Positions 1 to 64,000 are shown, counted from the stretch's first letter. The stretch is DNA of 64,000 bases from Blastocatellia bacterium (GCA_963765495.1 CAVXWP010000001.1:1184001-1248000); one strand, 5' to 3'. A program made the numbers and translations. Notes: generated from the sequence alone by a model not told the origin.

Positions 1-17
1 AGGTGGTCTGCTTGAAT

Positions 18-56
18 ATCACGCATCACGCATCACGTATCACTCTTCACGCATCA
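18..56. repeat. heptamer tandem repeat (ATCACGC)n
   Basis: atcacgc-atcacgc-atcacgt-atcactc-ttcacgc-atca; same type at 14378-14420. Confidence 0.85.
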
Positions 57-283
57 TTGCCCGTGAGTTCTTTCAGTAAATCTTCCACACGTTTCTTTTC
101 CGCATCGCGGCTTGTCTTGTCTGCCTCGAAGCGCATCAGAAAATGGTCGCCGCCGCGCGCGTCTTCGGGCAAATACTTCACCGGCAGGTTGAACTTTACG
201 CTGTCGTCGTCATAAAGCACAATGACCGCAAGATCATCTTCGATACGATCAATCACGATCTTCACACCTGTTTTGTCCTTCAT
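47..283 (-). CDS. DUF3006 family protein
   Basis: 78 aa with 'IVIDRIEDDLAVI...LPEDARGGD' pattern; overlaps the stop of the ComEC-like MBL gene, the usual partner of DUF3006. Confidence 0.75.
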   Translation of the reverse strand: MKDKTGVKIVIDRIEDDLAVIVLYDDDSVKFNLPVKYLPEDARGGDHFLMRFEADKTSRDAEKKRVEDLLKELTGNDA

Positions 284-1266
284 CGCGATCTCCTGCCGCT
301 GCTCTTGCTATTTGGTTCGCCCGCCACCTTACCCGCCACTTCATCGCCCGTCAAGTAAAGCCGGTCGCGCGCTACCTGCTTTTCTGTGCTCATCTCGATG
401 TTCTTGCCGTCACAGACGGCCGTTATCGTGCCTTCAAGATCGGTGCGATATACATCCGTGCTCTTCCGGCGCTGGTCGAGCATGCGTACGACCTTCGGAT
501 GTGGATGATGATAATCGTTTCCCACCGCGCAACTGATCGTTATTATGGACGGGTTGACGGCTGCGAGCACCTCCTCGGTTGTGCCGTTTGAACTGCCGTG
601 ATGCGCGGCCTTGAGCAAATCGGCCTGGAGTTTGCCTTTTTCTTCACCGATCATCTGTTTCCATGTCTCTTCTTCGGTGTCGCCTGTAAAGAGAAATCGC
701 TTGCCGCCAAAGGTCAGCCGTACAACCAGCGAGGCGTTATTAGGGTTGTCATCGGGCAAATCTTTCAGGTTCTTTGGAGGGTTTAGCACTTCAAGCATCA
801 CCTGCCCGATCTGGCGCGTGTCGCCTCGTCTGGGAGTTGAAAATTTTATCTTCTGATCCTTTATCGCCTGGAGCATATTGCCATAGGTTTTTGTTGAGTA
901 TGGAAAGCCGGAATCCCAGAACTCTTTAACCTTGAAGGCGCGCATTACGTCGTCCATCTCGCCTATGTGATCAGAATGCGGATGTGTGGCGATTATCAGA
1001 TCAATATCTTTTACACCGTATCTTTTCAGCAGGTCTACGGTTGGCGCGCCTCTGTCGCCTGAATCTATAAGGATCGTTTCGCCATCGGGCAATTGAATCA
1101 ACTCCGCATCGCCCTGACCTATATCGAGGAAGTGAATCGTGAGCTTTCCGGCAACGGGGCCGGGCACGGGTTTTGGCTCCTGTCGCTTCTGATAAAAATA
1201 GTAAGCGGCTCCAAGCGCAAGCAATAAGAGCACTACGACGGTCGAGGAACTGGAACGTTTTCTCAT
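280..1266 (-). CDS. ComEC/Rec2-like metallo-beta-lactamase-fold hydrolase, N-terminal membrane anchor
   Basis: Motifs 'HFLDIGQGDA', 'THPHSDHIG', 'NNASLV', 'FTGD', 'HHGS', 'YHHPH', 'YRTD'. Confidence 0.85.
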   Translation of the reverse strand: MRKRSSSSTVVVLLLLALGAAYYFYQKRQEPKPVPGPVAGKLTIHFLDIGQGDAELIQLPDGETILIDSGDRGAPTVDLLKRYGVKDIDLIIATHPHSDHIGEMDDVMRAFKVKEFWDSGFPYSTKTYGNMLQAIKDQKIKFSTPRRGDTRQIGQVMLEVLNPPKNLKDLPDDNPNNASLVVRLTFGGKRFLFTGDTEEETWKQMIGEEKGKLQADLLKAAHHGSSNGTTEEVLAAVNPSIITISCAVGNDYHHPHPKVVRMLDQRRKSTDVYRTDLEGTITAVCDGKNIEMSTEKQVARDRLYLTGDEVAGKVAGEPNSKSSGRRSR

Positions 1267-1281
1267 TATTTTTTTGAGGGG

Positions 1282-2715
1282 CTAGGTGCGCGGCCAGACG
1301 CTGTCCTGCGCGAGTGCGCCTTCTTCTCTTTCGGTCTTGGTCCGCGCGCCTGATGTCACTGGTATAGGGTAATTAGAGGTATAACACGCCGTGCAGTGAC
1401 GGTTGCCGAAAGGGTCTCCGCAAGCGCGCAGCATCCCTTCCAGGCTCAGATAGCCGAGGCTGTCGGCCCCGATGTAATGGGCTATCTCTTCGACCGACAG
1501 GTTGGCGGCTATAAGTTCTTCCCGCGTTGGCGTATCGACTCCGAAAAAGCAGGGCGCGATTGTCGGCGGGCAACTGATGCGGACGTGCACTTCGCGCGCG
1601 CCCGCCTGACGAACCATCTGCACGATCTTCTTTGAAGTTGTTCCGCGCACTATCGAATCGTCAATCAACACTACGCGCAGCCCTTCGATCAGATCGCGCA
1701 CGGGGTTGAGTTTTACCTTGACGCCGAAGTGGCGGATCGATTGTTTCGGCTCGATGAAGGTGCGCCCGACGTAGTGGTTGCGCATCAGCCCGAAACGAAA
1801 CTTCAGACCCGATTCCGACGCATAGCCGATGGCGGCGGCGGTTCCCGAATCAGGCACGGGGACGACTATGTCGGCGTCGGCCGGGTGCTCGCGGGCCAGT
1901 TGTTGCCCCATCTTGTGGCGGCTCTTGTTGACGGAGCGGCCAAAGACTATCGAATCGGGGCGCGAGAAATAGACGTGTTCAAATATGCAGTATGTCGGTT
2001 TTTCCTTTTGAAGCGGGAAAGACGAGTGAATCCCCTCGCGGTCGATTATGAGTATCTCGCCCGGTTGCACGTCGCGCAGATAGGTCGCATCGATCAGATC
2101 GAAGGCGCAGGTTTCCGACGCGATTACATAGGAATCGCCCAACTGACCCAGACACAGCGGGCGGAATCCGCGCGGGTCGCGCGCGGCTATGAGGCTGTCT
2201 TTTGTGAGAAAAAGCATCGAGTACGCGCCCTGTATCTCGGTGAAAGTGTCGACAATCGCGCCGGGAATATCGAGGGCGCGCGAGCGGGCAATCTTGTGCA
2301 ACACTACTTCGGTGTCTGAGGTCGAAGAGAAAATAGCGCCGTCCATTTCAAGCTCGGCGCGCACCTCGGTCGCGTAGGGCAGATTGCCGTTGTGGCAAAG
2401 CGCGATCTGTCCGCGATGTCCGTTTACGAGAAACGGCTGCGCTTCGAGCAACGAGACGCTTCCGGCAGTTGAATACCGAACGTGCCCGATGGTAGCGCGG
2501 CCCGGCAGGCGGGCGAACTGGTCTTCGCCGAATATTTCGCTTACGTGCCCCATGCCGCGAGCCGCCTGAAGGCGCTCTCCGTCGGATGAGACTATCCCTG
2601 CCGATTCCTGCCCGCGATGTTGCAGGGCGTAAAGGCCCAGGTAGGTAAGACGGGCGGCATCTTCGTGGTTGAAGATACCAAATACGCCACACTCATCTCG
2701 AAACTTATCCAGCAT
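1282..2715 (-). CDS. purF: amidophosphoribosyltransferase
   Basis: Propeptide 'MLDKFRDE-CGVFG', 'LQHRGQESAG', 'HVRYST', PRPP loop 'VLIDDSIVRGTT', C-terminal 'CTACY'; start moved to ATG 2715. Confidence 0.97.
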   Translation of the reverse strand: MLDKFRDECGVFGIFNHEDAARLTYLGLYALQHRGQESAGIVSSDGERLQAARGMGHVSEIFGEDQFARLPGRATIGHVRYSTAGSVSLLEAQPFLVNGHRGQIALCHNGNLPYATEVRAELEMDGAIFSSTSDTEVVLHKIARSRALDIPGAIVDTFTEIQGAYSMLFLTKDSLIAARDPRGFRPLCLGQLGDSYVIASETCAFDLIDATYLRDVQPGEILIIDREGIHSSFPLQKEKPTYCIFEHVYFSRPDSIVFGRSVNKSRHKMGQQLAREHPADADIVVPVPDSGTAAAIGYASESGLKFRFGLMRNHYVGRTFIEPKQSIRHFGVKVKLNPVRDLIEGLRVVLIDDSIVRGTTSKKIVQMVRQAGAREVHVRISCPPTIAPCFFGVDTPTREELIAANLSVEEIAHYIGADSLGYLSLEGMLRACGDPFGNRHCTACYTSNYPIPVTSGARTKTEREEGALAQDSVWPRT

Positions 2716-2841
2716 ATTGTGGTCTCCTGAGAGATCATTAATTTTAACCGGATCGGGGCCGACTGGCAATTACAAACCAATGTATTAATGCAATGCCGGG
2801 CCAGAACTTCAGGGCCAGTTGATTCTCAGGAAAAGCATAGG

Positions 2842-2904
2842 GCACTTTGAGGCTCTGCGAGAAATAGATTATCGCTAAGGCGCAAAGCCCTAAAGTGCGC
2901 AAAG
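2842..2904. repeat. palindromic CTTTGCG/CGCAAAG-type element (paralog at 30911-30988)
   Basis: Both copies share GCGAGAAATAGA and repeated GCAAAG units. Confidence 0.7.
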
Positions 2905-2948
2905 GTCTTGTATCGATCAAAGAGATTCTGTTGAGAGGGTGTTTGCGG

Positions 2949-5387
2949 TTACATCAATCTGAACTGTCCGGTTTCGGTTAGTTTGAATTCGCCTGATTGC
3001 GCGGGCATCGCTTTTCGCTTGTTTTTGTTCGAATACATGGAGCGGTCGGCGGCAAGCAGCAACTCGTCAAGCGTCGTTCCGTCTACGCCAAAACAGGCCC
3101 AGCCTACGCTGATGCCCACATAGATGTTGGTCCCGCCAAATGAGAAATCGTGTTTGTCTATGGCATTTTGAATGCGTCTCACAAGCTCGCTCACTTCCTC
3201 AGAGCCTACCTGTAGAATGGCAACAAATTCGTCCCCGGCATACCGGCTTATAAAATCCGAAGATCGAATCTGAGTGAGCAGAATCTGCGCGAGTTCTTTC
3301 AGCAGGGTGTCTCCGGCCTGATGGCCGAGGCGGTCGTTGACCGATTTGAAGCCGTCCAGATCCATCATCACAACCGAGAAAACATCGCGATGACGCACGG
3401 CCCGGTCCACTTCTTCTTCGAATTTGTGACGCAGGGCGCGCGCGTTTGGCAATCCCGTCAGAGAGTCTGTCAGCGCGCTCGTTTCGGTCCTCTCGTGGTG
3501 CACGGCATTGGCTATTGCGTCGGAAGCGAGCTTTGCTACGGCCTCTACAAGGCGCAGGTGGTCTCCGTCATAGGCGCTCAATTCGGCCGAATAAAGCGCA
3601 AGCGCCCCAAGCACTTCTCCGTCCCGCATCAACGGCACGACCGTGGCGGTCTGATATGTTTCAGCCACATCGGCCCTCATGGCGTCGAAATCCAGCACCG
3701 GGTCGCTATTGTGCATGGAATGAGCGTTGACCACGACCCATCCGGCAATGCCTGCTCCGGCGGGCATGCGTCTGCCTTTGAACCGATCCTGATTCCGCCC
3801 CGATACATGCGTCGCCTCGATCTCATCCGAATCCTGCTTTGTCAGGTATAGCACGCACGTCGTGTAGCTCACTATATCCTGTAGCCTGGAAGAGAAGACC
3901 GCGAACGTGTCGCGCAGGTCGAGACTCGTTCCAATGGTCTGCGCTATGTCATAGAGCGTTATTACCTCGCGGTGCGCATTGCGTATCTGCTCAAAGACGC
4001 CCGGGCTGTTGTCGAGAGGCGTTCTCTGGGCATGATTTCTGCTCTTCCGGGGGCCTGCTGACGGCAGTTCCACTCTTTGATTGCGTATATCGGCTTCGAA
4101 TTCTTCCAGATGTTCGAGAAAAGTAGTGACCACGTTCGGATCGAACATAGTCCCTTTCCCGGCCTGCAAAATTCCGAGGGCCTCTTCGCGAGTCATGGCC
4201 TTGCGGTACTGGCGGTCTTCGCGCACCGCGTCGAAGCAATCGGCCACGGTCAGTATCCTCGCAGTGATCGGTATCTGATCGCCACGGAGTCCGTCCGGGT
4301 AGCCGCGCCCATCCCACCTTTCGTGATGGTGGCGGACGACGGGTACCACCGGATAGGGAAACCCCACCCGCTCAAGTATTTCTGCGCCCACGATTGTGTG
4401 GACCTTCATCTTATCGAACTCGGCAGGCGTGAGCGGGCCGGGTTTGTTGAGAATGTAATCCGGCACGGCCAGTTTGCCTATGTCGTGAAGCAGCGCCCCG
4501 GCCTTGAGCGCTTCTATCTCAGGCTCGCTCAGCCCGAAGAGCCGGGCAAGCCCCGTGGCGTATATCTGCACTCTATGCACGTGATCGTGAGTCACTTCGT
4601 CTTTGGCGTCTATGGCGATTGCGAGCGCCTCTATAGTTCTCAAATGCAGATCGGCCATCTGCTCGACGTGAGTATTGGAGGACTCGACCTTGTCGAGATA
4701 TATCTTGTAGGTGAAGTAGGTGATGGTCACAATCGGGACCGAAATGATGAAGGCGTAAAAGGATATGACCGAGATGAGCTTGACTATGAGGCAGGCGGCA
4801 GCCGCGCCCGCGAAATAAGAGATCGAGGTCCACAGAAACGAATCTTTCCAGGTCTTTCCAACTCCCTGTCTGCGACGGAGAGCCATCACTATGCTGACTA
4901 TGCCCGAATTCAATATGAAGTGAATCAGGGCCAGCGTAGCGGCGGCCATAAACAGGGTATCGAGATCCGAGGCCGTGCTGATCGCATTGCCGTAGGCGAG
5001 CCTTGTCAATGTGCTCGAAGCAAACACCGACATGCTCATGACGGCCACATTGAACGGCAATACCCTTTGCTTGTTCTTGTAATGAAGTGAGCAGATGGCG
5101 GCATCAAACCCGGCCAAAAGTACCGAATGATGCGTTCCATACAGGAGGACGGATATAAAAATGAAAGCGTCTGTGATCGTCACCGTGCTCGTTGTTCTGG
5201 GAATGTCTATGTCTATGCGTGACACAAGCATCACAGTGACAAGGCTCAAAAGCACCCACTCGAAATTCAGAGGACTTGTGATTACCACAATCGTGGAATA
5301 GGCGAATAAGGACAATCCGATAACCGATACCGCTATGATAAAAAGCCGGGTTATTGAGCGGTCATGGTCGGTTAGGATATACCCCAT
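2949..5387 (-). CDS. membrane-anchored HD-GYP + GAF + GGDEF c-di-GMP turnover protein
   Basis: Several N-terminal TM helices, 'HDIGK', 'HHERWDGRGYPDG', central GAF-like region, 'DLDGFKSVND...RSSD...RYAGDEF'. Confidence 0.9.
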   Translation of the reverse strand: MGYILTDHDRSITRLFIIAVSVIGLSLFAYSTIVVITSPLNFEWVLLSLVTVMLVSRIDIDIPRTTSTVTITDAFIFISVLLYGTHHSVLLAGFDAAICSLHYKNKQRVLPFNVAVMSMSVFASSTLTRLAYGNAISTASDLDTLFMAAATLALIHFILNSGIVSIVMALRRRQGVGKTWKDSFLWTSISYFAGAAAACLIVKLISVISFYAFIISVPIVTITYFTYKIYLDKVESSNTHVEQMADLHLRTIEALAIAIDAKDEVTHDHVHRVQIYATGLARLFGLSEPEIEALKAGALLHDIGKLAVPDYILNKPGPLTPAEFDKMKVHTIVGAEILERVGFPYPVVPVVRHHHERWDGRGYPDGLRGDQIPITARILTVADCFDAVREDRQYRKAMTREEALGILQAGKGTMFDPNVVTTFLEHLEEFEADIRNQRVELPSAGPRKSRNHAQRTPLDNSPGVFEQIRNAHREVITLYDIAQTIGTSLDLRDTFAVFSSRLQDIVSYTTCVLYLTKQDSDEIEATHVSGRNQDRFKGRRMPAGAGIAGWVVVNAHSMHNSDPVLDFDAMRADVAETYQTATVVPLMRDGEVLGALALYSAELSAYDGDHLRLVEAVAKLASDAIANAVHHERTETSALTDSLTGLPNARALRHKFEEEVDRAVRHRDVFSVVMMDLDGFKSVNDRLGHQAGDTLLKELAQILLTQIRSSDFISRYAGDEFVAILQVGSEEVSELVRRIQNAIDKHDFSFGGTNIYVGISVGWACFGVDGTTLDELLLAADRSMYSNKNKRKAMPAQSGEFKLTETGQFRLM

Positions 5388-5756
5388 ATTCTTGCCTCTA
5401 CACGCAAATCGCCTAACTGGAAAAATCAGGTCTATTTGGCAAGAGCAACATGCATGCCATTAAAGCGGACAAAAAAAAGCGCTTATTACACGGGCTATTA
5501 GAGATACATAAGAAAAATGGCCTGTCGACCCCTGCGTCATGTTGCATCAATATGACCGAATTATTTCGGTCATATTGCCACAGTTCTATACACAAAGAAC
5601 GCCGGGTCGCGACCATCTCGCTTCACCCGCGATGCCTTTTTCAGTGTCGGGGTAATCAAACTCGCATCGGGTTTCCAGATCCAATAAGGAAGTTTAACCT
5701 GAACCGAGAATTGTTGACCGGGACGGATCGGGTGGTTATAAATCAATGTAGTAAGC

Positions 5757-7043
5757 ATGAAGACGTCGTCGGCCCCAGTTCTTGATCAGACCAGCGACGC
5801 GGCGGCTAAGAGAACCTCCGGTCACGCCGGTTTCCTCGACTATGCCGGCGTAGCCCTCGACTCTTTGCGCGCAAACGCGCTTCGGTCGTTTCTGACCCTG
5901 CTCGGCATCATAATCGGCATCACTTCGATCATAGCCGTAATATCGATTATTAAGGGTCTGGATCTTTACTGGAAACAGAAGGTCTCCAATTTTGGGCCAA
6001 ATGCCTTCGTGGTCACGCAGTATCCGATTACTACAAACCTCGACAAGTTTTTCGAGATGTTGCGCCGCAACCCTGAAATCTATGTGGAGGACGCCAATGC
6101 TATACGTGCCGCTTGCAGCAGTTGCGAACTGGTAGGGGTAGAGACACACAAGGCGGTAAATGTTCGCTACGGCAGGCGCACGGTCGAGCAGGTTGATCTG
6201 GACGGAATGACGCCCAACGTCATCGACATAGAGCCTTATGATGTCGAGATGGGGCGTAATATAGTGGATTGGGAAGATGAGCACTCGCGTTTTGTGACCT
6301 TTATCGGCTGGGAGATCGCTGAAAAGGTTTTTCCGGGCGAAGACCCTCTGGGCAAGTCCCTCAAGATCGAAGACCATCCGTTTACCGTAGTAGGCGTGGC
6401 CGAAAAGCGCGGCTCGGTGTTTGGGTATTCGCGCGATAATTTTGCGAAGATCCCGCTTTCGACATTTCAAAAGATATACGGCGCGCGCCGGTCGGTGAAC
6501 ATCTCGATAAAGGCCCGGGCCGACCAGATGCAGCAGGCTCAGGATCAGGCGCGGCTCGTTATGCGTTCGCGCCATCGAGTGGGTTATCACGAAGAAGATG
6601 ATTTCGGGTTGATAACTTCCGAAGGCGTAAACGAACTCTTCAACAACCTGACCAGAATCATCTTTTCGGTATCGCTTTTCGTAGTCGGGATATCGCTTGT
6701 GGTCGGCGGCATAGTGATAATGAACATAATGCTCGTGTCGGTCGTTGAGCGGACAAAGGAGATAGGGATTCGCAAGGCAGTGGGCGCGCGTCAGCAGGAT
6801 GTAGTAAATCAATTTCTGGTTGAGTCGGTCGTTTTGTGCTGCGCGGGCGGAGTCGGCGGAGTGATGATGGCTTACGGCATCTCGTGGTTGATAGCGCGGT
6901 TTACACCCCTGCCGTCGGCATTTCCTTTATGGGCACCCCTGCTGGCCTTTCTGCTCTCAACCATAATAGGAGTCTTTTTCGGGATATATCCGGCGCGGCG
7001 TGCCGGTCGCCTCGACCCGATTGAGGCGCTTCGCACAGAATGA
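5757..7043 (+). CDS. ABC transporter permease, MacB/FtsX family
   Basis: 'RSFLTLLGIIIG', 'VGGIVIMNIMLVSVVERTKEIGIRKAVGA', 'PARRAGRLDPIEALR'. Confidence 0.92.
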   Translation: MKTSSAPVLDQTSDAAAKRTSGHAGFLDYAGVALDSLRANALRSFLTLLGIIIGITSIIAVISIIKGLDLYWKQKVSNFGPNAFVVTQYPITTNLDKFFEMLRRNPEIYVEDANAIRAACSSCELVGVETHKAVNVRYGRRTVEQVDLDGMTPNVIDIEPYDVEMGRNIVDWEDEHSRFVTFIGWEIAEKVFPGEDPLGKSLKIEDHPFTVVGVAEKRGSVFGYSRDNFAKIPLSTFQKIYGARRSVNISIKARADQMQQAQDQARLVMRSRHRVGYHEEDDFGLITSEGVNELFNNLTRIIFSVSLFVVGISLVVGGIVIMNIMLVSVVERTKEIGIRKAVGARQQDVVNQFLVESVVLCCAGGVGGVMMAYGISWLIARFTPLPSAFPLWAPLLAFLLSTIIGVFFGIYPARRAGRLDPIEALRTE

Positions 7044-7048
7044 TTAGC

Positions 7049-7162
7049 GGGGGCCAGGGGCCGGGGGTCGGGGGACCAGTGATTCCTGGCAATAACTTTC
7101 AACCCGATCTAATACTACTTTAAAGTCTTTTACTGACCCCCGGCCCCTGGCCCCTGGCCCCC
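7049..7162. repeat. inverted heptamer arrays (GGGGCCA)n...(TGGCCCC)n
   Basis: Read directly; the same left arm recurs at 45159-45187. Confidence 0.85.
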
Positions 7163-7167
7163 AAGAT

Positions 7168-8436
7168 ATGAACATAACCGGCATCAGAGAGAATACGAGG
7201 CTTGCGCTCGAAACCCTGACGGCGCATAAATTCCGCGCGGCCCTGACTATTCTGGGTGTATTCATCGGCGTGCTTGTGATCGTGCTGATGGCGGCGGTCT
7301 TGAACGGTTTCCGCCAGACGGTGCTCGATCAGGCCGAAAGCTTTGGCACCCGCAATGTCTATCTGTGGCGCTATCCTTTTATTCAAACGGGGAGGCTTCC
7401 TGCGGAAGTCCTCAATCGTAAACCGCTTACGCTCGGAGACGCTCAGGCCATCGAGCAGGAAGTGGACGCCGCCGAATACATCTATGCCGGTTTGATCTAC
7501 GGCCTGCCGCCGCCCGGAGAGATGCCGCCCGCGCCGCCCGAGGCTCATTACCGCGACCGCGTTATGAGCCGCCCGCGCGTCATAGGGAATTTTCCCGTGG
7601 CCGAGCTTGTCATGAACGTGCCCGTAGGCGAGGGCCGGTATTTCAACGAAGTTGAGACCGAGCACCGCGCCTATGTTTGCGTTTTAGCCTTTAACGTGGT
7701 CGAGGCGCTCTTCCCTTATGAAGACCCTATAGGCAAGACGATCAATGTGGGCGGTCAGGATTTCGTAGTCATTGGAACGGTCAAAAAGCAAAAAGCAGGT
7801 CCGTTCGGCTCTGAAAATCAGGAGGACAACGACATATTCATCCCTTACTGGACGTTTCACAAGATGTACCCGGCCGTCGACGACCATTTTATTATCATCC
7901 GCATGCGCGAAGGCCGGATGAGCGAAGGGATAGATAAGATCGAGCAGGTTCTGCGCCGCCGCCGCAATGTGTCTCTTCACGCAGAAAATAATTTTGAGGT
8001 AGGCACTCCCGATTCTTTTATCTCCACATTTGATGACATAGTAAGCGCGGTCTTTGGGGTGATGATGATCATCTCTTCGATAGCCTTTATGGTGGGCGGC
8101 GTAGGCGTAATGAACATCATGCTTGTCGCAGTCACCGAGCGCACGCGTGAAATTGGGATAAGAAAAGCCGTGGGCGCTCGTCGCTCCGACATAATTCTGC
8201 AATTTCTGACCGAAGCCGTGACGCTGACCGGATTGGGTGGGATAGCCGGTCTGTTATCCGGCTGGTTTCTGGCCGTGACGGTTACGGCGCTTGTGCCTGA
8301 TCTGGCTATGACGATACCTGTCTGGGCTGCCGGTTTCGGATTTTTCGGCTCCGTTATGGTAGGCATCGTATTCGGACTATGGCCCGCAATGAAGGCGGCA
8401 CGACTCGACCCCATTGTCGCGCTCAGACACGAATGA
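7168..8436 (+). CDS. ABC transporter permease, MacB/FtsX family (second paralog)
   Basis: 'VGGVGVMNIMLVAVTERTREIGIRKAVGA', 'KAARLDPIVALRHE'. Confidence 0.92.
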   Translation: MNITGIRENTRLALETLTAHKFRAALTILGVFIGVLVIVLMAAVLNGFRQTVLDQAESFGTRNVYLWRYPFIQTGRLPAEVLNRKPLTLGDAQAIEQEVDAAEYIYAGLIYGLPPPGEMPPAPPEAHYRDRVMSRPRVIGNFPVAELVMNVPVGEGRYFNEVETEHRAYVCVLAFNVVEALFPYEDPIGKTINVGGQDFVVIGTVKKQKAGPFGSENQEDNDIFIPYWTFHKMYPAVDDHFIIIRMREGRMSEGIDKIEQVLRRRRNVSLHAENNFEVGTPDSFISTFDDIVSAVFGVMMIISSIAFMVGGVGVMNIMLVAVTERTREIGIRKAVGARRSDIILQFLTEAVTLTGLGGIAGLLSGWFLAVTVTALVPDLAMTIPVWAAGFGFFGSVMVGIVFGLWPAMKAARLDPIVALRHE

Positions 8437-8512
8437 AGATTTGAGATTTGAAAATTGAGATGCCTTGATCGGAATTCCCTTTAACTCAAAATTCAAAATT
8501 CAAAATTCAAAA
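8437..8512. repeat. inverted heptamer arrays (ATTTGAG)n...(TTCAAAA)n
   Basis: Between convergent permease and CBS genes; related (AAATCTC)n at 17809-17827. Confidence 0.8.
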
Positions 8513-8518
8513 CTGATT

Positions 8519-8959
8519 TCAGTAGGTGGGGAAGGCGTACTCTTTGTACAGGTCGGCGCGTTCTTTTTCCTCTTCGACGCTCATCGTGATGCAGTCGCGC
8601 ATCGAGACCATCCCCAGAAATTTTTCGTTCTCGTCTTCGACTATCAGATGGTAGACGCCTTTATCGTGCATGAGTTGCATGGCCTGACTGCACTGGGCGT
8701 CGGAGTCGATTTTGATCAGGTTTTCGCTTGCGATTGCCTGTACGTTCACCTCTGCCGGGCGATAGTTTTCGGCTACGACCTTATCGGATATATCGCTTTG
8801 AGAGAGGACGCCTACGATCTTGCCCGACAGGTTGTAAACACCTGCCGCCCGTATGCCCCGATCTTTCAGATAGCGCGCAGCTTCGGCCACCGTCATCTGA
8901 TTCGAGATGCTGTAAACCTCTTTTCTGTCTTTGATGATGTCGCTCACGGTTTTCGACAT
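8519..8959 (-). CDS. CBS domain pair protein
   Basis: 146 aa; 'TVAEAA...IVGVLSQSD' and 'AMQLM...HLIV...GMVSMRD' tandem CBS pattern. Confidence 0.85.
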   Translation of the reverse strand: MSKTVSDIIKDRKEVYSISNQMTVAEAARYLKDRGIRAAGVYNLSGKIVGVLSQSDISDKVVAENYRPAEVNVQAIASENLIKIDSDAQCSQAMQLMHDKGVYHLIVEDENEKFLGMVSMRDCITMSVEEEKERADLYKEYAFPTY

Positions 8960-9091
8960 AATGCCCTCCAGAAGGTTTATTATTCTCAGCGCGTTGACTG
9001 ATTCAGCTTACGGCAATAATAGCAGACAACAGCCTGGTTGTCGATAAACGGCATTAATCTCTCGATAAACGGGATGAATCAAGCCCGCGCG

Positions 9092-10528
9092 CTAACGGCT
9101 TGAAACGACGGAGTTGGCAGGGAGAATTTCCTTTCGCGCATTCGGCGAGACATTCCTGTTTGCGATAGGGAAACGCAGTTGAACCAAGAGACCTCCCGCC
9201 TCGGCGTTTGAAGCCGTTATCGTTCCGCCGTGGATTTTTACCGCGCGCTGGCTTATCGAAAGCCCCAGACCGATGCCTCCAGATTGCCTGTCCCTTGCAT
9301 CGGTGACTCGATAAAAAGGGAGAAATATTTTCTCAAGAGCAGCCTGGGGAACGCCTTCTCCCTGATCCAGAACGCTTATAACGGCCTGCGAGTTTTCTGC
9401 TTTGACTTCGCATTGCAACCGGACCTCGACATCGGTTCCGTCGGCAGTATAAGTTACCGCGTTTCGAATCACGTTTTCGATGGCGCTGCGCAGAAGTTGT
9501 TTGTTTCCGTCTATTAGGCAATCTTCGGCTGTGACTATTTTTACCTCGCGGTTGTTGTTGCGCGCCTCAAAATCGGCATCCATGACGATTTCACTCACGA
9601 GGCGTTTGAGATCGACCGGATCGGTCTTGGCTACGGGCGACACGCTTTCCAGCCGCGCAAGCGTGAGCAGTTGATTGATGAGATCATCCAGGCGGTCGCC
9701 TTCGCGGTCTATACGGTCAAGCGCCCATCCGACATCTGCCGGGTCGCCCTGTCGCGCCAGTTCAAGAGCTATTTTCAGCCGGGCAAGCGGCGAGCGCAGT
9801 TCGTGGGAAATATCGTGCAGCAACCGCTGTTGTGAAACCATCAGAGACTCGATGCGCTCGGCCATGATGTCGAAATCCCGCCCGAGGTCGGCCAGTTCGT
9901 CGCGTCGTTTATTGTTAGCCGCGCCTACGCGTGCAGAAAGATCGCCCGCCGCCAGTTGCTGGGTCGCCGCTCGAAGCTTGACGACCGGGGAACTGAGATA
10001 TCTGGCGAGCAGGTAGCAAAGCGCGCCGGTCGTCAGGATCACGGCTAACAGTTGCGCCCACCACACCCCGGGCCAGAAAGGCAGACGCAACCATGGAGGA
10101 CGCCCCGATTCACTGGCTATCAGGTATCGGTTTCCGCTCTCGGATTGTATCCAGCGGGTCAGAAAATCGGTCCTTGCCTTCTGGCTGAAATTGTCTCTGC
10201 CCTCCGCGATTGAAAGCCGCGCCATCTCTTCCAGTTCTGGGCTGATTTCTCGCCCTGCCAGTTGATTCCCCTCTTCATCGAAGAGGTGGACGCGCATTCG
10301 CGTGTTGCGTTCGAGCCGTCTCAGATAATCATCCGTAGCGGCTTTTCCTCCCTGTTCGTATTTTTCTGTTACCGTGAGACCATATATCGCAAGCTGCCCG
10401 CCCAAGAAGCCCCTGGCTCCTTTATCAAAGACCATCATGGTTGACAGGGAGTGCGTGAACACGACAAGCCCCATAGCGACCCAGAACCATATAAAGATTC
10501 TCAGAAACAGACTTCGCATACCCGTCAC
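9092..10528 (-). CDS. sensor histidine kinase, CpxA-like (HAMP-HisKA-HATPase)
   Basis: Two TM helices, 'RRDELADL', H-box 'DISHELRSPLARL', 'ENVIRNA', 'DQGEG', 'GGIGLGL'. Confidence 0.93.
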   Translation of the reverse strand: MTGMRSLFLRIFIWFWVAMGLVVFTHSLSTMMVFDKGARGFLGGQLAIYGLTVTEKYEQGGKAATDDYLRRLERNTRMRVHLFDEEGNQLAGREISPELEEMARLSIAEGRDNFSQKARTDFLTRWIQSESGNRYLIASESGRPPWLRLPFWPGVWWAQLLAVILTTGALCYLLARYLSSPVVKLRAATQQLAAGDLSARVGAANNKRRDELADLGRDFDIMAERIESLMVSQQRLLHDISHELRSPLARLKIALELARQGDPADVGWALDRIDREGDRLDDLINQLLTLARLESVSPVAKTDPVDLKRLVSEIVMDADFEARNNNREVKIVTAEDCLIDGNKQLLRSAIENVIRNAVTYTADGTDVEVRLQCEVKAENSQAVISVLDQGEGVPQAALEKIFLPFYRVTDARDRQSGGIGLGLSISQRAVKIHGGTITASNAEAGGLLVQLRFPIANRNVSPNARKEILPANSVVSSR

Positions 10529-11241
10529 TCCTTTGGCGCGTCTGAGGGGCTTGCGTAAATGTAGCCGACCGAGCGAATGGTCTTTATTCGTTCGATGTCG
10601 TCGATGTAGTGGCCCAGTTTTTTTCGTAGATTGCTGACGTGAGTATCTATGCTGCGGTCGTATGGAGTGAAGGCGCGGCCAAGGACCGACTTTACCAGGT
10701 CTTCACGGGTGATTATGTGCCCGGCTGACCGCATAAGGTTTTCCAGCAGATCGAATTCTACTGTTGTGAGCGTTATCTGCTCGCCCGCCCGCGTGACGAT
10801 CCGCGTTCCTTTGTCTAGTTCCACATCGCCTACGGAAATCCGTTCCGGGCCGGAGGCGGGCGCAGATTCATCCGATTCCACCCTTGTCCGGCGCAGGATG
10901 GCGCGGATTCTTGCGATAAGTTCTCGCGGGTTGAAGGGTTTCGACAGATAATCGTCAGCGCCCATTTCCAGACCCACGATTCTGTCTATATCATCTCCGC
11001 GAGCCGTCAACATCAACACCGGCAGGTTCGACCTGCTTCGGATGCTGCTCAGGCAATCGAATCCATTAAGACCCGGCAACATGACATCCAGAATGACGAG
11101 CGCATGATCGCCTGAAAGGGCGCGTTCTACGCCGATGTCTCCCCTGTGCGTGATGTCAAGCTCAAAGCCCTCGCGGCGAAGATACTTGTCGAGTAACTCG
11201 CATAAATCAACATCATCATCTATGACCAGAATGCGATTCAT
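10525..11241 (-). CDS. OmpR/CpxR-family response regulator
   Basis: 'ILVIDDD', 'LDVMLP', 'GADDYLSKPF', winged-helix 'DRSIDTHVSNLRKKL...TIRSVGY'; overlaps the kinase start. Confidence 0.95.
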   Translation of the reverse strand: MNRILVIDDDVDLCELLDKYLRREGFELDITHRGDIGVERALSGDHALVILDVMLPGLNGFDCLSSIRSRSNLPVLMLTARGDDIDRIVGLEMGADDYLSKPFNPRELIARIRAILRRTRVESDESAPASGPERISVGDVELDKGTRIVTRAGEQITLTTVEFDLLENLMRSAGHIITREDLVKSVLGRAFTPYDRSIDTHVSNLRKKLGHYIDDIERIKTIRSVGYIYASPSDAPKE

Positions 11242-11595
11242 CCCTCAACCCTCACTTAGACTTCTCAGGACTGCTCTGTATTTATAATGCTACCACACCA
11301 GATTAATCTAACGATTTCGCAGGCTTGCCTGCCGTAAAGAATTGTCAAGGCATAAGACTCGAAATTGACAAAACTAAAGATGCGCTTGACAAACCCTTGA
11401 CGCTGGTTTGGCCAAACGGGGCGTTCCAACATTGCAGAGGATGTTGCAAAAAACTTGGGGCTATACTTTTTTTGCCCGATGGCCGAACGGGCGGCGAACT
11501 CAGACGAGGGTGATCGGAATCTAAGTTTGCTGCGGTAACCTGTCAGCTTCAGGTTCACATTAATCTTTCAACGAAAAAAGGGGAGAACAGTAGTT

Positions 11596-12672
11596 ATGAT
11601 GTTCAGGGTAGGTGGTTTGAATAAATTCGTCTCTACGATAATCGTGATGACGATCCTGTCGGTGCCCATGAGCGCGGTCGCCGCCCATAGCGACGACGCC
11701 CATAAAGACGATGCGGAAAAGAGCGTGCCGAAAACGACCGAGCCGCTCAAGGATAACGAAAATCCTGAGCTTATCGGCAAACGCGACATAAACAAGAGAA
11801 GCATAGACTTCTATTCATTGGAAAAAGAGACCCGACTCGGGCAACAACTGGCTGCCGAAGTCGAAAAGCAAGGCAAGTTTATAACCGACCCGGTCATTAC
11901 CGAGTACATAAATCGTGTGGGCCAGAATATAGTGCTTCACTCGGACGCCAAAGTCCCGTTCACGATTAAAGTGATTGACTCGGCCGATGTAAACGCCTTT
12001 GCCCTGCCGGGCGGGTTTCTCTTTATCAATAGCGGGGCGATTCTTGCCGCCGACAGCGAAGCGGAAATAGCCGGGGTCATGGCTCACGAAATAGGCCACG
12101 TAGCCGCGCGCCACGGCGTCGAGCAGGCATCGAAGGCCACGCTGGCCCAGTATCTTTCGATACCGCTTATATTCGTAGGCGGCCCGCTTGGAGCCATCGC
12201 GCAGAATGCGGCGAATGTGCTTGTGCCGCTTACGTTCCTGAAATTCAGCCGGGGCGCTGAGGAAGAAGCCGACCGGCTTGGTCTTCAATATATGTGGGCA
12301 GCCGGATACGATCCTACGGCGATGCTCAGCTTTTTCGAGAAGCTCAAAGCCAAAGAGGCAAAAGAGCCGGGGATGCTCGCAAAAGTCTTCAGCACTCATC
12401 CGACAACCGGCGACCGTCTGGAAAAGGCTCGCCTCCTGCTTACGCGCTTCCCCGAACGAGACGAATACACCGTCTCGACATCCGAATTCAACAGGGTAAA
12501 ACAGAAGCTGCTTCAGATAACCAATCAGCGCAGCCTCGATAAAACCGATAAAGCGCCCCCTTCACTCAGAAGAAAGCCCTCACGGGGAGATTCAAACGGC
12601 AATGACGGCGAGTCGGACAAGGCCCCGCCCACGCTGAAACGCAAACCGGGCAGCGATGCCGATAATGACTAG
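11596..12672 (+). CDS. M48 family zinc metallopeptidase, secreted (BepA/YfgC-like catalytic domain)
   Basis: Signal peptide, 'NAFALPGG', 'AHEIGHV', 'FSRGAEEEAD', 'STHP'. Confidence 0.9.
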   Translation: MMFRVGGLNKFVSTIIVMTILSVPMSAVAAHSDDAHKDDAEKSVPKTTEPLKDNENPELIGKRDINKRSIDFYSLEKETRLGQQLAAEVEKQGKFITDPVITEYINRVGQNIVLHSDAKVPFTIKVIDSADVNAFALPGGFLFINSGAILAADSEAEIAGVMAHEIGHVAARHGVEQASKATLAQYLSIPLIFVGGPLGAIAQNAANVLVPLTFLKFSRGAEEEADRLGLQYMWAAGYDPTAMLSFFEKLKAKEAKEPGMLAKVFSTHPTTGDRLEKARLLLTRFPERDEYTVSTSEFNRVKQKLLQITNQRSLDKTDKAPPSLRRKPSRGDSNGNDGESDKAPPTLKRKPGSDADND

Positions 12673-12679
12673 CCACGCT

Positions 12680-12762
12680 ACAGGGAACAGGGAACAGGTT
12701 ACGGGTGGCAGAATAGGGAGAGTGTCGCCTCATCGCCTGCTTCCCTGTCTCCTGTCACCTGT
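12680..12762. repeat. inverted heptamer arrays (ACAGGGA)n...(CCTGT..)n
   Basis: acaggga-acaggga-acaggtt ... ccctgtc-tcctgtc-acctgt. Confidence 0.8.
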
Positions 12763-12796
12763 GATAATTAAACAGTCGTCTGTCAAAGGAGCAAGC

Positions 12797-14299
12797 ATGC
12801 AAAGTGTTGTTCGATCAGTAAAATTGTCTTCGCTTTCAATCTTTCTGGCTCTGGCCGTTTCGCTTTTACCCGGCGCGGGCGGCGCTGCTCTATGGCGGGC
12901 GCAAGCCTCTGCGCAAAGCACCCCGCCGGCCGTTCAGGGGCGCACAATGCCTTTGCCAGTTTCCCGTTCCCGTGCCTTTATCAACTACAGAAACAGCGGC
13001 TCGGTCGGGTGTCGTGAGGCTACCGAGGCAGAGGCGAGAATGTTAAAAAACCGGGCCGATCCATCTCTTCATATAATCTCTTCCGCCTCTTCTGTAAGCA
13101 GCACACGCACTCAGAACCTTAGCGCGGAAAGCACAGGATTACAGATCATCCTGCGGGCAACCAATCAATTAGAGAACTATCCGAAAGCTAAAGCGGCTTT
13201 CTTAAGCGCCGCCGCCCGCTGGCAATCGCTGATAAGCACTCCGATAACGGTCATCATCGACGTAGACTTCGGGCCTACCTGGTTTGGCGAAAAATATGAC
13301 ACGGATGTTTTGGGTCAGACCGATTCCCAGGACCTCGGCGATGCTTCGATTTACACCGAAGTGCGTAGCGCGCTCACAGGGCTTGGCGCAAACAACAATC
13401 GGGCGGACATCTATAATCAGTTGCCCCTGTACACGGTCCCGACCGACATAGGCAATACCAGTTACGTCGAGGCCCCGTCTGCCGTTTGGCGGTCGCTCGG
13501 TTTCATCAGCGCCACAGCCGACCCTGCCTCCGAAAAGAATACTTTGGGCGATCCGCCCGCCGTCGGGTTCAACTCCGATTTCAGTTATGATTTCAACCCC
13601 GACGATGGCGTTGATTCCAACAAGATTGATTTCGATTCCGTGGCCGTCCACGAGATCGGACACGTCCTCGGATTTACATCCGACACGGGCTACCACGAAC
13701 TGGACCGCACCTTTCCCGTATCCGTCGCGATCTGGGATCTTTTCCGTTTTCGACCGGGCGCAAGCTTCAATACCTTTGCCGCCTCAGAGCGGGTGCTCTC
13801 TTCGGGAGGCAGTCAGACCTACTTTGATGGAACCGTACAGGCTGCCTTATCAACCGGTCGCCCTGACGGCACGGGTGGAGATAGACAACAGGCGTCTCAT
13901 TGGAAAGATGATCGCCTCACGGGGCAGTACATAGGAGTTATGGACCCGACTCTTTCCGACGGCAAGCGATACGAAATTTCGGCAAATGATATTGCGGCTC
14001 TCAAAAGTTTCGGCTACATCGTAGGCGCAGATCAGGTTGCCGCCGACCTGCCGACCATAAAAAATGTCTCGTTCAACGGGACGAAGCTCAAGATAGTCGG
14101 CAAGCGTTTTATCGGCCAGCTTGAGGTTGAAATCAACGGCCTCGTCGTGACCCCGCAATCCGCGATGACGGTCAACTCGGCAGGCAAAAAGATAAAGATA
14201 AAGGCCGATCAGGGCTCCTTGAATCTTCGAAGCGGCTCAAATCAGGTAGTGGTAATCAGCAACGGCGTCTCTTCCGGCACCTTCACTTTTACCCTGTGA
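12797..14299 (+). CDS. secreted zinc metalloprotease (NF038122-like) with C-terminal Ig/IPT-like domain
   Basis: ATG 12797 follows AAGGA; signal peptide; 'VAVHEIGHVLGF', 'WDLFRF', 'ASHW', 'VMDP' Met-turn. Confidence 0.8.
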   Translation: MQSVVRSVKLSSLSIFLALAVSLLPGAGGAALWRAQASAQSTPPAVQGRTMPLPVSRSRAFINYRNSGSVGCREATEAEARMLKNRADPSLHIISSASSVSSTRTQNLSAESTGLQIILRATNQLENYPKAKAAFLSAAARWQSLISTPITVIIDVDFGPTWFGEKYDTDVLGQTDSQDLGDASIYTEVRSALTGLGANNNRADIYNQLPLYTVPTDIGNTSYVEAPSAVWRSLGFISATADPASEKNTLGDPPAVGFNSDFSYDFNPDDGVDSNKIDFDSVAVHEIGHVLGFTSDTGYHELDRTFPVSVAIWDLFRFRPGASFNTFAASERVLSSGGSQTYFDGTVQAALSTGRPDGTGGDRQQASHWKDDRLTGQYIGVMDPTLSDGKRYEISANDIAALKSFGYIVGADQVAADLPTIKNVSFNGTKLKIVGKRFIGQLEVEINGLVVTPQSAMTVNSAGKKIKIKADQGSLNLRSGSNQVVVISNGVSSGTFTFTL

Positions 14300-14312
14300 C
14301 GAATGTCCTATT

Positions 14313-14420
14313 TGCGTGATTCGTGATTCGTGATTTAGCTGGCTTCGTAAGAGTCTTTTGCAGGCAGGCACCCTGAGAATCACGAATCACGAATCACGCA
14401 TCACTCTCCACGCATCACTC
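14313..14420. repeat. inverted heptamer arrays (CGTGATT)n...(AATCACG)n
   Basis: Perfect 23-bp inverted repeat 14313-14335 / 14378-14400. Confidence 0.9.
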
Positions 14421-14574
14421 ACAAATCTTCACACAAGGCTGACAAACACTTAACGTCACGATCCGAGGGTTGATCGTTCTAAGCATATGAGAACGGTTAT
14501 TGCAATGGGCGGAAAGCTATTGTGATCCGCGCTTTCGTTGAAACCAGATAAAGAAAAAGGATGATGAGGTAAGG

Positions 14575-15603
14575 ATGAAAAAGGTATCAAACCATTCGAT
14601 CAGCAGACGCGATACGTTGCGCCTTATTGGGGCGGCAGGCGCTACGGCGCTTGTCGGATGGGCAGGCAGGCCGGCGATGAAGTTTCTGCCGTCGGGCGCA
14701 GGCAGTTCATCGGTGAGCGCAAGCGCTCTTTCCTGCGTGGTGAGGCCGCAGTTGACCGAAGGGCCTTACTTTGTGGATGAAAAACTGAATCGTTCGGATA
14801 TCAGAACGGACCCCTCGACCGGTACGGTAAGACCGGGAACGCCGTTGCAATTGGTATTCAACATCAGCCGCGTCAACGGCGCGACCTGCACCGATCTCTC
14901 AGGCGCCTACGTAGACGTATGGCACTGCGACGCGGGGGGCAGCTATTCCGATGTCAGGGACGGGGGATTTGATACGCGCGGGCAGAAATATCTGCGCGGG
15001 TATCAGGTGACCGACACAAATGGAACGGCGGAGTTTTTGACCATCTATCCGGGCTGGTATTCAGGCCGCGCCGTCCATATTCATTTCAAGATTCGGCTCT
15101 TTGCCGGTTCTAACAAGACCTATGAGTTTACATCGCAACTCTTCTTCGACGATTCGCTGACCGATCAGGTCTATACGCAAAGCCCCTATAACTCGAAGGG
15201 CACGCGCAACACGCGCAACAATCAGGACGGCATCTATAACCAGGGCGGTTCCCAACTATTGTTAAACGTGACTCAGGACGGGCAGGGGTATCGGGCGGTT
15301 TTCGATATCGGGCTTGAGGGGATCACCGAGACCGAACCGCCAACCGAGCCGCCGGTTATTACCGGCGGCTTTATCGAAGGTAAAAAGCTGATTATCACGG
15401 GCGCAAATTTCGCCACCGGCGCAAAGCTTTTTATGAACGGCATAAAGCAGAAGACCAAAAACGACCAGTCAAGCCCGGCAACCACGCTGATTGCCAAAAA
15501 GACCGGCAAGAAGATCACCGTGGGCGATACCGTCACGCTTCAGGTCAAAAATACCGACAACTCGCTCTCAAATGAATTTCTTTATACACGCTCCAGTGAA
15601 TGA
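14575..15603 (+). CDS. Tat-exported intradiol ring-cleavage dioxygenase-like protein with C-terminal Ig/IPT-like domain
   Basis: 'SRRDTL' twin-arginine signal, 'TEGPYF', 'VDVWHCDA', 'LRGYQ', 'PGWYSGRAVHIHF'. Confidence 0.88.
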   Translation: MKKVSNHSISRRDTLRLIGAAGATALVGWAGRPAMKFLPSGAGSSSVSASALSCVVRPQLTEGPYFVDEKLNRSDIRTDPSTGTVRPGTPLQLVFNISRVNGATCTDLSGAYVDVWHCDAGGSYSDVRDGGFDTRGQKYLRGYQVTDTNGTAEFLTIYPGWYSGRAVHIHFKIRLFAGSNKTYEFTSQLFFDDSLTDQVYTQSPYNSKGTRNTRNNQDGIYNQGGSQLLLNVTQDGQGYRAVFDIGLEGITETEPPTEPPVITGGFIEGKKLIITGANFATGAKLFMNGIKQKTKNDQSSPATTLIAKKTGKKITVGDTVTLQVKNTDNSLSNEFLYTRSSE

Positions 15604-15640
15604 AGCCGGTGAATGAAGAATGTTAAGAGGATAGGTGTTT

Positions 15641-15784
15641 CAGCAATTCTCGGTTTAGAGGAAATCGCACCGGGATATACCACGAAACAGACTAAATACA
15701 CGAATAATTCTTCTATTTCGTGTGCTTCGTGTATTTCGTGGTTCACTTTTTGTTAAGACAGAATTTCTAAACCGAGAATTGCTG
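15641..15784 (+). mobile_element. 144-bp MITE, copy 1
   Basis: 19-bp TIR CAGCAATTCTCGGTTTAGA at both ends; 9-bp direct repeat TAGGTGTTT at 15632-15640 and 15785-15793; identical inverted copy at 42509-42652. Confidence 0.93.
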
Positions 15785-15842
15785 TAGGTGTTTGTAAACC
15801 ACCCTCTATCCTTATCAGTCAATAGACCAGGAGGTTAACCTT

Positions 15843-16679
15843 ATGACAAAAAAAATCAGGATCATTACTGCTCTGGCCGTGGTGGCAAGCCTCGCGCTTG
15901 TCTTCATAGCGCAGGGCATCGCTCAGGGGCCGCGACCCGGCAGCAGACGTCCGTCGTTTTCCAGCATCGATAAGAACAGCGACGGCAAAATAGTTCGCGA
16001 TGAGTGGCAGGGTCCGCCCGACCTATTTGATCGAATAGATACAAACGGCGACGGCAGTATAAGTCAGGATGAGTTTAATTCCGCTGCTCCCCCGCAAGGC
16101 CCTCACAGAGGCGGGCCTCCTTTCGGGGGACCTCCTTTCGGGGGGCAACTGATCGGCGCGCTCGATACGGATCAGGACAGTAATCTCTCTCAAACCGAAT
16201 TTAGCCAGGTCGCACAGTTTTTCGATACCCTCGACGGAGATAAAAACGGCGCGCTCACGGCGCAGGAACTGGACCGATTTCCGCAGGTTTTAGGCAGAAA
16301 TGATGCCGGTTCGGAGAGACGGGGACCGGGCCATCCGCCAAATTTCGCCGATCTCGATAGCAACAGCGACGGCAAAATAGTTCGCGATGAGTGGCAGGGT
16401 CCGCCCGACCTATTTGATCGAATAGATACAAACGGCGACGGTGTGATAGTCGAATCGGAACTGGCGAGCCTGCCCGTTCGAAGGCCGCACGACGGCGCTT
16501 CGCCTTTTGGCTCTCACCTGCTCAAATTCCTTGACACCAACGCCGATGATTCTGTTTCGCGTGATGAATTCAATCAATTGACGGGGCTTTTCAGCTCTCT
16601 TGATACGGATCAGAACGGGTTTCTGAGCCTTGCAGAGGTTGGACAACTCTTCAGATCCGTATTCGAAGCGGGCAAATAA
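15843..16679 (+). CDS. secreted multi-EF-hand protein
   Basis: GGAGG RBS, signal peptide, about 8 DxN/DxDG loops (e.g. 'DKNSDGKIVRDE', 'DTNGDGSISQDE'). Confidence 0.88.
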   Translation: MTKKIRIITALAVVASLALVFIAQGIAQGPRPGSRRPSFSSIDKNSDGKIVRDEWQGPPDLFDRIDTNGDGSISQDEFNSAAPPQGPHRGGPPFGGPPFGGQLIGALDTDQDSNLSQTEFSQVAQFFDTLDGDKNGALTAQELDRFPQVLGRNDAGSERRGPGHPPNFADLDSNSDGKIVRDEWQGPPDLFDRIDTNGDGVIVESELASLPVRRPHDGASPFGSHLLKFLDTNADDSVSRDEFNQLTGLFSSLDTDQNGFLSLAEVGQLFRSVFEAGK

Positions 16680-16984
16680 ACCGACGAACCGCTTGCCCGC
16701 TTATCATAATCGAGTCGCAAGAGAAAGGAGGTGCAAAAATAGTAAAACGATCCATTTAAGATGGAGCTTAATCGCTTCTCCCCCTCCCCAAACAGACGTG
16801 GCCGTAATAAAAGAGATGCCGGTGAACCTTACCTGAAAAGTAAGTTCCTGTCTCTTACCTGGCGGCCACGTCTCGTCCAAATCCGCAAGATGTCTGCCCG
16901 GGTCTCGCCCTGAGAGCCGTGCCTTGCCGTCACCATTATGATAAACTCAGCACCGTTTATAACAAGTAATCGGGGAGGCCTTTT

Positions 16985-17809
16985 ATGGATGGATTGCTTC
17001 AATCAAAGACGGCCATAATCACCGGGTCTGGTCGCGGCATCGGGCGCGCTACGGCTGAATTTTTCGCCCGTCACGGCGCCCGCGTAGTCATAAGCGACAT
17101 TGACCCCGAACCCGCACAAGAGGCCGTGGGAGCCATTCTCGCGGCAGGCGGCGAAGCCATAAGCGTGCCGGGCGATGTGACCGACCGCGCTTTCCCCGAC
17201 CTTATCGTCAGTGAGGCTTTAGAGAAATTCGGTCGCCTGGACATCATCGTAAACAATGCCGGATACACGTGGGATGCGGTCATTCACAAGATGAGCGACC
17301 AGCAGTGGGAGGCGATACTTGCGATTCACCTGACCGCGCCCTTTCGCATCATACGCGCCGCCGCTCCTTACCTTCGCGAAACGGCCAAACGGGAAAAGGC
17401 CGAAGACGGGCAAGCATCTGCCCGCAAGATCATCAACATAAGTTCGACATCGGGCACTCGCGGAAATGCGGGACAATCAAATTATTCTTCGGGCAAGGCG
17501 GGCGTCATCGGGCTTACGAAAACGCTTGCAAAAGAGTGGGGCCAGTTCAACATTCAGGTCAACGCCGTAGCCTTTGGCCGTATCGATACCCGTTTGACTC
17601 AGGCGAAAGAGAAGGGCGAAACCCTTAATCGCGGCGATCAGGAAATAGCCATAGGCATTCCGCGAGAGCGACTGGAACGCACTACGCCAATGATTCCCCT
17701 CGGACGAGGCGGCACGCCGGAAGAAGCGGCGGGCGCGATTCTGTTTTTTGCCTCCCCGCTTTCAGATTATGTTTCGGGGCAGGTGCTTGAAGTCGCCGGA
17801 GGTCTCTGA
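16985..17809 (+). CDS. SDR family oxidoreductase (FabG-like)
   Basis: 'TGSGRGIG', 'NNAG', 'NYSSGKAG' (YxxxK). Confidence 0.9.
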   Translation: MDGLLQSKTAIITGSGRGIGRATAEFFARHGARVVISDIDPEPAQEAVGAILAAGGEAISVPGDVTDRAFPDLIVSEALEKFGRLDIIVNNAGYTWDAVIHKMSDQQWEAILAIHLTAPFRIIRAAAPYLRETAKREKAEDGQASARKIINISSTSGTRGNAGQSNYSSGKAGVIGLTKTLAKEWGQFNIQVNAVAFGRIDTRLTQAKEKGETLNRGDQEIAIGIPRERLERTTPMIPLGRGGTPEEAAGAILFFASPLSDYVSGQVLEVAGGL

Positions 17810-17851
17810 AATCTCAAATCTCAAATCCCACTGGAGAGAGGCTAAAAAACG

Positions 17852-18748
17852 ATGACGATACTTCGCACACCGGAAGAGCGATTTGCCAACCTGCCCGGTT
17901 TCTCCTTCGAACCGCACTATGTCGAAATCGGCGAGACGCGAGTCCATTACGTTGATGAAGGCGCGGGGCAGGTAATTTTGTGTCTGCACGGCGAACCTTC
18001 CTGGTCGTATCTCTATCGCAAGATGATCCCTCTTCTTGCCGCCGGGCATCGTGTCATAGCGATGGATTTTTTAGGATTTGGGCGCTCGGATAAGTTTGCC
18101 GAAACCGAGGCTTATTCGTTCCAGATGCATACGGATACGCTCGTTTCGTTTATCGAAAAGCTCGATCTTTCAGCCATCACAGCCGTAGTGCAGGACTGGG
18201 GAGGTTTGATCGGCCTCAGAGTCGCCGCAAGGATGCCCGAACGATTTGCCCGCCTTGTGATAATGAACACGGGGCTGCCTGCGGGCGATTCTACGTGGAC
18301 CGAAGGGTTTCTCAGATGGCGAGCCTATGCCGCGAGGACTCCCGATCTGCCCGTAGGCCAGATCATCAAACGCAGCGCCGCGCGTCCCGACTCGATTTCC
18401 GATGAGGTGATCGCCGCCTACGATGCGCCTTTCCCCGATGCCTCTTTCAAAGCAGGCGCGCAGGTGTTTCCCTTGCTTGTGCCTGTCGAGCCGGATCAGC
18501 CCGGAGCGCGTGAAATGCGCGAGACCCGTGAAAAGCTTTCCCACTGGGAAAAGCCCGCGCTTGTGATGTTTTCAGACCGCGACCCGGTGACCGCGGGCGG
18601 AGATCGTTTCTTTCGTAAACTTATACCTTCGACCGCGCGCGAGCCCGAAATCACTATTCACGATGCCGGTCATTTTCTTCAGGAAGAAAAAGGCGAAGAG
18701 ATAGCCCGCCACATAATCCAATTTATTGAACGCACGCCGGTTTCCTGA
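17852..18748 (+). CDS. haloalkane dehalogenase (alpha/beta hydrolase)
   Basis: 'LRTPEERF', 'HGEPSWSYLYR', nucleophile elbow 'QDWGG', 'AGHFLQEE'. Confidence 0.88.
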   Translation: MTILRTPEERFANLPGFSFEPHYVEIGETRVHYVDEGAGQVILCLHGEPSWSYLYRKMIPLLAAGHRVIAMDFLGFGRSDKFAETEAYSFQMHTDTLVSFIEKLDLSAITAVVQDWGGLIGLRVAARMPERFARLVIMNTGLPAGDSTWTEGFLRWRAYAARTPDLPVGQIIKRSAARPDSISDEVIAAYDAPFPDASFKAGAQVFPLLVPVEPDQPGAREMRETREKLSHWEKPALVMFSDRDPVTAGGDRFFRKLIPSTAREPEITIHDAGHFLQEEKGEEIARHIIQFIERTPVS

Positions 18749-18766
18749 GATAACCGCGAGCCCTTT

Positions 18767-18798
18767 TGCAAGCCGAATTGCAAGCCGAATTGCAAGCC
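18767..18798. repeat. 12-bp tandem repeat (TGCAAGCCGAAT) x2.7
   Basis: tgcaagccgaat-tgcaagccgaat-tgcaagcc read directly. Confidence 0.85.
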
Positions 18799-18898
18799 AT
18801 GTTGCGCCCACGGCTTGCCCCACTTATAATCCCAATTTACTTTGCCTTCGTCTGAAACAAGCAAAGACGAAGCGACGTAGAAGGATAACATCAGGCTT

Positions 18899-19819
18899 AT
18901 GGGCGAATTTCATCTCAACGGAATACTTCCCCCCCTTACGACCCCCTTCGATGACGAAGGAGGATTGGACCTTGAAGGACTGGCGCGAAATGTCGAGCGA
19001 TTGAACGATACGGGGCTTGCCGGTTATGTGGCTCTCGGATCAAACGGCGAGGCGGTGCACCTTTCACCCGCTGAACGCGCGCAGGTAATCGAAACCATAA
19101 AACGCGCCGCCACCTCTGAGCACAAGATCATCGCCGGGGTGAACGAGTTATCTACAAGGGCCGCCATAGATTCGGCCAAAGAAGCCGCCTCAAACGGCGC
19201 GGACGCCGTGCTTGTGATCACCCCTTATTTCTACAAATCCGCGATGACTCAAGAGCGCCTCGCTCGATTTTTTACGGAAGTGGCGGATCATTCGCCCGTG
19301 CCCGTACTGATTTACAATGTGCCGCAAAATACCGGAGTGGTTCTTGAGCCGGCGACCACCCAATCGCTTGCCGCACATCCCCGCATATCAGGAATAAAAG
19401 ACAGTTCGGGCAATATGGGAGCAATGTCGGAAACGATAGCCCGCGCTCCCTCGGGGTTTGCGGTGCTGTCGGGCAACGGCGGCATACTCTACCCCTCGCT
19501 TTCGATGGGTGCGGCGGGCGCAGTTCTTGCCGTAGCCTGTGTGGTTCCTCGCGCCACGGTCGAATTGTATCAGGCCGTAAGCGAAGGCGATCACACGAGA
19601 GCGCGCGAGCTACAACATCGCATCGCTCCGCTATCGCACATCGTGACCGCCGGTCTCGGTGTCGCAGGTCTTAAGGCGGCCCTTGAGATGGCAGGTTTCG
19701 TGGGCGGGTCGCCTCGCGCGCCGCTTTCGCCTGTGAGCGATTCGGATAGAGAAAAGATAAGAGCCGTTATGCGCGAAAGCAGGCTCTTTCCGGGATTGGC
19801 CATTGGCCATACGCAGTAA
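18899..19819 (+). CDS. dihydrodipicolinate synthase/N-acetylneuraminate lyase family aldolase (HOGA-like)
   Basis: 'GSNGE', 'IYNVP', 'GIKDSSG'; GSNGE rather than GTTGE argues against true DapA. Confidence 0.85.
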   Translation: MGEFHLNGILPPLTTPFDDEGGLDLEGLARNVERLNDTGLAGYVALGSNGEAVHLSPAERAQVIETIKRAATSEHKIIAGVNELSTRAAIDSAKEAASNGADAVLVITPYFYKSAMTQERLARFFTEVADHSPVPVLIYNVPQNTGVVLEPATTQSLAAHPRISGIKDSSGNMGAMSETIARAPSGFAVLSGNGGILYPSLSMGAAGAVLAVACVVPRATVELYQAVSEGDHTRARELQHRIAPLSHIVTAGLGVAGLKAALEMAGFVGGSPRAPLSPVSDSDREKIRAVMRESRLFPGLAIGHTQ

Positions 19820-19976
19820 TCAGTGGTCAGTGGCCGGTGGTCAGTGGTCAGTGATTAAGAACAGAGTTAGGCAAGCTGATTGATCTTTTGCCCATCTGAA
19901 ATCTCAGATGGGCAAAAGAAATACCAATTTTAAGCGCTGGCCACTGATCATTGACCGCTGATCACTGACCGCTGAT
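19820..19976. repeat. inverted heptamer arrays (TCAGTGG)n...(CCACTGA)n around a terminator-like hairpin
   Basis: Internal stem TCTTTTGCCCATCTGA/TCAGATGGGCAAAAGA at ~19884-19919. Confidence 0.85.
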
Positions 19977-19986
19977 TGAGGATTTG

Positions 19987-21690
19987 ATGAACGAACCAGA
20001 TTGTAAAGACCTCGAAGCCGCTGCCGAAAGACTCACCGATGCATTGCGCTTTACCGAGATTCCGCGCACATCAAAACTCTTCAACGACTTTCTTTACGAA
20101 TACGAAAAGGTTTCGCGCTTTTATCTCGATTGCGGGCGGGCGGTCTCGCCTCTGGCCGAGCACGCGCGCAAAGTTGGCGCGCAGGAGTTTGATCGCAAGC
20201 GCGTACCCGAAGCGCTCGAACGGATCAATCGCCGCGCCGGTTCCTCGGACCTGACTTTCAAGCATATCGAGATGCTTCGCCATCCCGGCTCGGTCGCAAT
20301 CGTGACGGGGCAGCAGGCGGGACTATTCACAGGGCCGCTCTACACTATTCACAAGGCGCTCACGGTCATCAAACTGGCCGCCTGCCTGCGCGAGGAGGGA
20401 GTAGAGGCCGTCCCGGTTTTCTGGGTCGCAAGCGAAGACCACGACTACGAGGAAGTCAATCACTGCCAGATAGTTGACCGCGACGGCCATCTGAAAAAGA
20501 TTCGCTACGAGGCAGGCGATTACAAAGAAGATATGCCGGTCGGCCACGTCAAGTTATGCGAGGGGATTTCCGAGACGATAGATGAATTTATCGCATTGCT
20601 TCCGCCGTCGGAGTTTGTGACCGAACTTGAGCGCGATTTGCGCGAAAGCTACAGCGCAGGCGCGGGATACGCCGAGGCTTTCGCAAAACTCATGGCCCGG
20701 CTGTTTCGAGATTACGGGGTAGTGCTGCTCGATCCGCAGGACGAAGAGTTGAAGCAGGTGGCAGCGCCGCTTTACGCTCAGGCCATCGAGAAATCCTCGG
20801 AGATTGCCGCCGCGCTCGTCGAGCGAAGTCGCGAGCTTGAAGAGGCCGGTTATCACGCGCAGATACATACATCCGAAGACATGGTTCCGCTCTTTATTAT
20901 GGATGACGGAAGGCGCGTTGCGTTGACCGAACACGAGGGGCGCTTTCTGGTCAAGGGGAGCGAGAGGTCATTCGACAGAGCAGAGCTTGCCGAGCTTTCC
21001 CGTCGCTGCCCCAACTGTTTCAGCCCGAACGTGACCTTGCGCCCGGTCGTTCAAGACTGGCTGCTGCCCACGGCCGCTTACATCGGAGGGCCTTCCGAGA
21101 TAGCTTATTTCGCGCAGCTTCGCGCCGTCTATGAAGTGCTTGGCCGACAGGAGCCGTGCGTGCTTCCGCGAGCGAGCTTTACGATAATCGAAGGCCGTCA
21201 TCAAAAGACTTTGAAGAAATATAAACTCACTCTGGCGGATTTCTTCGAGGGGCTCCATCCGGCCATAAGCAAGGTAGTAGAGCAGAGCCTGGACCGTGGC
21301 ACATCGACGGTATTTTCCGAAACCGAGCGCGTATTTGCGGAACAACTCGACAAACTCGATGCATCTTTGCGCCGTGCCGATCCCACGCTTTCGGCTACGG
21401 TCAAGCGCGCCAAAAGCAAGGTGCTTTACCAGATCGAACATCTGCGCACGCGCTTTATCCACGCGAGCGCCCGGCGCGAAGAGACCGCCTATCGCCAGGT
21501 CGAGCGCGCCTATTCGACACTGTTTCCTGAGAAGAATCTTCAGGAGCGTGAGTTGAATATTTATTATTTCCTGTCGCGCTACGGCCCAAGCCTTATGGAA
21601 GATCTTTATCGCGCAGCCGACATTGGCTATTCCAATCATCGTCTGGTATATATCGGCGGCGTGGCCTCGCAGGTTCTCAATGCGAGGTGA
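19987..21690 (+). CDS. bshC: bacillithiol biosynthesis cysteine-adding enzyme
   Basis: 'VTGQQAGLFTGPLYTIHKA', 'VPVFWVASEDHD', 'FSPNVTLRP', 'GGPSEIAYFAQ', 'LQERELN'. Confidence 0.92.
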   Translation: MNEPDCKDLEAAAERLTDALRFTEIPRTSKLFNDFLYEYEKVSRFYLDCGRAVSPLAEHARKVGAQEFDRKRVPEALERINRRAGSSDLTFKHIEMLRHPGSVAIVTGQQAGLFTGPLYTIHKALTVIKLAACLREEGVEAVPVFWVASEDHDYEEVNHCQIVDRDGHLKKIRYEAGDYKEDMPVGHVKLCEGISETIDEFIALLPPSEFVTELERDLRESYSAGAGYAEAFAKLMARLFRDYGVVLLDPQDEELKQVAAPLYAQAIEKSSEIAAALVERSRELEEAGYHAQIHTSEDMVPLFIMDDGRRVALTEHEGRFLVKGSERSFDRAELAELSRRCPNCFSPNVTLRPVVQDWLLPTAAYIGGPSEIAYFAQLRAVYEVLGRQEPCVLPRASFTIIEGRHQKTLKKYKLTLADFFEGLHPAISKVVEQSLDRGTSTVFSETERVFAEQLDKLDASLRRADPTLSATVKRAKSKVLYQIEHLRTRFIHASARREETAYRQVERAYSTLFPEKNLQERELNIYYFLSRYGPSLMEDLYRAADIGYSNHRLVYIGGVASQVLNAR

Positions 21691-21736
21691 GCCTTTAGGA
21701 ATTGATGAAGTTCCATTTGAGCATGAGGTAAATGGG

Positions 21737-21782
21737 AATAGGGGGCGGATGACACGGATCGAGGCGGATTTTCGCGGATCGG
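21737..21782. repeat. 9-mer-period CGGAT/ATCCG element (paralogs at 38311-38370 and 45225-45268)
   Basis: Reverse complement aligns with GATCCGCGTAAATCCGCCTCGATCCGCGTAATCCG at 45225. Confidence 0.75.
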
Positions 21783-21837
21783 CTCATAAGCCGTCAGAGC
21801 AGATTAAATCCGTGGCAATTTTAGAAATCATCCTTTT

Positions 21838-23106
21838 ATGAAAATTCTAGTAATCGGCTCCGGGGGCCGCGAACATTCAATAACGTGGAAGCTTTCGAAA
21901 AGCGATACAAGGCCCGATCTCTATTGCGCTCCGGGCAACGCGGGCATCGCAGAGATAGCGACATGTTTTCCGGCCGATGTGAACGACGCGGGGAGCCTTG
22001 CCAATCTCGCTAAGTCAATAAACGCGGACCTGACCGTGATAGGGCCGGAAGCGCCTCTGGTTGCGGGTGTGGCCGAGGCATTCAATTCGATAGGGCTTCG
22101 TCTGGTAGGCCCTTCGACCGAAGCCGCAAGACTCGAAGGCAGTAAGATATTCGCCAAGCAGTTTATGGCCCGCCACCTGATCCCGACCGCGCGATTCACC
22201 GCCTGCCATTCGCCTGAATCTGCGAGAGTCGCCCGCGCTATGGAATACGAGTTTCCCGTAGTGATAAAAGCCGACGGGCTTGCAGCGGGCAAAGGCGTTT
22301 TCATCGCGCCAAATCAGGAAGCGTTCGATCTGGCGATCAGGACTTTGATGGAAGACCGCATCTTTGGCGATGCAGGCTCTCGCATAGTTCTGGAACAGTG
22401 TCTCAGGGGGCGCGAAGCCTCGCTTATGATCTTCACCGACGGGCGCGATTATAAGATCATCCCGCCTGCTCAGGATTACAAGCGGGTGGGTGACAACGAC
22501 GAAGGGTTAAACACGGGAGGGATGGGATCGTTTTCAACGCCCGGATTGATTGATGAAGCGATGCTCACGCGCATCCGTCTCGAAATAATCGAGCCTACGC
22601 TTGCGGGGCTGGCCGAAGAGGGGCATCCGTTTTGCGGCGTGCTCTACACGGGGCTGATGTTTACCGAAGACGGCCCGAGGGTGATCGAATACAATGCGCG
22701 GCTTGGCGACCCGGAGACTCAGGCGGTGCTCGCGAGGCTGGAGAGCGATCTCGTAGACATTTTCAATTCAATCGCCGATGGCCGGGTGGACGAACAACCG
22801 ATTGAGTGGAGCGACGATTCTACGGTTTGCATCGTCGCGGCATCGGGCGGTTATCCGTCCGATTTTGAGAAGGGGAAGCCTATAACGGGTCTCAAAGAAG
22901 CGAAAACTCTGGAAGGCGTAGAGGTGTTTCACGCGGGCACGATGCGCGACGAGCAGGGAAGTTTTCTGACCTCGGCGGGTCGCGTCCTTGGAGTTACGGC
23001 CCGAGCCGCCACGCTTGAAGACGCTCGCGCTCGCGCTTACGAAGCGATCCAGAAAATCAACTTTGAACGAATACATTACCGGAAGGACATAGCGGGAAGA
23101 AAATAG
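21838..23106 (+). CDS. purD: phosphoribosylamine-glycine ligase
   Basis: 'GSGGREH', 'KADGLAAGKGV', 'NTGGMG', 'EYNARLGDPETQ'. Confidence 0.97.
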   Translation: MKILVIGSGGREHSITWKLSKSDTRPDLYCAPGNAGIAEIATCFPADVNDAGSLANLAKSINADLTVIGPEAPLVAGVAEAFNSIGLRLVGPSTEAARLEGSKIFAKQFMARHLIPTARFTACHSPESARVARAMEYEFPVVIKADGLAAGKGVFIAPNQEAFDLAIRTLMEDRIFGDAGSRIVLEQCLRGREASLMIFTDGRDYKIIPPAQDYKRVGDNDEGLNTGGMGSFSTPGLIDEAMLTRIRLEIIEPTLAGLAEEGHPFCGVLYTGLMFTEDGPRVIEYNARLGDPETQAVLARLESDLVDIFNSIADGRVDEQPIEWSDDSTVCIVAASGGYPSDFEKGKPITGLKEAKTLEGVEVFHAGTMRDEQGSFLTSAGRVLGVTARAATLEDARARAYEAIQKINFERIHYRKDIAGRK

Positions 23107-23634
23107 ATGAATCAGACAACAAATCAGGTAGCCATATTGATGGGCAGCGATAGCGACTACGATGTGATGATGGAAGCCGCCAAGATACTTGACCACTTCG
23201 GCATCACCTATGATGTCGAGATAACGAGCGCACACCGCTCGCCCGAGCGCACGCGCCGGTATGTGAAGACGGCTGAGAAGCGCGGTACCCGCGTCTTCAT
23301 CATCGGAGCGGGGATGGCCGCGCATCTTGCGGGCGTGGTCGCAGCGGAGACTACGTTACCGGTCATCGGCGTGCCGCTTGCCGGGTCCGCACTAAACGGG
23401 GTTGACGCGCTTTACTCCACGGTGATGATGCCCGCAGGCATCCCCGTAGCGACGCTTGCGATAGGCAAAGCCGGAGCCACGAACGCCGGGGTGCTTGCGG
23501 CGCAGATACTCGGTGTTTCGGACGAGAAGCTTTCGGAAAAGCTGGCCGAATACAAGCGCACGCTGGCAAAGAAGGTGGAAGAACGTTCCCGACAAGCGAA
23601 AAAAAGAAGGACTGACAGGAGGGATGAGGGATGA
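23107..23634 (+). CDS. purE: N5-carboxyaminoimidazole ribonucleotide mutase
   Basis: 'MGSDSD', 'SAHRSP', 'AAHLAG', 'PVIGVP', 'MPAGIPVAT'. Confidence 0.97.
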   Translation: MNQTTNQVAILMGSDSDYDVMMEAAKILDHFGITYDVEITSAHRSPERTRRYVKTAEKRGTRVFIIGAGMAAHLAGVVAAETTLPVIGVPLAGSALNGVDALYSTVMMPAGIPVATLAIGKAGATNAGVLAAQILGVSDEKLSEKLAEYKRTLAKKVEERSRQAKKRRTDRRDEG

Positions 23635-23753
23635 AATAAGGGATGAGGGATGAATCGGACTCTGGGGAAACATCCCGATTAATGCGGTTGATCAAATCAT
23701 CGAAATCTATCCTGACAGTCCTTTTCATCCCTCATCCCTCATCCCTCATCCCT
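23620..23753. repeat. inverted heptamer arrays (GGGATGA)n...(TCATCCC)n
   Basis: Overlaps the stop codons of both purE and the kinase. Confidence 0.9.
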
Positions 23754-26495
23754 TTCTTTTATGAGGACTACGTCGTTTGTGATGATGCCACGGGTCCAGG
23801 CGAGGCGTTTGCCGTCGCGCGACCAGTTGAATTCGAATATCTGGTCGTTTTTGAAATCGGTCAATTGTTTTGGCGGGCCTCCATCAATACTCTGGCTCCA
23901 GATATTTGACACTCCCGCGCGGTTGTCAATATAGGTCAGGGCGCGCCCGTCGGGCGTCCATCTGACTATGCCCTGTGGCAGGTTGAGTATCTTTAAAGGC
24001 TGCCCGCCTTCGAAGGGAATGATGGCTATGCCGGTTTGTGACCCCTGTTGTTCATTCCAGTAGTTGCAGGCTATAAGCTCTCCGTCCGGCGAAACAGAGG
24101 GCAGCATTGAAAGCTTGTCGAGTAGTTGTTTCGGCTCGCCCCCGTCAATACCGACTTTCCACAATGTAGGTTTACCCGCGCCTACGCTGGCGTAAATCAC
24201 CCATTGCCCGTCAGGCGAACAATCGGGCCACAGATCGCCTGACCCGTTAGTCAATTGTTTCGCGTTGCTGCCATCCAGGTCCGTCCTCCAGATGTTGAAG
24301 GTGTTGACCGTGTTTCCGCGATTCGACGAGAAGACTATATAGCGTCCATCGGCTGTGACGGTCGGGAAGATATTAACGCCGGAATCGGATGTTATCTGTT
24401 TTCGATCCGCTCCATCGGGCCCGACCATCCACACATCGAAAGAGCCACCGGCATTCGATCCGTAAATTATCTTACCATTGGGCGTCCACGAAAGGCTGTT
24501 ATACTTGACCGTGCCGGAGGTGATTTGCTGCGCGCGACTCGCGTCAGCGATGGGGGCGACCCAGAGATTTGCGATCTGATCAAGCTGAACGGCAGCTATG
24601 GTTTTCGAGTCTGCCGTCATGCTGAGGCTGATATAGTTATTCAAATCATTTGTGATTTTGTGAGTCTCGCCGCCGGGATAAGCAAGATGCCATACCTGAT
24701 AAAGTCTCGATGCCGGGTCTACGGCAATCATGGCAAGCCCGCTGCCGTCTGAAAACCATTCGAGTTGCGGGATGTTCAGCCATCTCTGAGATGTAATAGG
24801 AGCCTCTGCGCCGTTGTCGGCGTTCACTGCAACTACATTGATAGTCCGGCCTCCGCCGGCGCTCGTTGTGGCCGAGCAGGCGATTATCTTTCCGTCAGGA
24901 GACCACGCCGGTGCTAAATAAGCATCAGGAAACTTCCGCGTACTGAGCTTGCGCTCCTGGCTGCCGTCTGCGTTTGCTACCATCAGGGACATCTCGCTCT
25001 CGCTCAAGTCGGCCCGCGTAAAGGCAATCTGCTTGCCGCCGGGCGCAAATGTTATAGAGCTGTCTATATCCACTATAACTTTTTTCGACTGGCCTCCAAG
25101 CACGGGCACCTGATAGAGCTCCCTGACAGGGCTCTTCGTTTCGCCTTTAACGTAATAGATATAATTGCCATCGGGCGAAAAAGTCAGACCCGTGTAGGTG
25201 ACATCAGCCGGGGGAACTATCTGCACGTTGCTCGATGTGGCGACCTGGCGCACCCACAAGCTCCGCTGCCCGGCATCGCTTATGACGTGAACCACATACT
25301 TGCCGTCGGGCGAGATGGCCGCATCCGTGGCCTTGCCCGTGCTTGTGAGCTTGCTGATATCCATCTTTTGAAAAGGTGGAGCGTGAGTCGAGCCGACGCT
25401 GCCAATAAGCTTGTAGATGCCGAAACCGATCACGGCGAGGGCCAGAATGGCGGCGGCGGCGATTAAAATCCGGCGATTTTGTATAGGCGCTTGCTCGATG
25501 GATGTGACCCCCGACGCGATGGTGTGCGGAGCAGGGGCGAACGACCTCGTGACCGGCGGCATCGTGTCGTATTCTCTTATCAAGTCGCGCAGGTCAATCG
25601 CCACGTCCTTGATCGACTGGTATCGCTCGTCCGGGGCTTTAGATAAACACTTGCGAATGATTCGCTGAAGTTCGGACGGGGTGTCGGGGCTGAATTCTTC
25701 TATAGGCGGTGCGGGCGAATAGACTATCTTGTGCATCGAATCAATAATGGATTCGCCCGCGAATGGTTTCTGACCCGTCGTCACTTCATAGAGTATGCAG
25801 CCAAACGAGAAGATGTCAGATCGCTGATCGACGACCTTACCCTGCACCTGCTCGGGCGACATGTACCCCAGAGTTCCCATGATCATGCCCGGTTGCGTGT
25901 GCTCCATTATGGCCGTGGCGGCTTCTTCAAGATTATCCGCAGGGACCTGTTTGGGTTCGTTCAACTTTGCCAGTCCAAAATCGAGAATCTTGGCGTACCC
26001 GTCCTGAGTGATCATTATATTTTCGGGCTTGAGATCGCGGTGAATGATTCCCGAAGAATGAGCCTTCGAAAGCCCTTCGGCCACCTGCGCGAGATATTCC
26101 AGCAGTCTCTTTAGATCGGCCTTTTCCAGCCTTGCCTTATCGCGCAGCGTATCGCCGTCGACAAACTCCATCGCGATGTAATGAATTTCGCTAGGGGTCG
26201 ATTCGGATGCGGTTTCGGGTTTGTTCACGGGATCGCCTGCGCCGGTTGTTTGCGCCTGGCCGACTTCATATATCGTTATTATGTGAGGATGATTCAAGGC
26301 CGAAGCCGACCGGGCCTCCTGCACGAACCGCCGCAGCCGGTCTTCGTCTTCTGTCAGGTCGAGAGGCAGTATCTTTAAGGCCACGGGACGGTCCAGTGTG
26401 CTATCGTGTGCTTTATAAACTTCCCCCATCCCGCCCGCGCCAAGCCTCGACAGAATGCGATAATGAGAAATTGTAGTGCCTGTAGCAATGGCCAT
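23739..26495 (-). CDS. Hanks-type Ser/Thr kinase - TM - TolB/PD40 beta-propeller
   Basis: 'LGAGGMGEVY', 'HRDLKPEN', 'DFGLAK', 'GYMSPEQ', one TM helix, many 'SPDG' repeats. Confidence 0.93.
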   Translation of the reverse strand: MAIATGTTISHYRILSRLGAGGMGEVYKAHDSTLDRPVALKILPLDLTEDEDRLRRFVQEARSASALNHPHIITIYEVGQAQTTGAGDPVNKPETASESTPSEIHYIAMEFVDGDTLRDKARLEKADLKRLLEYLAQVAEGLSKAHSSGIIHRDLKPENIMITQDGYAKILDFGLAKLNEPKQVPADNLEEAATAIMEHTQPGMIMGTLGYMSPEQVQGKVVDQRSDIFSFGCILYEVTTGQKPFAGESIIDSMHKIVYSPAPPIEEFSPDTPSELQRIIRKCLSKAPDERYQSIKDVAIDLRDLIREYDTMPPVTRSFAPAPHTIASGVTSIEQAPIQNRRILIAAAAILALAVIGFGIYKLIGSVGSTHAPPFQKMDISKLTSTGKATDAAISPDGKYVVHVISDAGQRSLWVRQVATSSNVQIVPPADVTYTGLTFSPDGNYIYYVKGETKSPVRELYQVPVLGGQSKKVIVDIDSSITFAPGGKQIAFTRADLSESEMSLMVANADGSQERKLSTRKFPDAYLAPAWSPDGKIIACSATTSAGGGRTINVVAVNADNGAEAPITSQRWLNIPQLEWFSDGSGLAMIAVDPASRLYQVWHLAYPGGETHKITNDLNNYISLSMTADSKTIAAVQLDQIANLWVAPIADASRAQQITSGTVKYNSLSWTPNGKIIYGSNAGGSFDVWMVGPDGADRKQITSDSGVNIFPTVTADGRYIVFSSNRGNTVNTFNIWRTDLDGSNAKQLTNGSGDLWPDCSPDGQWVIYASVGAGKPTLWKVGIDGGEPKQLLDKLSMLPSVSPDGELIACNYWNEQQGSQTGIAIIPFEGGQPLKILNLPQGIVRWTPDGRALTYIDNRAGVSNIWSQSIDGGPPKQLTDFKNDQIFEFNWSRDGKRLAWTRGIITNDVVLIKERDEG

Positions 26496-26730
26496 AAACT
26501 TTTGAATGGGCCTTTCGATTTCTATGCGTAGCGAATCACTCAGATTCTAATTTCAATTGTCCGTGGACGCAAACCTGCGCGCGTGCCTGACATCGCTCCT
26601 AAAGCCTTACCGAATTCAAAGGGGAAACAAAGTTCTTGTAGGCCGGGTGCAAGGTCGTTAGAATACAAGCGTTCCAGCGTTAGGACTGAAGGCGATTCAT
26701 AGCAGTAATGTTCAAGCAGGGAGAAGTATT

Positions 26731-27780
26731 ATGAAATTGAAACAAACGGTCATCGCAGTATTAGCCGTTGCGTTCGTGCTGGGCAATATCACGGGATTTA
26801 GAGCGTCGGCCTATGCCGTGCGTCCCCGCCCGGCGCAGACTACGGATACGCTTTTGCGGATGCTGCCGAGCTTTGGCGGTGTCGTCACTATCGATGTCAC
26901 GCAACTCAATCAGGAGATCGAGCAACAGGTAGCCGGAAACGTTGATCTGGCCTCAAAAATTCATACGAAACTCGCGCAGATGGCCGCAAAGACCGGCGTT
27001 GATGCGCAGACGATAGATCAGATCGCAATAAGTTTTTCACTGCCCGGCGGGGCAGGCCAGCCGCATTCGGTCGTCGTAGCCTCGGGCGTTTTCAATCAGG
27101 ATCAAATCCTTGCCCGCTTGCGCGAAAGCTCCGGCAAGAAATGGAAAAAGAAAAATTACAGCGGCGAGAACATCTATATCGCGCCTGCCCGAAAAGGGAA
27201 GAATAAGAAGTCGGAAACCCGCGCCGCTATATCCTTTTTCGATAATCAATCCATAGTGGCGTTTGGGCCTTTCGAAGATGTCAAAAAGGCCGTGGACGCG
27301 CGCTCGGGCGCTGCGCCGAGCGCTGTTCAGGATGCGACTTTGATCGCGGCTCTCAATCAAACAAGCGTCAACGCATCCGTCCGATTTGCCTTCGCCATAC
27401 CCGAAGAGATTCGGCAGTTGCTTGCGAACGCTTCCGGCCCCGGCGCTTTTCTTCGCCCGCTTTCTAAAGTCACCGAGGTTACAGGGTCGGTTGATTTGAA
27501 CGACGCCGGGCTGCTGGCGAGTGTTTCGCTGCTCACCGCGTCATCCGGGGAATCGGCAAGTGTAGTTGCGCTTGTAAATCAGGGTCTCGCGCTTGCCCGA
27601 TTGGCGCTTTCCGGCCACGATGATTTGCTTGAAATCCTCGACGGTGTAAGCGCCGCCGCCGTAGGTAATACGGCTCAGATAACCGTCAGCCTCTCTGCCG
27701 ATTTGATAAACAGGTTGATAGAAGAATACGGCGCGCGCGGATTTCACCTCGGGCGGAAAAAGGCCGCCGCCGCTCAGTAA
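26731..27780 (+). CDS. hypothetical secreted protein
   Basis: 349-aa ORF, GGGAGA upstream, signal peptide ending 'ASAYA'; no family recognised. Confidence 0.75.
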   Translation: MKLKQTVIAVLAVAFVLGNITGFRASAYAVRPRPAQTTDTLLRMLPSFGGVVTIDVTQLNQEIEQQVAGNVDLASKIHTKLAQMAAKTGVDAQTIDQIAISFSLPGGAGQPHSVVVASGVFNQDQILARLRESSGKKWKKKNYSGENIYIAPARKGKNKKSETRAAISFFDNQSIVAFGPFEDVKKAVDARSGAAPSAVQDATLIAALNQTSVNASVRFAFAIPEEIRQLLANASGPGAFLRPLSKVTEVTGSVDLNDAGLLASVSLLTASSGESASVVALVNQGLALARLALSGHDDLLEILDGVSAAAVGNTAQITVSLSADLINRLIEEYGARGFHLGRKKAAAAQ

Positions 27781-27805
27781 GCACCCGGTTTCAATGAACC
27801 TGTTT

Positions 27806-27895
27806 TTTGACAGGATTGACAGGATTCAAAGAGGATTAGACAGGATTTAAAGAGAATCTTGTTGAATCCAATCTAATCCTGTCAATCCTGTCAAA
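27806..27895. repeat. inverted nonamer arrays (GACAGGATT)n...(AATCCTGTC)n
   Basis: Perfect 21-bp inverted repeat 27806-27826 / 27875-27895. Confidence 0.9.
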
Positions 27896-27925
27896 GCTTT
27901 CATCTCTCCCGCAAAAAGGCGAAGC

Positions 27926-27954
27926 TTGACACCACTATGAGCGGGCTATATTCT
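27926..27954 (+). promoter_or_regulatory. sigma70-type promoter of glnA
   Basis: TTGACA(27926-31)-17 nt-TATTCT(27949-54); AGGAGG RBS before ATG 28020. Confidence 0.6.
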
Positions 27955-28019
27955 CGATAGTCAAATGTTGCACTCTTCCATTTACTATTGAACGTATAAA
28001 ACAGGAGGGACACATCCGA

Positions 28020-29429
28020 ATGGATCCGAAGACGGTATTGCGGTTTGTTGTTGATGAGCAGATCAAGTTTGTGGATTTGCGTTTCACTGATTTGCCGGGC
28101 GCGTGGCATCACCTGACGATTCCGATCAGCCAGTTTAACGAAGATTCATTTGAATCAGGCATAGGCTTTGACGCCTCTTCCTTGAGAGGCTGGGCTACGA
28201 TTAACGAGTCCGACATGCTCTTGATACCCGATTCCGAGCGGTTCTGGGTAGACCCTTTTTATGAAGAGCCTACGCTTTGCATGTTCGCAAACGTAGTCGA
28301 TCCGATGACGAAAGAAGGCTACTCGCTCGACCCTCGCTCGGTCGCTACCCGAGCCGAAAGCTATCTTCGATACACAGGCATTGCCGATACCTGCTACTTC
28401 GGCCCCGAAGCCGAGTTCTTTGTCTTCGACCATGTGAGCTATCACAATGAAGTCAACAGCGCGGGCTATCGCTTCGATTCCTCGGAAGGGATATGGAATT
28501 CGGGCCGCGATGAAGACAATCTGGGCTATCGCGTCCGCCACAAGGAAGGCTATGTGCCGGTCCCACCCGTTGACTCTCTGCACGACCTCCGCTCCGACAT
28601 AGTTCAGAATCTGCAAGGCGTAGGCATAGAGCCTGAGATGCACCATCACGAAGTGGCGAGCGGCGGCCAGTGCGAAGTGGACATCAGATTCGCGTCCCTT
28701 CTGGGCACGGCCGATAACCTGATGGTCTTCAAATACATAGTCAAGAACACGGCCTATTATTATGGAAAGGCGGCGACCTTCATGCCAAAGCCTATGTTTG
28801 GCGATAACGGCAGTGGGATGCATTGCCATCAAAGCCTGTGGAAAGATGAAAAGCCTCTGTTTGCGGGTGACAGATACGCGGGATTGTCCGAGATGGCGCT
28901 CTATTACGCGGGCGGCATACTCAAGCACGCCGCCGCGATAGCCGCCTTCGCCGCGCCAACCACGAACAGCTACAAACGGCTGGTTCCGGGTTATGAAGCG
29001 CCTGTGAATCTGGCCTACTCCCGACGCAATCGCTCGGCAGCAATACGAATCCCTATGTATTCGCCTTCTGCCGGGGCAAAGCGACTCGAAGTGCGATTCC
29101 CCGACCCGTCCTGCAATCCGTACCTCGCGTTTTCGGCTATGATGATGGCCGGACTTGACGGAATTCAAAGCCGGATCGAGCCGGGCGAGCCGCTCGATAA
29201 GGATATTTACGATCTGTCGCCCGAAGAATTGGAGAATGTGCCTACCCTGCCCGCGACTTTAGACCGCGCGCTCGAAGCGCTCGAAGCCGATCACGAGTTC
29301 CTGTTGAAGGGCGATGTGTTTACCGAGGGGCTTATCGAGCGATGGATCAGGTACAAGCAGCAGAAAGAAGTAGACCCGATTCGCATGCGACCGCACCCGC
29401 TCGAATTCGCGATGTACTTCGATGTTTAG
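28020..29429 (+). CDS. glnA: glutamine synthetase type I
   Basis: 'FGPEAEFF', 'HHHEVA', 'TFMPKP', 'GSGMHCHQS', '[13 protein letters not shown]', 'RFPD'; adenylylation-site Tyr in 'DKDIYDL'. Confidence 0.97.
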
Positions 29430-29438
29430 GAGGCGCTG

Positions 29439-29936
29439 ATGAATCATTACAGACTCCGGGCGAGCGCATTGCTGTTTGCCGTCATCCTGTTTGCAGGCGC
29501 GGCCCACGCCGATGACCCGAAGAAGCCTCGCGTAGAGATGAAGCGCGTCAAGATCAATCGAGTCGATCTGCCTAATCGCACGGCCGATGTCACGGTCTCT
29601 GTCGAGATAGAAAACCCCGGCTCGTCTTTCAGGGTCAAAGACGTAAAGTACAAACTCAAGCTCAACGGCGAAGAGGCCGCCGCAGGAAAATACAAGCAGG
29701 AGATCAAAGTGCCCTCAGCCTCGACCGTCACGATTGACGTGCCGCTCACGGTAAACCTGATAGCCCTGCCCGTCGCTGCCTTTGGCGCGGTCTCGGAAGG
29801 ATTTGTATTGCGTTACGAACTTGAAACCGAGTTCACCGTGCCGATATTCGCGTTTTACAATCGCAAGGTCAAATCCGTTTTTGCAGGTGACATGCCGCTC
29901 GCGGGCCTGCTGTCGGCCGCGCCTCCCAAGCAATGA
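29439..29936 (+). CDS. LEA type 2 / WHy domain secreted protein
   Basis: AGGAGG RBS, signal peptide, 'VEIENP...YKLKLNG...VPSAST' beta-sandwich pattern. Confidence 0.7.
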   Translation: MNHYRLRASALLFAVILFAGAAHADDPKKPRVEMKRVKINRVDLPNRTADVTVSVEIENPGSSFRVKDVKYKLKLNGEEAAAGKYKQEIKVPSASTVTIDVPLTVNLIALPVAAFGAVSEGFVLRYELETEFTVPIFAFYNRKVKSVFAGDMPLAGLLSAAPPKQ

Positions 29937-29973
29937 AAAGAATCAAACGGGATTGAATCCCGTCAAAAAAATT

Positions 29974-30483
29974 GTGAGTGAATCAAAGCCCCTTTCACCG
30001 TTGATACTGGCAAAATTCGAAGAACAGATCGAGCGCGCCGATCATCTGCTTCACCTCATACCCGAAGGCAAAGATGATTGGCGTCCCTTGCCGAAAGCCC
30101 TCAGTCTGTGCGAACTCCTCGGCCATCTGCTCGAATGTCTCGCCGGGGTTTGCGCCGCGCTTTATGCGCTGAAAAGCGCGCGGCTGGCTCATTTTGAGAA
30201 CCTGCGCGAGTTGCCTGTGAATCACTGCTGCGCAGTTGAGGAGGCACGTGAGCGCATCTCTCAGTATCTGGCCTGCATAAAGGAAGGTTTCGCGCTCGTA
30301 GAAGATGCGGATCTTGCCCGGAGATTGCCCACCGTCTTTACGACCGAGGGAGAGGCCGCGCTGACCATATTGCTCGGAAACCTGGAGCACCTGATCAATC
30401 ACAAATACCAGTTGTTTTTTTATCTTAAGCTTTTAGGCGTCACGGTCGGCACAGGCGACCTCTATCACCTGCGCGGAAGCTAA
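29974..30483 (+). CDS. DinB/YfiT-like (S-transferase-like) protein
   Basis: 'WRP...SLCELLGHL' and 'EHLINHKYQLFFYLKLLG' His triad; start GTG 29974 is inferred. Confidence 0.75.
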   Translation: MSESKPLSPLILAKFEEQIERADHLLHLIPEGKDDWRPLPKALSLCELLGHLLECLAGVCAALYALKSARLAHFENLRELPVNHCCAVEEARERISQYLACIKEGFALVEDADLARRLPTVFTTEGEAALTILLGNLEHLINHKYQLFFYLKLLGVTVGTGDLYHLRGS

Positions 30484-30495
30484 ACCCGCCTTTGC

Positions 30496-30819
30496 TCACA
30501 TCCCTCGAAAAAAACACGTGCGCTCGCCCGTATGACACGCAGGCCCGCGCGCATCTACCCGCACGAGCAAGGTGTCGCCATCGCAATCGACCGAGATCGA
30601 GACTACGCGCTGAGTGTTCCCCGAAGTCTCCCCCTTGTGCCAGAGCGCCGAGCGCGAGCGGCTCCAAAACCACGTCTCGCCCGTTTCGATGGTTTTCGTC
30701 AAGGAATCGGCATTCATGTATGCGAGCATAAGCACCTCGCCCGTAGCCGCGTCCTGAACGATTGCGGGCACAAGGCCGCGTTCGTCAAACTTCACATCTT
30801 CACGCCCGTAGCCGGTCAT
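30496..30819 (-). CDS. hisI: phosphoribosyl-AMP cyclohydrolase
   Basis: 'GLVPAIVQD', '[14 protein letters not shown]', 'DCDGD', '[10 protein letters not shown]'. Confidence 0.95.
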
Positions 30820-31073
30820 GGGCTGATTATACAATCCAATGATGAAATAGCCACAGAGACACAAAGAAAAAAACTCTCCGTCTCCAGGGCCATTTACTTC
30901 TCAAGAAATACTTGGCGTGCTTAGGGTACTTTGCGCCTTTGCGAGAAATAGAATCACGCAAAGGTGCAAAGCCGCAAAGTACGCCAAGCATTTTTATAAA
31001 GCAATCAGCGGCTTCCTACGATCTTGGCAGATCAACCTGAGAATTAAATGCCCTCACGGATTTTGCTTATCGT

Positions 31074-34000
31074 TTATCTGATCGGCAGGCTCGGGTCGCC
31101 AAACAGTATCCACGTACGCCGAACATCCGGGTCATTTATCGCCTGCTTGGCTTTTATTATCGCTTCGCCTATCGTCACGGGCTGGCCTGTTCTATTTTTT
31201 ACAGCGAATAACTGGCGATACAATTCCCGGTTCATCTGTGCCTGGGCGTCGGGCGCGGTCAGGGCCGATGATGCCCAGACGGCTACCGCTCCGCCTTCGG
31301 ATTTCATCAACGCTTCTGCAAGGCTGTCTGAGTGCGGGTCCTGAAATAATCCGTTCAAACAGGTCATCGTCAGAAACAGCGATAACTTGTTCTGATTTGT
31401 GAGCGTCGCGGCATCTTCTCTCGCAAACAGCCCGCCACGCCAGAGGCCGAGTGACCCGTGTCCGGCGTAATTGACCAGAATTTTTCCACGGTTGATTGCC
31501 AAGATAATCTGCGCCCGCGCTTCGGTATCGCTCATCTGTGATCGAAACACCTCTTCGACGGCCACTCCCCCGGGCAAATAGTCGCGAACTGCGCGGCTGG
31601 CTGCTTCGAAATCGAATCCATCGTTGCGATCCGTTACCATCAAGACGCCTGTGCTCCTTCCCTGCTGATCGAATCTGATGAGTTTTTCTATCATCGTTTC
31701 AGCCTCGCTTCGAGTGCGAGCGGGCAAACGCCCTACGGCCATTTCAGGCACTCCATCCGCGTTGAAATCGACAAGCCAGTCGTCGCTTGCCGTCTCGTGC
31801 ACAGATGTCTCTACAAGGCGAGTGGGCACAAGGTCCCAGTCCCCGAACCCCAGATGATTGCGCGGGTCAAAGCTCGAATCCCCAACCAGGAGCACAAACC
31901 TCGGCGGCTTTTTCCAGTTGCTCTTCGCGCAGGCGAGAAAATCCCGAACGGCGAAAGGGGACCGCGCCCCATAATTGAATTCGTCATACAGGTCTTCGAC
32001 ATCTATCACAGCCACCGCGAGGTGCTGGCTTTGACGAAGCGTTACGAGCGGCGCTACCTGATCGGCAAAGTCGCGATAGGTTATGACAACCATATCAGCG
32101 CCCTGCCTCTTTTTGTTCCACGTCGAGGGCTGATTGGGGGTGATTGCGGCGGGGTGATTCAGATTCTCATCCGATACGGCGAGCATCACTCTCGCGCCCG
32201 CATCGGGCGAGGCTACCCTGATTGCAAATTCCTTCCCGTCCGCCTCTATTGACCCGATGATCTCTTTTGGCATATTTGGATCGGTGATGTCAAAGACGCG
32301 AATATCGGTTTGATCAAACCCGGTGATACGCGCTTCCTCCTGACCCGTGAAACTAAACATCAGGGTATTGTCATCGGCGCGGAAAGTGTGTGGATAGGTG
32401 AGGCGAATATAATCAATCAGGCTGACATCGGTGCTTCCGCCTTCGGCTCGCAGGCTAACCGTATTGTTTCCCGCGATCAGCAGAGAAGCGGGAATGGCGA
32501 AGCTTGAAACCGCGTGCGCCTGGCCATCGAAACTGATCGTGCCGAGGTCCGCCTCGTTGAGCAAGACTCTGATTATATGATCGGGCGTCGAGTCGGGCAG
32601 AGAGGTCACGCCTTGCAGGGCCACTTCCAGAATAGCCTGTCCCGAAGATAACGTGTCGAGGTTTGTCAGGATGAGGTCTTGAGAGACTGCGCTATCGGTT
32701 ACGGCAGGTCCAAAGAAATTATCTGCGTCACCGTTCTTGAGAGAGTCGAAGTAATTTATCCGTTCTTTGCGCTCGATGGTAAAAGGGAAATTCTGGGCCG
32801 TGCCGGGAGGCGCTTTCAATCCGGGCGAGACGATCAGGCGCAGCCCCGCCTCGTCTCCCCGTACGAGCCAGTAAATATGAGCGTCCGTCCACAAGGTGTC
32901 GAGCGGTGTGGCGTAAAATTCTATTGAATCACCCGGTTCAAGTCTCTCAATTGACTCTCCGTTTACAAGGATAGGAATCTGTCGGCCATCAACAAAGAGT
33001 TGAAGCAGGCGAGGGTCCGTTTCGGGATCAAGCCCGGCGGCTACGAGTTCGGGCTGAGTCACGCGAAACCATCCGGCCTGCTGGATCGAAAGTTTGATGC
33101 CCGGTTTTGCTGCGATGTCCCATTGCGTCAGAATGTCGGCAGGCGAAGGCTGTAAAGCAATCGAGGGGGGCACCTGTCTTTCGGCAAAAGGGTCAACCGT
33201 CGCCGGAGATCGCAGCCTGCCGAGCAGAAGCGGCGCGGTCTCAGGCGGTATTTCATCCGAACGGGTGGGAATTAAAGGTCCGTGCAGGCGGCTTTTGCCG
33301 TTCAGGTCGATATCTTCAATCCAGTAGACTGCGAAATCAGCGTCTTTCGGAATAGCGTCAAACCATGCGTATGATTGCCCGGCAGTCAGGGCGATGTTTG
33401 CGCCCGTCCTGAGCGCCGACCCTGCGACAAGCGAAGAGTTTATACGTGTGCGTTTGCCGCTCGTTTCTCGATAGATGTTGAATCCGAGATTGTTTCGCTC
33501 ATAGCCGGTCCGCCATTCCAGAAACACGCCCTTATCGGTTTGCACGGCATTAAAAGAGTCCATATCTATGGCGGTCGGGGCCGCGTTTGCGACTATGGAA
33601 AAATCGTCGATGCCAAGCGCCTGCGCGCTGGAAATGGTTGTCCCTGATGTAACCGAGTAATTCCATGCAAGGAACAGATCGCCTCCGACAGCAACGGTGA
33701 CATTTAGAAGCTGATTGCTGATTGAAAGGGTCGCTCCGGGTGCAGCCGCAAATCCGTTACTATTCGCATCGGCGGGAAAACTGGTGAGAAAAGCGGGGCC
33801 TGCCGAAATCCAACTGGCTCCATCGAGCGAATAATACATCTGAATCTGGAAGCCTGCCGGGTTGGACCCGTTTCGATATTTTTCCACGTTGTAAGAGATG
33901 CTTACGCTTGAGATAAGCTGGCCCGTATCGTTGAGGAACTGAGCATAAAGGTTTCCACTCTGTGTGCCACTGCCTGCTGAAATCCAGCCGACAGCCCTGT

Positions 34001-34325
34001 CTGTCGCCGTTGCTTCATCTCCTGCGCCGTAGTTGTAAATGCCATTCGCGGCGTTATTGGCCATACCATTGCCATCTCTGCGCTCGGTTGTGGTTACTGC
34101 GGCTGCGTATGTGCCAACCGTGCGGACTGTCGCCTGTTTATCGACCTTCCAACCCGCAGGCAATGTGGCCGTAGCTGTTGTTCCAAGGCTGTCGAAATCT
34201 TGTGTGTAAGGAGACGAGGGCGGCAGCGAGACTTGAGCCCGCACCGCCAGGCTCGATACAAAAGCAAGAAAAAAACAGATGGCACCGGTTAGAATAAACC
34301 TCCTGATTAATATGGTCATACTCAT
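31074..34325 (-). CDS. secreted C25 family (gingipain/PorU-like) cysteine peptidase
   Basis: Signal peptide; Ig-like 'PTA..F.A...W.T..E..N.GFN.YR' module; 'VEDLYDEF', 'FVLLVGD', 'VGRLP', catalytic 'NYAGHGS' and 'MTCLNG', C-terminal 'LFGDP'; GAGGAGG-like RBS before ATG 34325. Confidence 0.85.
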   Translation of the reverse strand: MSMTILIRRFILTGAICFFLAFVSSLAVRAQVSLPPSSPYTQDFDSLGTTATATLPAGWKVDKQATVRTVGTYAAAVTTTERRDGNGMANNAANGIYNYGAGDEATATDRAVGWISAGSGTQSGNLYAQFLNDTGQLISSVSISYNVEKYRNGSNPAGFQIQMYYSLDGASWISAGPAFLTSFPADANSNGFAAAPGATLSISNQLLNVTVAVGGDLFLAWNYSVTSGTTISSAQALGIDDFSIVANAAPTAIDMDSFNAVQTDKGVFLEWRTGYERNNLGFNIYRETSGKRTRINSSLVAGSALRTGANIALTAGQSYAWFDAIPKDADFAVYWIEDIDLNGKSRLHGPLIPTRSDEIPPETAPLLLGRLRSPATVDPFAERQVPPSIALQPSPADILTQWDIAAKPGIKLSIQQAGWFRVTQPELVAAGLDPETDPRLLQLFVDGRQIPILVNGESIERLEPGDSIEFYATPLDTLWTDAHIYWLVRGDEAGLRLIVSPGLKAPPGTAQNFPFTIERKERINYFDSLKNGDADNFFGPAVTDSAVSQDLILTNLDTLSSGQAILEVALQGVTSLPDSTPDHIIRVLLNEADLGTISFDGQAHAVSSFAIPASLLIAGNNTVSLRAEGGSTDVSLIDYIRLTYPHTFRADDNTLMFSFTGQEEARITGFDQTDIRVFDITDPNMPKEIIGSIEADGKEFAIRVASPDAGARVMLAVSDENLNHPAAITPNQPSTWNKKRQGADMVVITYRDFADQVAPLVTLRQSQHLAVAVIDVEDLYDEFNYGARSPFAVRDFLACAKSNWKKPPRFVLLVGDSSFDPRNHLGFGDWDLVPTRLVETSVHETASDDWLVDFNADGVPEMAVGRLPARTRSEAETMIEKLIRFDQQGRSTGVLMVTDRNDGFDFEAASRAVRDYLPGGVAVEEVFRSQMSDTEARAQIILAINRGKILVNYAGHGSLGLWRGGLFAREDAATLTNQNKLSLFLTMTCLNGLFQDPHSDSLAEALMKSEGGAVAVWASSALTAPDAQAQMNRELYRQLFAVKNRTGQPVTIGEAIIKAKQAINDPDVRRTWILFGDPSLPIR

Positions 34326-34418
34326 AAAGCCTCCTCTCATAATTTCCCGACGGGCGGCCATACTTCCGGCGCTTGAATACGGGTCTTTGCCCTCGCAGCT
34401 ATCAGGGCAGGCAATCGA

Positions 34419-34904
34419 TTAAAGACACGTGCGCGGAAAACTTACGGAACAACCGGTACATCCTCGCGCCTGGCACTCGGCATCGCTTGAGCATGGAGTG
34501 CCGACGCAACTCGCCGAGGCGGATGCCGCGGGAGCAAGGACGGAAATTACTACCGGGATTGAAATGGATAAGCCAAACTTTCGCACGATGTCTCGCCGCA
34601 AAAGAGGCTGTGCGTACGGGGAGCGCGGCATCCGTCCTTCTAACAGGTGATGTCTTTCCAAAAGCTCCAGGCCATACCGGATTACCTCTTCATCAAGCGG
34701 GCTCATCGCTTTACAATTGAGCCTGATAGCCATCTCGGCTACGGAGGTATTTCCATCACAGAGATTCCAGATGGCAGCGGCGGTCTGATTCAGACAGTAT
34801 GCCCTGTGCCTGTCGAGATCATAGACTAATACTTCGTCCGGCAACTCGGTCGTCAAGATATTGTTTTTCCGCGCGAGTGAGAATGCTTCTCTATTTTTGG
34901 CCAT
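34419..34904 (-). CDS. PqqD/RRE domain fused to twin-arginine leader and 6-Cys peptide
   Basis: aa ~12-90 'ELPDEVLVYD...AYCLNQTAAAIWNLCDG..SV.E...L...LL' is the PqqD pattern; then 'LRRDIVRKFG...IPVVISVLAPAASASAS' and C-x4-C-x5-C-x4-C-x2-C-x7-C. Confidence 0.85.
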   Translation of the reverse strand: MAKNREAFSLARKNNILTTELPDEVLVYDLDRHRAYCLNQTAAAIWNLCDGNTSVAEMAIRLNCKAMSPLDEEVIRYGLELLERHHLLEGRMPRSPYAQPLLRRDIVRKFGLSISIPVVISVLAPAASASASCVGTPCSSDAECQARGCTGCSVSFPRTCL

Positions 34905-35277
34905 AGCTATCGCTCACCCTCGAATAAGGGCTCAGAAACAAGACTCTCGTTTAGCCCCCTTGCCCGCAACGGCAAATCGTTACGAGCGAAGGCTTGTGAA
35001 ATGCCTTGTTGTAATGTTCTTATTCTTTATCCAACCATAGTTTGGCTATAACTAAGGTTAGCACCGTAAAAGATTGATTGATTTTCGGCGTCACCTGGGG
35101 ACAGACGCCGCGTGACGGTTACTACAGGCCGCTATCGTATTCCTCTTTTCTCTGCAAGTCAAGAGGATCGACTCGCTGAAATGGTCATAAATATCATGCC
35201 CCGAAGGATTAATGGGCCCGTCTTGATTTGATCTTGAAAAAGCCCGTCTCAGAGGCCAAAAATATCTACCAAACGGC

Positions 35278-35306
35278 TTGACAGAGTGAGGGTAACTGGA
35301 TAATGT
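35278..35306 (+). promoter_or_regulatory. sigma70-type promoter upstream of rmlC (long leader)
   Basis: TTGACA(35278-83)-17 nt-TAATGT(35301-06). Confidence 0.5.
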
Positions 35307-35522
35307 TTTCCGCTTAGAAGCTTTATATAAACACTTTTTCTTATGACTATCCGACAGATAAAGAGGGAGGCAGTGGTAATATAATTCTTCAATAACTATA
35401 ATGCAATTTTGGGCTTTAGCGCAGGCACCTCAATACTCTAAATATCGCTTCCCCCAGGCTAAGAATTTTATGCTCTTTTGTGGTGGATTTTTTATGCGTC
35501 CGACTGCAGGCAAACTATTTAT

Positions 35523-35637
35523 ATGAAGCAGTGCCCCCCACTGCTGCTTCATGTTCAAATGTTAAAGATTGCCACCTATTGTGGCTTCCCTCAGGGGCTA
35601 AACCATTGCAAGGCATAGCCTGCTCTATTTGAACATG
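35523..35637 (+). promoter_or_regulatory. candidate structured cis-regulatory RNA, copy 1
   Basis: 37-nt core 35571-35607 is 31/37 identical to 38771-38807; hairpins GCCAC/GTGGC and CCC/GGG; outer stem CATGTTCAAAT/ATTTGAACATG. Confidence 0.6.
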
Positions 35638-35669
35638 CTATAACCTTTATCGGTTTATCACTTTTTTTT

Positions 35670-36236
35670 ATGAGGCTGATCGAAACCAATCTTCCCGAAG
35701 TGAAGCTGATAGAGCCTTCTATATTTTCTGATGAGCGGGGATTTTTTTTTGAGAGCTACAACCTTTCGCGATTTGCTGAACTCGGTATAAAAAACAATTT
35801 CGTACAGGATAATCACTCAAAATCAATCAAAGGCACGATCAGGGGGTTGCATTATCAACTGAATCATCCTCAGGCAAAACTTTGCCGCGTGACCCGGGGT
35901 GAAGTCCTCGATGTGGTCGTAGACATACGCGCGGGCTCTCCGTATTTCGGCAAATACACGAGCGCGATTTTGTCGGCTGAAAACCATCGCCAGATTTATA
36001 TCCCCGAAGGGTTCGCTCACGGTTTTCAGGTTCTATCGAGTGTGGCGGAGTTCCTCTATAAGTGCAGCGATTTCTACTACGCGGAGGACGAACGAGGCGT
36101 TTTGTGGTGTGATCCTGAAATAGGCATCGATTGGCGGGGAGATAACCCCATTCTTTCAGAAAAGGACCTGCGAAACCCGAGGCTTCGAGATATTGAGGTC
36201 TCACAGTTGCCGAGATTTTCAGAGGATAGTAAATGA
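35670..36236 (+). CDS. rfbC: dTDP-4-dehydrorhamnose 3,5-epimerase
   Basis: 'DERGFFFESY', 'QDNHS', 'RGLHYQ', 'GFAHGF', 'LSEKD'. Confidence 0.95.
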   Translation: MRLIETNLPEVKLIEPSIFSDERGFFFESYNLSRFAELGIKNNFVQDNHSKSIKGTIRGLHYQLNHPQAKLCRVTRGEVLDVVVDIRAGSPYFGKYTSAILSAENHRQIYIPEGFAHGFQVLSSVAEFLYKCSDFYYAEDERGVLWCDPEIGIDWRGDNPILSEKDLRNPRLRDIEVSQLPRFSEDSK

Positions 36237-36952
36237 AGGGAATCGTACTTGCGGGCGGGCTCGGCACGCGCCTCGCCCCGCTCACAAGAATAACCAACAA
36301 GCACCTTTTGCCTGTCTATGACCGGCCTATGATCTATTATCCCGTCAAGACCTTAGTCGAGGCGGGGATAACCGAGATACTGATCGTGACGGGCGGTAAC
36401 AACGCGGGTGATTTCCTAAAGCTTCTCAGAAACGGGGCCGAGTTTGGGCTGAAACATTTGAACTATGCCTATCAGGAAGGCGAAGGCGGGATAGCGGCGG
36501 CGCTTTCTCTTGCCGAACACTTTGCCGATGGCGGCCCCGTATGCGTCGTCTTAGGGGATAACATCCTTGAGAAAAGCATAGCCGAGCAGGTGAAAAAATT
36601 TCGCCATCAAGGGGCGGGGGCAAAAATACTGCTCAGCGAAGTAAGCGACCCCGAGCGTTTCGGAGTCCCCGTATTTGAAGGCGACCGCATACTTCGCATC
36701 GAAGAGAAGCCCGCCATGCCTCAATCGGTATACGCCGTGACGGGCGTTTATATGTACGACAGCCGGGTATTTGAAATCATAAAGACATTGCACCCGAGCG
36801 GGCGAGGCGAACTTGAGATCACCGATGTGAATAACAACTACATCGAACGAGGCGATATGACCTGGGACGTATTGGATGGCTGGTGGACCGACGCCGGGAC
36901 ATTCGACAGTTTGCTTCGGGCATCGAATCTCGTAGCCAAAATCAAAGAGTGA
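36233..36952 (+). CDS. rfbA: glucose-1-phosphate thymidylyltransferase (short RmlA/SpsI type)
   Basis: 'GIVLAGGLGTRL', 'NKHLLPVYD', 'EEKP', 'RGELEITD', 'WTDAGT'. Confidence 0.88.
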   Translation: MKGIVLAGGLGTRLAPLTRITNKHLLPVYDRPMIYYPVKTLVEAGITEILIVTGGNNAGDFLKLLRNGAEFGLKHLNYAYQEGEGGIAAALSLAEHFADGGPVCVVLGDNILEKSIAEQVKKFRHQGAGAKILLSEVSDPERFGVPVFEGDRILRIEEKPAMPQSVYAVTGVYMYDSRVFEIIKTLHPSGRGELEITDVNNNYIERGDMTWDVLDGWWTDAGTFDSLLRASNLVAKIKE

Positions 36953-37151
36953 TATAGCCTCGCAAGCGAAGTTGAAGCTGGCACAGGTTATTGCCTTTTA
37001 GAATTCCGCGTTTATAAAGTTATGCGGTTGACGAAAGCCCAACAGTCTGGCAGAAAGACATATTATATACTTCGTCCCAGCTAACCAATTGGTACTCGAC
37101 TACAGGTTGAGCAATAAACTTTTGGCTTATGCGTCTTAGATTTATCGAAAA

Positions 37152-38243
37152 GTGATAAACAGAAAGGAGAGCGAAAGGAAAGCCGGAACTGGCAATCTGT
37201 TAGCGTCATTACTCACCGGTTCGTGGAGAGATGCCCCACCCGTTGTGGAGCAGTCTGGTGAGGAACTGGCCAGGGCTTCTTCTCTGCTTGTAGGGTCTGG
37301 GGCATCGGGGCTTTGCTGGTGGCGGATACGCAATTCCGAACTGCGATCATCACCCGTAGCCGTTCAACATCAGCAGGCATACAGATTTCAAACCGTCCGG
37401 GCTGCCCTTCACGAACGCGAAATCAAAGAGGTCTTCGCGCTTTTGCGCTCGGCTGGAATAGAGCCGATACTGATCAAAGGATGGGCAACTTCCCGGCTCT
37501 ATCCCGAGAAGGGCTTGCGTCCGACAGGAGATATTGACCTCTTCATACTTCCTGAGCAGCGACAGACGGCGATAACCGCGCTTGAGGCCCGGGAGGGCTA
37601 CCGGACTGATGTTGACTTCCAACACGACGACCTCGACACCTTGGGTAAACGGGCTGTCGAGGAACTATATGTTCGCTCGCAGACGGTCAGACTCGAAGAG
37701 GCGGAGATTCGACTGCTCGGGCCTGAGGATCATCTGCGGTTATTATGCATGCACCTGCTGCGGCATGGTGCATATCGCCCTTTGTGGCTTTGCGATATAG
37801 CGCTTGAGGTAGAATCGCGGCCTTCTGATTTTGACTGGGACCTCTGTTTTGGGAAAGATCGCCGCCGCGCAGACTGGGTCGCCTGCACAATCGCCTTAGC
37901 GCATCAGTTGCTTGGTGCCAGGGTGGATAATACTCCTGTGGAGAATAAGGCCGGGAATCTGCCGGGATGGCTTATTCCAACGGTGCTGAAACAATGGGAG
38001 GCCCCTTTTGCAACGCGCCACGGCGAAAACAGACACAGGGCTCCCATGATAACTTACCTGCGTAACCCTCGTGGTTTGCTGAAAGATTTAGGGAACCGCT
38101 GGCCCGATCCTATCTCTGCAACCGTGAGCGTCAACGGGTCTTTCAATAAGACTCCAAGGTTCTTTTACCAACTGGGCAATTGTTTTTCCCGGATAATGGG
38201 ATTTATTTCCCGGCTGCCCGGATTGATGCAGGCGGACAAATGA
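37152..38243 (+). CDS. uncharacterised nucleotidyltransferase (NTP_transf_5-like)
   Basis: 'ILIKGW...LRPTGDIDL', 'VDFQ', 'HLLRHG..RPLWLCD'. Confidence 0.8.
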   Translation: MINRKESERKAGTGNLLASLLTGSWRDAPPVVEQSGEELARASSLLVGSGASGLCWWRIRNSELRSSPVAVQHQQAYRFQTVRAALHEREIKEVFALLRSAGIEPILIKGWATSRLYPEKGLRPTGDIDLFILPEQRQTAITALEAREGYRTDVDFQHDDLDTLGKRAVEELYVRSQTVRLEEAEIRLLGPEDHLRLLCMHLLRHGAYRPLWLCDIALEVESRPSDFDWDLCFGKDRRRADWVACTIALAHQLLGARVDNTPVENKAGNLPGWLIPTVLKQWEAPFATRHGENRHRAPMITYLRNPRGLLKDLGNRWPDPISATVSVNGSFNKTPRFFYQLGNCFSRIMGFISRLPGLMQADK

Positions 38244-38488
38244 GGCCGCAAAAAGGCAGGGACCTACCTCAGGGCCATTCAGTTTTCCAAAATGTAGAAC
38301 TGGAAAATAGAAATAGGCCGGGACGAATCCGCGCTAATCCGCCGCATCCGCGTCCGTCCCGGCCTATTCCCACTCGCCTTTCGTTCGAATTAACCTGCAA
38401 TAATTTTGTCGCATACAGCCCGCTACTCAAAAACTGAATGGCCCTGGGAGCCTACCTGATCTGACGACTCGAGAAACGGTCTTAATTC

Positions 38489-38517
38489 TTGACAGGACAT
38501 GGATGGTACGGTATGGT
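38489..38517 (+). promoter_or_regulatory. sigma70-type promoter upstream of the DegT-family gene (long leader)
   Basis: TTGACA(38489-94)-17 nt-TATGGT(38512-17). Confidence 0.55.
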
Positions 38518-38713
38518 CTTTCACGCCCGGTTTTTTGTGATTGCAGGCTCTAGTTAGGACGAGGAAGCGAGTAAAAAGTTTGGTTCGCACCCTCTGGAAT
38601 TTTGTCCCGGAATTTGTCATAGTACAGATTCCCAAGGTTCTCAAATTGTTTCCCCTGACAGTTAATTTATTTTGGGTTTTATGCCCCTTGTGTTTTCAAA
38701 AGGATTGAAATTA

Positions 38714-38845
38714 ATGAGGTAAGAAATTGCAGTCACCTCATAAAGCTTCTCTTCGTTGAAGCCATAGGCCGCCACAAATTGTGGTTTCCCTCCGGGGCTT
38801 AACAATTTATGGGAGCGGTCTATCTACTGTCATCCGGGACCGCTT
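38714..38845 (+). promoter_or_regulatory. candidate structured cis-regulatory RNA, copy 2
   Basis: Core GCCACAAATTGTGGTTTCCCTCCGGGGCTTAACAATT (38771-38807); flanking stems ATGAGGT/ACCTCAT, CCATA/TATGG, AGCGGTC/GACCGCT. Confidence 0.6.
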
Positions 38846-38869
38846 CACGCATATTTCGAGATAACATAT

Positions 38870-40030
38870 ATGTCAAAAACCAGTTCCGAATTTCAATCCT
38901 CCGAGACTGAGCGCGTTCCATTGCTCGATTTGAAGGCGCAATATGCCGCGATTCGCGAAGAAGTGCGCGCGGCAATTGATCGCGTGGCCGATTCGCAATA
39001 CTTTATCCTTGGGCCGGAGGTCGAGGCGCTCGAGCGCGAGATCGCCGCTTACTCCGAATGCGCCTGCGGGATAGGCGTATCCTCGGGCACGGACGCCCTG
39101 CTTGTGACGCTTATGGCAATGGATGTGAAGCCTGGGGATGAAATAATCACTACGCCGTATTCATTTTTCGCGACGGCTGGTTCTATAGCGCGTCTCGGAG
39201 CAAAGCCGGTCTTCGTCGATATCAACCCCGAGACTTACAACATCGATCCGGCCCTCATAGAAGCCGCGATTACAGAGCGCACTCGCGCCATAATGCCCGT
39301 CCATCTTTACGGGCAGATGGCCAATATGGACCCCGTCTTAGAAGTCGCCCGACGTCACAACCTGTACGTCATCGAAGACGCCGCGCAGGCCATAGGCGCG
39401 GAGTACAAAGGGCGTCGCGCAGGGTCGCTCGGGCATTTCGGGTGCTTCAGCTTCTTTCCTTCAAAGAACCTCGGGGGGTTCGGAGACGGAGGCATGGTCA
39501 CGGCAAATGATCAGACGCTTGCCGAGAGCGTAAAGCTGTTTCGCAATCACGGGTATAAACCGAAATATTACAACAAGGTGCTTGGCGGAAATTTCAGGCT
39601 CGATGCGATTCAAGCCGCTGTCCTGCGCGTGAAATTGAAATATCTCGACAACTGGACTGCCGGGCGCAGGCGTAATGCCGACGCTTATCGCGAGCTTTTT
39701 CGCGCGGCAGGTCTTACCGAAAAACGCGGGATCGTGATGCCTTTTGAGGCCGAAGATTGTCGCCATATCTACAACCAGTTTGTGATCCGCGCGCCCGAAA
39801 GAGATGGGCTTCGCGCCTATCTGAAAGAGCGACAGATAGAGACCGAAATTTATTACCCCGTGCCGCTGCACTTGCAGGAATGCTTTGATGAACTTGGCTA
39901 CAGCGAAGGCCAGTTCCCCTTGAGCGAAGAGGCCGCGCTCTCTACGCTTGCGCTTCCCATCTATCCTGAATTGACACTCGGGCAACAGGAAAGTGTGGTC
40001 CGAGCGATTGAGGGCTTTCTATCCGTATGA
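38870..40030 (+). CDS. DegT/DnrJ/EryC1/StrS sugar aminotransferase (WbpE/WlbC-like)
   Basis: 'DLKAQY', 'ILGPEV', 'SGTDAL', 'EDAAQA', PLP Lys in 'SFFPSKNLG', 'RLDAIQAA'. Confidence 0.92.
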
Positions 40031-41412
40031 GCAAGCGGCTTGACCTGGCGATAGCGACGGGATTGCTTTTTACGGTTGGATTTACCGCGCTCGCTTATGG
40101 AACGGTCGAAGCCTGGTCTGTCGCCGTATTCGAATTTCTCGTAACCGCGCTCGTAGTGCTCTGGGCAGCAAAGGCTGTCGCGGATAAACACCTCTCGGTA
40201 AACATCCCTGCGCTTGCGCTCCCGCTCGGAGCGTTTTTCCTTTTCGGTCTCGCGCAATCGGTGGCACTGACGGGCAGCGACGGAACCATCAAAAGCCTTT
40301 CGATGGATGTCGAGGCCACGCGGCGGGCGGTCACGGTGATCTTCTTTCTGTTTGTGGCATTTCTGGTTGCCGCAAACTTTTTTACAACGGCTAAACGATT
40401 GCGCGGGCTTGCGATATTCTTGACCCTGTACGGGCTGGGGATGGCGGTCTTTGCCCTCGTACAGCATTTCGCCTGGGACGGCAGATTCTTCTGGATAAGA
40501 CCGACAAAGGCGACCGTATTTGGCTCTTTTGTAAACCGCAATCATTTTGCCGGATATATGGAGATGCTGGTCCCCGTCCCGCTTGCGCTCATAATTTCGC
40601 GCGGCGCGGGCGAAGGGAGACTGATCTACGGGTTTGCCACGGCTCTTATGGGCACCTCGATAGCGATTTCCCAGTCTCGCGGCGGGATCATCAGCCTCGC
40701 CTGTGAACTGATCTTTATCGCGCTTATGAGCAAGCGAGTCTTGAACGCCTCGCGCCCGCAGAGAGGCAATCGGAGTGAGGGTACGATCCGCACCGGTCGA
40801 AGATTTGCCGCCGTGGGCATCGTTGCTGTTTTGATCTTATCGGGCACGGTATGGTGGCTGGGCCTTGCCCCGATAGCCGAGCGATTCGGGCAGATAATAG
40901 ATGATGTCTCAGGCTCCAATGCAAACGAGAACTATTCTCGCGCCGGGATGTGGCGAGACACGCTCGCGCTTGTCCGCGCAAATGCTGTTACGGGCACAGG
41001 GATTGGAGCCTTTGAAACCGTTTATCCTCAGTATGGTCAGAGCGACGGAACGCTCAGGGTAGATTATGCCCATAATGATTATCTGCAAGTGCTTGCTGAT
41101 AGCGGCATAGTGGGCGGGATTATCGCTCTCTCTTTTATCGTTCTTATCGGATTTGCGATGGCGCGGGCTACCAGATCGCGCGACCCTTTTGCCTGTGGGC
41201 TTGCGCTCGGATTGAGCGCGGGCATACTCGGGTTGCTCGTTCATTCCCTGTTTGACTTTAACCTTCAAATACCATCTAATGCGTTGTTATTTCTGGTTCT
41301 CGCGGGAGTGCTCGCGCACCTTGCCTCGACAGTCGATGTATACGGATCAGAAACCACACCCGAGCCTGCTTCAAGTGTTGCTGCGGGTTTTGTTACAAGA
41401 GGGGCTGTATGA
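40027..41412 (+). CDS. O-antigen ligase / Wzy_C family membrane protein
   Basis: About 12 TM helices, 'FVNRNHFAG', 'SRGG', 'R...W', 'GTGIG', 'AHNDYLQ', 'HSLFDF'. Confidence 0.88.
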
Positions 41413-42482
41413 CATTTAGAGCTTTGTTGTCTTATAAATCGGGATTCGTTTATGTCCTGGTTTTCGCGTTTATCTGCGTTTCGGTTCCAGCCGCGTTCTC
41501 TCAGCAGGAAGGTCAGCAAAAACCGCCTCAGAGTTCATATCAGGTGAGCGGAGATGCTACATCGTCGAGCGTTATCGTCTCGCCAAAAGAAGAGTATCGA
41601 ATAGGGGCGAGCGATGTGATTGATATTCAGGTGGTGAGCCTGCCCGAGATGACGAGAACATGGCGTGTCGAAGCCGACGGTACGATAGCATTGCCTTATC
41701 TCGGCATCGTTCGAGCGGCTGACAAACCCGCAAGACAACTGGCTAAAGAGATCGCCGACGGGCTTCGCGGTGATTATCTCGTAGACCCGCAGGTCACGGT
41801 GATCGTAAAGCAGGTCAACAGCCGGACCTTTTTTATTCAGGGAGCGGTCAGAAGCCCGGGCGTTTATCAGATCACGGGTCGCCCTTCGCTTTTAGAGTTG
41901 ATAACGGTCGCCGGGGGACTCAGTAAGAGTTACGGCGCTACCGCTTTCATAATCCGCAGAGTCAAGAGACCTGAAAAAACGAGCGAGACGGCGAATCCTC
42001 AGACGGATGATAAGTCTTCCGGCGAGCCCTCTGAGTCAGACGGGATGCCGCAATTCGAGTTGATAAAGGCGAATATAAACGGCCTTCTTCGCGGCAACTT
42101 CGAGCAGAACATACCCGTTGAGCCCGGCGACATCGTGCACATTCCCGAGACCGATGTATTCTTTGTCGCGGGCGAAGTAAAAGCGCCCGGCTCTTTCCCG
42201 CTTAAGGAAGGCACGACCTTGCGCCAGGCCATATCGCTTGCGCAGGGCACTACATTTGAAGCCGCCACGGGTGAGGGCATCATATTCCGGGATGATACGA
42301 CAAACGGCAAGCGCGAAGAGATAAAGGTTGACATCAAAGATGTCATGTCGGGCAAGAAAGAAGACATTGCCATTCGCGCAAACGACATAATCATAGTTCC
42401 AAACAGCCGGTTCAAATCCGTAAGCGGTGCATTTCTTCGGGCGTTTGGATTGAGCGCCGCGCGCGCGCCCGTAAGATATTAG
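41409..42482 (+). CDS. polysaccharide export protein (Wza-like, SLBB domains)
   Basis: Signal peptide, 'YRIGASDVIDI', 'DGTIALPYLG', 'GAVRSPG', 'GEVKAPG'. Confidence 0.9.
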   Translation: MTFRALLSYKSGFVYVLVFAFICVSVPAAFSQQEGQQKPPQSSYQVSGDATSSSVIVSPKEEYRIGASDVIDIQVVSLPEMTRTWRVEADGTIALPYLGIVRAADKPARQLAKEIADGLRGDYLVDPQVTVIVKQVNSRTFFIQGAVRSPGVYQITGRPSLLELITVAGGLSKSYGATAFIIRRVKRPEKTSETANPQTDDKSSGEPSESDGMPQFELIKANINGLLRGNFEQNIPVEPGDIVHIPETDVFFVAGEVKAPGSFPLKEGTTLRQAISLAQGTTFEAATGEGIIFRDDTTNGKREEIKVDIKDVMSGKKEDIAIRANDIIIVPNSRFKSVSGAFLRAFGLSAARAPVRY

Positions 42483-42508
42483 CTTTCAGCTTGCTCCGGG
42501 CGGCGTTC

Positions 42509-42652
42509 CAGCAATTCTCGGTTTAGAAATTCTGTCTTAACAAAAAGTGAACCACGAAATACACGAAGCACACGAAATAGAAGAATTATTCGTGTATTTA
42601 GTCTGTTTCGTGGTATATCCCGGTGCGATTTCCTCTAAACCGAGAATTGCTG
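42509..42652 (-). mobile_element. 144-bp MITE, copy 2 (inverted relative to copy 1)
   Basis: Same 19-bp TIRs; 9-bp direct repeat GCGGCGTTC at 42500-42508 and 42653-42661; exact reverse complement of 15641-15784. Confidence 0.93.
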
Positions 42653-42726
42653 GCGGCGTTCAAAATTCTATAGGTAATTCCTTGAACTCAAGCAATAATA
42701 TCTGAGTATTTTCAGGAGAAGTAGAA

Positions 42727-45156
42727 ATGACAGATCAAGGGCTTGAAAAGATCCCACAAAAAGATGTAGCCCCCGCAGAGATTCGACCCAGTTACCCCGG
42801 CGCTTTTGCCGACAGGTATCCTCCTTCCTACGGCTACGGGTATGGCTACGGCGCGGAGGAAGGGCAGCTTAACCTGCGCCAGATCTGGCGGCTTGTTCGC
42901 AAGCGAAAATGGCTGATCATAAGCATCGCCCTGATTGTGACCACAATCGTCACTATCGAATCCTATCGCGCCAAATCCATCTATCGGGCCTCGGCCGTGG
43001 TCGAGATCGGACGCGACATGACCGCGCTCGCAAAAGCCGATAATGTGATCATACAAAATGATGACCCGCTTTATGTCAGCATGGCCACAAGCAAGGTCAT
43101 CATCAAAAGCCCTCCTGTGATCGAAGATGTAGTGACAAAACTCAAGCTCGATCAGAACGAGCGGTTTCTCGATGTGAACGGGAAAAAATCTTTCCTCGAA
43201 GCGCTGCGCGACATAGGGGTCAGGGCGCATGTTTTAAGCGCGCAGCCTACCGAGCCCGCCGTTTTTCAGGTGGCCGAAGATGAACAGCCGCGAGAGAGGC
43301 GAGAGCTTTCACAGAAAGAACTGGACCGTCTGTCTCCATATATAGGGGTGATCGAAGCCAATGTGAGCGCCGACGAGATTCCCGATACGCGGACGATGAG
43401 CATCTCCTTTACCCACACAAACGCGGAGATAGCCGCGGCGGTCGCCAACGCCGTCGCCGAAAGCTATATCAATTTCGATTTTCAAAACAAGACCGAAAAT
43501 GTCACAAAGGCGAGCAACTGGCTCGACCGCTCCACGCGTGAACTCAAGGCCAACGTAGAGAAGGCCGAAAGGGCGCTTGCCGACTACACTCGCGATCATA
43601 ATATTTTCTCGCTCGAAGGCAAAGAGACCTTAACGACCGACAAACTCTCTCGTCTGCACGATCAGGCCACGCGTGCCGAAACCGACCGAATACTCAAAGC
43701 CTCGCTTTATGAGGAGGTGCGAAAGGGGCGGGTCGCGCAGATACCCGAAGGCTTCTCCGATCCGAAGCTTGTCGAACTGCAAAAACAACTGGGCGCGCTT
43801 TCAACGCGTGCCGCCGAATTGAGCGCCACATACGGGCCCAAGCACCCGGAGGTGGTCAAGATCACTCGTCAGATCGAATCCATACAGAGCCAGATAGACG
43901 ACAGTCGCTCGTCTCTCGAAGAGAAACTCAAGGCCGATTACGAGCGCGCCCTTCGCGACGAGCAGGCGCTTAAAGAGGCGCTCGCCCGCGCCAAAGGCGA
44001 AGCCGTACAGCAAAACCAGGATGCTATCCAGTTCAATATCCTGAAGCAGGACGTAGACACGGCCAAATCCCTCTACACGGAATTCCTGGGAAAGATGAAA
44101 CAGGCCGATCTCGAAGTCGCGCAGCAGAAAAACAACCTCCGCCTGATCGCGCCCGCGCGAGTGTCGTGGGTGCCCGTTGGCCCGAATCGCTTTCGCCAGA
44201 TACTTATGGGTCTTTTCCTGAGCCTTGCCGCAGGCATCGGCCTCGCCTATTTCCTCGATTATCTCGATAACACCATAAAGAATGTCGAAGACGTAAACCG
44301 CTACATGCAACTTCCCGCGCTTGGCGTAATCCCGGCCATAGCCTCGGGCCGGGCCGATTCGATCAATGGCAGGGCAGGCGCGCGGGCGACCCTCAAAGGG
44401 AGCCAGTCCATCAATACACCCGAGAACGGATCGCTTTCCAATAGACCGGGCCAAATAATGGCGATGGACAGACGCTCATCGGCTGCGGAAGCCTATCGCG
44501 CGCTCAGAACTTCGGTGATGCTGTCATCGGCGGGCAATCCGCCTAAATGCATACTGGTCACGAGCGGACAGGCGGGCGAAGGCAAAACGACCACCACCAT
44601 CAATACCGCCATTTCGCTTGCGCAACTCGGCTCCTCGGTCCTCATCATAGATTGCGACCTTCGCCGCCCGTCGGTTCACAAGGTCTTTGGCGTAGATCAG
44701 ACGCAGGGGGTCTCAACCTATCTTTCGCGCAATGTCGATATAGACACCCTTATCCAGAAGATGCAGATTCCGAACCTGTCGCTTCTGCCCTGCGGGCCGA
44801 TACCGCCGAACCCGGCCGAGTTGATCAGTTCTCAGAAGATGAAGGACATGCTCAAAATGCTCTCCGAGCGGTTCGACCATATACTGATAGATTCTCCGCC
44901 GCTCATAAACGTTACGGACCCCGTGATACTTTCAACGCTTGTTGACGGCGTCATCCTCGTGATTCACGGCGGCAAGAGCCCGCGCTCTGTCGCGTGGCGC
45001 GCAAAACAGGAACTGACAAGCGTCGGAGCCAAGATATTCGGCGTGGTCCTCAATAACGTAGACCTCACACGCGGAGGATACGACGAGTACTACTACCACA
45101 GACACTATTCCGGCTATTACGAATCGACGGGTACCGAACAGCGAGACGGACAGTAG
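42727..45156 (+). CDS. polysaccharide co-polymerase / BY-kinase (Wzc/GumC)
   Basis: Two TM helices with coiled coil between, 'EAYRALRT', Walker A 'GEGKTT', 'DCDLRRP', 'DSPP', C-terminal Tyr cluster. Confidence 0.93.
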   Translation: MTDQGLEKIPQKDVAPAEIRPSYPGAFADRYPPSYGYGYGYGAEEGQLNLRQIWRLVRKRKWLIISIALIVTTIVTIESYRAKSIYRASAVVEIGRDMTALAKADNVIIQNDDPLYVSMATSKVIIKSPPVIEDVVTKLKLDQNERFLDVNGKKSFLEALRDIGVRAHVLSAQPTEPAVFQVAEDEQPRERRELSQKELDRLSPYIGVIEANVSADEIPDTRTMSISFTHTNAEIAAAVANAVAESYINFDFQNKTENVTKASNWLDRSTRELKANVEKAERALADYTRDHNIFSLEGKETLTTDKLSRLHDQATRAETDRILKASLYEEVRKGRVAQIPEGFSDPKLVELQKQLGALSTRAAELSATYGPKHPEVVKITRQIESIQSQIDDSRSSLEEKLKADYERALRDEQALKEALARAKGEAVQQNQDAIQFNILKQDVDTAKSLYTEFLGKMKQADLEVAQQKNNLRLIAPARVSWVPVGPNRFRQILMGLFLSLAAGIGLAYFLDYLDNTIKNVEDVNRYMQLPALGVIPAIASGRADSINGRAGARATLKGSQSINTPENGSLSNRPGQIMAMDRRSSAAEAYRALRTSVMLSSAGNPPKCILVTSGQAGEGKTTTTINTAISLAQLGSSVLIIDCDLRRPSVHKVFGVDQTQGVSTYLSRNVDIDTLIQKMQIPNLSLLPCGPIPPNPAELISSQKMKDMLKMLSERFDHILIDSPPLINVTDPVILSTLVDGVILVIHGGKSPRSVAWRAKQELTSVGAKIFGVVLNNVDLTRGGYDEYYYHRHYSGYYESTGTEQRDGQ

Positions 45157-45339
45157 GCGGGGGCCAGGGGCCGGGGGCCGGGGCCGGTGATCAGTGATCA
45201 GTATCCTGGAATCTGGACAAGTCTGATCCGCGTAAATCCGCCTCGATCCGCGTAATCCGTGGGCTATTGCTACTGTCCTGATCTTGCGGTTCCATTTAAT
45301 CGATAATAATTCCAACAAACCGATCACTGACCACTGCCT

Positions 45340-47175
45340 ATGTGCGGACTTGTAGCTCTTTTTCGATACCATGCTCAATCGCCCGAACTCGACAGAGGCG
45401 AACTGGAAAAGATGCGCGACTATATGAGCGGGCGCGGCCCCGATGGAAGCGGAGCGTGGTTTTCCGCAGACCGCCGCGTGGCGCTCGGCCATCGCCGCCT
45501 TTCAATCGTGGACCTGAGCGATGCGGGCGCTCAGCCGATGACAAATGAAACGGGGAGCCTCCGCCTCGTCTTCAACGGAGAGATATACAATTACCAGCCG
45601 CTCAGAGAACATTTGATCGAACAGGGCCACACGTTTAGCTCGCATGCGGATACGGAAGTCCTGCTTCACCTCTATGAAGAAAAAGGCGAGCGGATGTTTG
45701 ATGACCTTCGCGGCATGTTCGCTTTTGCTTTGTGGGACGCCGAACGCAACGGGCTGCTGCTTGCCCGCGACCACTACGGCATCAAGCCTCTTTACTACGC
45801 CGATGACGGAAGAGTTGTGCGCGTGGCCTCTCAGGTCAAGGCGTTACTGTCCGGGGGCCGCGTCTCGCGCGAGCAGGAGCCTGCCGGGATCTGTGGATTT
45901 TATATTACCGGGAGCGTTCCCGAACCCTTTACAACCTATAAAGAGATACGCTCGGTCCCGGCCGGAAGCTATCTCTGGATAACCGAGCGCGGGGCCAAAG
46001 AGCCTCGCAGCTATTTTTCTGTAGCCGCGATATTTCGAGACGCCCGTCTTGCGGCCTCTGATTCTTCATCGGTTCAACGGGAGCGCGTGGTGGCCGATGC
46101 TCTGCTCGATTCCGTACGCCATCATCTGATCGCCGATGTCCCGGTGATCGCGTTCCTGTCGGCAGGGATCGACTCCGGTTCGATAGTCGGGCTTGCGCGC
46201 GACGCGGGGGCCGAAAATTTACAGACCGTGACGCTGGCCTTTGAAGAGTATCAGGGTAAGGCTGAAAACGAAGCGCCGCTTGCCGCCCAGATTGCCTGCC
46301 ATTACGGCACCCGTCATAGCACGCGCGTGCTCGGCGAAGCGGAATTTTGCGCCGATCTGCCAAAGATACTCGAAGCGATGGACCAGCCTACCATAGACGG
46401 CATAAACACTTATTTCGTAAGCAAGGCATCGGCAGAACTCGGAGTAAAAGCCGCTTTATCTGGGCTTGGCGGAGACGAGCTTTTCGGAGGCTATCCGTCA
46501 TTTCAAGACATACCCCGCTGGGTGGAAAGAGTCGCTGCCGTGGGTCGCGTGCCGGGGCTTGGCAAGGTTGCGCGCTCTTTTGTCGCCCCGTTTATTTCTG
46601 AAAACCGCTCTCCAAAACTCGCGGGGATGATCGAATACGGCGGCACGTATGCTGGCGCTTACCTGCTGCGGAGGGGGCTTTTTATGCCCTGGGAATTAAA
46701 GAACCTGCTTGGCGAAGAGATGGCCTCGGAAGGGCTTCGCCGCTTAAAGCCTCTGGAGTATTTCAACGCCATGCTACAACCCGATCCCGGTCTGCCTTTC
46801 GCCCGCGTGGCCGCGCTTGAGGCGTCTCTTTACATGCGCAATCAATTGCTGCGCGATGCCGATTGGGCCGGTATGGCGCATTCGCTCGAAATCCGAACCC
46901 CGCTTGTGGACGCGCAACTCTTAAAATCGCTCGCTCCAGTCCTGATAAAAGAATCGGCGAGAGGCAAGAGCCTGCTTGCCAAAAGCCCTTCACGCCCGTT
47001 GCCCCGGTCAATCACCGCGCGCCCAAAGACAGGCTTTACCGTCCCCATAAGCCGGTGGATAGAACAAAACAAGAGCCTCGATGTGTGGCGCAAAATTCCC
47101 GAGCTTTCCCGCCCTGGAATTCACTGGTCGCGCCGCTGGGCCTACACCGCGGTCGAACTCGGAGTATCGCTTTAA
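45340..47175 (+). CDS. asnB: asparagine synthetase (Gln-hydrolysing)-like sugar amidotransferase
   Basis: N-terminal 'MCG', 'RGPDG', 'HRRLSIVD', 'FNGEIYN', 'LSAGIDS', 'GGDELFGGY'. Confidence 0.88.
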   Translation: MCGLVALFRYHAQSPELDRGELEKMRDYMSGRGPDGSGAWFSADRRVALGHRRLSIVDLSDAGAQPMTNETGSLRLVFNGEIYNYQPLREHLIEQGHTFSSHADTEVLLHLYEEKGERMFDDLRGMFAFALWDAERNGLLLARDHYGIKPLYYADDGRVVRVASQVKALLSGGRVSREQEPAGICGFYITGSVPEPFTTYKEIRSVPAGSYLWITERGAKEPRSYFSVAAIFRDARLAASDSSSVQRERVVADALLDSVRHHLIADVPVIAFLSAGIDSGSIVGLARDAGAENLQTVTLAFEEYQGKAENEAPLAAQIACHYGTRHSTRVLGEAEFCADLPKILEAMDQPTIDGINTYFVSKASAELGVKAALSGLGGDELFGGYPSFQDIPRWVERVAAVGRVPGLGKVARSFVAPFISENRSPKLAGMIEYGGTYAGAYLLRRGLFMPWELKNLLGEEMASEGLRRLKPLEYFNAMLQPDPGLPFARVAALEASLYMRNQLLRDADWAGMAHSLEIRTPLVDAQLLKSLAPVLIKESARGKSLLAKSPSRPLPRSITARPKTGFTVPISRWIEQNKSLDVWRKIPELSRPGIHWSRRWAYTAVELGVSL

Positions 47176-47178
47176 CAG

Positions 47179-48012
47179 ATGTCTGAAATAAGCCGCGAAG
47201 AGATAGTCATAGAACCGGGCCGGGGCTTTAAGCACTACTGGCGGGACCTCTGGAATTACCGCGAGTTGTTTTACTTTCTGGCCTGGCGCGACATCGCCGT
47301 ACGCTATAAACAGACAGTCATAGGCGTGGCCTGGAGCGTCATCCGGCCCGTGTTGACTATGGCCGTCTTCGTAGTGGTATTCGGGCATCTCGCCAAATTG
47401 CCTTCGGATGGAGTGCCTTATCCGATACTGGTCTTTGCGGCGATGCTGCCGTGGCAGTTCTTTTCAAACGCGCTCTCGGAGAGCAGCAACAGCCTCGTGG
47501 GAAACGCCAATATGATCTCGAAGGTCTACTTCCCGCGCCTCGCGATTCCTGCCAGCGCCGTGATCGTGAGCTTTGTTGATTTCCTGATCTCGTTTGCGGT
47601 GCTTGTGATACTGATGATCTGGTATCAGTTTGCGCCGGGCTGGCGTTTGCTCACTCTCCCGTTTTTTACGCTTCTGGCACTCGGCGCGGCGCTCGGCGCG
47701 GGGCTGTGGTTTGCTTCGCTCAATGTCAAGTATAGAGACTTTCGCTTTATCGTCCCTTTCGTAGTCCAATTCGGGTTGTACATTTCGCCCGTAGGTTTCA
47801 GCAGCCAGATCGTGCCCGCCCGCTGGCGTTTGCTTTATTCCGTCAACCCGCTCGTAGGCGTAATAGACGGGTTTCGCTGGGCGATCCTCGGCGATAATGT
47901 AGAGCTTTACCTGCCGGGTTTTGCGCTCTCGGTAGGGATAGTGATTATGTTACTTGTGAGCGGCGCGTGGTATTTCCGCAGAACCGAAAGAACTTTTGCC
48001 GATGTGATTTGA
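47179..48012 (+). CDS. ABC-2 polysaccharide exporter permease (Wzm)
   Basis: 'RDIAVRYKQT..G..W', 'KVYFPR', 'YRDFR', 'NPL'. Confidence 0.92.
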   Translation: MSEISREEIVIEPGRGFKHYWRDLWNYRELFYFLAWRDIAVRYKQTVIGVAWSVIRPVLTMAVFVVVFGHLAKLPSDGVPYPILVFAAMLPWQFFSNALSESSNSLVGNANMISKVYFPRLAIPASAVIVSFVDFLISFAVLVILMIWYQFAPGWRLLTLPFFTLLALGAALGAGLWFASLNVKYRDFRFIVPFVVQFGLYISPVGFSSQIVPARWRLLYSVNPLVGVIDGFRWAILGDNVELYLPGFALSVGIVIMLLVSGAWYFRRTERTFADVI

Positions 48013-48047
48013 GTGAACGGTAAAAGGTGATTTGGTAGAATAAAGCT

Positions 48048-48386
48048 ATGAACCTCGAAATTGTAGAAGATTCAGTGCCGCTCAGGGTAGATGCATCAGG
48101 AGTAGTGCGCGTCGGTGAAACCAGAGTGTCAATTGATGTGGTGGTTCGAGCATATCTTGAGGGGGCAATACCGGAGGAAATCGCCGAACAATTCCCCTCC
48201 TTGCTACTGGCCGATGTTTATGCGGCAATAACCTACTATCTCAAGCATCGAGATGAAGTTGACAGGTATCTCGGCTGGCGGCAGCAGGAGCGCGAAAAAG
48301 TAAAACAAGAGAACGAAGCAAGGACCAACCCTTCAGGCTTGCGTGAGCGTCTTCTGGCGCGGATGAAATCTTCGACAACAAAATAA
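48048..48386 (+). CDS. DUF433 family antitoxin
   Basis: 'VRVGETRVSID...PEEIAEQFPSL.LADVYAAITYY'. Confidence 0.85.
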   Translation: MNLEIVEDSVPLRVDASGVVRVGETRVSIDVVVRAYLEGAIPEEIAEQFPSLLLADVYAAITYYLKHRDEVDRYLGWRQQEREKVKQENEARTNPSGLRERLLARMKSSTTK

Positions 48387-48740
48387 ATGCTGCGTCTGGC
48401 GACCGATGAGGACTTTAACAATCGAATCTTGAGAGGCTTGTTGCGGCGTATGCCGGAACTTGACATAGTGCGCGTTCAGGATGCCGGATTGCGGGGCAAC
48501 GAAGACCGGGATGTGTTGGAATGGGCAGCAGGTGAAGATCGTGTGCTTTTGACTCACGATGTTTCGACAATGTCGGCATTTGCTTACGAGAGGATTAAGC
48601 AGGGACTGGCGATGCCCGGCATATTTGAGATAAGCCAGGATATGCCGATTGGTCAGGCTATAGACGAGATTATTTTGATAGCGGCGGTTAGCTTAGAGGG
48701 AGAATATGAGGGCCAAGTGCGATACTTGCCGCTAGGGTAA
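48387..48740 (+). CDS. DUF5615 PIN-like toxin
   Basis: 'LATDEDF', 'D..VLEWA...RVLLTHD'; directly follows the DUF433 gene. Confidence 0.85.
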   Translation: MLRLATDEDFNNRILRGLLRRMPELDIVRVQDAGLRGNEDRDVLEWAAGEDRVLLTHDVSTMSAFAYERIKQGLAMPGIFEISQDMPIGQAIDEIILIAAVSLEGEYEGQVRYLPLG

Positions 48741-48821
48741 CAGCCGCGAATATTTACGAATCGAGAGGCGAGTTGATAAGAATGTCTACTTTGGCTCAAC
48801 CCTGTAGATTTTGTGCTGACT

Positions 48822-49034
48822 ATGACGGTTAAAGTAATAAGCGATCAGGAAGTAATCAACGAAGCGGCGGAGATTCTGTTAAAGCATATGGAGCCGGAAA
48901 AGGTAGCTCGATTCTGGACTGTCTGGCAGCCTGGAAGCGGGAGCTATTTGGCAATCAAAGAGGAGTTGTTCGCGGGCGAAACTGTGGAGTCTCTCTTTGA
49001 GAAAGTGCGGGCCTACCAGGAAGATAAATCTTAG
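48822..49034 (+). CDS. small hypothetical protein (possible orphan antitoxin)
   Basis: About 70-aa helical ORF 'MTVKVISDQEV...KVARFW...GSGSY'. Confidence 0.55.
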   Translation: MTVKVISDQEVINEAAEILLKHMEPEKVARFWTVWQPGSGSYLAIKEELFAGETVESLFEKVRAYQEDKS

Positions 49035-49107
49035 CTTTCTTTCCTTAATGGGTGACGAGCGCATTTCTTTGCCATCGAGACTCGATCAATAGGCTTAGTA
49101 AAACCTA

Positions 49108-50406
49108 ATGCCGGAAAAAGTCATTCAGGTCGAAAACCTGAGCAAGCGATACATCATAGGCCATCAGCAGGAGGGGGGCTATCGAACCCTCCGCGATGTT
49201 ATGGCCACGAGCGCCCGGCGATTTGGCAACCGCCTGCTTCATCCGTTTAACGGAGCGGCGGCCTCAAACGGCAACGGCAGCCGCGAAGAGTTCTGGGCTT
49301 TGAAGGATATTTCATTCGATGTAAGGCAGGGTGAAGTCATAGGCATAATCGGGCGAAACGGGGCAGGGAAATCGACGCTTCTCAAAATACTGAGCCGGAT
49401 TACAGAGCCTTCATCGGGGCGAGTGCGAATCAGAGGGCGCGTATCGAGTTTGCTTGAGGTCGGGACCGGGTTTCATCCAGAGCTTACGGGGCGCGAGAAT
49501 ATTTTCCTGAACGGCGCGATACTCGGAATGTTGAAGGCAGAGATAACACGAAAATTTGACGAGATAGTAGCCTTTGCCGAAGTGGAAAAATTTCTTGATA
49601 CGCCCGTGAAAAGGTATTCATCAGGGATGTACGTGCGGCTTGCGTTTGCCGTAGCCGCGCACCTTGAGCCCGAGATATTGATCGTTGACGAAGTGCTCGC
49701 CGTCGGTGACGCGCAGTTCCAAAAGAAGTGTCTTGGGAAGATGGGTGATGTGGCGAAGGAGGGACGAACTGTATTGTTTGTTAGCCACCAGTTGGGAATG
49801 ATCGCGCAGATGTGTAGCCAAGCTCTTGTCTTGAAATATGGTCAGCTAATTAATCAAGGTAGCGCAAAAGAGATGATAGCGTCTTACCTAGATAATTCAG
49901 TACAGAGAGAAGAAATCGGGGTTAGAACCAAAAGCCCAATAAATGAAGAAGTTTATTTTACAGAGATACAAACAATAAATATAACTAATACTTTAACTTC
50001 CGAGTTCGGGCATACAGAGTCCGTAACATTAAGGATGAAGTTTTCTGCCAGGAAATATTTTGAAGAAGTTATTCTCGGAGTGTTTGTGAGAGACTTTCAA
50101 GGTAGAAAGATATTTACTAATGATATGGAGGTTGAGTTGCCAAAACTTTTCAGTAGGCCAGTAGACTACGTAGCACATATGAGAGTTCCTCCAAGCCTCT
50201 TAGCTCCAGGCCATTATACTTTCTCTGTAGCGCTTCATGTTCCAAAGGTCAGATTTTTGGATAAGATAGAGGATGCTTGCAAGTTTACTATTGTTGATGT
50301 TGGATCTGAGTTTGCGAAATACGGGAACATAGATTTTGGCTGCATTTTTGCTGATTGTATCTGGAATATTCAACCCGTAGAGTTAGGCGTGAATGCGGAG
50401 GGCTGA
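49108..50406 (+). CDS. ABC polysaccharide exporter ATPase with C-terminal carbohydrate-binding domain (Wzt)
   Basis: 'GRNGAGKSTL', 'YSSGMYVRLAF', 'VDEVLAVGD', 'VSH', C-terminal 'LAPGHY' Wzt_C-like region. Confidence 0.93.
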   Translation: MPEKVIQVENLSKRYIIGHQQEGGYRTLRDVMATSARRFGNRLLHPFNGAAASNGNGSREEFWALKDISFDVRQGEVIGIIGRNGAGKSTLLKILSRITEPSSGRVRIRGRVSSLLEVGTGFHPELTGRENIFLNGAILGMLKAEITRKFDEIVAFAEVEKFLDTPVKRYSSGMYVRLAFAVAAHLEPEILIVDEVLAVGDAQFQKKCLGKMGDVAKEGRTVLFVSHQLGMIAQMCSQALVLKYGQLINQGSAKEMIASYLDNSVQREEIGVRTKSPINEEVYFTEIQTINITNTLTSEFGHTESVTLRMKFSARKYFEEVILGVFVRDFQGRKIFTNDMEVELPKLFSRPVDYVAHMRVPPSLLAPGHYTFSVALHVPKVRFLDKIEDACKFTIVDVGSEFAKYGNIDFGCIFADCIWNIQPVELGVNAEG

Positions 50407-50603
50407 CAGTTTAACCCGTCCATTTATCTGTATGTCTATCAAGCATTTTTTTATGTAGATGCATAATACAATGGAACCTAAGTTTATTGATTTTTTTGCC
50501 CAATAAAAAACGGGCTAAACACCAGCATTTAGTTTGACTTGGCAATGGTACAAAAACCTCAAGTATTTTAGGTTCCAGTGTAATAATCATAAAGATAAAA
50601 AAT

Positions 50604-51701
50604 ATGCGAATACTATATGACGGCTTGATCTATGAATATCAGGTTGCTGGAGGTATAAACCGATACTTTTCGAGCATAATCAGAAGATTGCCGGAAGGAT
50701 TTGTTCCTCTTCTATTAACGTCTTTCTCTCGGGATGTTAATTATCCGTTTCATCCGAATTTAAAGGTCTTTGGTTTGAATCGTTTCAGTTTTCGCCCGGG
50801 TCGTATTTCGTCCAGATTGAACGCCTACTATCGCAAACACCTTGCCTCTATCAAACGTCCGGATGTTGCTCACCCCACTTATTATTCACTGCTCACCAGG
50901 CAGGGATTTGATAGTTACCGCTGCCCCGTCGTGATCACCGTATGGGATATGATTCACGAACTATTCGCTGAACAGATGGACCCTACGGGCCAACAGGCGT
51001 GGGAGAAGCGGCAGGCTATTATGGCGGCTCAGGCAATAATCTGCATATCTGAAAATACAAAACGCGATTTACTTGAGCATTACAACATTCCTGAATCCAA
51101 GATCAGGGTTGTTCATCTGGCTTCAGATATCCACATAGGTCTTGCAAATGGTACCGAACCGGTTTCGACACATCCTTATTATCTATATGTAGGCAGCCGC
51201 GCCAGCTACAAAAATTTCGAAGGACTACTTGCAGCTTTAGCAAAGGTAGTTTCGATTCGGCCCGAAATACATCTCACCGTAGTTGGCGCGCCCTTTGATG
51301 AAAGGGAAAAAAAACAGTTGGTTGAGTTTGGACTCTCTGATCGCGTTGCGAACCTTGGTAATGTAAGCGATGCCCATCTCGCCAAACTCTATAATTGTAG
51401 TATCGCTTTAGTCTATCCATCCCTCTATGAAGGATTCGGAATTCCTCCGCTGGAAGCCATGTGCTGCGGAACCGCTGTTGTTGCCTCCAATACTTCAAGT
51501 ATTCCTGAAGTTGTAGGCGATGCGAGTCTGTTTTTTGATCCAACAGTAATTGATGAATTGGCAGATATCTTACAGTTTCTCTTTGACAATCCTTCGGACC
51601 GTGACCATCTGATTACAAAGGGGTATGAAAGGTCTAAACTCTTTAGTTGGGACAAAACGGTGGCTCAAACAATAGATGTGTATCGTTCCGTATGTGATTG
51701 A
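50604..51701 (+). CDS. GT4 family glycosyltransferase
   Basis: 'GGINRY', 'ISENTK', 'YPSLYEGFGIPPLEAM'. Confidence 0.92.
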   Translation: MRILYDGLIYEYQVAGGINRYFSSIIRRLPEGFVPLLLTSFSRDVNYPFHPNLKVFGLNRFSFRPGRISSRLNAYYRKHLASIKRPDVAHPTYYSLLTRQGFDSYRCPVVITVWDMIHELFAEQMDPTGQQAWEKRQAIMAAQAIICISENTKRDLLEHYNIPESKIRVVHLASDIHIGLANGTEPVSTHPYYLYVGSRASYKNFEGLLAALAKVVSIRPEIHLTVVGAPFDEREKKQLVEFGLSDRVANLGNVSDAHLAKLYNCSIALVYPSLYEGFGIPPLEAMCCGTAVVASNTSSIPEVVGDASLFFDPTVIDELADILQFLFDNPSDRDHLITKGYERSKLFSWDKTVAQTIDVYRSVCD

Positions 51702-51751
51702 GGAAAGTTAAAATCATATCGGGCTGCATTATTCTTAGATCATCAGGCAAT

Positions 51752-52834
51752 ATGGATATACCAACTTATCAAAACAAAACTGGGTGGCCCTGGGTGGATT
51801 CAGATGAACCAGCGCCATCATTGCCAGAAGGTGAATCCTGGCCCAAGATCAGTATAGTTACTCCCTCATATAATCAGGGTCAGTATATTGAAGAGACTAT
51901 TCGATCCGTCTTGCTTCAAAATTACCCCAACTTGGAATACATAATCATTGATGGTGGGAGTACGGATAATTCAGTCGAGATCATAAAGAAGTACGAGCCG
52001 TGGATAAGTTATTGGGTGAGCGAGCCAGATCAGGGACAGTCCCATGCAATCAATAAAGGTTTCGAGAAGGCAACCGGAGAAATCTTTGCATACCTCAACA
52101 GTGATGATTTATATGTTCCTGGTTGCTTACAGTGCGTAGCCAGGGATTTTTCTCAAGACATTGAACCTTCCTGGCATGCTTATCCGGTTCAGGATTTTTC
52201 AGCAAGCGGTCTTGCTACATTTTATTATGCTCCTGTCTTAAGTAATAACCTGATACCTATAAAGCAAGATGATCAGGCGCTAAGAATGATTATTGGTGAC
52301 AGATCGGTTGATTGGAATTTATTGTTTTCCTGGGTTCTGGGGAAGGTTCAACTACATCAGCCGGGAGTATTCTGGCCAGCCAAATTCCACAAAGAGGTTG
52401 GTGGCTTCGACCTGAGATATCACTATGGATTTGATCGGAAATTTTTTATGGAGTTGATTGCGCGTAAATATCCACTAAAGGTATCTCACGGTGGGGCATT
52501 GGCTTACTTTCGATTGCATGACAATTCCAAGACGATAAGTTCAGGTAAAGAAACAATGAAGAACCGTTTCTTCTTAGAGGCACAGTCTATCTCAAAAGAT
52601 TTCGAGCCCAGATTAAAACGTAAAGAGCGGCTTGTTGTTCAATCGGCAAGGGCTGAAATAATAATTTCTGACGCTTGGACATCTTATCGGCAAGGACAGT
52701 TGAGCTCGAAATCCTTTCTTAAACGTCTTATATTGCTTTCCAAAGAATTGCCGGGAGGGCTATTCAGTCGTTTTTATTGGGGATCACTTCGGAAAATGCT
52801 GGTTCAAAGTCTGACCAGGCATACGGTTCGTTAG
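51752..52834 (+). CDS. GT2 family glycosyltransferase
   Basis: 'KTGWPW', 'ISIVTPSYNQ', 'IDGGSTD', 'LNSDD'; start ATG 51752 inferred. Confidence 0.88.
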   Translation: MDIPTYQNKTGWPWVDSDEPAPSLPEGESWPKISIVTPSYNQGQYIEETIRSVLLQNYPNLEYIIIDGGSTDNSVEIIKKYEPWISYWVSEPDQGQSHAINKGFEKATGEIFAYLNSDDLYVPGCLQCVARDFSQDIEPSWHAYPVQDFSASGLATFYYAPVLSNNLIPIKQDDQALRMIIGDRSVDWNLLFSWVLGKVQLHQPGVFWPAKFHKEVGGFDLRYHYGFDRKFFMELIARKYPLKVSHGGALAYFRLHDNSKTISSGKETMKNRFFLEAQSISKDFEPRLKRKERLVVQSARAEIIISDAWTSYRQGQLSSKSFLKRLILLSKELPGGLFSRFYWGSLRKMLVQSLTRHTVR

Positions 52835-53233
52835 ATTCAAATCGGTACAATAGGTGAAGGAAAAGAAACAACCCTTATTATTATGGCAAATGACCAATAG
52901 AGGATTTGGCTCAGAAATTAACGTGATGCTTTGGGCCCTCTCTATTCGTTAGAAAAAACATGGAATATGCTTTATCAATGGTTCGGACATTTTTTGAGGT
53001 ACAAGCCTCGTAAGTTATTGAATCTGTTTAGCGGGCAGAAATTAAACCAAAGTCAAAGCCGCAGCTAACTTCGATTTAATTCTGCGGACAAGTTCTAAAT
53101 GCTTGATTAGATTAGCTTTTAACAGTTAAACAACACAGTAAAAATGTCCGAACCATTGACAGGGGTACGTAGAACGTTTTCGCTGTGAGCATAATGTCTT
53201 TTATACGTGTAGAAATGATAAAGGAAGTTTTAG

Positions 53234-54133
53234 ATGGTGAGTAACGGTCATCGCGGACACAAGAACAGGCTTTTTGTAGGAATAACGTCCTGGAACAGCG
53301 TAACCTTCCTGGGTCATTGCATCGATGCGGTAAAACAGACGACCAGTGCCGACTCCACTCGCATTGTGGTGCTCGATAATGAATCAACGGACGGCTCTTT
53401 TGAGATGGCTCGATCTCGCGGCGTTGAAGTGATAAGCCGAAGATGCAATCAACCTCAGGCATTGGTTCGCCTCTTTAATCTTTCCCGCAGCGAATTCACC
53501 CTGCTTATTCATTCGGACATCATTATCTTAAACAGAGATTGGCTGGACATTTGCGCTCAACACTTAACGGAAAACGTTGCGATGATTTCCCCGGAAGATA
53601 TTGGCTGCGGACCGTATACGAGGCCCTGGGGGAAGGGCATGCCGGAAAGCTCTTTTATGCTGTTTAGAACTGCGTCGGCGCGTGCCACTAGACAATGGTA
53701 TTCTGTACAGCGATTCAAAATCCGCTGGCCCTATCGGGCTTTGGACTTCTTCGGAGAACACATCACATACAATTTACCTGACAGGCTAAACGAGCACCGT
53801 CTTGAATGGCGCATGATGGCCGTGCATACTTCGACCCTCGAAGCCTCTCCGATATACACTCCCTCGTTCAAACCTAAATACTGGGAAAGCGAATGGGGCT
53901 ACTATCGTTACGGTCTGGGCAACTTTTATAGTCTGGATGGACAGATAACCCATTACCATAACTGGTTTGATCGCATCTCCTCAGAAGGTGTAGACATTGA
54001 TACACAATCGCAGGCCACTTTCCCGAAAGATGGGGGACTGCCGCTGGCCTATGTGAAGGTCTATACGGATAATTTTATCTCTGATCTGAAATCCGGTCAG
54101 ATCGTTATGCCCGACCCTGTCGGGGTTTGTTAG
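53234..54133 (+). CDS. GT2-like glycosyltransferase
   Basis: 'ITSWNS', 'VLDNESTDGS', 'IHSD'. Confidence 0.75.
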   Translation: MVSNGHRGHKNRLFVGITSWNSVTFLGHCIDAVKQTTSADSTRIVVLDNESTDGSFEMARSRGVEVISRRCNQPQALVRLFNLSRSEFTLLIHSDIIILNRDWLDICAQHLTENVAMISPEDIGCGPYTRPWGKGMPESSFMLFRTASARATRQWYSVQRFKIRWPYRALDFFGEHITYNLPDRLNEHRLEWRMMAVHTSTLEASPIYTPSFKPKYWESEWGYYRYGLGNFYSLDGQITHYHNWFDRISSEGVDIDTQSQATFPKDGGLPLAYVKVYTDNFISDLKSGQIVMPDPVGVC

Positions 54134-54166
54134 ATTTCATCTCGTCCTTCTTGAGTAATCCCGGCA

Positions 54167-55531
54167 ATGGCTACATCGAAAAAGCTTTTCATTTGCTCGC
54201 CCTCGGCTTCATTGCACGGAGGGGTTGAGACTATTCTCTCCGACTTGTGCAAAGACCTTCCAGGTTATGGATGGGAGGTTGTGCTGGCTCTTGGCAAAGG
54301 GGCGCGCTTTAATAATGTAGAGAGATACCGCCATGCCTATCCCGATCTGCCCATCATCGAAGTTGACGGGACCGGCGGAACTCGCCCGGCACGGGTAAAT
54401 GCTTTGCTTCGGACAGTAAAGAAGGTCCGGCCCAATGTAGTGCTTTCGGCGCGAATCTTTGATGCGTATGAAGCTATTGGGCTACTCAAACAAATAGATC
54501 GAAATCTGAGACTTGCGACGACTGTGCGCGGCTACGAACCGCAATACCTGTACGATGTCCGACTTTACAAAGGGAACATAGATCTTTGTGTCGTGGATGG
54601 CGAGTTGTTACTTGGGGCTTGTACAAAGTGGGCAGGACTGGATCATGGCCGTGCCGTTAGTATTCCTGGAGGCGTAAAACTTCCTGATGTCGATGTGTTA
54701 CCGCGCACAAAAGCGGAGATTTTGCGAATTGGGTATGTTGGAAGGTTAGCCCAAAGTGATAAGCGAATTCTTGACCTCTTGCCTTTGGTAAAGGCTCTGG
54801 AGAATTTGGGTGTGGGCTTTCATCTTAAGATTGTAGGCAACGGACCCGAAGAAGCCGTGTTGCTTGACGAGTTAGGCGCTTTAGTCTCCGCCGGCAAAAT
54901 ATCGTTTTGCGGTTGGAAACAAAAGAGCGAGTTATATCGGCAAATCTATCCGAATCTTGATTGCATAGTAAATTTTTCGCCTGCCGAGGGAGTAACTATC
55001 TCTGGGCGAGAGGCGATGGCGCACGGAGTAGTTCCGGTGATCTCGCAATTTGTGGGTTTAAAAGCCGAGAAGCAATATATAAATGAGTTCAATGCCCTGA
55101 CTTTCCCAGTTGGAGATATCCGGCAGGCAGCCAGAAATATTGCCCGGCTGGTAAAAGAACCGGGCCTGCTGAACTATCTTTCGATAAACGCCAGCAATTC
55201 TCAAACCGGCAAATATGTTTATGAAGGCGCGATACATGCCTGGGCTGATGCCCTGGAACGTTGCCTGGAGCGACCGCCACAATGCGCGCCTGTGCCTGAA
55301 CTAAATCTATCGGCGGACGGACGTTTGACTCGTCTGGGTCTGTCGCCGAAGGTTGCCCAGTTCATCAGGGATATGTTTGGAAGACGTAGTGTGCATAATG
55401 ATCCAGGCAGTGAATGGCCTCAATCAAGCGGTCTGTTATCAAAGGATACCTTTTCTGAGATTATGAATTTCGCTTCTGATCTTGAGGGAAAGTATTCAGT
55501 ATCAGAAGAAAAGGCGATCATTAAAGGGTAG
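54167..55531 (+). CDS. GT4 family glycosyltransferase
   Basis: 'GGVE', 'GYVGRL...KR', 'EGVTISGREAMAHG'. Confidence 0.85.
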   Translation: MATSKKLFICSPSASLHGGVETILSDLCKDLPGYGWEVVLALGKGARFNNVERYRHAYPDLPIIEVDGTGGTRPARVNALLRTVKKVRPNVVLSARIFDAYEAIGLLKQIDRNLRLATTVRGYEPQYLYDVRLYKGNIDLCVVDGELLLGACTKWAGLDHGRAVSIPGGVKLPDVDVLPRTKAEILRIGYVGRLAQSDKRILDLLPLVKALENLGVGFHLKIVGNGPEEAVLLDELGALVSAGKISFCGWKQKSELYRQIYPNLDCIVNFSPAEGVTISGREAMAHGVVPVISQFVGLKAEKQYINEFNALTFPVGDIRQAARNIARLVKEPGLLNYLSINASNSQTGKYVYEGAIHAWADALERCLERPPQCAPVPELNLSADGRLTRLGLSPKVAQFIRDMFGRRSVHNDPGSEWPQSSGLLSKDTFSEIMNFASDLEGKYSVSEEKAIIKG

Positions 55532-55561
55532 AGACAAATATCCTCATCTTGAAATCAAGTC

Positions 55562-56650
55562 ATGGCGTACTCGCTAAAGCACAAGATCGGCGCAATCATT
55601 TATGAAGGACCGAAGTTCTTATTTGGAATGATGCGGCATCGGCCTCGCGGTTTTGTAGCTTCTCCCTGGAAATTCATTTGCAATCGAAATGAAATCCTGA
55701 TTCCCGACCATCGCGGCCTGGGTGTTAAGTGTGGATGGCGGTGGACTTCGGATCTGCACATTCCAAGAGTTTTCCCTGCTCTCGGCTTGAGACTGATGAA
55801 AAGGGCATTTAGTGATTGGCCGGTCGGTTCAGTATCCGAACCGCTGCAAGCGGATGAGCGGGTTGACGTCACTTTCATTATCGGCCATCGTGGGACGGCA
55901 CGGCTGCCGCATCTGCTTGCAACGCTTCGGTCCATAGCTGCGCAACGCGGCGCATCAATCGAATGTCTTGTTGTCGAACAGGCCGTTGACCCGGAGATTA
56001 AATCGTTTTTGCCTGATTGGGTGCGCTATATACATGCCCGTTTGCCACAGCCCGATATGCCCTATTGTCGCTCAAGCGCATTCAATGCGGGGGCGAGCCT
56101 GGCTAGAGGACACATGCTCGTCTTGCACGATAACGATTTGATAGTGCCGGAGAGTTATGCTGCCGAGATTTTGAAGAGGGCAAGCGAGGGATACGAGGTC
56201 ATCAACCTCAAGCGGTTTATCTTCTATCTGTCTGAGATGCATTCCCAAAGGGTCTTTTCTGCAATACATGTTCCTTTTGATGAAGCGCCGGAGGCTGTAA
56301 CACAAAACGCTCAAGGCGGAGGCAGTTTAGCTATTACCCGAGAAGCCTATTTCGCTATCGGCGGTTTTGACGAAGCATTTGTCGGCTGGGGAGGGGAAGA
56401 TAACGAGTTCTGGGAGAGAGCGCAGACTCGAAAAGTTTGGCCGTTCGGTTATCTCCCACTGATTCATCTCTGGCACCCGGCCCAGCCCGGTAAACTCAAT
56501 CAATCGCGCCAGACAACCAAATTATTTGAAATGCGCTCTGCAATCCCTGTTGAAGAACGTATAAAAGAACTGATAACTCGAAACCTTTCTCGCTCCGAGC
56601 ATCTCACGCCGGCTTCCGGCTCAATCGCCAATCGGGCCAATTCTAAATGA
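55562..56650 (+). CDS. GT2/GT7-C galactosyltransferase-like protein
   Basis: 'FNAGA', 'HDND', 'GGFDEAFVGWGGED', 'HLWH'. Confidence 0.82.
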   Translation: MAYSLKHKIGAIIYEGPKFLFGMMRHRPRGFVASPWKFICNRNEILIPDHRGLGVKCGWRWTSDLHIPRVFPALGLRLMKRAFSDWPVGSVSEPLQADERVDVTFIIGHRGTARLPHLLATLRSIAAQRGASIECLVVEQAVDPEIKSFLPDWVRYIHARLPQPDMPYCRSSAFNAGASLARGHMLVLHDNDLIVPESYAAEILKRASEGYEVINLKRFIFYLSEMHSQRVFSAIHVPFDEAPEAVTQNAQGGGSLAITREAYFAIGGFDEAFVGWGGEDNEFWERAQTRKVWPFGYLPLIHLWHPAQPGKLNQSRQTTKLFEMRSAIPVEERIKELITRNLSRSEHLTPASGSIANRANSK

Positions 56651-58677
56651 GATCGAAAGCCAGGGTAATATTCAACAAAGAGGTATTAAGACTCGCGGCC
56701 ATATCGGCGGCAATTACGATGGCGATTGCCTTGCTTGTCTGCCTTTATCCCATACGATGGGATAAGAAAGCGCTTGGCCCGGTCCTGCCTCAATTCAATT
56801 CGTCGGAGATGGCTCATAGTCCTCAAATCCTTTTTGTGAGCAAAGATAACGATTGGGAGAACGGCCATTATGCGCAATACGGATTCGATATGATCGCCTT
56901 CCCGCACGGGAAAGTTGATTGGATGGTGTTTAAGGAAGGCTGGCGGGAAAGCCCCTGGCAAGCGCGATGGATGATTGATGAGGAGGGAAATATTTATAGC
57001 CCTGGGGGTGATAATTCCTGGTATATGGTGGAAAACGCGTCGGAAGGCTCGATCTCTTTTCCGGGGTCGGCAAGCGTTATAGTTTCTGACCCTGATACCA
57101 GAGCAAAACTTCTGAAGCGCTGGCCGTCGTTGAGCGAAGACAAGGTTCTATTGATGAGCAATGAGCCTGTCTCTTTCTGGGAGTCTCCTCGAATTCGCAT
57201 TGGCCTTTCCCAATTTATACGAATCTTTGTTCTCGTATTCCTCCTGGTCGTGATGTTTGCTTTTTTGAGCGCTGTTACCGGCGAAAATGGAAGAGGTTGG
57301 GTGTGGCTCAACCTTGGACTCGCTGTCCCATCTGTTCTCATCCCTCACACAATCGTCGTCTATTTCCTCGGTAAAATCACATCCGAAGCCATTAGCCTGA
57401 GTTTTATATTGGAGTTTGTCATTGCTATCGGTCTGACGGTTTATATTCAAAAAAAGAAAGTTCCGGCTAACAAGCCACCGATAAAAAAAACGTTTCCCGA
57501 TATTTGGCATAGCATGGGGCGCAAAGACATATTGCGCCCGGAATCATTGATTCTGGCGGCTCTCCTTCTATTGTATATCTCCTTTAGTTGCCTGAAGCTC
57601 GACTTCGACGGCGACATGTTTACACAGTATGTGCCAGTGGCGCAGTATCATTATCTTGCAGGGAGCCATGATCCGAAGGCGCTGATGGAGCGATTCGGCA
57701 TAATGACGCAGGCCACATATCCTCCCGGCTTCCCAATACTCATCTCTACCTTGATGTGGGCAGGGGATTTGCCAAAAGAGACGCCGCTCAAATTCGGTTA
57801 TCAGGCAAATCTGGCGATTTTCCTCTATCGCTTTATGATCTCAATACTGCATTTATCTTTTCTCTTGAGCGCGGGAGGGCTCTTTCGGCTATTACAGAAA
57901 GATGAAAACAGTTGGGGATGGCTATTGCCAACGCTGGCGATTCCTTTGATCCTGCCTCTATTTCTTGGGAGGCCCGAGGCCTCAGAGGTATTTCTTGTGC
58001 CTGTTGTCGGCTTTTCGATACTGGCCCTTCTGGCAGGTGATGAATTGAACAATCCGCTTTACACGAATTTAGGATTGTTCTTTGGCGGATATGGAATGTT
58101 CCTCAAAAAGGAAGGATTTCTGATCTTCGTGCTGATTGTGATGCCATGGTATCTGGCCGGACGGCTGAGATCATCGAAGCTTTCTTTGCGAGCAATAGCG
58201 ATTAACTCGACATGCTTGCTTATCGGGATCAGTCCCTTCCTGTTTTGGAAACTCGGCCTAAATAGCCTGCACATCCCAGAATACTTCTTTTATGAGAACC
58301 CCAGTCTGGCAAAATTGGCGGCAAGCGGTCCTTTGCTCAAAGGGGTTATTGAAAAGGCGATAAAGATTCTGCTGGCCAATAATTATTGGGTAGCGCTTTT
58401 CCTCATTTTCCCCCTGGCTGTTTCATACGACTGGCTCTGGTGTCGAAGATGGAAGCAAGCGTGCATACCGCTCGGGGCTATGGCCTATATTTTTTCTATG
58501 ACATTTGTTTACCTGTTCTCGCGACACCCCGAAGGTGCGGCTGTACACATGGATGTCTCATATGAACGTATACTGGCAGTAGGCATATTATCGGTCATCC
58601 TTTATGGTGCCAAAACCATAATTATTCCTGCAAAAGAGCTACAAAGGAATCTCAGGGCAAAAGAATGTGCGGCATAA
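56647..58677 (+). CDS. polytopic membrane protein, possible GT-C fold
   Basis: 676 aa, periplasmic N-domain then more than 10 TM helices; 'DFDGD', 'YPP', 'KKEG' motifs. Confidence 0.65.
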   Translation: MRSKARVIFNKEVLRLAAISAAITMAIALLVCLYPIRWDKKALGPVLPQFNSSEMAHSPQILFVSKDNDWENGHYAQYGFDMIAFPHGKVDWMVFKEGWRESPWQARWMIDEEGNIYSPGGDNSWYMVENASEGSISFPGSASVIVSDPDTRAKLLKRWPSLSEDKVLLMSNEPVSFWESPRIRIGLSQFIRIFVLVFLLVVMFAFLSAVTGENGRGWVWLNLGLAVPSVLIPHTIVVYFLGKITSEAISLSFILEFVIAIGLTVYIQKKKVPANKPPIKKTFPDIWHSMGRKDILRPESLILAALLLLYISFSCLKLDFDGDMFTQYVPVAQYHYLAGSHDPKALMERFGIMTQATYPPGFPILISTLMWAGDLPKETPLKFGYQANLAIFLYRFMISILHLSFLLSAGGLFRLLQKDENSWGWLLPTLAIPLILPLFLGRPEASEVFLVPVVGFSILALLAGDELNNPLYTNLGLFFGGYGMFLKKEGFLIFVLIVMPWYLAGRLRSSKLSLRAIAINSTCLLIGISPFLFWKLGLNSLHIPEYFFYENPSLAKLAASGPLLKGVIEKAIKILLANNYWVALFLIFPLAVSYDWLWCRRWKQACIPLGAMAYIFSMTFVYLFSRHPEGAAVHMDVSYERILAVGILSVILYGAKTIIIPAKELQRNLRAKECAA

Positions 58678-60440
58678 GCGGCTGGTTTCTCAAACAGGGC
58701 ATAGCGCGTGATGATACGCACTTGATGGCGATGGCCGATGCGATCACTCATCGCGGGCCGGATGATCGCGGTTATTTCTATGATCGCGAGCGCGGTGTCG
58801 CGTTTGCTCACAATCGCCTGAGCATCATTGACCTCTCGTCTGCCGGACATCAGCCTATGGCGAGCGAGGACGGACGCTTTATCCTGAGCTATAACGGCGA
58901 ACTGTACAACTTTCAGCAACTCCGGCGGGAACTGGAAGCGCTTGGCCACACATTTTATTCTCGCACCGACACCGAAGTCATACTGCGCAGCTTTATTCAA
59001 TGGGGCGAGGCGTCGGTCGAGCGATTCTGCGGAATGTTTGCCTTCGCGATCTGGGACGCCACAGACGGCAGGCTGTTTCTGGCGCGCGACCCGCTCGGGA
59101 TGAAGCCGCTCTATTATACGGCGCTGCCGGGCGATCAGGGGTTTGTCTTTGCTTCCGAGATAAAGGCGTTTCTCGCGCTCCCTGATTTCGAAGTCAGGAT
59201 GGGCCGCGATGCGCTACAACAGTTTCTCGAATTCGGCTACACGTTCGATGACCACGCAACTTTGCTTGAAGGAGTGTTCAAACTGCCGCCCGGCCACTCC
59301 CTTGAAGTCGTGAAGGGCGCGCCCCTTTCCCCCAGGTCGTTTTTCAATCCGCCGACCCCCGAATCGAGCGGGCGGAAAGACGAAAGAGAGCAGCAAACAG
59401 AGCTTTTTAACACGCTGTCGGAGGTTGTCGCGGAGCACCTTGTTGCCGATGTGCCGGTCGGTTTATTGCTGTCGGGCGGGCTGGATTCAAGCGTCACGGC
59501 GGCACTCGCCGCCCGGCATGCGCGCATCACTACCATAAGCATGGGATTTGCCGAATCGCAAATAGACGAGCGTTCCTTTGCCCGGGTAGTTGCCAATCAC
59601 ATCCGATCCGATCACCGCGAAATCACGATTCACCCGGAAGAGATCAGCAACGATATCGAAGATGTTGTCTGGTACTTTGATGACCTGTTTGCCGATTGGG
59701 GTACTGTCTCTACGCGGCTGATGTATAAAAAATGTCAGGAACAGGGAATCAAAGTTGTACTTGTCGGAGAAGGCTCGGATGAATTATTTGGCGGCTATAC
59801 GATTTTTGAAGCGGCGCAGCAAGTGAAGGGGCCTTTATCGTGGCGATTGTTCCAGCTTTACCGGCGTTATGCGGGCAGACGATACGGCGGTCAGTTCCGG
59901 CAATTTGCCTCGCTTATGCGGAAATATCTGCGGGCAAGCGGCGGCGATATGTTCCACGCTGTGCGTCTGTTCGAATCACGCAATCAGTTGCCGAATAATT
60001 ATGTGATGAAAGTGGATAAGGCCAGCATGTCGGTCAGCGTCGAAGCGCGCGCGCCGTTTCTGGATCGTCGCGTAGCAGAATTTGCCTATCGCACGCCCGC
60101 AAACTTGCTGCTGTCGAACGGGGATAACAAGTCTTTGCTGCGCTCGATGGCCGAACGATACGAATTACTGCCGCGAGAGATCACTCGTCGCCCCAAGTTC
60201 GGAGCGTCAATTGCGGCTTCGTGGATGGATGAGTCCGAGCAGTTTCGCCAGTATGCTCGGCAGGTGATACTCGACCGCGACGGATGGGTAGACGAACTGG
60301 GATTGCGCGGCGCGATGACCGATTATTTCGCGGGAAGGCGCAAGGGGTATCGCTTCCCCCGAGCGATCAGCATATTCAGCAACCTTGCCTGGCGATTGTT
60401 GTTGTTGAATCTCTGGTCGCGGCGTTATGTCGGCGCATAG
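58665..60440 (+). CDS. asnB: second asparagine synthetase-like amidotransferase
   Basis: 'MCGI', 'HRGPD', 'YNGELYN', 'LSGGLDS', 'GEGSDELFGGY', 'KVDKASM'. Confidence 0.88.
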   Translation: MCGISGWFLKQGIARDDTHLMAMADAITHRGPDDRGYFYDRERGVAFAHNRLSIIDLSSAGHQPMASEDGRFILSYNGELYNFQQLRRELEALGHTFYSRTDTEVILRSFIQWGEASVERFCGMFAFAIWDATDGRLFLARDPLGMKPLYYTALPGDQGFVFASEIKAFLALPDFEVRMGRDALQQFLEFGYTFDDHATLLEGVFKLPPGHSLEVVKGAPLSPRSFFNPPTPESSGRKDEREQQTELFNTLSEVVAEHLVADVPVGLLLSGGLDSSVTAALAARHARITTISMGFAESQIDERSFARVVANHIRSDHREITIHPEEISNDIEDVVWYFDDLFADWGTVSTRLMYKKCQEQGIKVVLVGEGSDELFGGYTIFEAAQQVKGPLSWRLFQLYRRYAGRRYGGQFRQFASLMRKYLRASGGDMFHAVRLFESRNQLPNNYVMKVDKASMSVSVEARAPFLDRRVAEFAYRTPANLLLSNGDNKSLLRSMAERYELLPREITRRPKFGASIAASWMDESEQFRQYARQVILDRDGWVDELGLRGAMTDYFAGRRKGYRFPRAISIFSNLAWRLLLLNLWSRRYVGA

Positions 60441-60452
60441 AATGCGAATCAA

Positions 60453-61422
60453 ATGAATAAGGGGCTGGTCACCACTATAATCCCGGTCCATAACCGGGCT
60501 TTGATGCTTGTCGAAGCCGTTGAGAGCGTGCTGGCTCAAACGCATCGTCCTATTGAGGTCATCATCGTTGATGACGGCTCTACGGATGATACGGCGGGTG
60601 TAGCCGATGATCTGGCCCTCGGGCATCCGGGTGAGATTCGAGTCATTCATCAATCCAACACGGGGCCGGGCCTTGCCAGAGAAGCCGGGCGACAATCGGC
60701 CACGGGTGAATTCCTTCAGTATTTGGATAGCGATGATCTATTATTGCCGAAAAAGTTTGAATTACAGGTTGCGGGATTGAGGGCGCATTCGGAGTGCGGG
60801 GTATCTTACGGAAAGACGCGCTATAGACATAGCGACGGCACGGTTGAAAATTCGCCGTGGAAAGGCTCCGGCGAAAGAGTCGAGACGATGTTTCCTTCAT
60901 TTCTGAAATGGCGATGGTGGGATACACCAACACCACTGTACAGGGCCAGCCTGTGCCGACAGGCAGGGCCCTGGACGGACTTGAACTCGAAGAGGACTGG
61001 GAATACGATTCCCGGATTGCTGCACAGGGAATGCTGAATTACATTACTGCGATGAATATGTGGCCGAGGTGCGCGACCACACAGAGCATCGTTGATGTAA
61101 GGGTAAGGCCCTTGACCCGATTCGCCTCGCTGAACGCGCCAGATCGCACGAGATGATTCTTTCCAATGCCCATCGAGCGGGAATCGGTGAATCCAGCCCT
61201 GAAATGCAGCACTTCGCGCGAGAGTTATTTTTGCTTTCGCGCCAGTGCGGCGCTGCCGGGCTTGAAGACGAATCGAGAAAGTTGTTTACACTCGCAAGAC
61301 AGGCTTCCGGCGCAACACGGGCAAAGGGCTGGGACTTCAAGCTCTATAAATCTCTGGCCTCTGTTACAGGATGGGCGCGCCTCGGGAAGATGGCCTGCCT
61401 CGCAGACAATTTAAGGAAATGA
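60453..61422 (+). pseudogene. GT2 glycosyltransferase disrupted by two frameshifts and one in-frame stop (or sequencing errors)
   Basis: GT2 N-terminus ('IIPVHN','DDGSTD','LDSDD') continues as 'LEEDWEYD' after a shift at ~60984 and as 'ELHYCDEYVAEVRDH' after ~61031; TGA at 61093-95; last frame ends 61422, overlapping the next ATG. Confidence 0.75.
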
Positions 61423-62348
61423 CCTCTATCCCGGATGTCTCAGTGGTGATGAGCGTCTATAACGGCGCTAAATATCTGAGCGAGAGCATTGAAAGCATCC
61501 TCTCTCAAAGAGGTGTGGCGCTGGAGTTTATAGTCGTTGATGATGGTTCGACCGATGAATCCGGGCGTATCGTGCAAGAGTATTCGCGTAAAGATGATCG
61601 GGTTAAATATTTTCATCAGGGCAATCAGGGGCTGACAAAGGCATTGATCAAAGGCTGTGATTCGGCGCAGGGGAAATACATTGCGCGTCAGGATGTCGGT
61701 GACATCTCTCTGCCCGATAGATTGATAAAACAACTGGATTGTATAAATCGGAATCCCGGCTCCGCATTTGTGTCCTGCGGAACTCGTTTTGTCGGGCCGC
61801 AAGGCGAGGTTCTTTATGATGTTATTCAAGACCCTGCGGAAGCGACCACCCGGTTACTCACTCTCAATTTGGATGAAATCAGAGGCCCATCCAGCCATCC
61901 TTCCACTATCTTTCCGCGACATTTGTATAAAAAAGCAGGGGGGTATCGTTCAGCCTTTTACTTCGCACAGGATCTGGATTTATGGGTTCGTCTGGCAGAG
62001 CGGGGAAGCCATGTCGTTATGCCGGAGGTTTTATATCAAGCCTCGGTTACCGTGGGGTCGATAAGCGGCCTGCATAGAAAAGAGCAGATCGAGTTGACCA
62101 GAATTATTTTTGAATGCGCCAGGCTGCGACGTGACGGCTTGAATGAAGCGCATGAACTTGAAAAAGCGCGGCTAATCAAACCCAACCCCGATCAAATTAA
62201 TGGCCGTCTTGCTCGCGCTAAGGCGCTTTATTTTATCGGGGCGTGTCTGAAAAACCGTCGCAACCCGCAAGCGTCGGGCTATTTTAAGCAAGCCCTGCGA
62301 GTTTGCCCCTGGCATATAAAATCGGCATTGCGTTTATTGTTGGGTTAG
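61419..62348 (+). CDS. GT2 family glycosyltransferase
   Basis: 'VSVVMSVYNG', 'DDGSTD', 'ARQDVGD', 'QDLDLW'; ATGA overlap with the upstream frame. Confidence 0.9.
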   Translation: MTSIPDVSVVMSVYNGAKYLSESIESILSQRGVALEFIVVDDGSTDESGRIVQEYSRKDDRVKYFHQGNQGLTKALIKGCDSAQGKYIARQDVGDISLPDRLIKQLDCINRNPGSAFVSCGTRFVGPQGEVLYDVIQDPAEATTRLLTLNLDEIRGPSSHPSTIFPRHLYKKAGGYRSAFYFAQDLDLWVRLAERGSHVVMPEVLYQASVTVGSISGLHRKEQIELTRIIFECARLRRDGLNEAHELEKARLIKPNPDQINGRLARAKALYFIGACLKNRRNPQASGYFKQALRVCPWHIKSALRLLLG

Positions 62349-62363
62349 GTCGGGTCTATTTGA

Positions 62364-63302
62364 ATGAGTAATCGTTTCGCATCCTCAGAAAAACGGTTCC
62401 GGGATATAACGGTTGTTATACCGACCTATCAGCGAGAGCAGGTGCTGATAGATACTGTCAATTACCTGCTCCGTCTTGAACCGGCCCCGGCAGAGATACT
62501 TCTCGTTGATCAGACATTGACGCACGACAGTTCGACGAGTCGGATTCTTTCATCGCTTGAAAAAAACAAGCAACTTCGCCGGATCAAATTATCAAGTCCC
62601 TCGATTACTCACGCGATGAATATCGGCCTGAACGAATCCACGTGCGACATAGTGCTGTTTCTGGACGACGACATTATTCCCGGCGCGAATCTGATAGCGG
62701 CGCACGCAAAAGCCCACTCACAAGTGGGGTGTGATATTGTCGCGGGACAGGTATTGCAGCCCGGAGAGGAGCCTTTGACCGAAGGCGAGGAATCGGGGCC
62801 GTTTCGCTTTCGGTCTGGACATCGCCAATATATCTCGGAATTGATGGGCGGTAATTTTTCTATCAAGCGGAGCCTCGCGCTGAAGCTTGGAGGATTCGAT
62901 GAGAACTTCGTCCACGTCGCATATCGCTTCGAAGCCGAATTTGCCGGTCGGGTAATTGCCGCCGGAGAGAAGATTTTATTCGAGCCCGAAGCGAGCATAC
63001 ATCATCTGAAAGCGAGCCGTGGAGGTACGCGCTCATACGGCCATCACCTGACGACGATACGCCCGAGCCATGCGGTGGGTGAGTATTATTATCTGCTTCG
63101 CTCGAAAGGAACCCCGCATCGTCTGCTCAAGTTTCTGGCTCGGCCATTGAGGACCATAAGAACCAGACACCATCTGAGCCATCCGTGGTGGATACCTTTG
63201 ACGCTGATCGCAGAGATGATGGGCTTGATCTGGGCGATATGGCTTGCGTTGCGCGGGCCTCGATTGATCCCTGTCAGTATGAAATCCGCCGAACAACCAT
63301 GA
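62364..63302 (+). CDS. GT2 family glycosyltransferase
   Basis: 'VVIPTYQR', 'FLDDD', 'GGNFS', 'GGFDENF'. Confidence 0.9.
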   Translation: MSNRFASSEKRFRDITVVIPTYQREQVLIDTVNYLLRLEPAPAEILLVDQTLTHDSSTSRILSSLEKNKQLRRIKLSSPSITHAMNIGLNESTCDIVLFLDDDIIPGANLIAAHAKAHSQVGCDIVAGQVLQPGEEPLTEGEESGPFRFRSGHRQYISELMGGNFSIKRSLALKLGGFDENFVHVAYRFEAEFAGRVIAAGEKILFEPEASIHHLKASRGGTRSYGHHLTTIRPSHAVGEYYYLLRSKGTPHRLLKFLARPLRTIRTRHHLSHPWWIPLTLIAEMMGLIWAIWLALRGPRLIPVSMKSAEQP

Positions 63303-64000
63303 GCGAGTACGAGATTTATTCCATCATCGCTGTTGCCCTGATGATCTGTTTTGCAAACTGGCGGGCGGGTGTATATATCTCGCTTGTAGCGGGGTTTCTA
63401 CAGGACCCGATACGCAAAGTGGTGCCGGGCGAGCCTGTCTATTTCACGGTGCTTGCCGGAATCTTTGTCGGGGTGACTTTCCTCGGCGCATACTCGCGCG
63501 GCGTCCGGCTAAACTTTCGCGCTATTCACGCCTGGAACAGCGTCATTCGAACGCCCCTGAAAGTCTTTGTCGCGTTCGTAGTGATTCAAAGCCTCATGGC
63601 TTATTTCAGGACCGGCAGCATCATACTTGCAGGTATCGGTTTGCTTGCTTATCTGACGCCTTTCCCGGCCATTCTGCTTGCCTATCAATTCAGTCGGAAT
63701 GAGCAGGATGTGATCAAATTTGTGCGGGTCTATCTGGCTATATCTCTGTTGATGATTTCAGGGATATACCTTTCATATCTGGGATATGACTGGCCGACAT
63801 TGCATACGGTGGGAAATGACCTGATCGCATATCTGCCTTCGATAGGTCGTCTGAAACTCTACTCCGGGTTCTTTAGAGCGCCTGAGGTTGCGGCCTGGCA
63901 CGCGGGCACGGCTGTCTGTGTGGTGATCCTGATGGTCCTGGCGATTCAGGGACACATATTTATAAAGCTGGCGATTGGTCTGCTGGTGCCATTTCTTAGT
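63299..64000 (+). CDS. membrane protein, possible Wzy-type polymerase; 3'-truncated by window end
   Basis: ATGA overlap at 63299; open hydrophobic frame 'MSEYEIYSII...GFLQDPIRKVVPGEP...' to the end; absent from the ORF track because it has no stop. Confidence 0.7.
   Translation, partial: MSEYEIYSIIAVALMICFANWRAGVYISLVAGFLQDPIRKVVPGEPVYFTVLAGIFVGVTFLGAYSRGVRLNFRAIHAWNSVIRTPLKVFVAFVVIQSLMAYFRTGSIILAGIGLLAYLTPFPAILLAYQFSRNEQDVIKFVRVYLAISLLMISGIYLSYLGYDWPTLHTVGNDLIAYLPSIGRLKLYSGFFRAPEVAAWHAGTAVCVVILMVLAIQGHIFIKLAIGLLVPFLS

Follow-up and report, generated by a model that had tools for sequence, protein, structure and literature searches.

The window, meaning the whole 64,000-nt stretch of Blastocatellia DNA analysed here, carries two successive groups of same-strand genes, polysaccharide genes among them. 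Each group is preceded by a predicted promoter, a long leader and a copy of the short module that is our main subject:

35278–35306, + strand: predicted sigma70-type promoter of leader A (TTGACA 35278–35283, 17-nt spacer, TAATGT 35301–35306)
35556–35627, + strand: module copy A (covariance-model match, 62 bits, E 8e-17 with filters off)
35670–36236, + strand: RmlC-like gene, led by copy A (Pfam)
36233–36952, + strand: RmlA-like nucleotidyltransferase, led by copy A (Pfam)
37152–38243, + strand: NTP_transf_5, led by copy A (Pfam)
38489–38517, + strand: predicted sigma70-type promoter of leader B (TTGACA 38489–38494, 17-nt spacer, TATGGT 38512–38517; 10/12 matches)
38756–38827, + strand: module copy B (covariance-model match, 65 bits, E 9e-18)
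38870–64000, + strand: same-strand array led by copy B, with additional + strand ORFs up to the end of the window
38870–40030, + strand: DegT, copy B array
40027–41412, + strand: Wzy_C, copy B array
41409–42482, + strand: Poly_export, copy B array
42727–45156, + strand: Wzc-type tyrosine kinase, copy B array
45340–47175, + strand: Asn-synthase-like amidotransferase, copy B array
47179–50406, + strand: Wzm/Wzt-like ABC transporter, copy B array

Within the 20 kb examined, the copy B array contains 13 genes, all on the same strand. The first-pass annotation of this DNA had described a pair of 37-nt motifs in front of polysaccharide genes, in leaders headed by TTGACA-17-TAnnnT promoters, and this much is right: Pfam identifies RmlC/RmlA behind one motif and DegT/Wzy_C/Poly_export/Wzc behind the other, and both promoters can be read at the positions above. 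Direct reading of the sequence likewise confirms that the motifs, at 35571–35607 and 38771–38807, are identical at 31 of 37 positions, and that an ATG (35670 and 38870) follows 99 nt after the start of each. A 37-nt IUPAC pattern drawn from both copies matches twice in the window and not at all in 100 shuffles; with up to three mismatches allowed, the same two copies are the only matches in the 7.3-Mb genome.

Each 37-mer forms the core of a larger module of ~72 nt, present here in two copies. From 5' to 3', the module consists of a UUGA(A/U)AA-like element, a spacer of ~8 nt, a 5-bp hairpin (P1), UU, a second hairpin of the form CCC-loop-GGG (P2), YUUAAC, another spacer of ~8 nt, and a 3' block, GG-N8-UG, that is followed by pyrimidines. 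Its parts are placed in the window as follows:

35571–35575 with 35581–35585, + strand: copy A P1 (module structure analysis)
35588–35590 (CCC) with 35595–35597 (GGG), + strand: copy A P2 (module structure analysis)
35598–35603, + strand: copy A CUAAAC
35611–35622, + strand: copy A GG-N8-TG block
38756–38761, + strand: copy B 5' element, UUGAAG
38771–38775 with 38781–38785, + strand: copy B P1
38788–38790 with 38795–38797, + strand: copy B P2
38798–38803, + strand: copy B CUUAAC
38811–38822, + strand: copy B 3' block, with terminal TA instead of TG

A covariance model built from relatives (R1; match threshold E ≤ 0.01) finds 154 copies in 52 of the 53 genomes of the window's family, one to seven per genome and four in the window's own. 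Further analysis used the 96 highest-scoring copies out of the 154; the related genomes they come from are not independent samples. P1 is 97.7% paired, compensatory changes occur at all five of its pairs, and the covariation observed was reached by none of 500 shuffles. Its arms vary with pairing kept, giving 31 distinct helices. G·U occupies 35 of its cells against 4 for A·C, an excess which indicates that the module is an RNA read on the gene strand. The P2 stem is invariant across copies and shows no covariation; its loop varies in length, and one copy has an extended hairpin there. The single-stranded stretches—UU, YUUAAC and the 3' block—are conserved in sequence. A mutual-information scan of the 96 copies returned P1 and no further helix. 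Other pairings were tried and set aside: a P3 (GGGCG/UGCCC) reading of the 3' block (61% paired, with an outer stem that did not outperform chimeras), a pseudoknot joining the 3' arm of P1 to the 3' block (pairing not supported), a long-range CCC:GGG pairing from RNAalifold in TPR-class leaders (invariant bases only), and a tRNA-like fold, for which ARAGORN gave no match in 10 TPR-class leaders bearing the TTCGAATCC stretch. Folding of module and leader is no better than that of shuffles.

Other features once ascribed to the locus prove peculiar to this window or do not hold up. The 99-nt spacing is no rule, the start codon lying anywhere from 8 to 141 nt past the module in 46 TPR-class relatives. 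Both upstream hairpins, at 35523–52 and 38714–41, do appear in minimum-energy folds. The enclosing stem claimed for the two leaders exists in copy A, as an 11-bp stem; copy B has none, and mutual information over the 96 copies reveals no enclosing helix. Between -10 box and module, leaders A and B resemble each other only as much as shuffled sequences do (best local score 21 against 18.1 ± 2.4, reached by 76 of 500 shuffles), and so neither the shared TTCCCC...TTTTATGC block nor the description of ~350-nt paralogous leaders survives: the likeness is limited to promoter, length and module.

The module is conserved across 20 genera, and in two genomes it occurs as tandem copies ~540 nt apart. 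In a sample of the class, R1 was positive in 33 of 34 genomes from the window's family, 8 of 38 from a second family and 1 of 78 from the remaining families; a sample of the phylum added two weak matches among 149 other genomes. A strict pattern run over a contig collection gave 31 matches, 22 of them full-length model matches and 19 of these titled Blastocatellia. The first, exact long pattern had no match in the same collection, and a related-locus search with the TPR protein returned only two distant loci. Rfam 15 (cmscan, window positions 34000–40000, E ≤ 10) leaves the module unmatched except by Chlorobi-1 on the opposite strand, at 13.6 bits against a gathering score of 50; 20 related loci gave no match at E ≤ 1. 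The families without a match include JUMPstart, EAR/epsC, the c-di-GMP riboswitches, wcaG, Acido-1 and Acido-Lenti-1. By this check the module counts as a new element, as first proposed. No description of the motif was found in the literature searched, including the excerpted text of PMC2864571, where the only motifs named for the phylum are Acido-1 and Acido-Lenti-1, neither matching; the main text of the 224-motif paper mentions neither Acidobacteria nor polysaccharide, and a listing in its supplement is possible. The module has no match among the RNA families of Rfam 15 and is nearly confined to one family of Acidobacteria.

All 96 analysed copies have the start of a same-strand ORF within 450 nt downstream, and 82 of these ORFs have a Pfam match: TPR/CBM_4_9 in 46, Wzy_C in 10, Wzz/GNVR in 7, Poly_export in 4, FAAL/NRPS in 4, and others. 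The TPR genes, in the window's genome, head TPR-Wzy-Wza-Wzc-Wzx operons, and the arrays that follow the module mostly encode Wzy/Wza/Wzc polysaccharide export genes, with a few copies preceding single unrelated genes (PHO4, TonB_C, PilZ). Placement in leaders, past predicted promoters and before glycan operons, was noticed initially in the window and is seen in 52 of 53 family genomes. The arrays are long. In 18 of 22, the same-strand run covers 18 kb or more of the 20 kb retrieved (4 of 22 are shorter), compared with 2% of 150 random operon heads in the window's genome, where the median is 2.5 kb. The clusters include polysaccharide, dTDP-rhamnose and FAAL/NRPS types, and amine oxidase is also among the targets; the property they have in common is length, not pathway.

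The predicted promoters are close to consensus and end at -249 (leader A) and -238 (leader B) from the module, and similar distances recur elsewhere. When the 300 nt upstream of the module were searched at 95 loci for TTGACA (up to one mismatch)-N16–18-TAnnnT, 45 loci had one match, 43 of them ending at -300 to -210; control CDS windows had none (0/95). Where 700 nt or more of upstream sequence was available (34 loci), the promoter was never nearer than -200. The module is the last part, then, of a predicted untranslated leader of 300–450 nt. Upstream leader segments at the 95 loci fold like shuffles (mean z -0.01 to -0.20), and intrinsic terminators within 150 nt past the module are not enriched (20 of 94 loci; 14 and 14 in controls). 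CCCCC occurs, at variable positions, in 24 of the 95 leaders; shuffles give 7. A rut-like excess of C over G was looked for in the leaders; the skew is weak.

A covarying helix, a fixed strand and a constant position ahead of genes (96/96) are what one expects of a structured cis-regulatory RNA, and the module is very probably a cis-acting leader RNA of these operons. The predicted transcription start lies upstream of it, its placement is consistent and goes together with covariation, and Rfam holds no match; on all three counts the first-pass reading is favoured. That reading offered a new cis-regulatory RNA or a site for loading an antiterminator. What remains of it is a new, strand-specific, covarying leader element; loading by a NusG paralog of the RfaH/UpxY/LoaP type is not supported. 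The window's genome, 97.9% complete, has one PF02357 match, its single NusG, and two or more NusG proteins are found in only 15 of 53 family genomes, compared with the module in 52 of 53. Probably, we infer, the module helps to control the reading of polysaccharide clusters.

How might it do so? The 3' block, judged by its sequence, resembles ops and the consensus pause signal. Among 95 copies, G50 is held in 91, G51 in 90, T60 in 89 and G62 in 83; GG-N8-TG is present in 70, against 12.2 in shuffles, and absent from 25. The 12-nt ops element is GGCGGTAGCGTG, in which the flanking GG and TG induce the pause (excerpted text of PMC5995543). In our own alignment, GGCGGTAGCGTG is matched by the block consensus, GGGCGNAGYCTG, at 8 of 12 positions and by copy A at 7 of 12: the consensus retains the flanks and A7/G8, has positions 3 and 4 exchanged, and varies at position 6. 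The central ops bases read by RfaH (C3, G4, T6) thus differ or vary in the module block. Of the two window copies, A has the pause-type sequence, GG at the upstream edge with TG at 11–12, and B does not.

We favor, at a probability of a little under one half, the view that the module is a leader RNA acting on elongation by pause-coupled antitermination. RNA polymerase would slow at the GG-N8-UG block, at which point the nascent P1-P2-YUUAAC RNA would be just out of the exit channel. The RNA, or a general factor recruited by it—perhaps Nus factors, through the boxA-like 5' element—could then make the polymerase resistant to premature, Rho-type termination, and the long leader and the array of at least 18 kb would be transcribed through. 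In those copies that end 8–20 nt short of the start codon, the module might equally well act on translation.

The boxA-like element merits a closer look. TTGA[AT]A[AGT] occurs at -24 to -8 before P1 in 30 of 95 copies, against 1.07 in shuffles, and the rrn leader and spacer of the window's genome carry CTTTGAAAAC and CTTTGATAATC; the rrn leader stretch was picked by its likeness to a boxA consensus and is presumably boxA. The module's 5' element resembles the 3' half (TTTGA[AT]AA) of these sequences. Their 5' half (G-A/C-T-C) is unconserved in the module, and CTTTGA is present, by eye, in about six of the elements listed. P1, P2, YUUAAC and the 3' block have no counterpart in the rrn leaders of the window's genome. 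Signals of the boxA type occur in rrn leaders and are also reported upstream of suhB and other genes (PMC5725501). A more specific proposal, a processive antitermination signal that dispenses with a NusG paralog and combines a nascent-RNA module with an ops-like pause, acting autonomously or through housekeeping Nus factors at the half-boxA, is one we hold only tentatively. Pause-coupled antitermination has several points against it: no dedicated factor was found, copy B ends its block in TA and 25 of 95 copies lack GG-N8-TG, the ops bases that RfaH reads and the 5' half of boxA are not kept, P2 shows no variation, folding does not exceed that of shuffles, four arrays are short, and a few copies stand before single unrelated genes.

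Other explanations can be offered for the same observations. The module might be the site of an RNA-binding protein that co-regulates all of the operons post-transcriptionally, by blocking translation initiation or altering mRNA stability, as CsrA acts on the pgaABCD leader of E. coli. In its favour are the regulon-like number of copies (one to seven per genome), their narrow spread within a lineage, the sequence conservation of the single-stranded UU, YUUAAC and 3' block, the strong, constitutive-looking predicted promoters ahead of the module, and its end at 8–141 nt from the start codon, which puts some copies within a ribosome footprint. No candidate protein presents itself, however: CsrA was not found in the window's genome, the GGA-in-loop signature is absent, and the divergent genes flanking two copies are unrelated to each other, with no regulator in common. 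Nor would such a site explain the extreme length of the target operons, and we consider it unlikely. A new riboswitch aptamer for an envelope-linked signal, such as c-di-GMP or a nucleotide sugar, seems somewhat less likely again. Its position in the 5' UTR, the conserved junction nucleotides between small helices, the association with polysaccharide genes (and, in one copy, with a PilZ-domain gene) and the lack of an Rfam match would all fit, but no expression platform was found—terminators are unenriched, and no conserved pairing with the ribosome-binding site or start region was seen—and covariation in one helix only, near-confinement to one family, and targets in unrelated pathways (polysaccharide export, rhamnose, FAAL/NRPS, amine oxidase) are poor credentials for an aptamer.

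Explanations that do without a regulatory RNA fare worse. P1 is an inverted repeat, and GCCGC-N5-GCGGC could be the operator of a dimeric factor; alternatively the block, 8–141 nt before the first gene, could belong to a gene-proximal promoter for an alternative sigma factor. The reading of non-template DNA has a precedent in ops (excerpted text of PMC5995543). Pitted against a DNA element are the strand asymmetry of P1, its preservation of pairing as the arm sequences change, and its location 200 nt or more past the predicted promoter; the variable P2 loop would break promoter spacing, which, as we read it, suits neither a -24/-12 nor a -35/-10 promoter. We think it very improbable. We give least credence of all to the idea that the module is a generic REP- or MITE-like dispersed repeat, or a processing site, that regulates nothing: the module is multi-copy and sometimes tandem, but no flanking repeats were seen, copies per genome are few, each of the 96 has its ORF close behind, and neither the constrained promoter distance nor the conservation across genera is the mark of a dispersed repeat.

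Acidobacteria are among the most abundant bacteria of soil, where exopolysaccharides are thought to underlie their persistence; the control of their very large polysaccharide operons is not known to have been described. The covariance model provides a sequence handle for the heads of these operons across a family of uncultured organisms, and the module, being only 72 nt long, can be tested in vitro. Should pause-coupled antitermination be its function, long operons could be read through without an RfaH-type paralog, and the range of known antitermination signals would be widened: Blastocatellia would possess a counterpart of ops/RfaH that does the same job with other components, carrying polymerase through polysaccharide and NRPS/FAAL operons of 20 kb and more.

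How does the module compare with systems already known? Like ops/JUMPstart-RfaH, it belongs to very long polysaccharide operons and lies in their extended untranslated leader, its presumed role is to protect distal genes, and its 3' block is 12 nt long with GG and TG flanks 8 nt apart. Unlike it, the module has an upstream RNA hairpin—its best-supported part—and an RfaH-type NusG paralog is absent from most genomes that bear it. LoaP and UpxY are NusG paralogs that serve polysaccharide and polyketide operons, with a leader RNA hairpin as part of the signal. Their targets, long polysaccharide and FAAL/NRPS-type operons, are like those of the module, whereas the genome-encoded paralog that they require was not found in the window's genome. 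EAR RNA (Bacillus eps) and the put RNAs (phage HK022) are cis-acting structured RNAs that make polymerase resistant to termination without a dedicated protein. EAR is an element of an exopolysaccharide operon and lies inside it, whereas the module lies at the operon head; put consists of two hairpins and is similar to the module in total size. Neither matches the module in sequence or structure by cmscan, and the module is known here from sequence alone. The boxA/nut signals for Nus factors resemble it in being leader RNA, with a conserved single-stranded sequence and hairpins, and they need no more than general factors, in keeping with the missing NusG paralog.

The two 37-nt motifs reported by the first-pass annotation at 35571-35607 and 38771-38807 (+ strand) are there when the sequence is read, identical at 31/37 positions, and they form the cores of two copies of a ~72-nt conserved leader module: a UUGA(A/U)AA-like element, hairpin P1, UU, hairpin P2 (CCC-loop-GGG), YUUAAC, and a 3' block, GG-N8-UG. 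Pfam gene identities confirm polysaccharide genes behind both. The promoter-like sites and both upstream hairpins claimed for these leaders are also present; the leaders themselves were thought to be paralogous, but between -10 box and module they have no significant similarity. The 99 nt from motif start to ATG holds for both window copies and does not hold generally. Where the first gene encodes a TPR membrane protein (the 'TPR class'), the true start codon was assigned from the conserved N-terminus and falls 8-141 nt after the module, and we therefore regard the common spacing as coincidence.

Module copies in the genome of the window and features near them
35278-35306: promoter-like site, TTGACA-17-TAATGT
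35556-35627, + strand: copy A, followed by RmlC, RmlA and NTP_transf_5 genes (Pfam)
38489-38517: promoter-like site, TTGACA-17-TATGGT
38756-38827, + strand: copy B, followed by DegT, Wzy_C, Poly_export, Wzc-type kinase and Asn-synthase-like amidotransferase genes (Pfam)
Contig C7 570136-570206, + strand: module copy (covariance model R1)
Contig C2 264646-264717, - strand: module copy (covariance model R1)

Between the two leaders, just 3' of the NTP_transf_5 gene, lies a long GC-rich inverted repeat without a U-tract (38308-38372; GGCCGGGACG...CGTCCCGGCC), which may end the first transcription unit.

A degenerate 37-nt pattern derived from the two copies matches the window exactly twice (0/100 shuffles have any match) and, with up to three mismatches allowed, finds only the same two sites in the whole 7.3-Mb genome. 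When leader A was compared with 40 relatives by BLAST, the matches were all weak, yet they stacked on the motif. A 21-nt pattern with one mismatch allowed gave 20 matches in 16/53 genomes of the family (reversed control, 3), and in 19/20 a small hairpin of variable sequence lies just upstream. The covariance model R1 (72 positions; P1 5 bp, P2 3 bp) raised this to 154 matches at E<=0.01, one to seven per genome, in 52/53 genomes and all 20 genera. Four are in the genome of the window, two of them inside the window, where a search with filters off still found only two. Across the class, R1 matched 33/34 sampled genomes of the same family, 8/38 of a second family (mostly one genus), and 1/78 of the rest; 149 other genomes of the phylum yielded two weak matches. 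A strict 21-nt pattern, run on one genome for each of 185,579 species, matched 31 times. The model matches 22 of these sites over its full length, 19 of them in records titled Blastocatellia bacterium and three (loci L137, L146 and L157) in records titled uncultured Clostridia bacterium, perhaps through mislabelling of the records; the other nine, from other phyla, are partial or absent as model matches. In two genomes, a pair of same-strand copies stands ~540 nt apart, and the interval holds just a short ORF (genome G022, contig C7, 163224-163835; genome G005, contig C382, 1722-2330).

That the module acts as RNA is argued by conservation and covariation, not by folding energy, since neither module nor leader folds better than shuffles. 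Among the 96 best-scoring of the 154 copies (or 95 in a MAFFT alignment, one copy with a long P2 insertion left out), P1 is 97.7% paired, in 31 distinct helices, with compensatory changes in 5/5 pairs—CG 67, UA 15 and UG 11 at one, for example, and GC 78 and AU 14 at another. Covariation this strong arose in 0/500 shuffles, and when the partners are shifted one column out of register, pairing falls from 80% to 46-49%. P1 contains 35 G·U cells versus only four A·C cells, an asymmetry consistent with an RNA of the same sense as the downstream genes and at odds with a symmetric DNA site. A DNA site or a plain repeat is very improbable, even taken jointly. P2 is invariant but for one CCU/AGG change, its loop being 4 nt at the shortest and, at the longest, a 16-nt extended hairpin. 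The 3' block might fold into a third hairpin (GGGCG-loop-UGCCC), as yet unproven, with 61% pairing and flanking stems no longer than in chimeric controls. A mutual-information scan of the copies found no further pairs.

Upstream, 45/95 loci have one match to TTGACA (up to one mismatch)-N16-18-TAnnnT within 300 nt, 43 of them ending 210-300 nt before the module, versus 0 in 95 control coding windows; most have a perfect TTGACA, and a -10 box of TATGCT or TATCTT. Where at least 700 nt of upstream sequence was available (34 loci), 25 have one match: 17 at -300 to -200, five at -400 to -300, three farther, and none nearer than -200. Because the matches end at least 200 nt before the module, the predicted transcription start lies upstream of the motif rather than downstream, as far as sequence analysis tells, and the leader preceding the module appears always to be long. 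Leaders of the TPR class have further upstream blocks in common (alignments A7 and A8; e.g. loci L054, L058, L083, L092, L106). CGCTTACGGTAT directly follows their -10 box, and they carry a hairpin, GTGGGTC-ATTTGAA-GCGTAG-TTCGAAT-CCCAC, whose loop resembles the module's 3' block and at which ARAGORN calls no tRNA. A C-run (often ATCCCCC then A/T) is over-represented at 25-60 nt upstream of the module (24/95 copies versus 7 in shuffles); its distance varies, and a GGGG close by is its pairing partner in some loci.

Downstream, a same-strand ORF starts within 450 nt of all 96 of the best 96 of 154 copies, and 82/96 of these ORFs could be named with Pfam at 1e-5.

First genes behind the 96 best-scoring copies
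~430-aa membrane TPR protein, often with a CBM_4_9-like end: 46
Wzy_C: 10
Wzz/GNVR chain-length or kinase proteins: 7
Poly_export: 4
Fatty-acyl-AMP ligases: 3
Amine oxidases: 2
NRPS: 1
Glycosyltransferase, DegT, RmlC, LuxR-type response regulator, TonB_C, PHO4, PilZ, DUF5615, DUF433: 1 each
No Pfam family at 1e-5: 14 (two with weaker Wzz matches)

The commonest first gene belongs to an unnamed family (L127 461-1747, L128 795-2111, and 44 related loci) whose members combine a single membrane helix at the N-terminus with TPR repeats and a conserved YFPNSARLNARLA stretch. Both such genes in the genome of the window head TPR-Wzy-Wza-Wzc-Wzx operons; copy B heads a DegT-Wzy-Wza-Wzc array that continues beyond. 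The same array holds a Wzm/Wzt-like ABC exporter pair (47179-50406), so that the cluster mixes two export routes. The genes flanking every polysaccharide cluster of this genome encode a giant Peptidase_C25 protein (1095 and 1192 aa), an NTP_transf_5 nucleotidyltransferase, and a PqqD-like or HprK-related-kinase-A-like protein (window 31074-34904, - strand, and 37152-38243; locus L129 90-6329), a set that recalls the 'HPr-rel-A' system of NCBIfam.

What the target operons have in common is length. Twenty copies chosen solely for long contigs, plus the two window copies, were each fetched with 20 kb: in 18/22 a same-strand array fills at least 18 of the 20 kb (median, 14.5 genes), with genes for polysaccharide export, sugar-nucleotide synthesis and FAAL/NRPS. 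Of 150 operon heads picked at random from the genome of the window and analysed with the same crude gene caller, only 2% reach 18 kb, and their median is 2.5 kb.

We think the module might be a cis-acting elongation signal that makes polymerase termination-resistant, and give this a probability of roughly 0.45-0.5. It best ties together the facts: the promoter is strong, the untranslated leader is long, a pause-like block follows the small RNA module, and the operons are very long and mixed in function. The nascent module would emerge as polymerase reaches the pause-like block and, alone or with general Nus factors, would then render polymerase resistant. The NusG paralog that the first-pass annotation had in mind as partner is rejected: the genome of the window has a single NusG, and more than one is present in just 15/53 family genomes. 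What most favours readings at the level of translation is that some copies lie close to the start codon. A protein-binding operator for translation or stability seems unlikely, and CsrA was not found in this genome; a riboswitch is distinctly unlikely, and no terminator platform follows the module.

Rfam 15 has no family at the module, searched at E<=10 in the window and at E<=1 in 20 related loci, and our literature searches, which took in the main text of large motif surveys, gave no description, although the supplement of a 2017 survey could list one. In our view the module constitutes a new RNA family of a kind already known, the leader signals of long polysaccharide operons.

Two known elements invite comparison. 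TTGA[AT]A[AGT] occurs 8-24 nt before P1 in 30/95 copies (1.07 in shuffles). The 16S leaders of the genome of the window carry CTTTGAAAAC and its 16S-23S spacers CTTTGATAATC, which we take from the consensus to be boxA; the module has in common only their 3' half. Within boxA, 8 nt are recognised by NusB-NusE (PMC3177189), and boxA elements are known outside rRNA operons (PMC5725501). In the 3' block the best-kept positions are GG...RG..TG (G50 91, G51 90, G57 86, T60 89 and G62 83 of 95 copies), and GG-N8-TG occurs in 70/95 copies versus 12.2 in shuffles; copy A retains it (35611-35622), whereas copy B has TA instead. The flanks of ops correspond to the G(-10)/Y(-1)/G(+1) consensus. It is these flanks that trigger pausing in ops12, and every validated RfaH target has the TG of positions 11-12 (PMC5995543). 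In sequence, the 3' block of the module has the layout of this ops12 element, GGCGGTAGCGTG.
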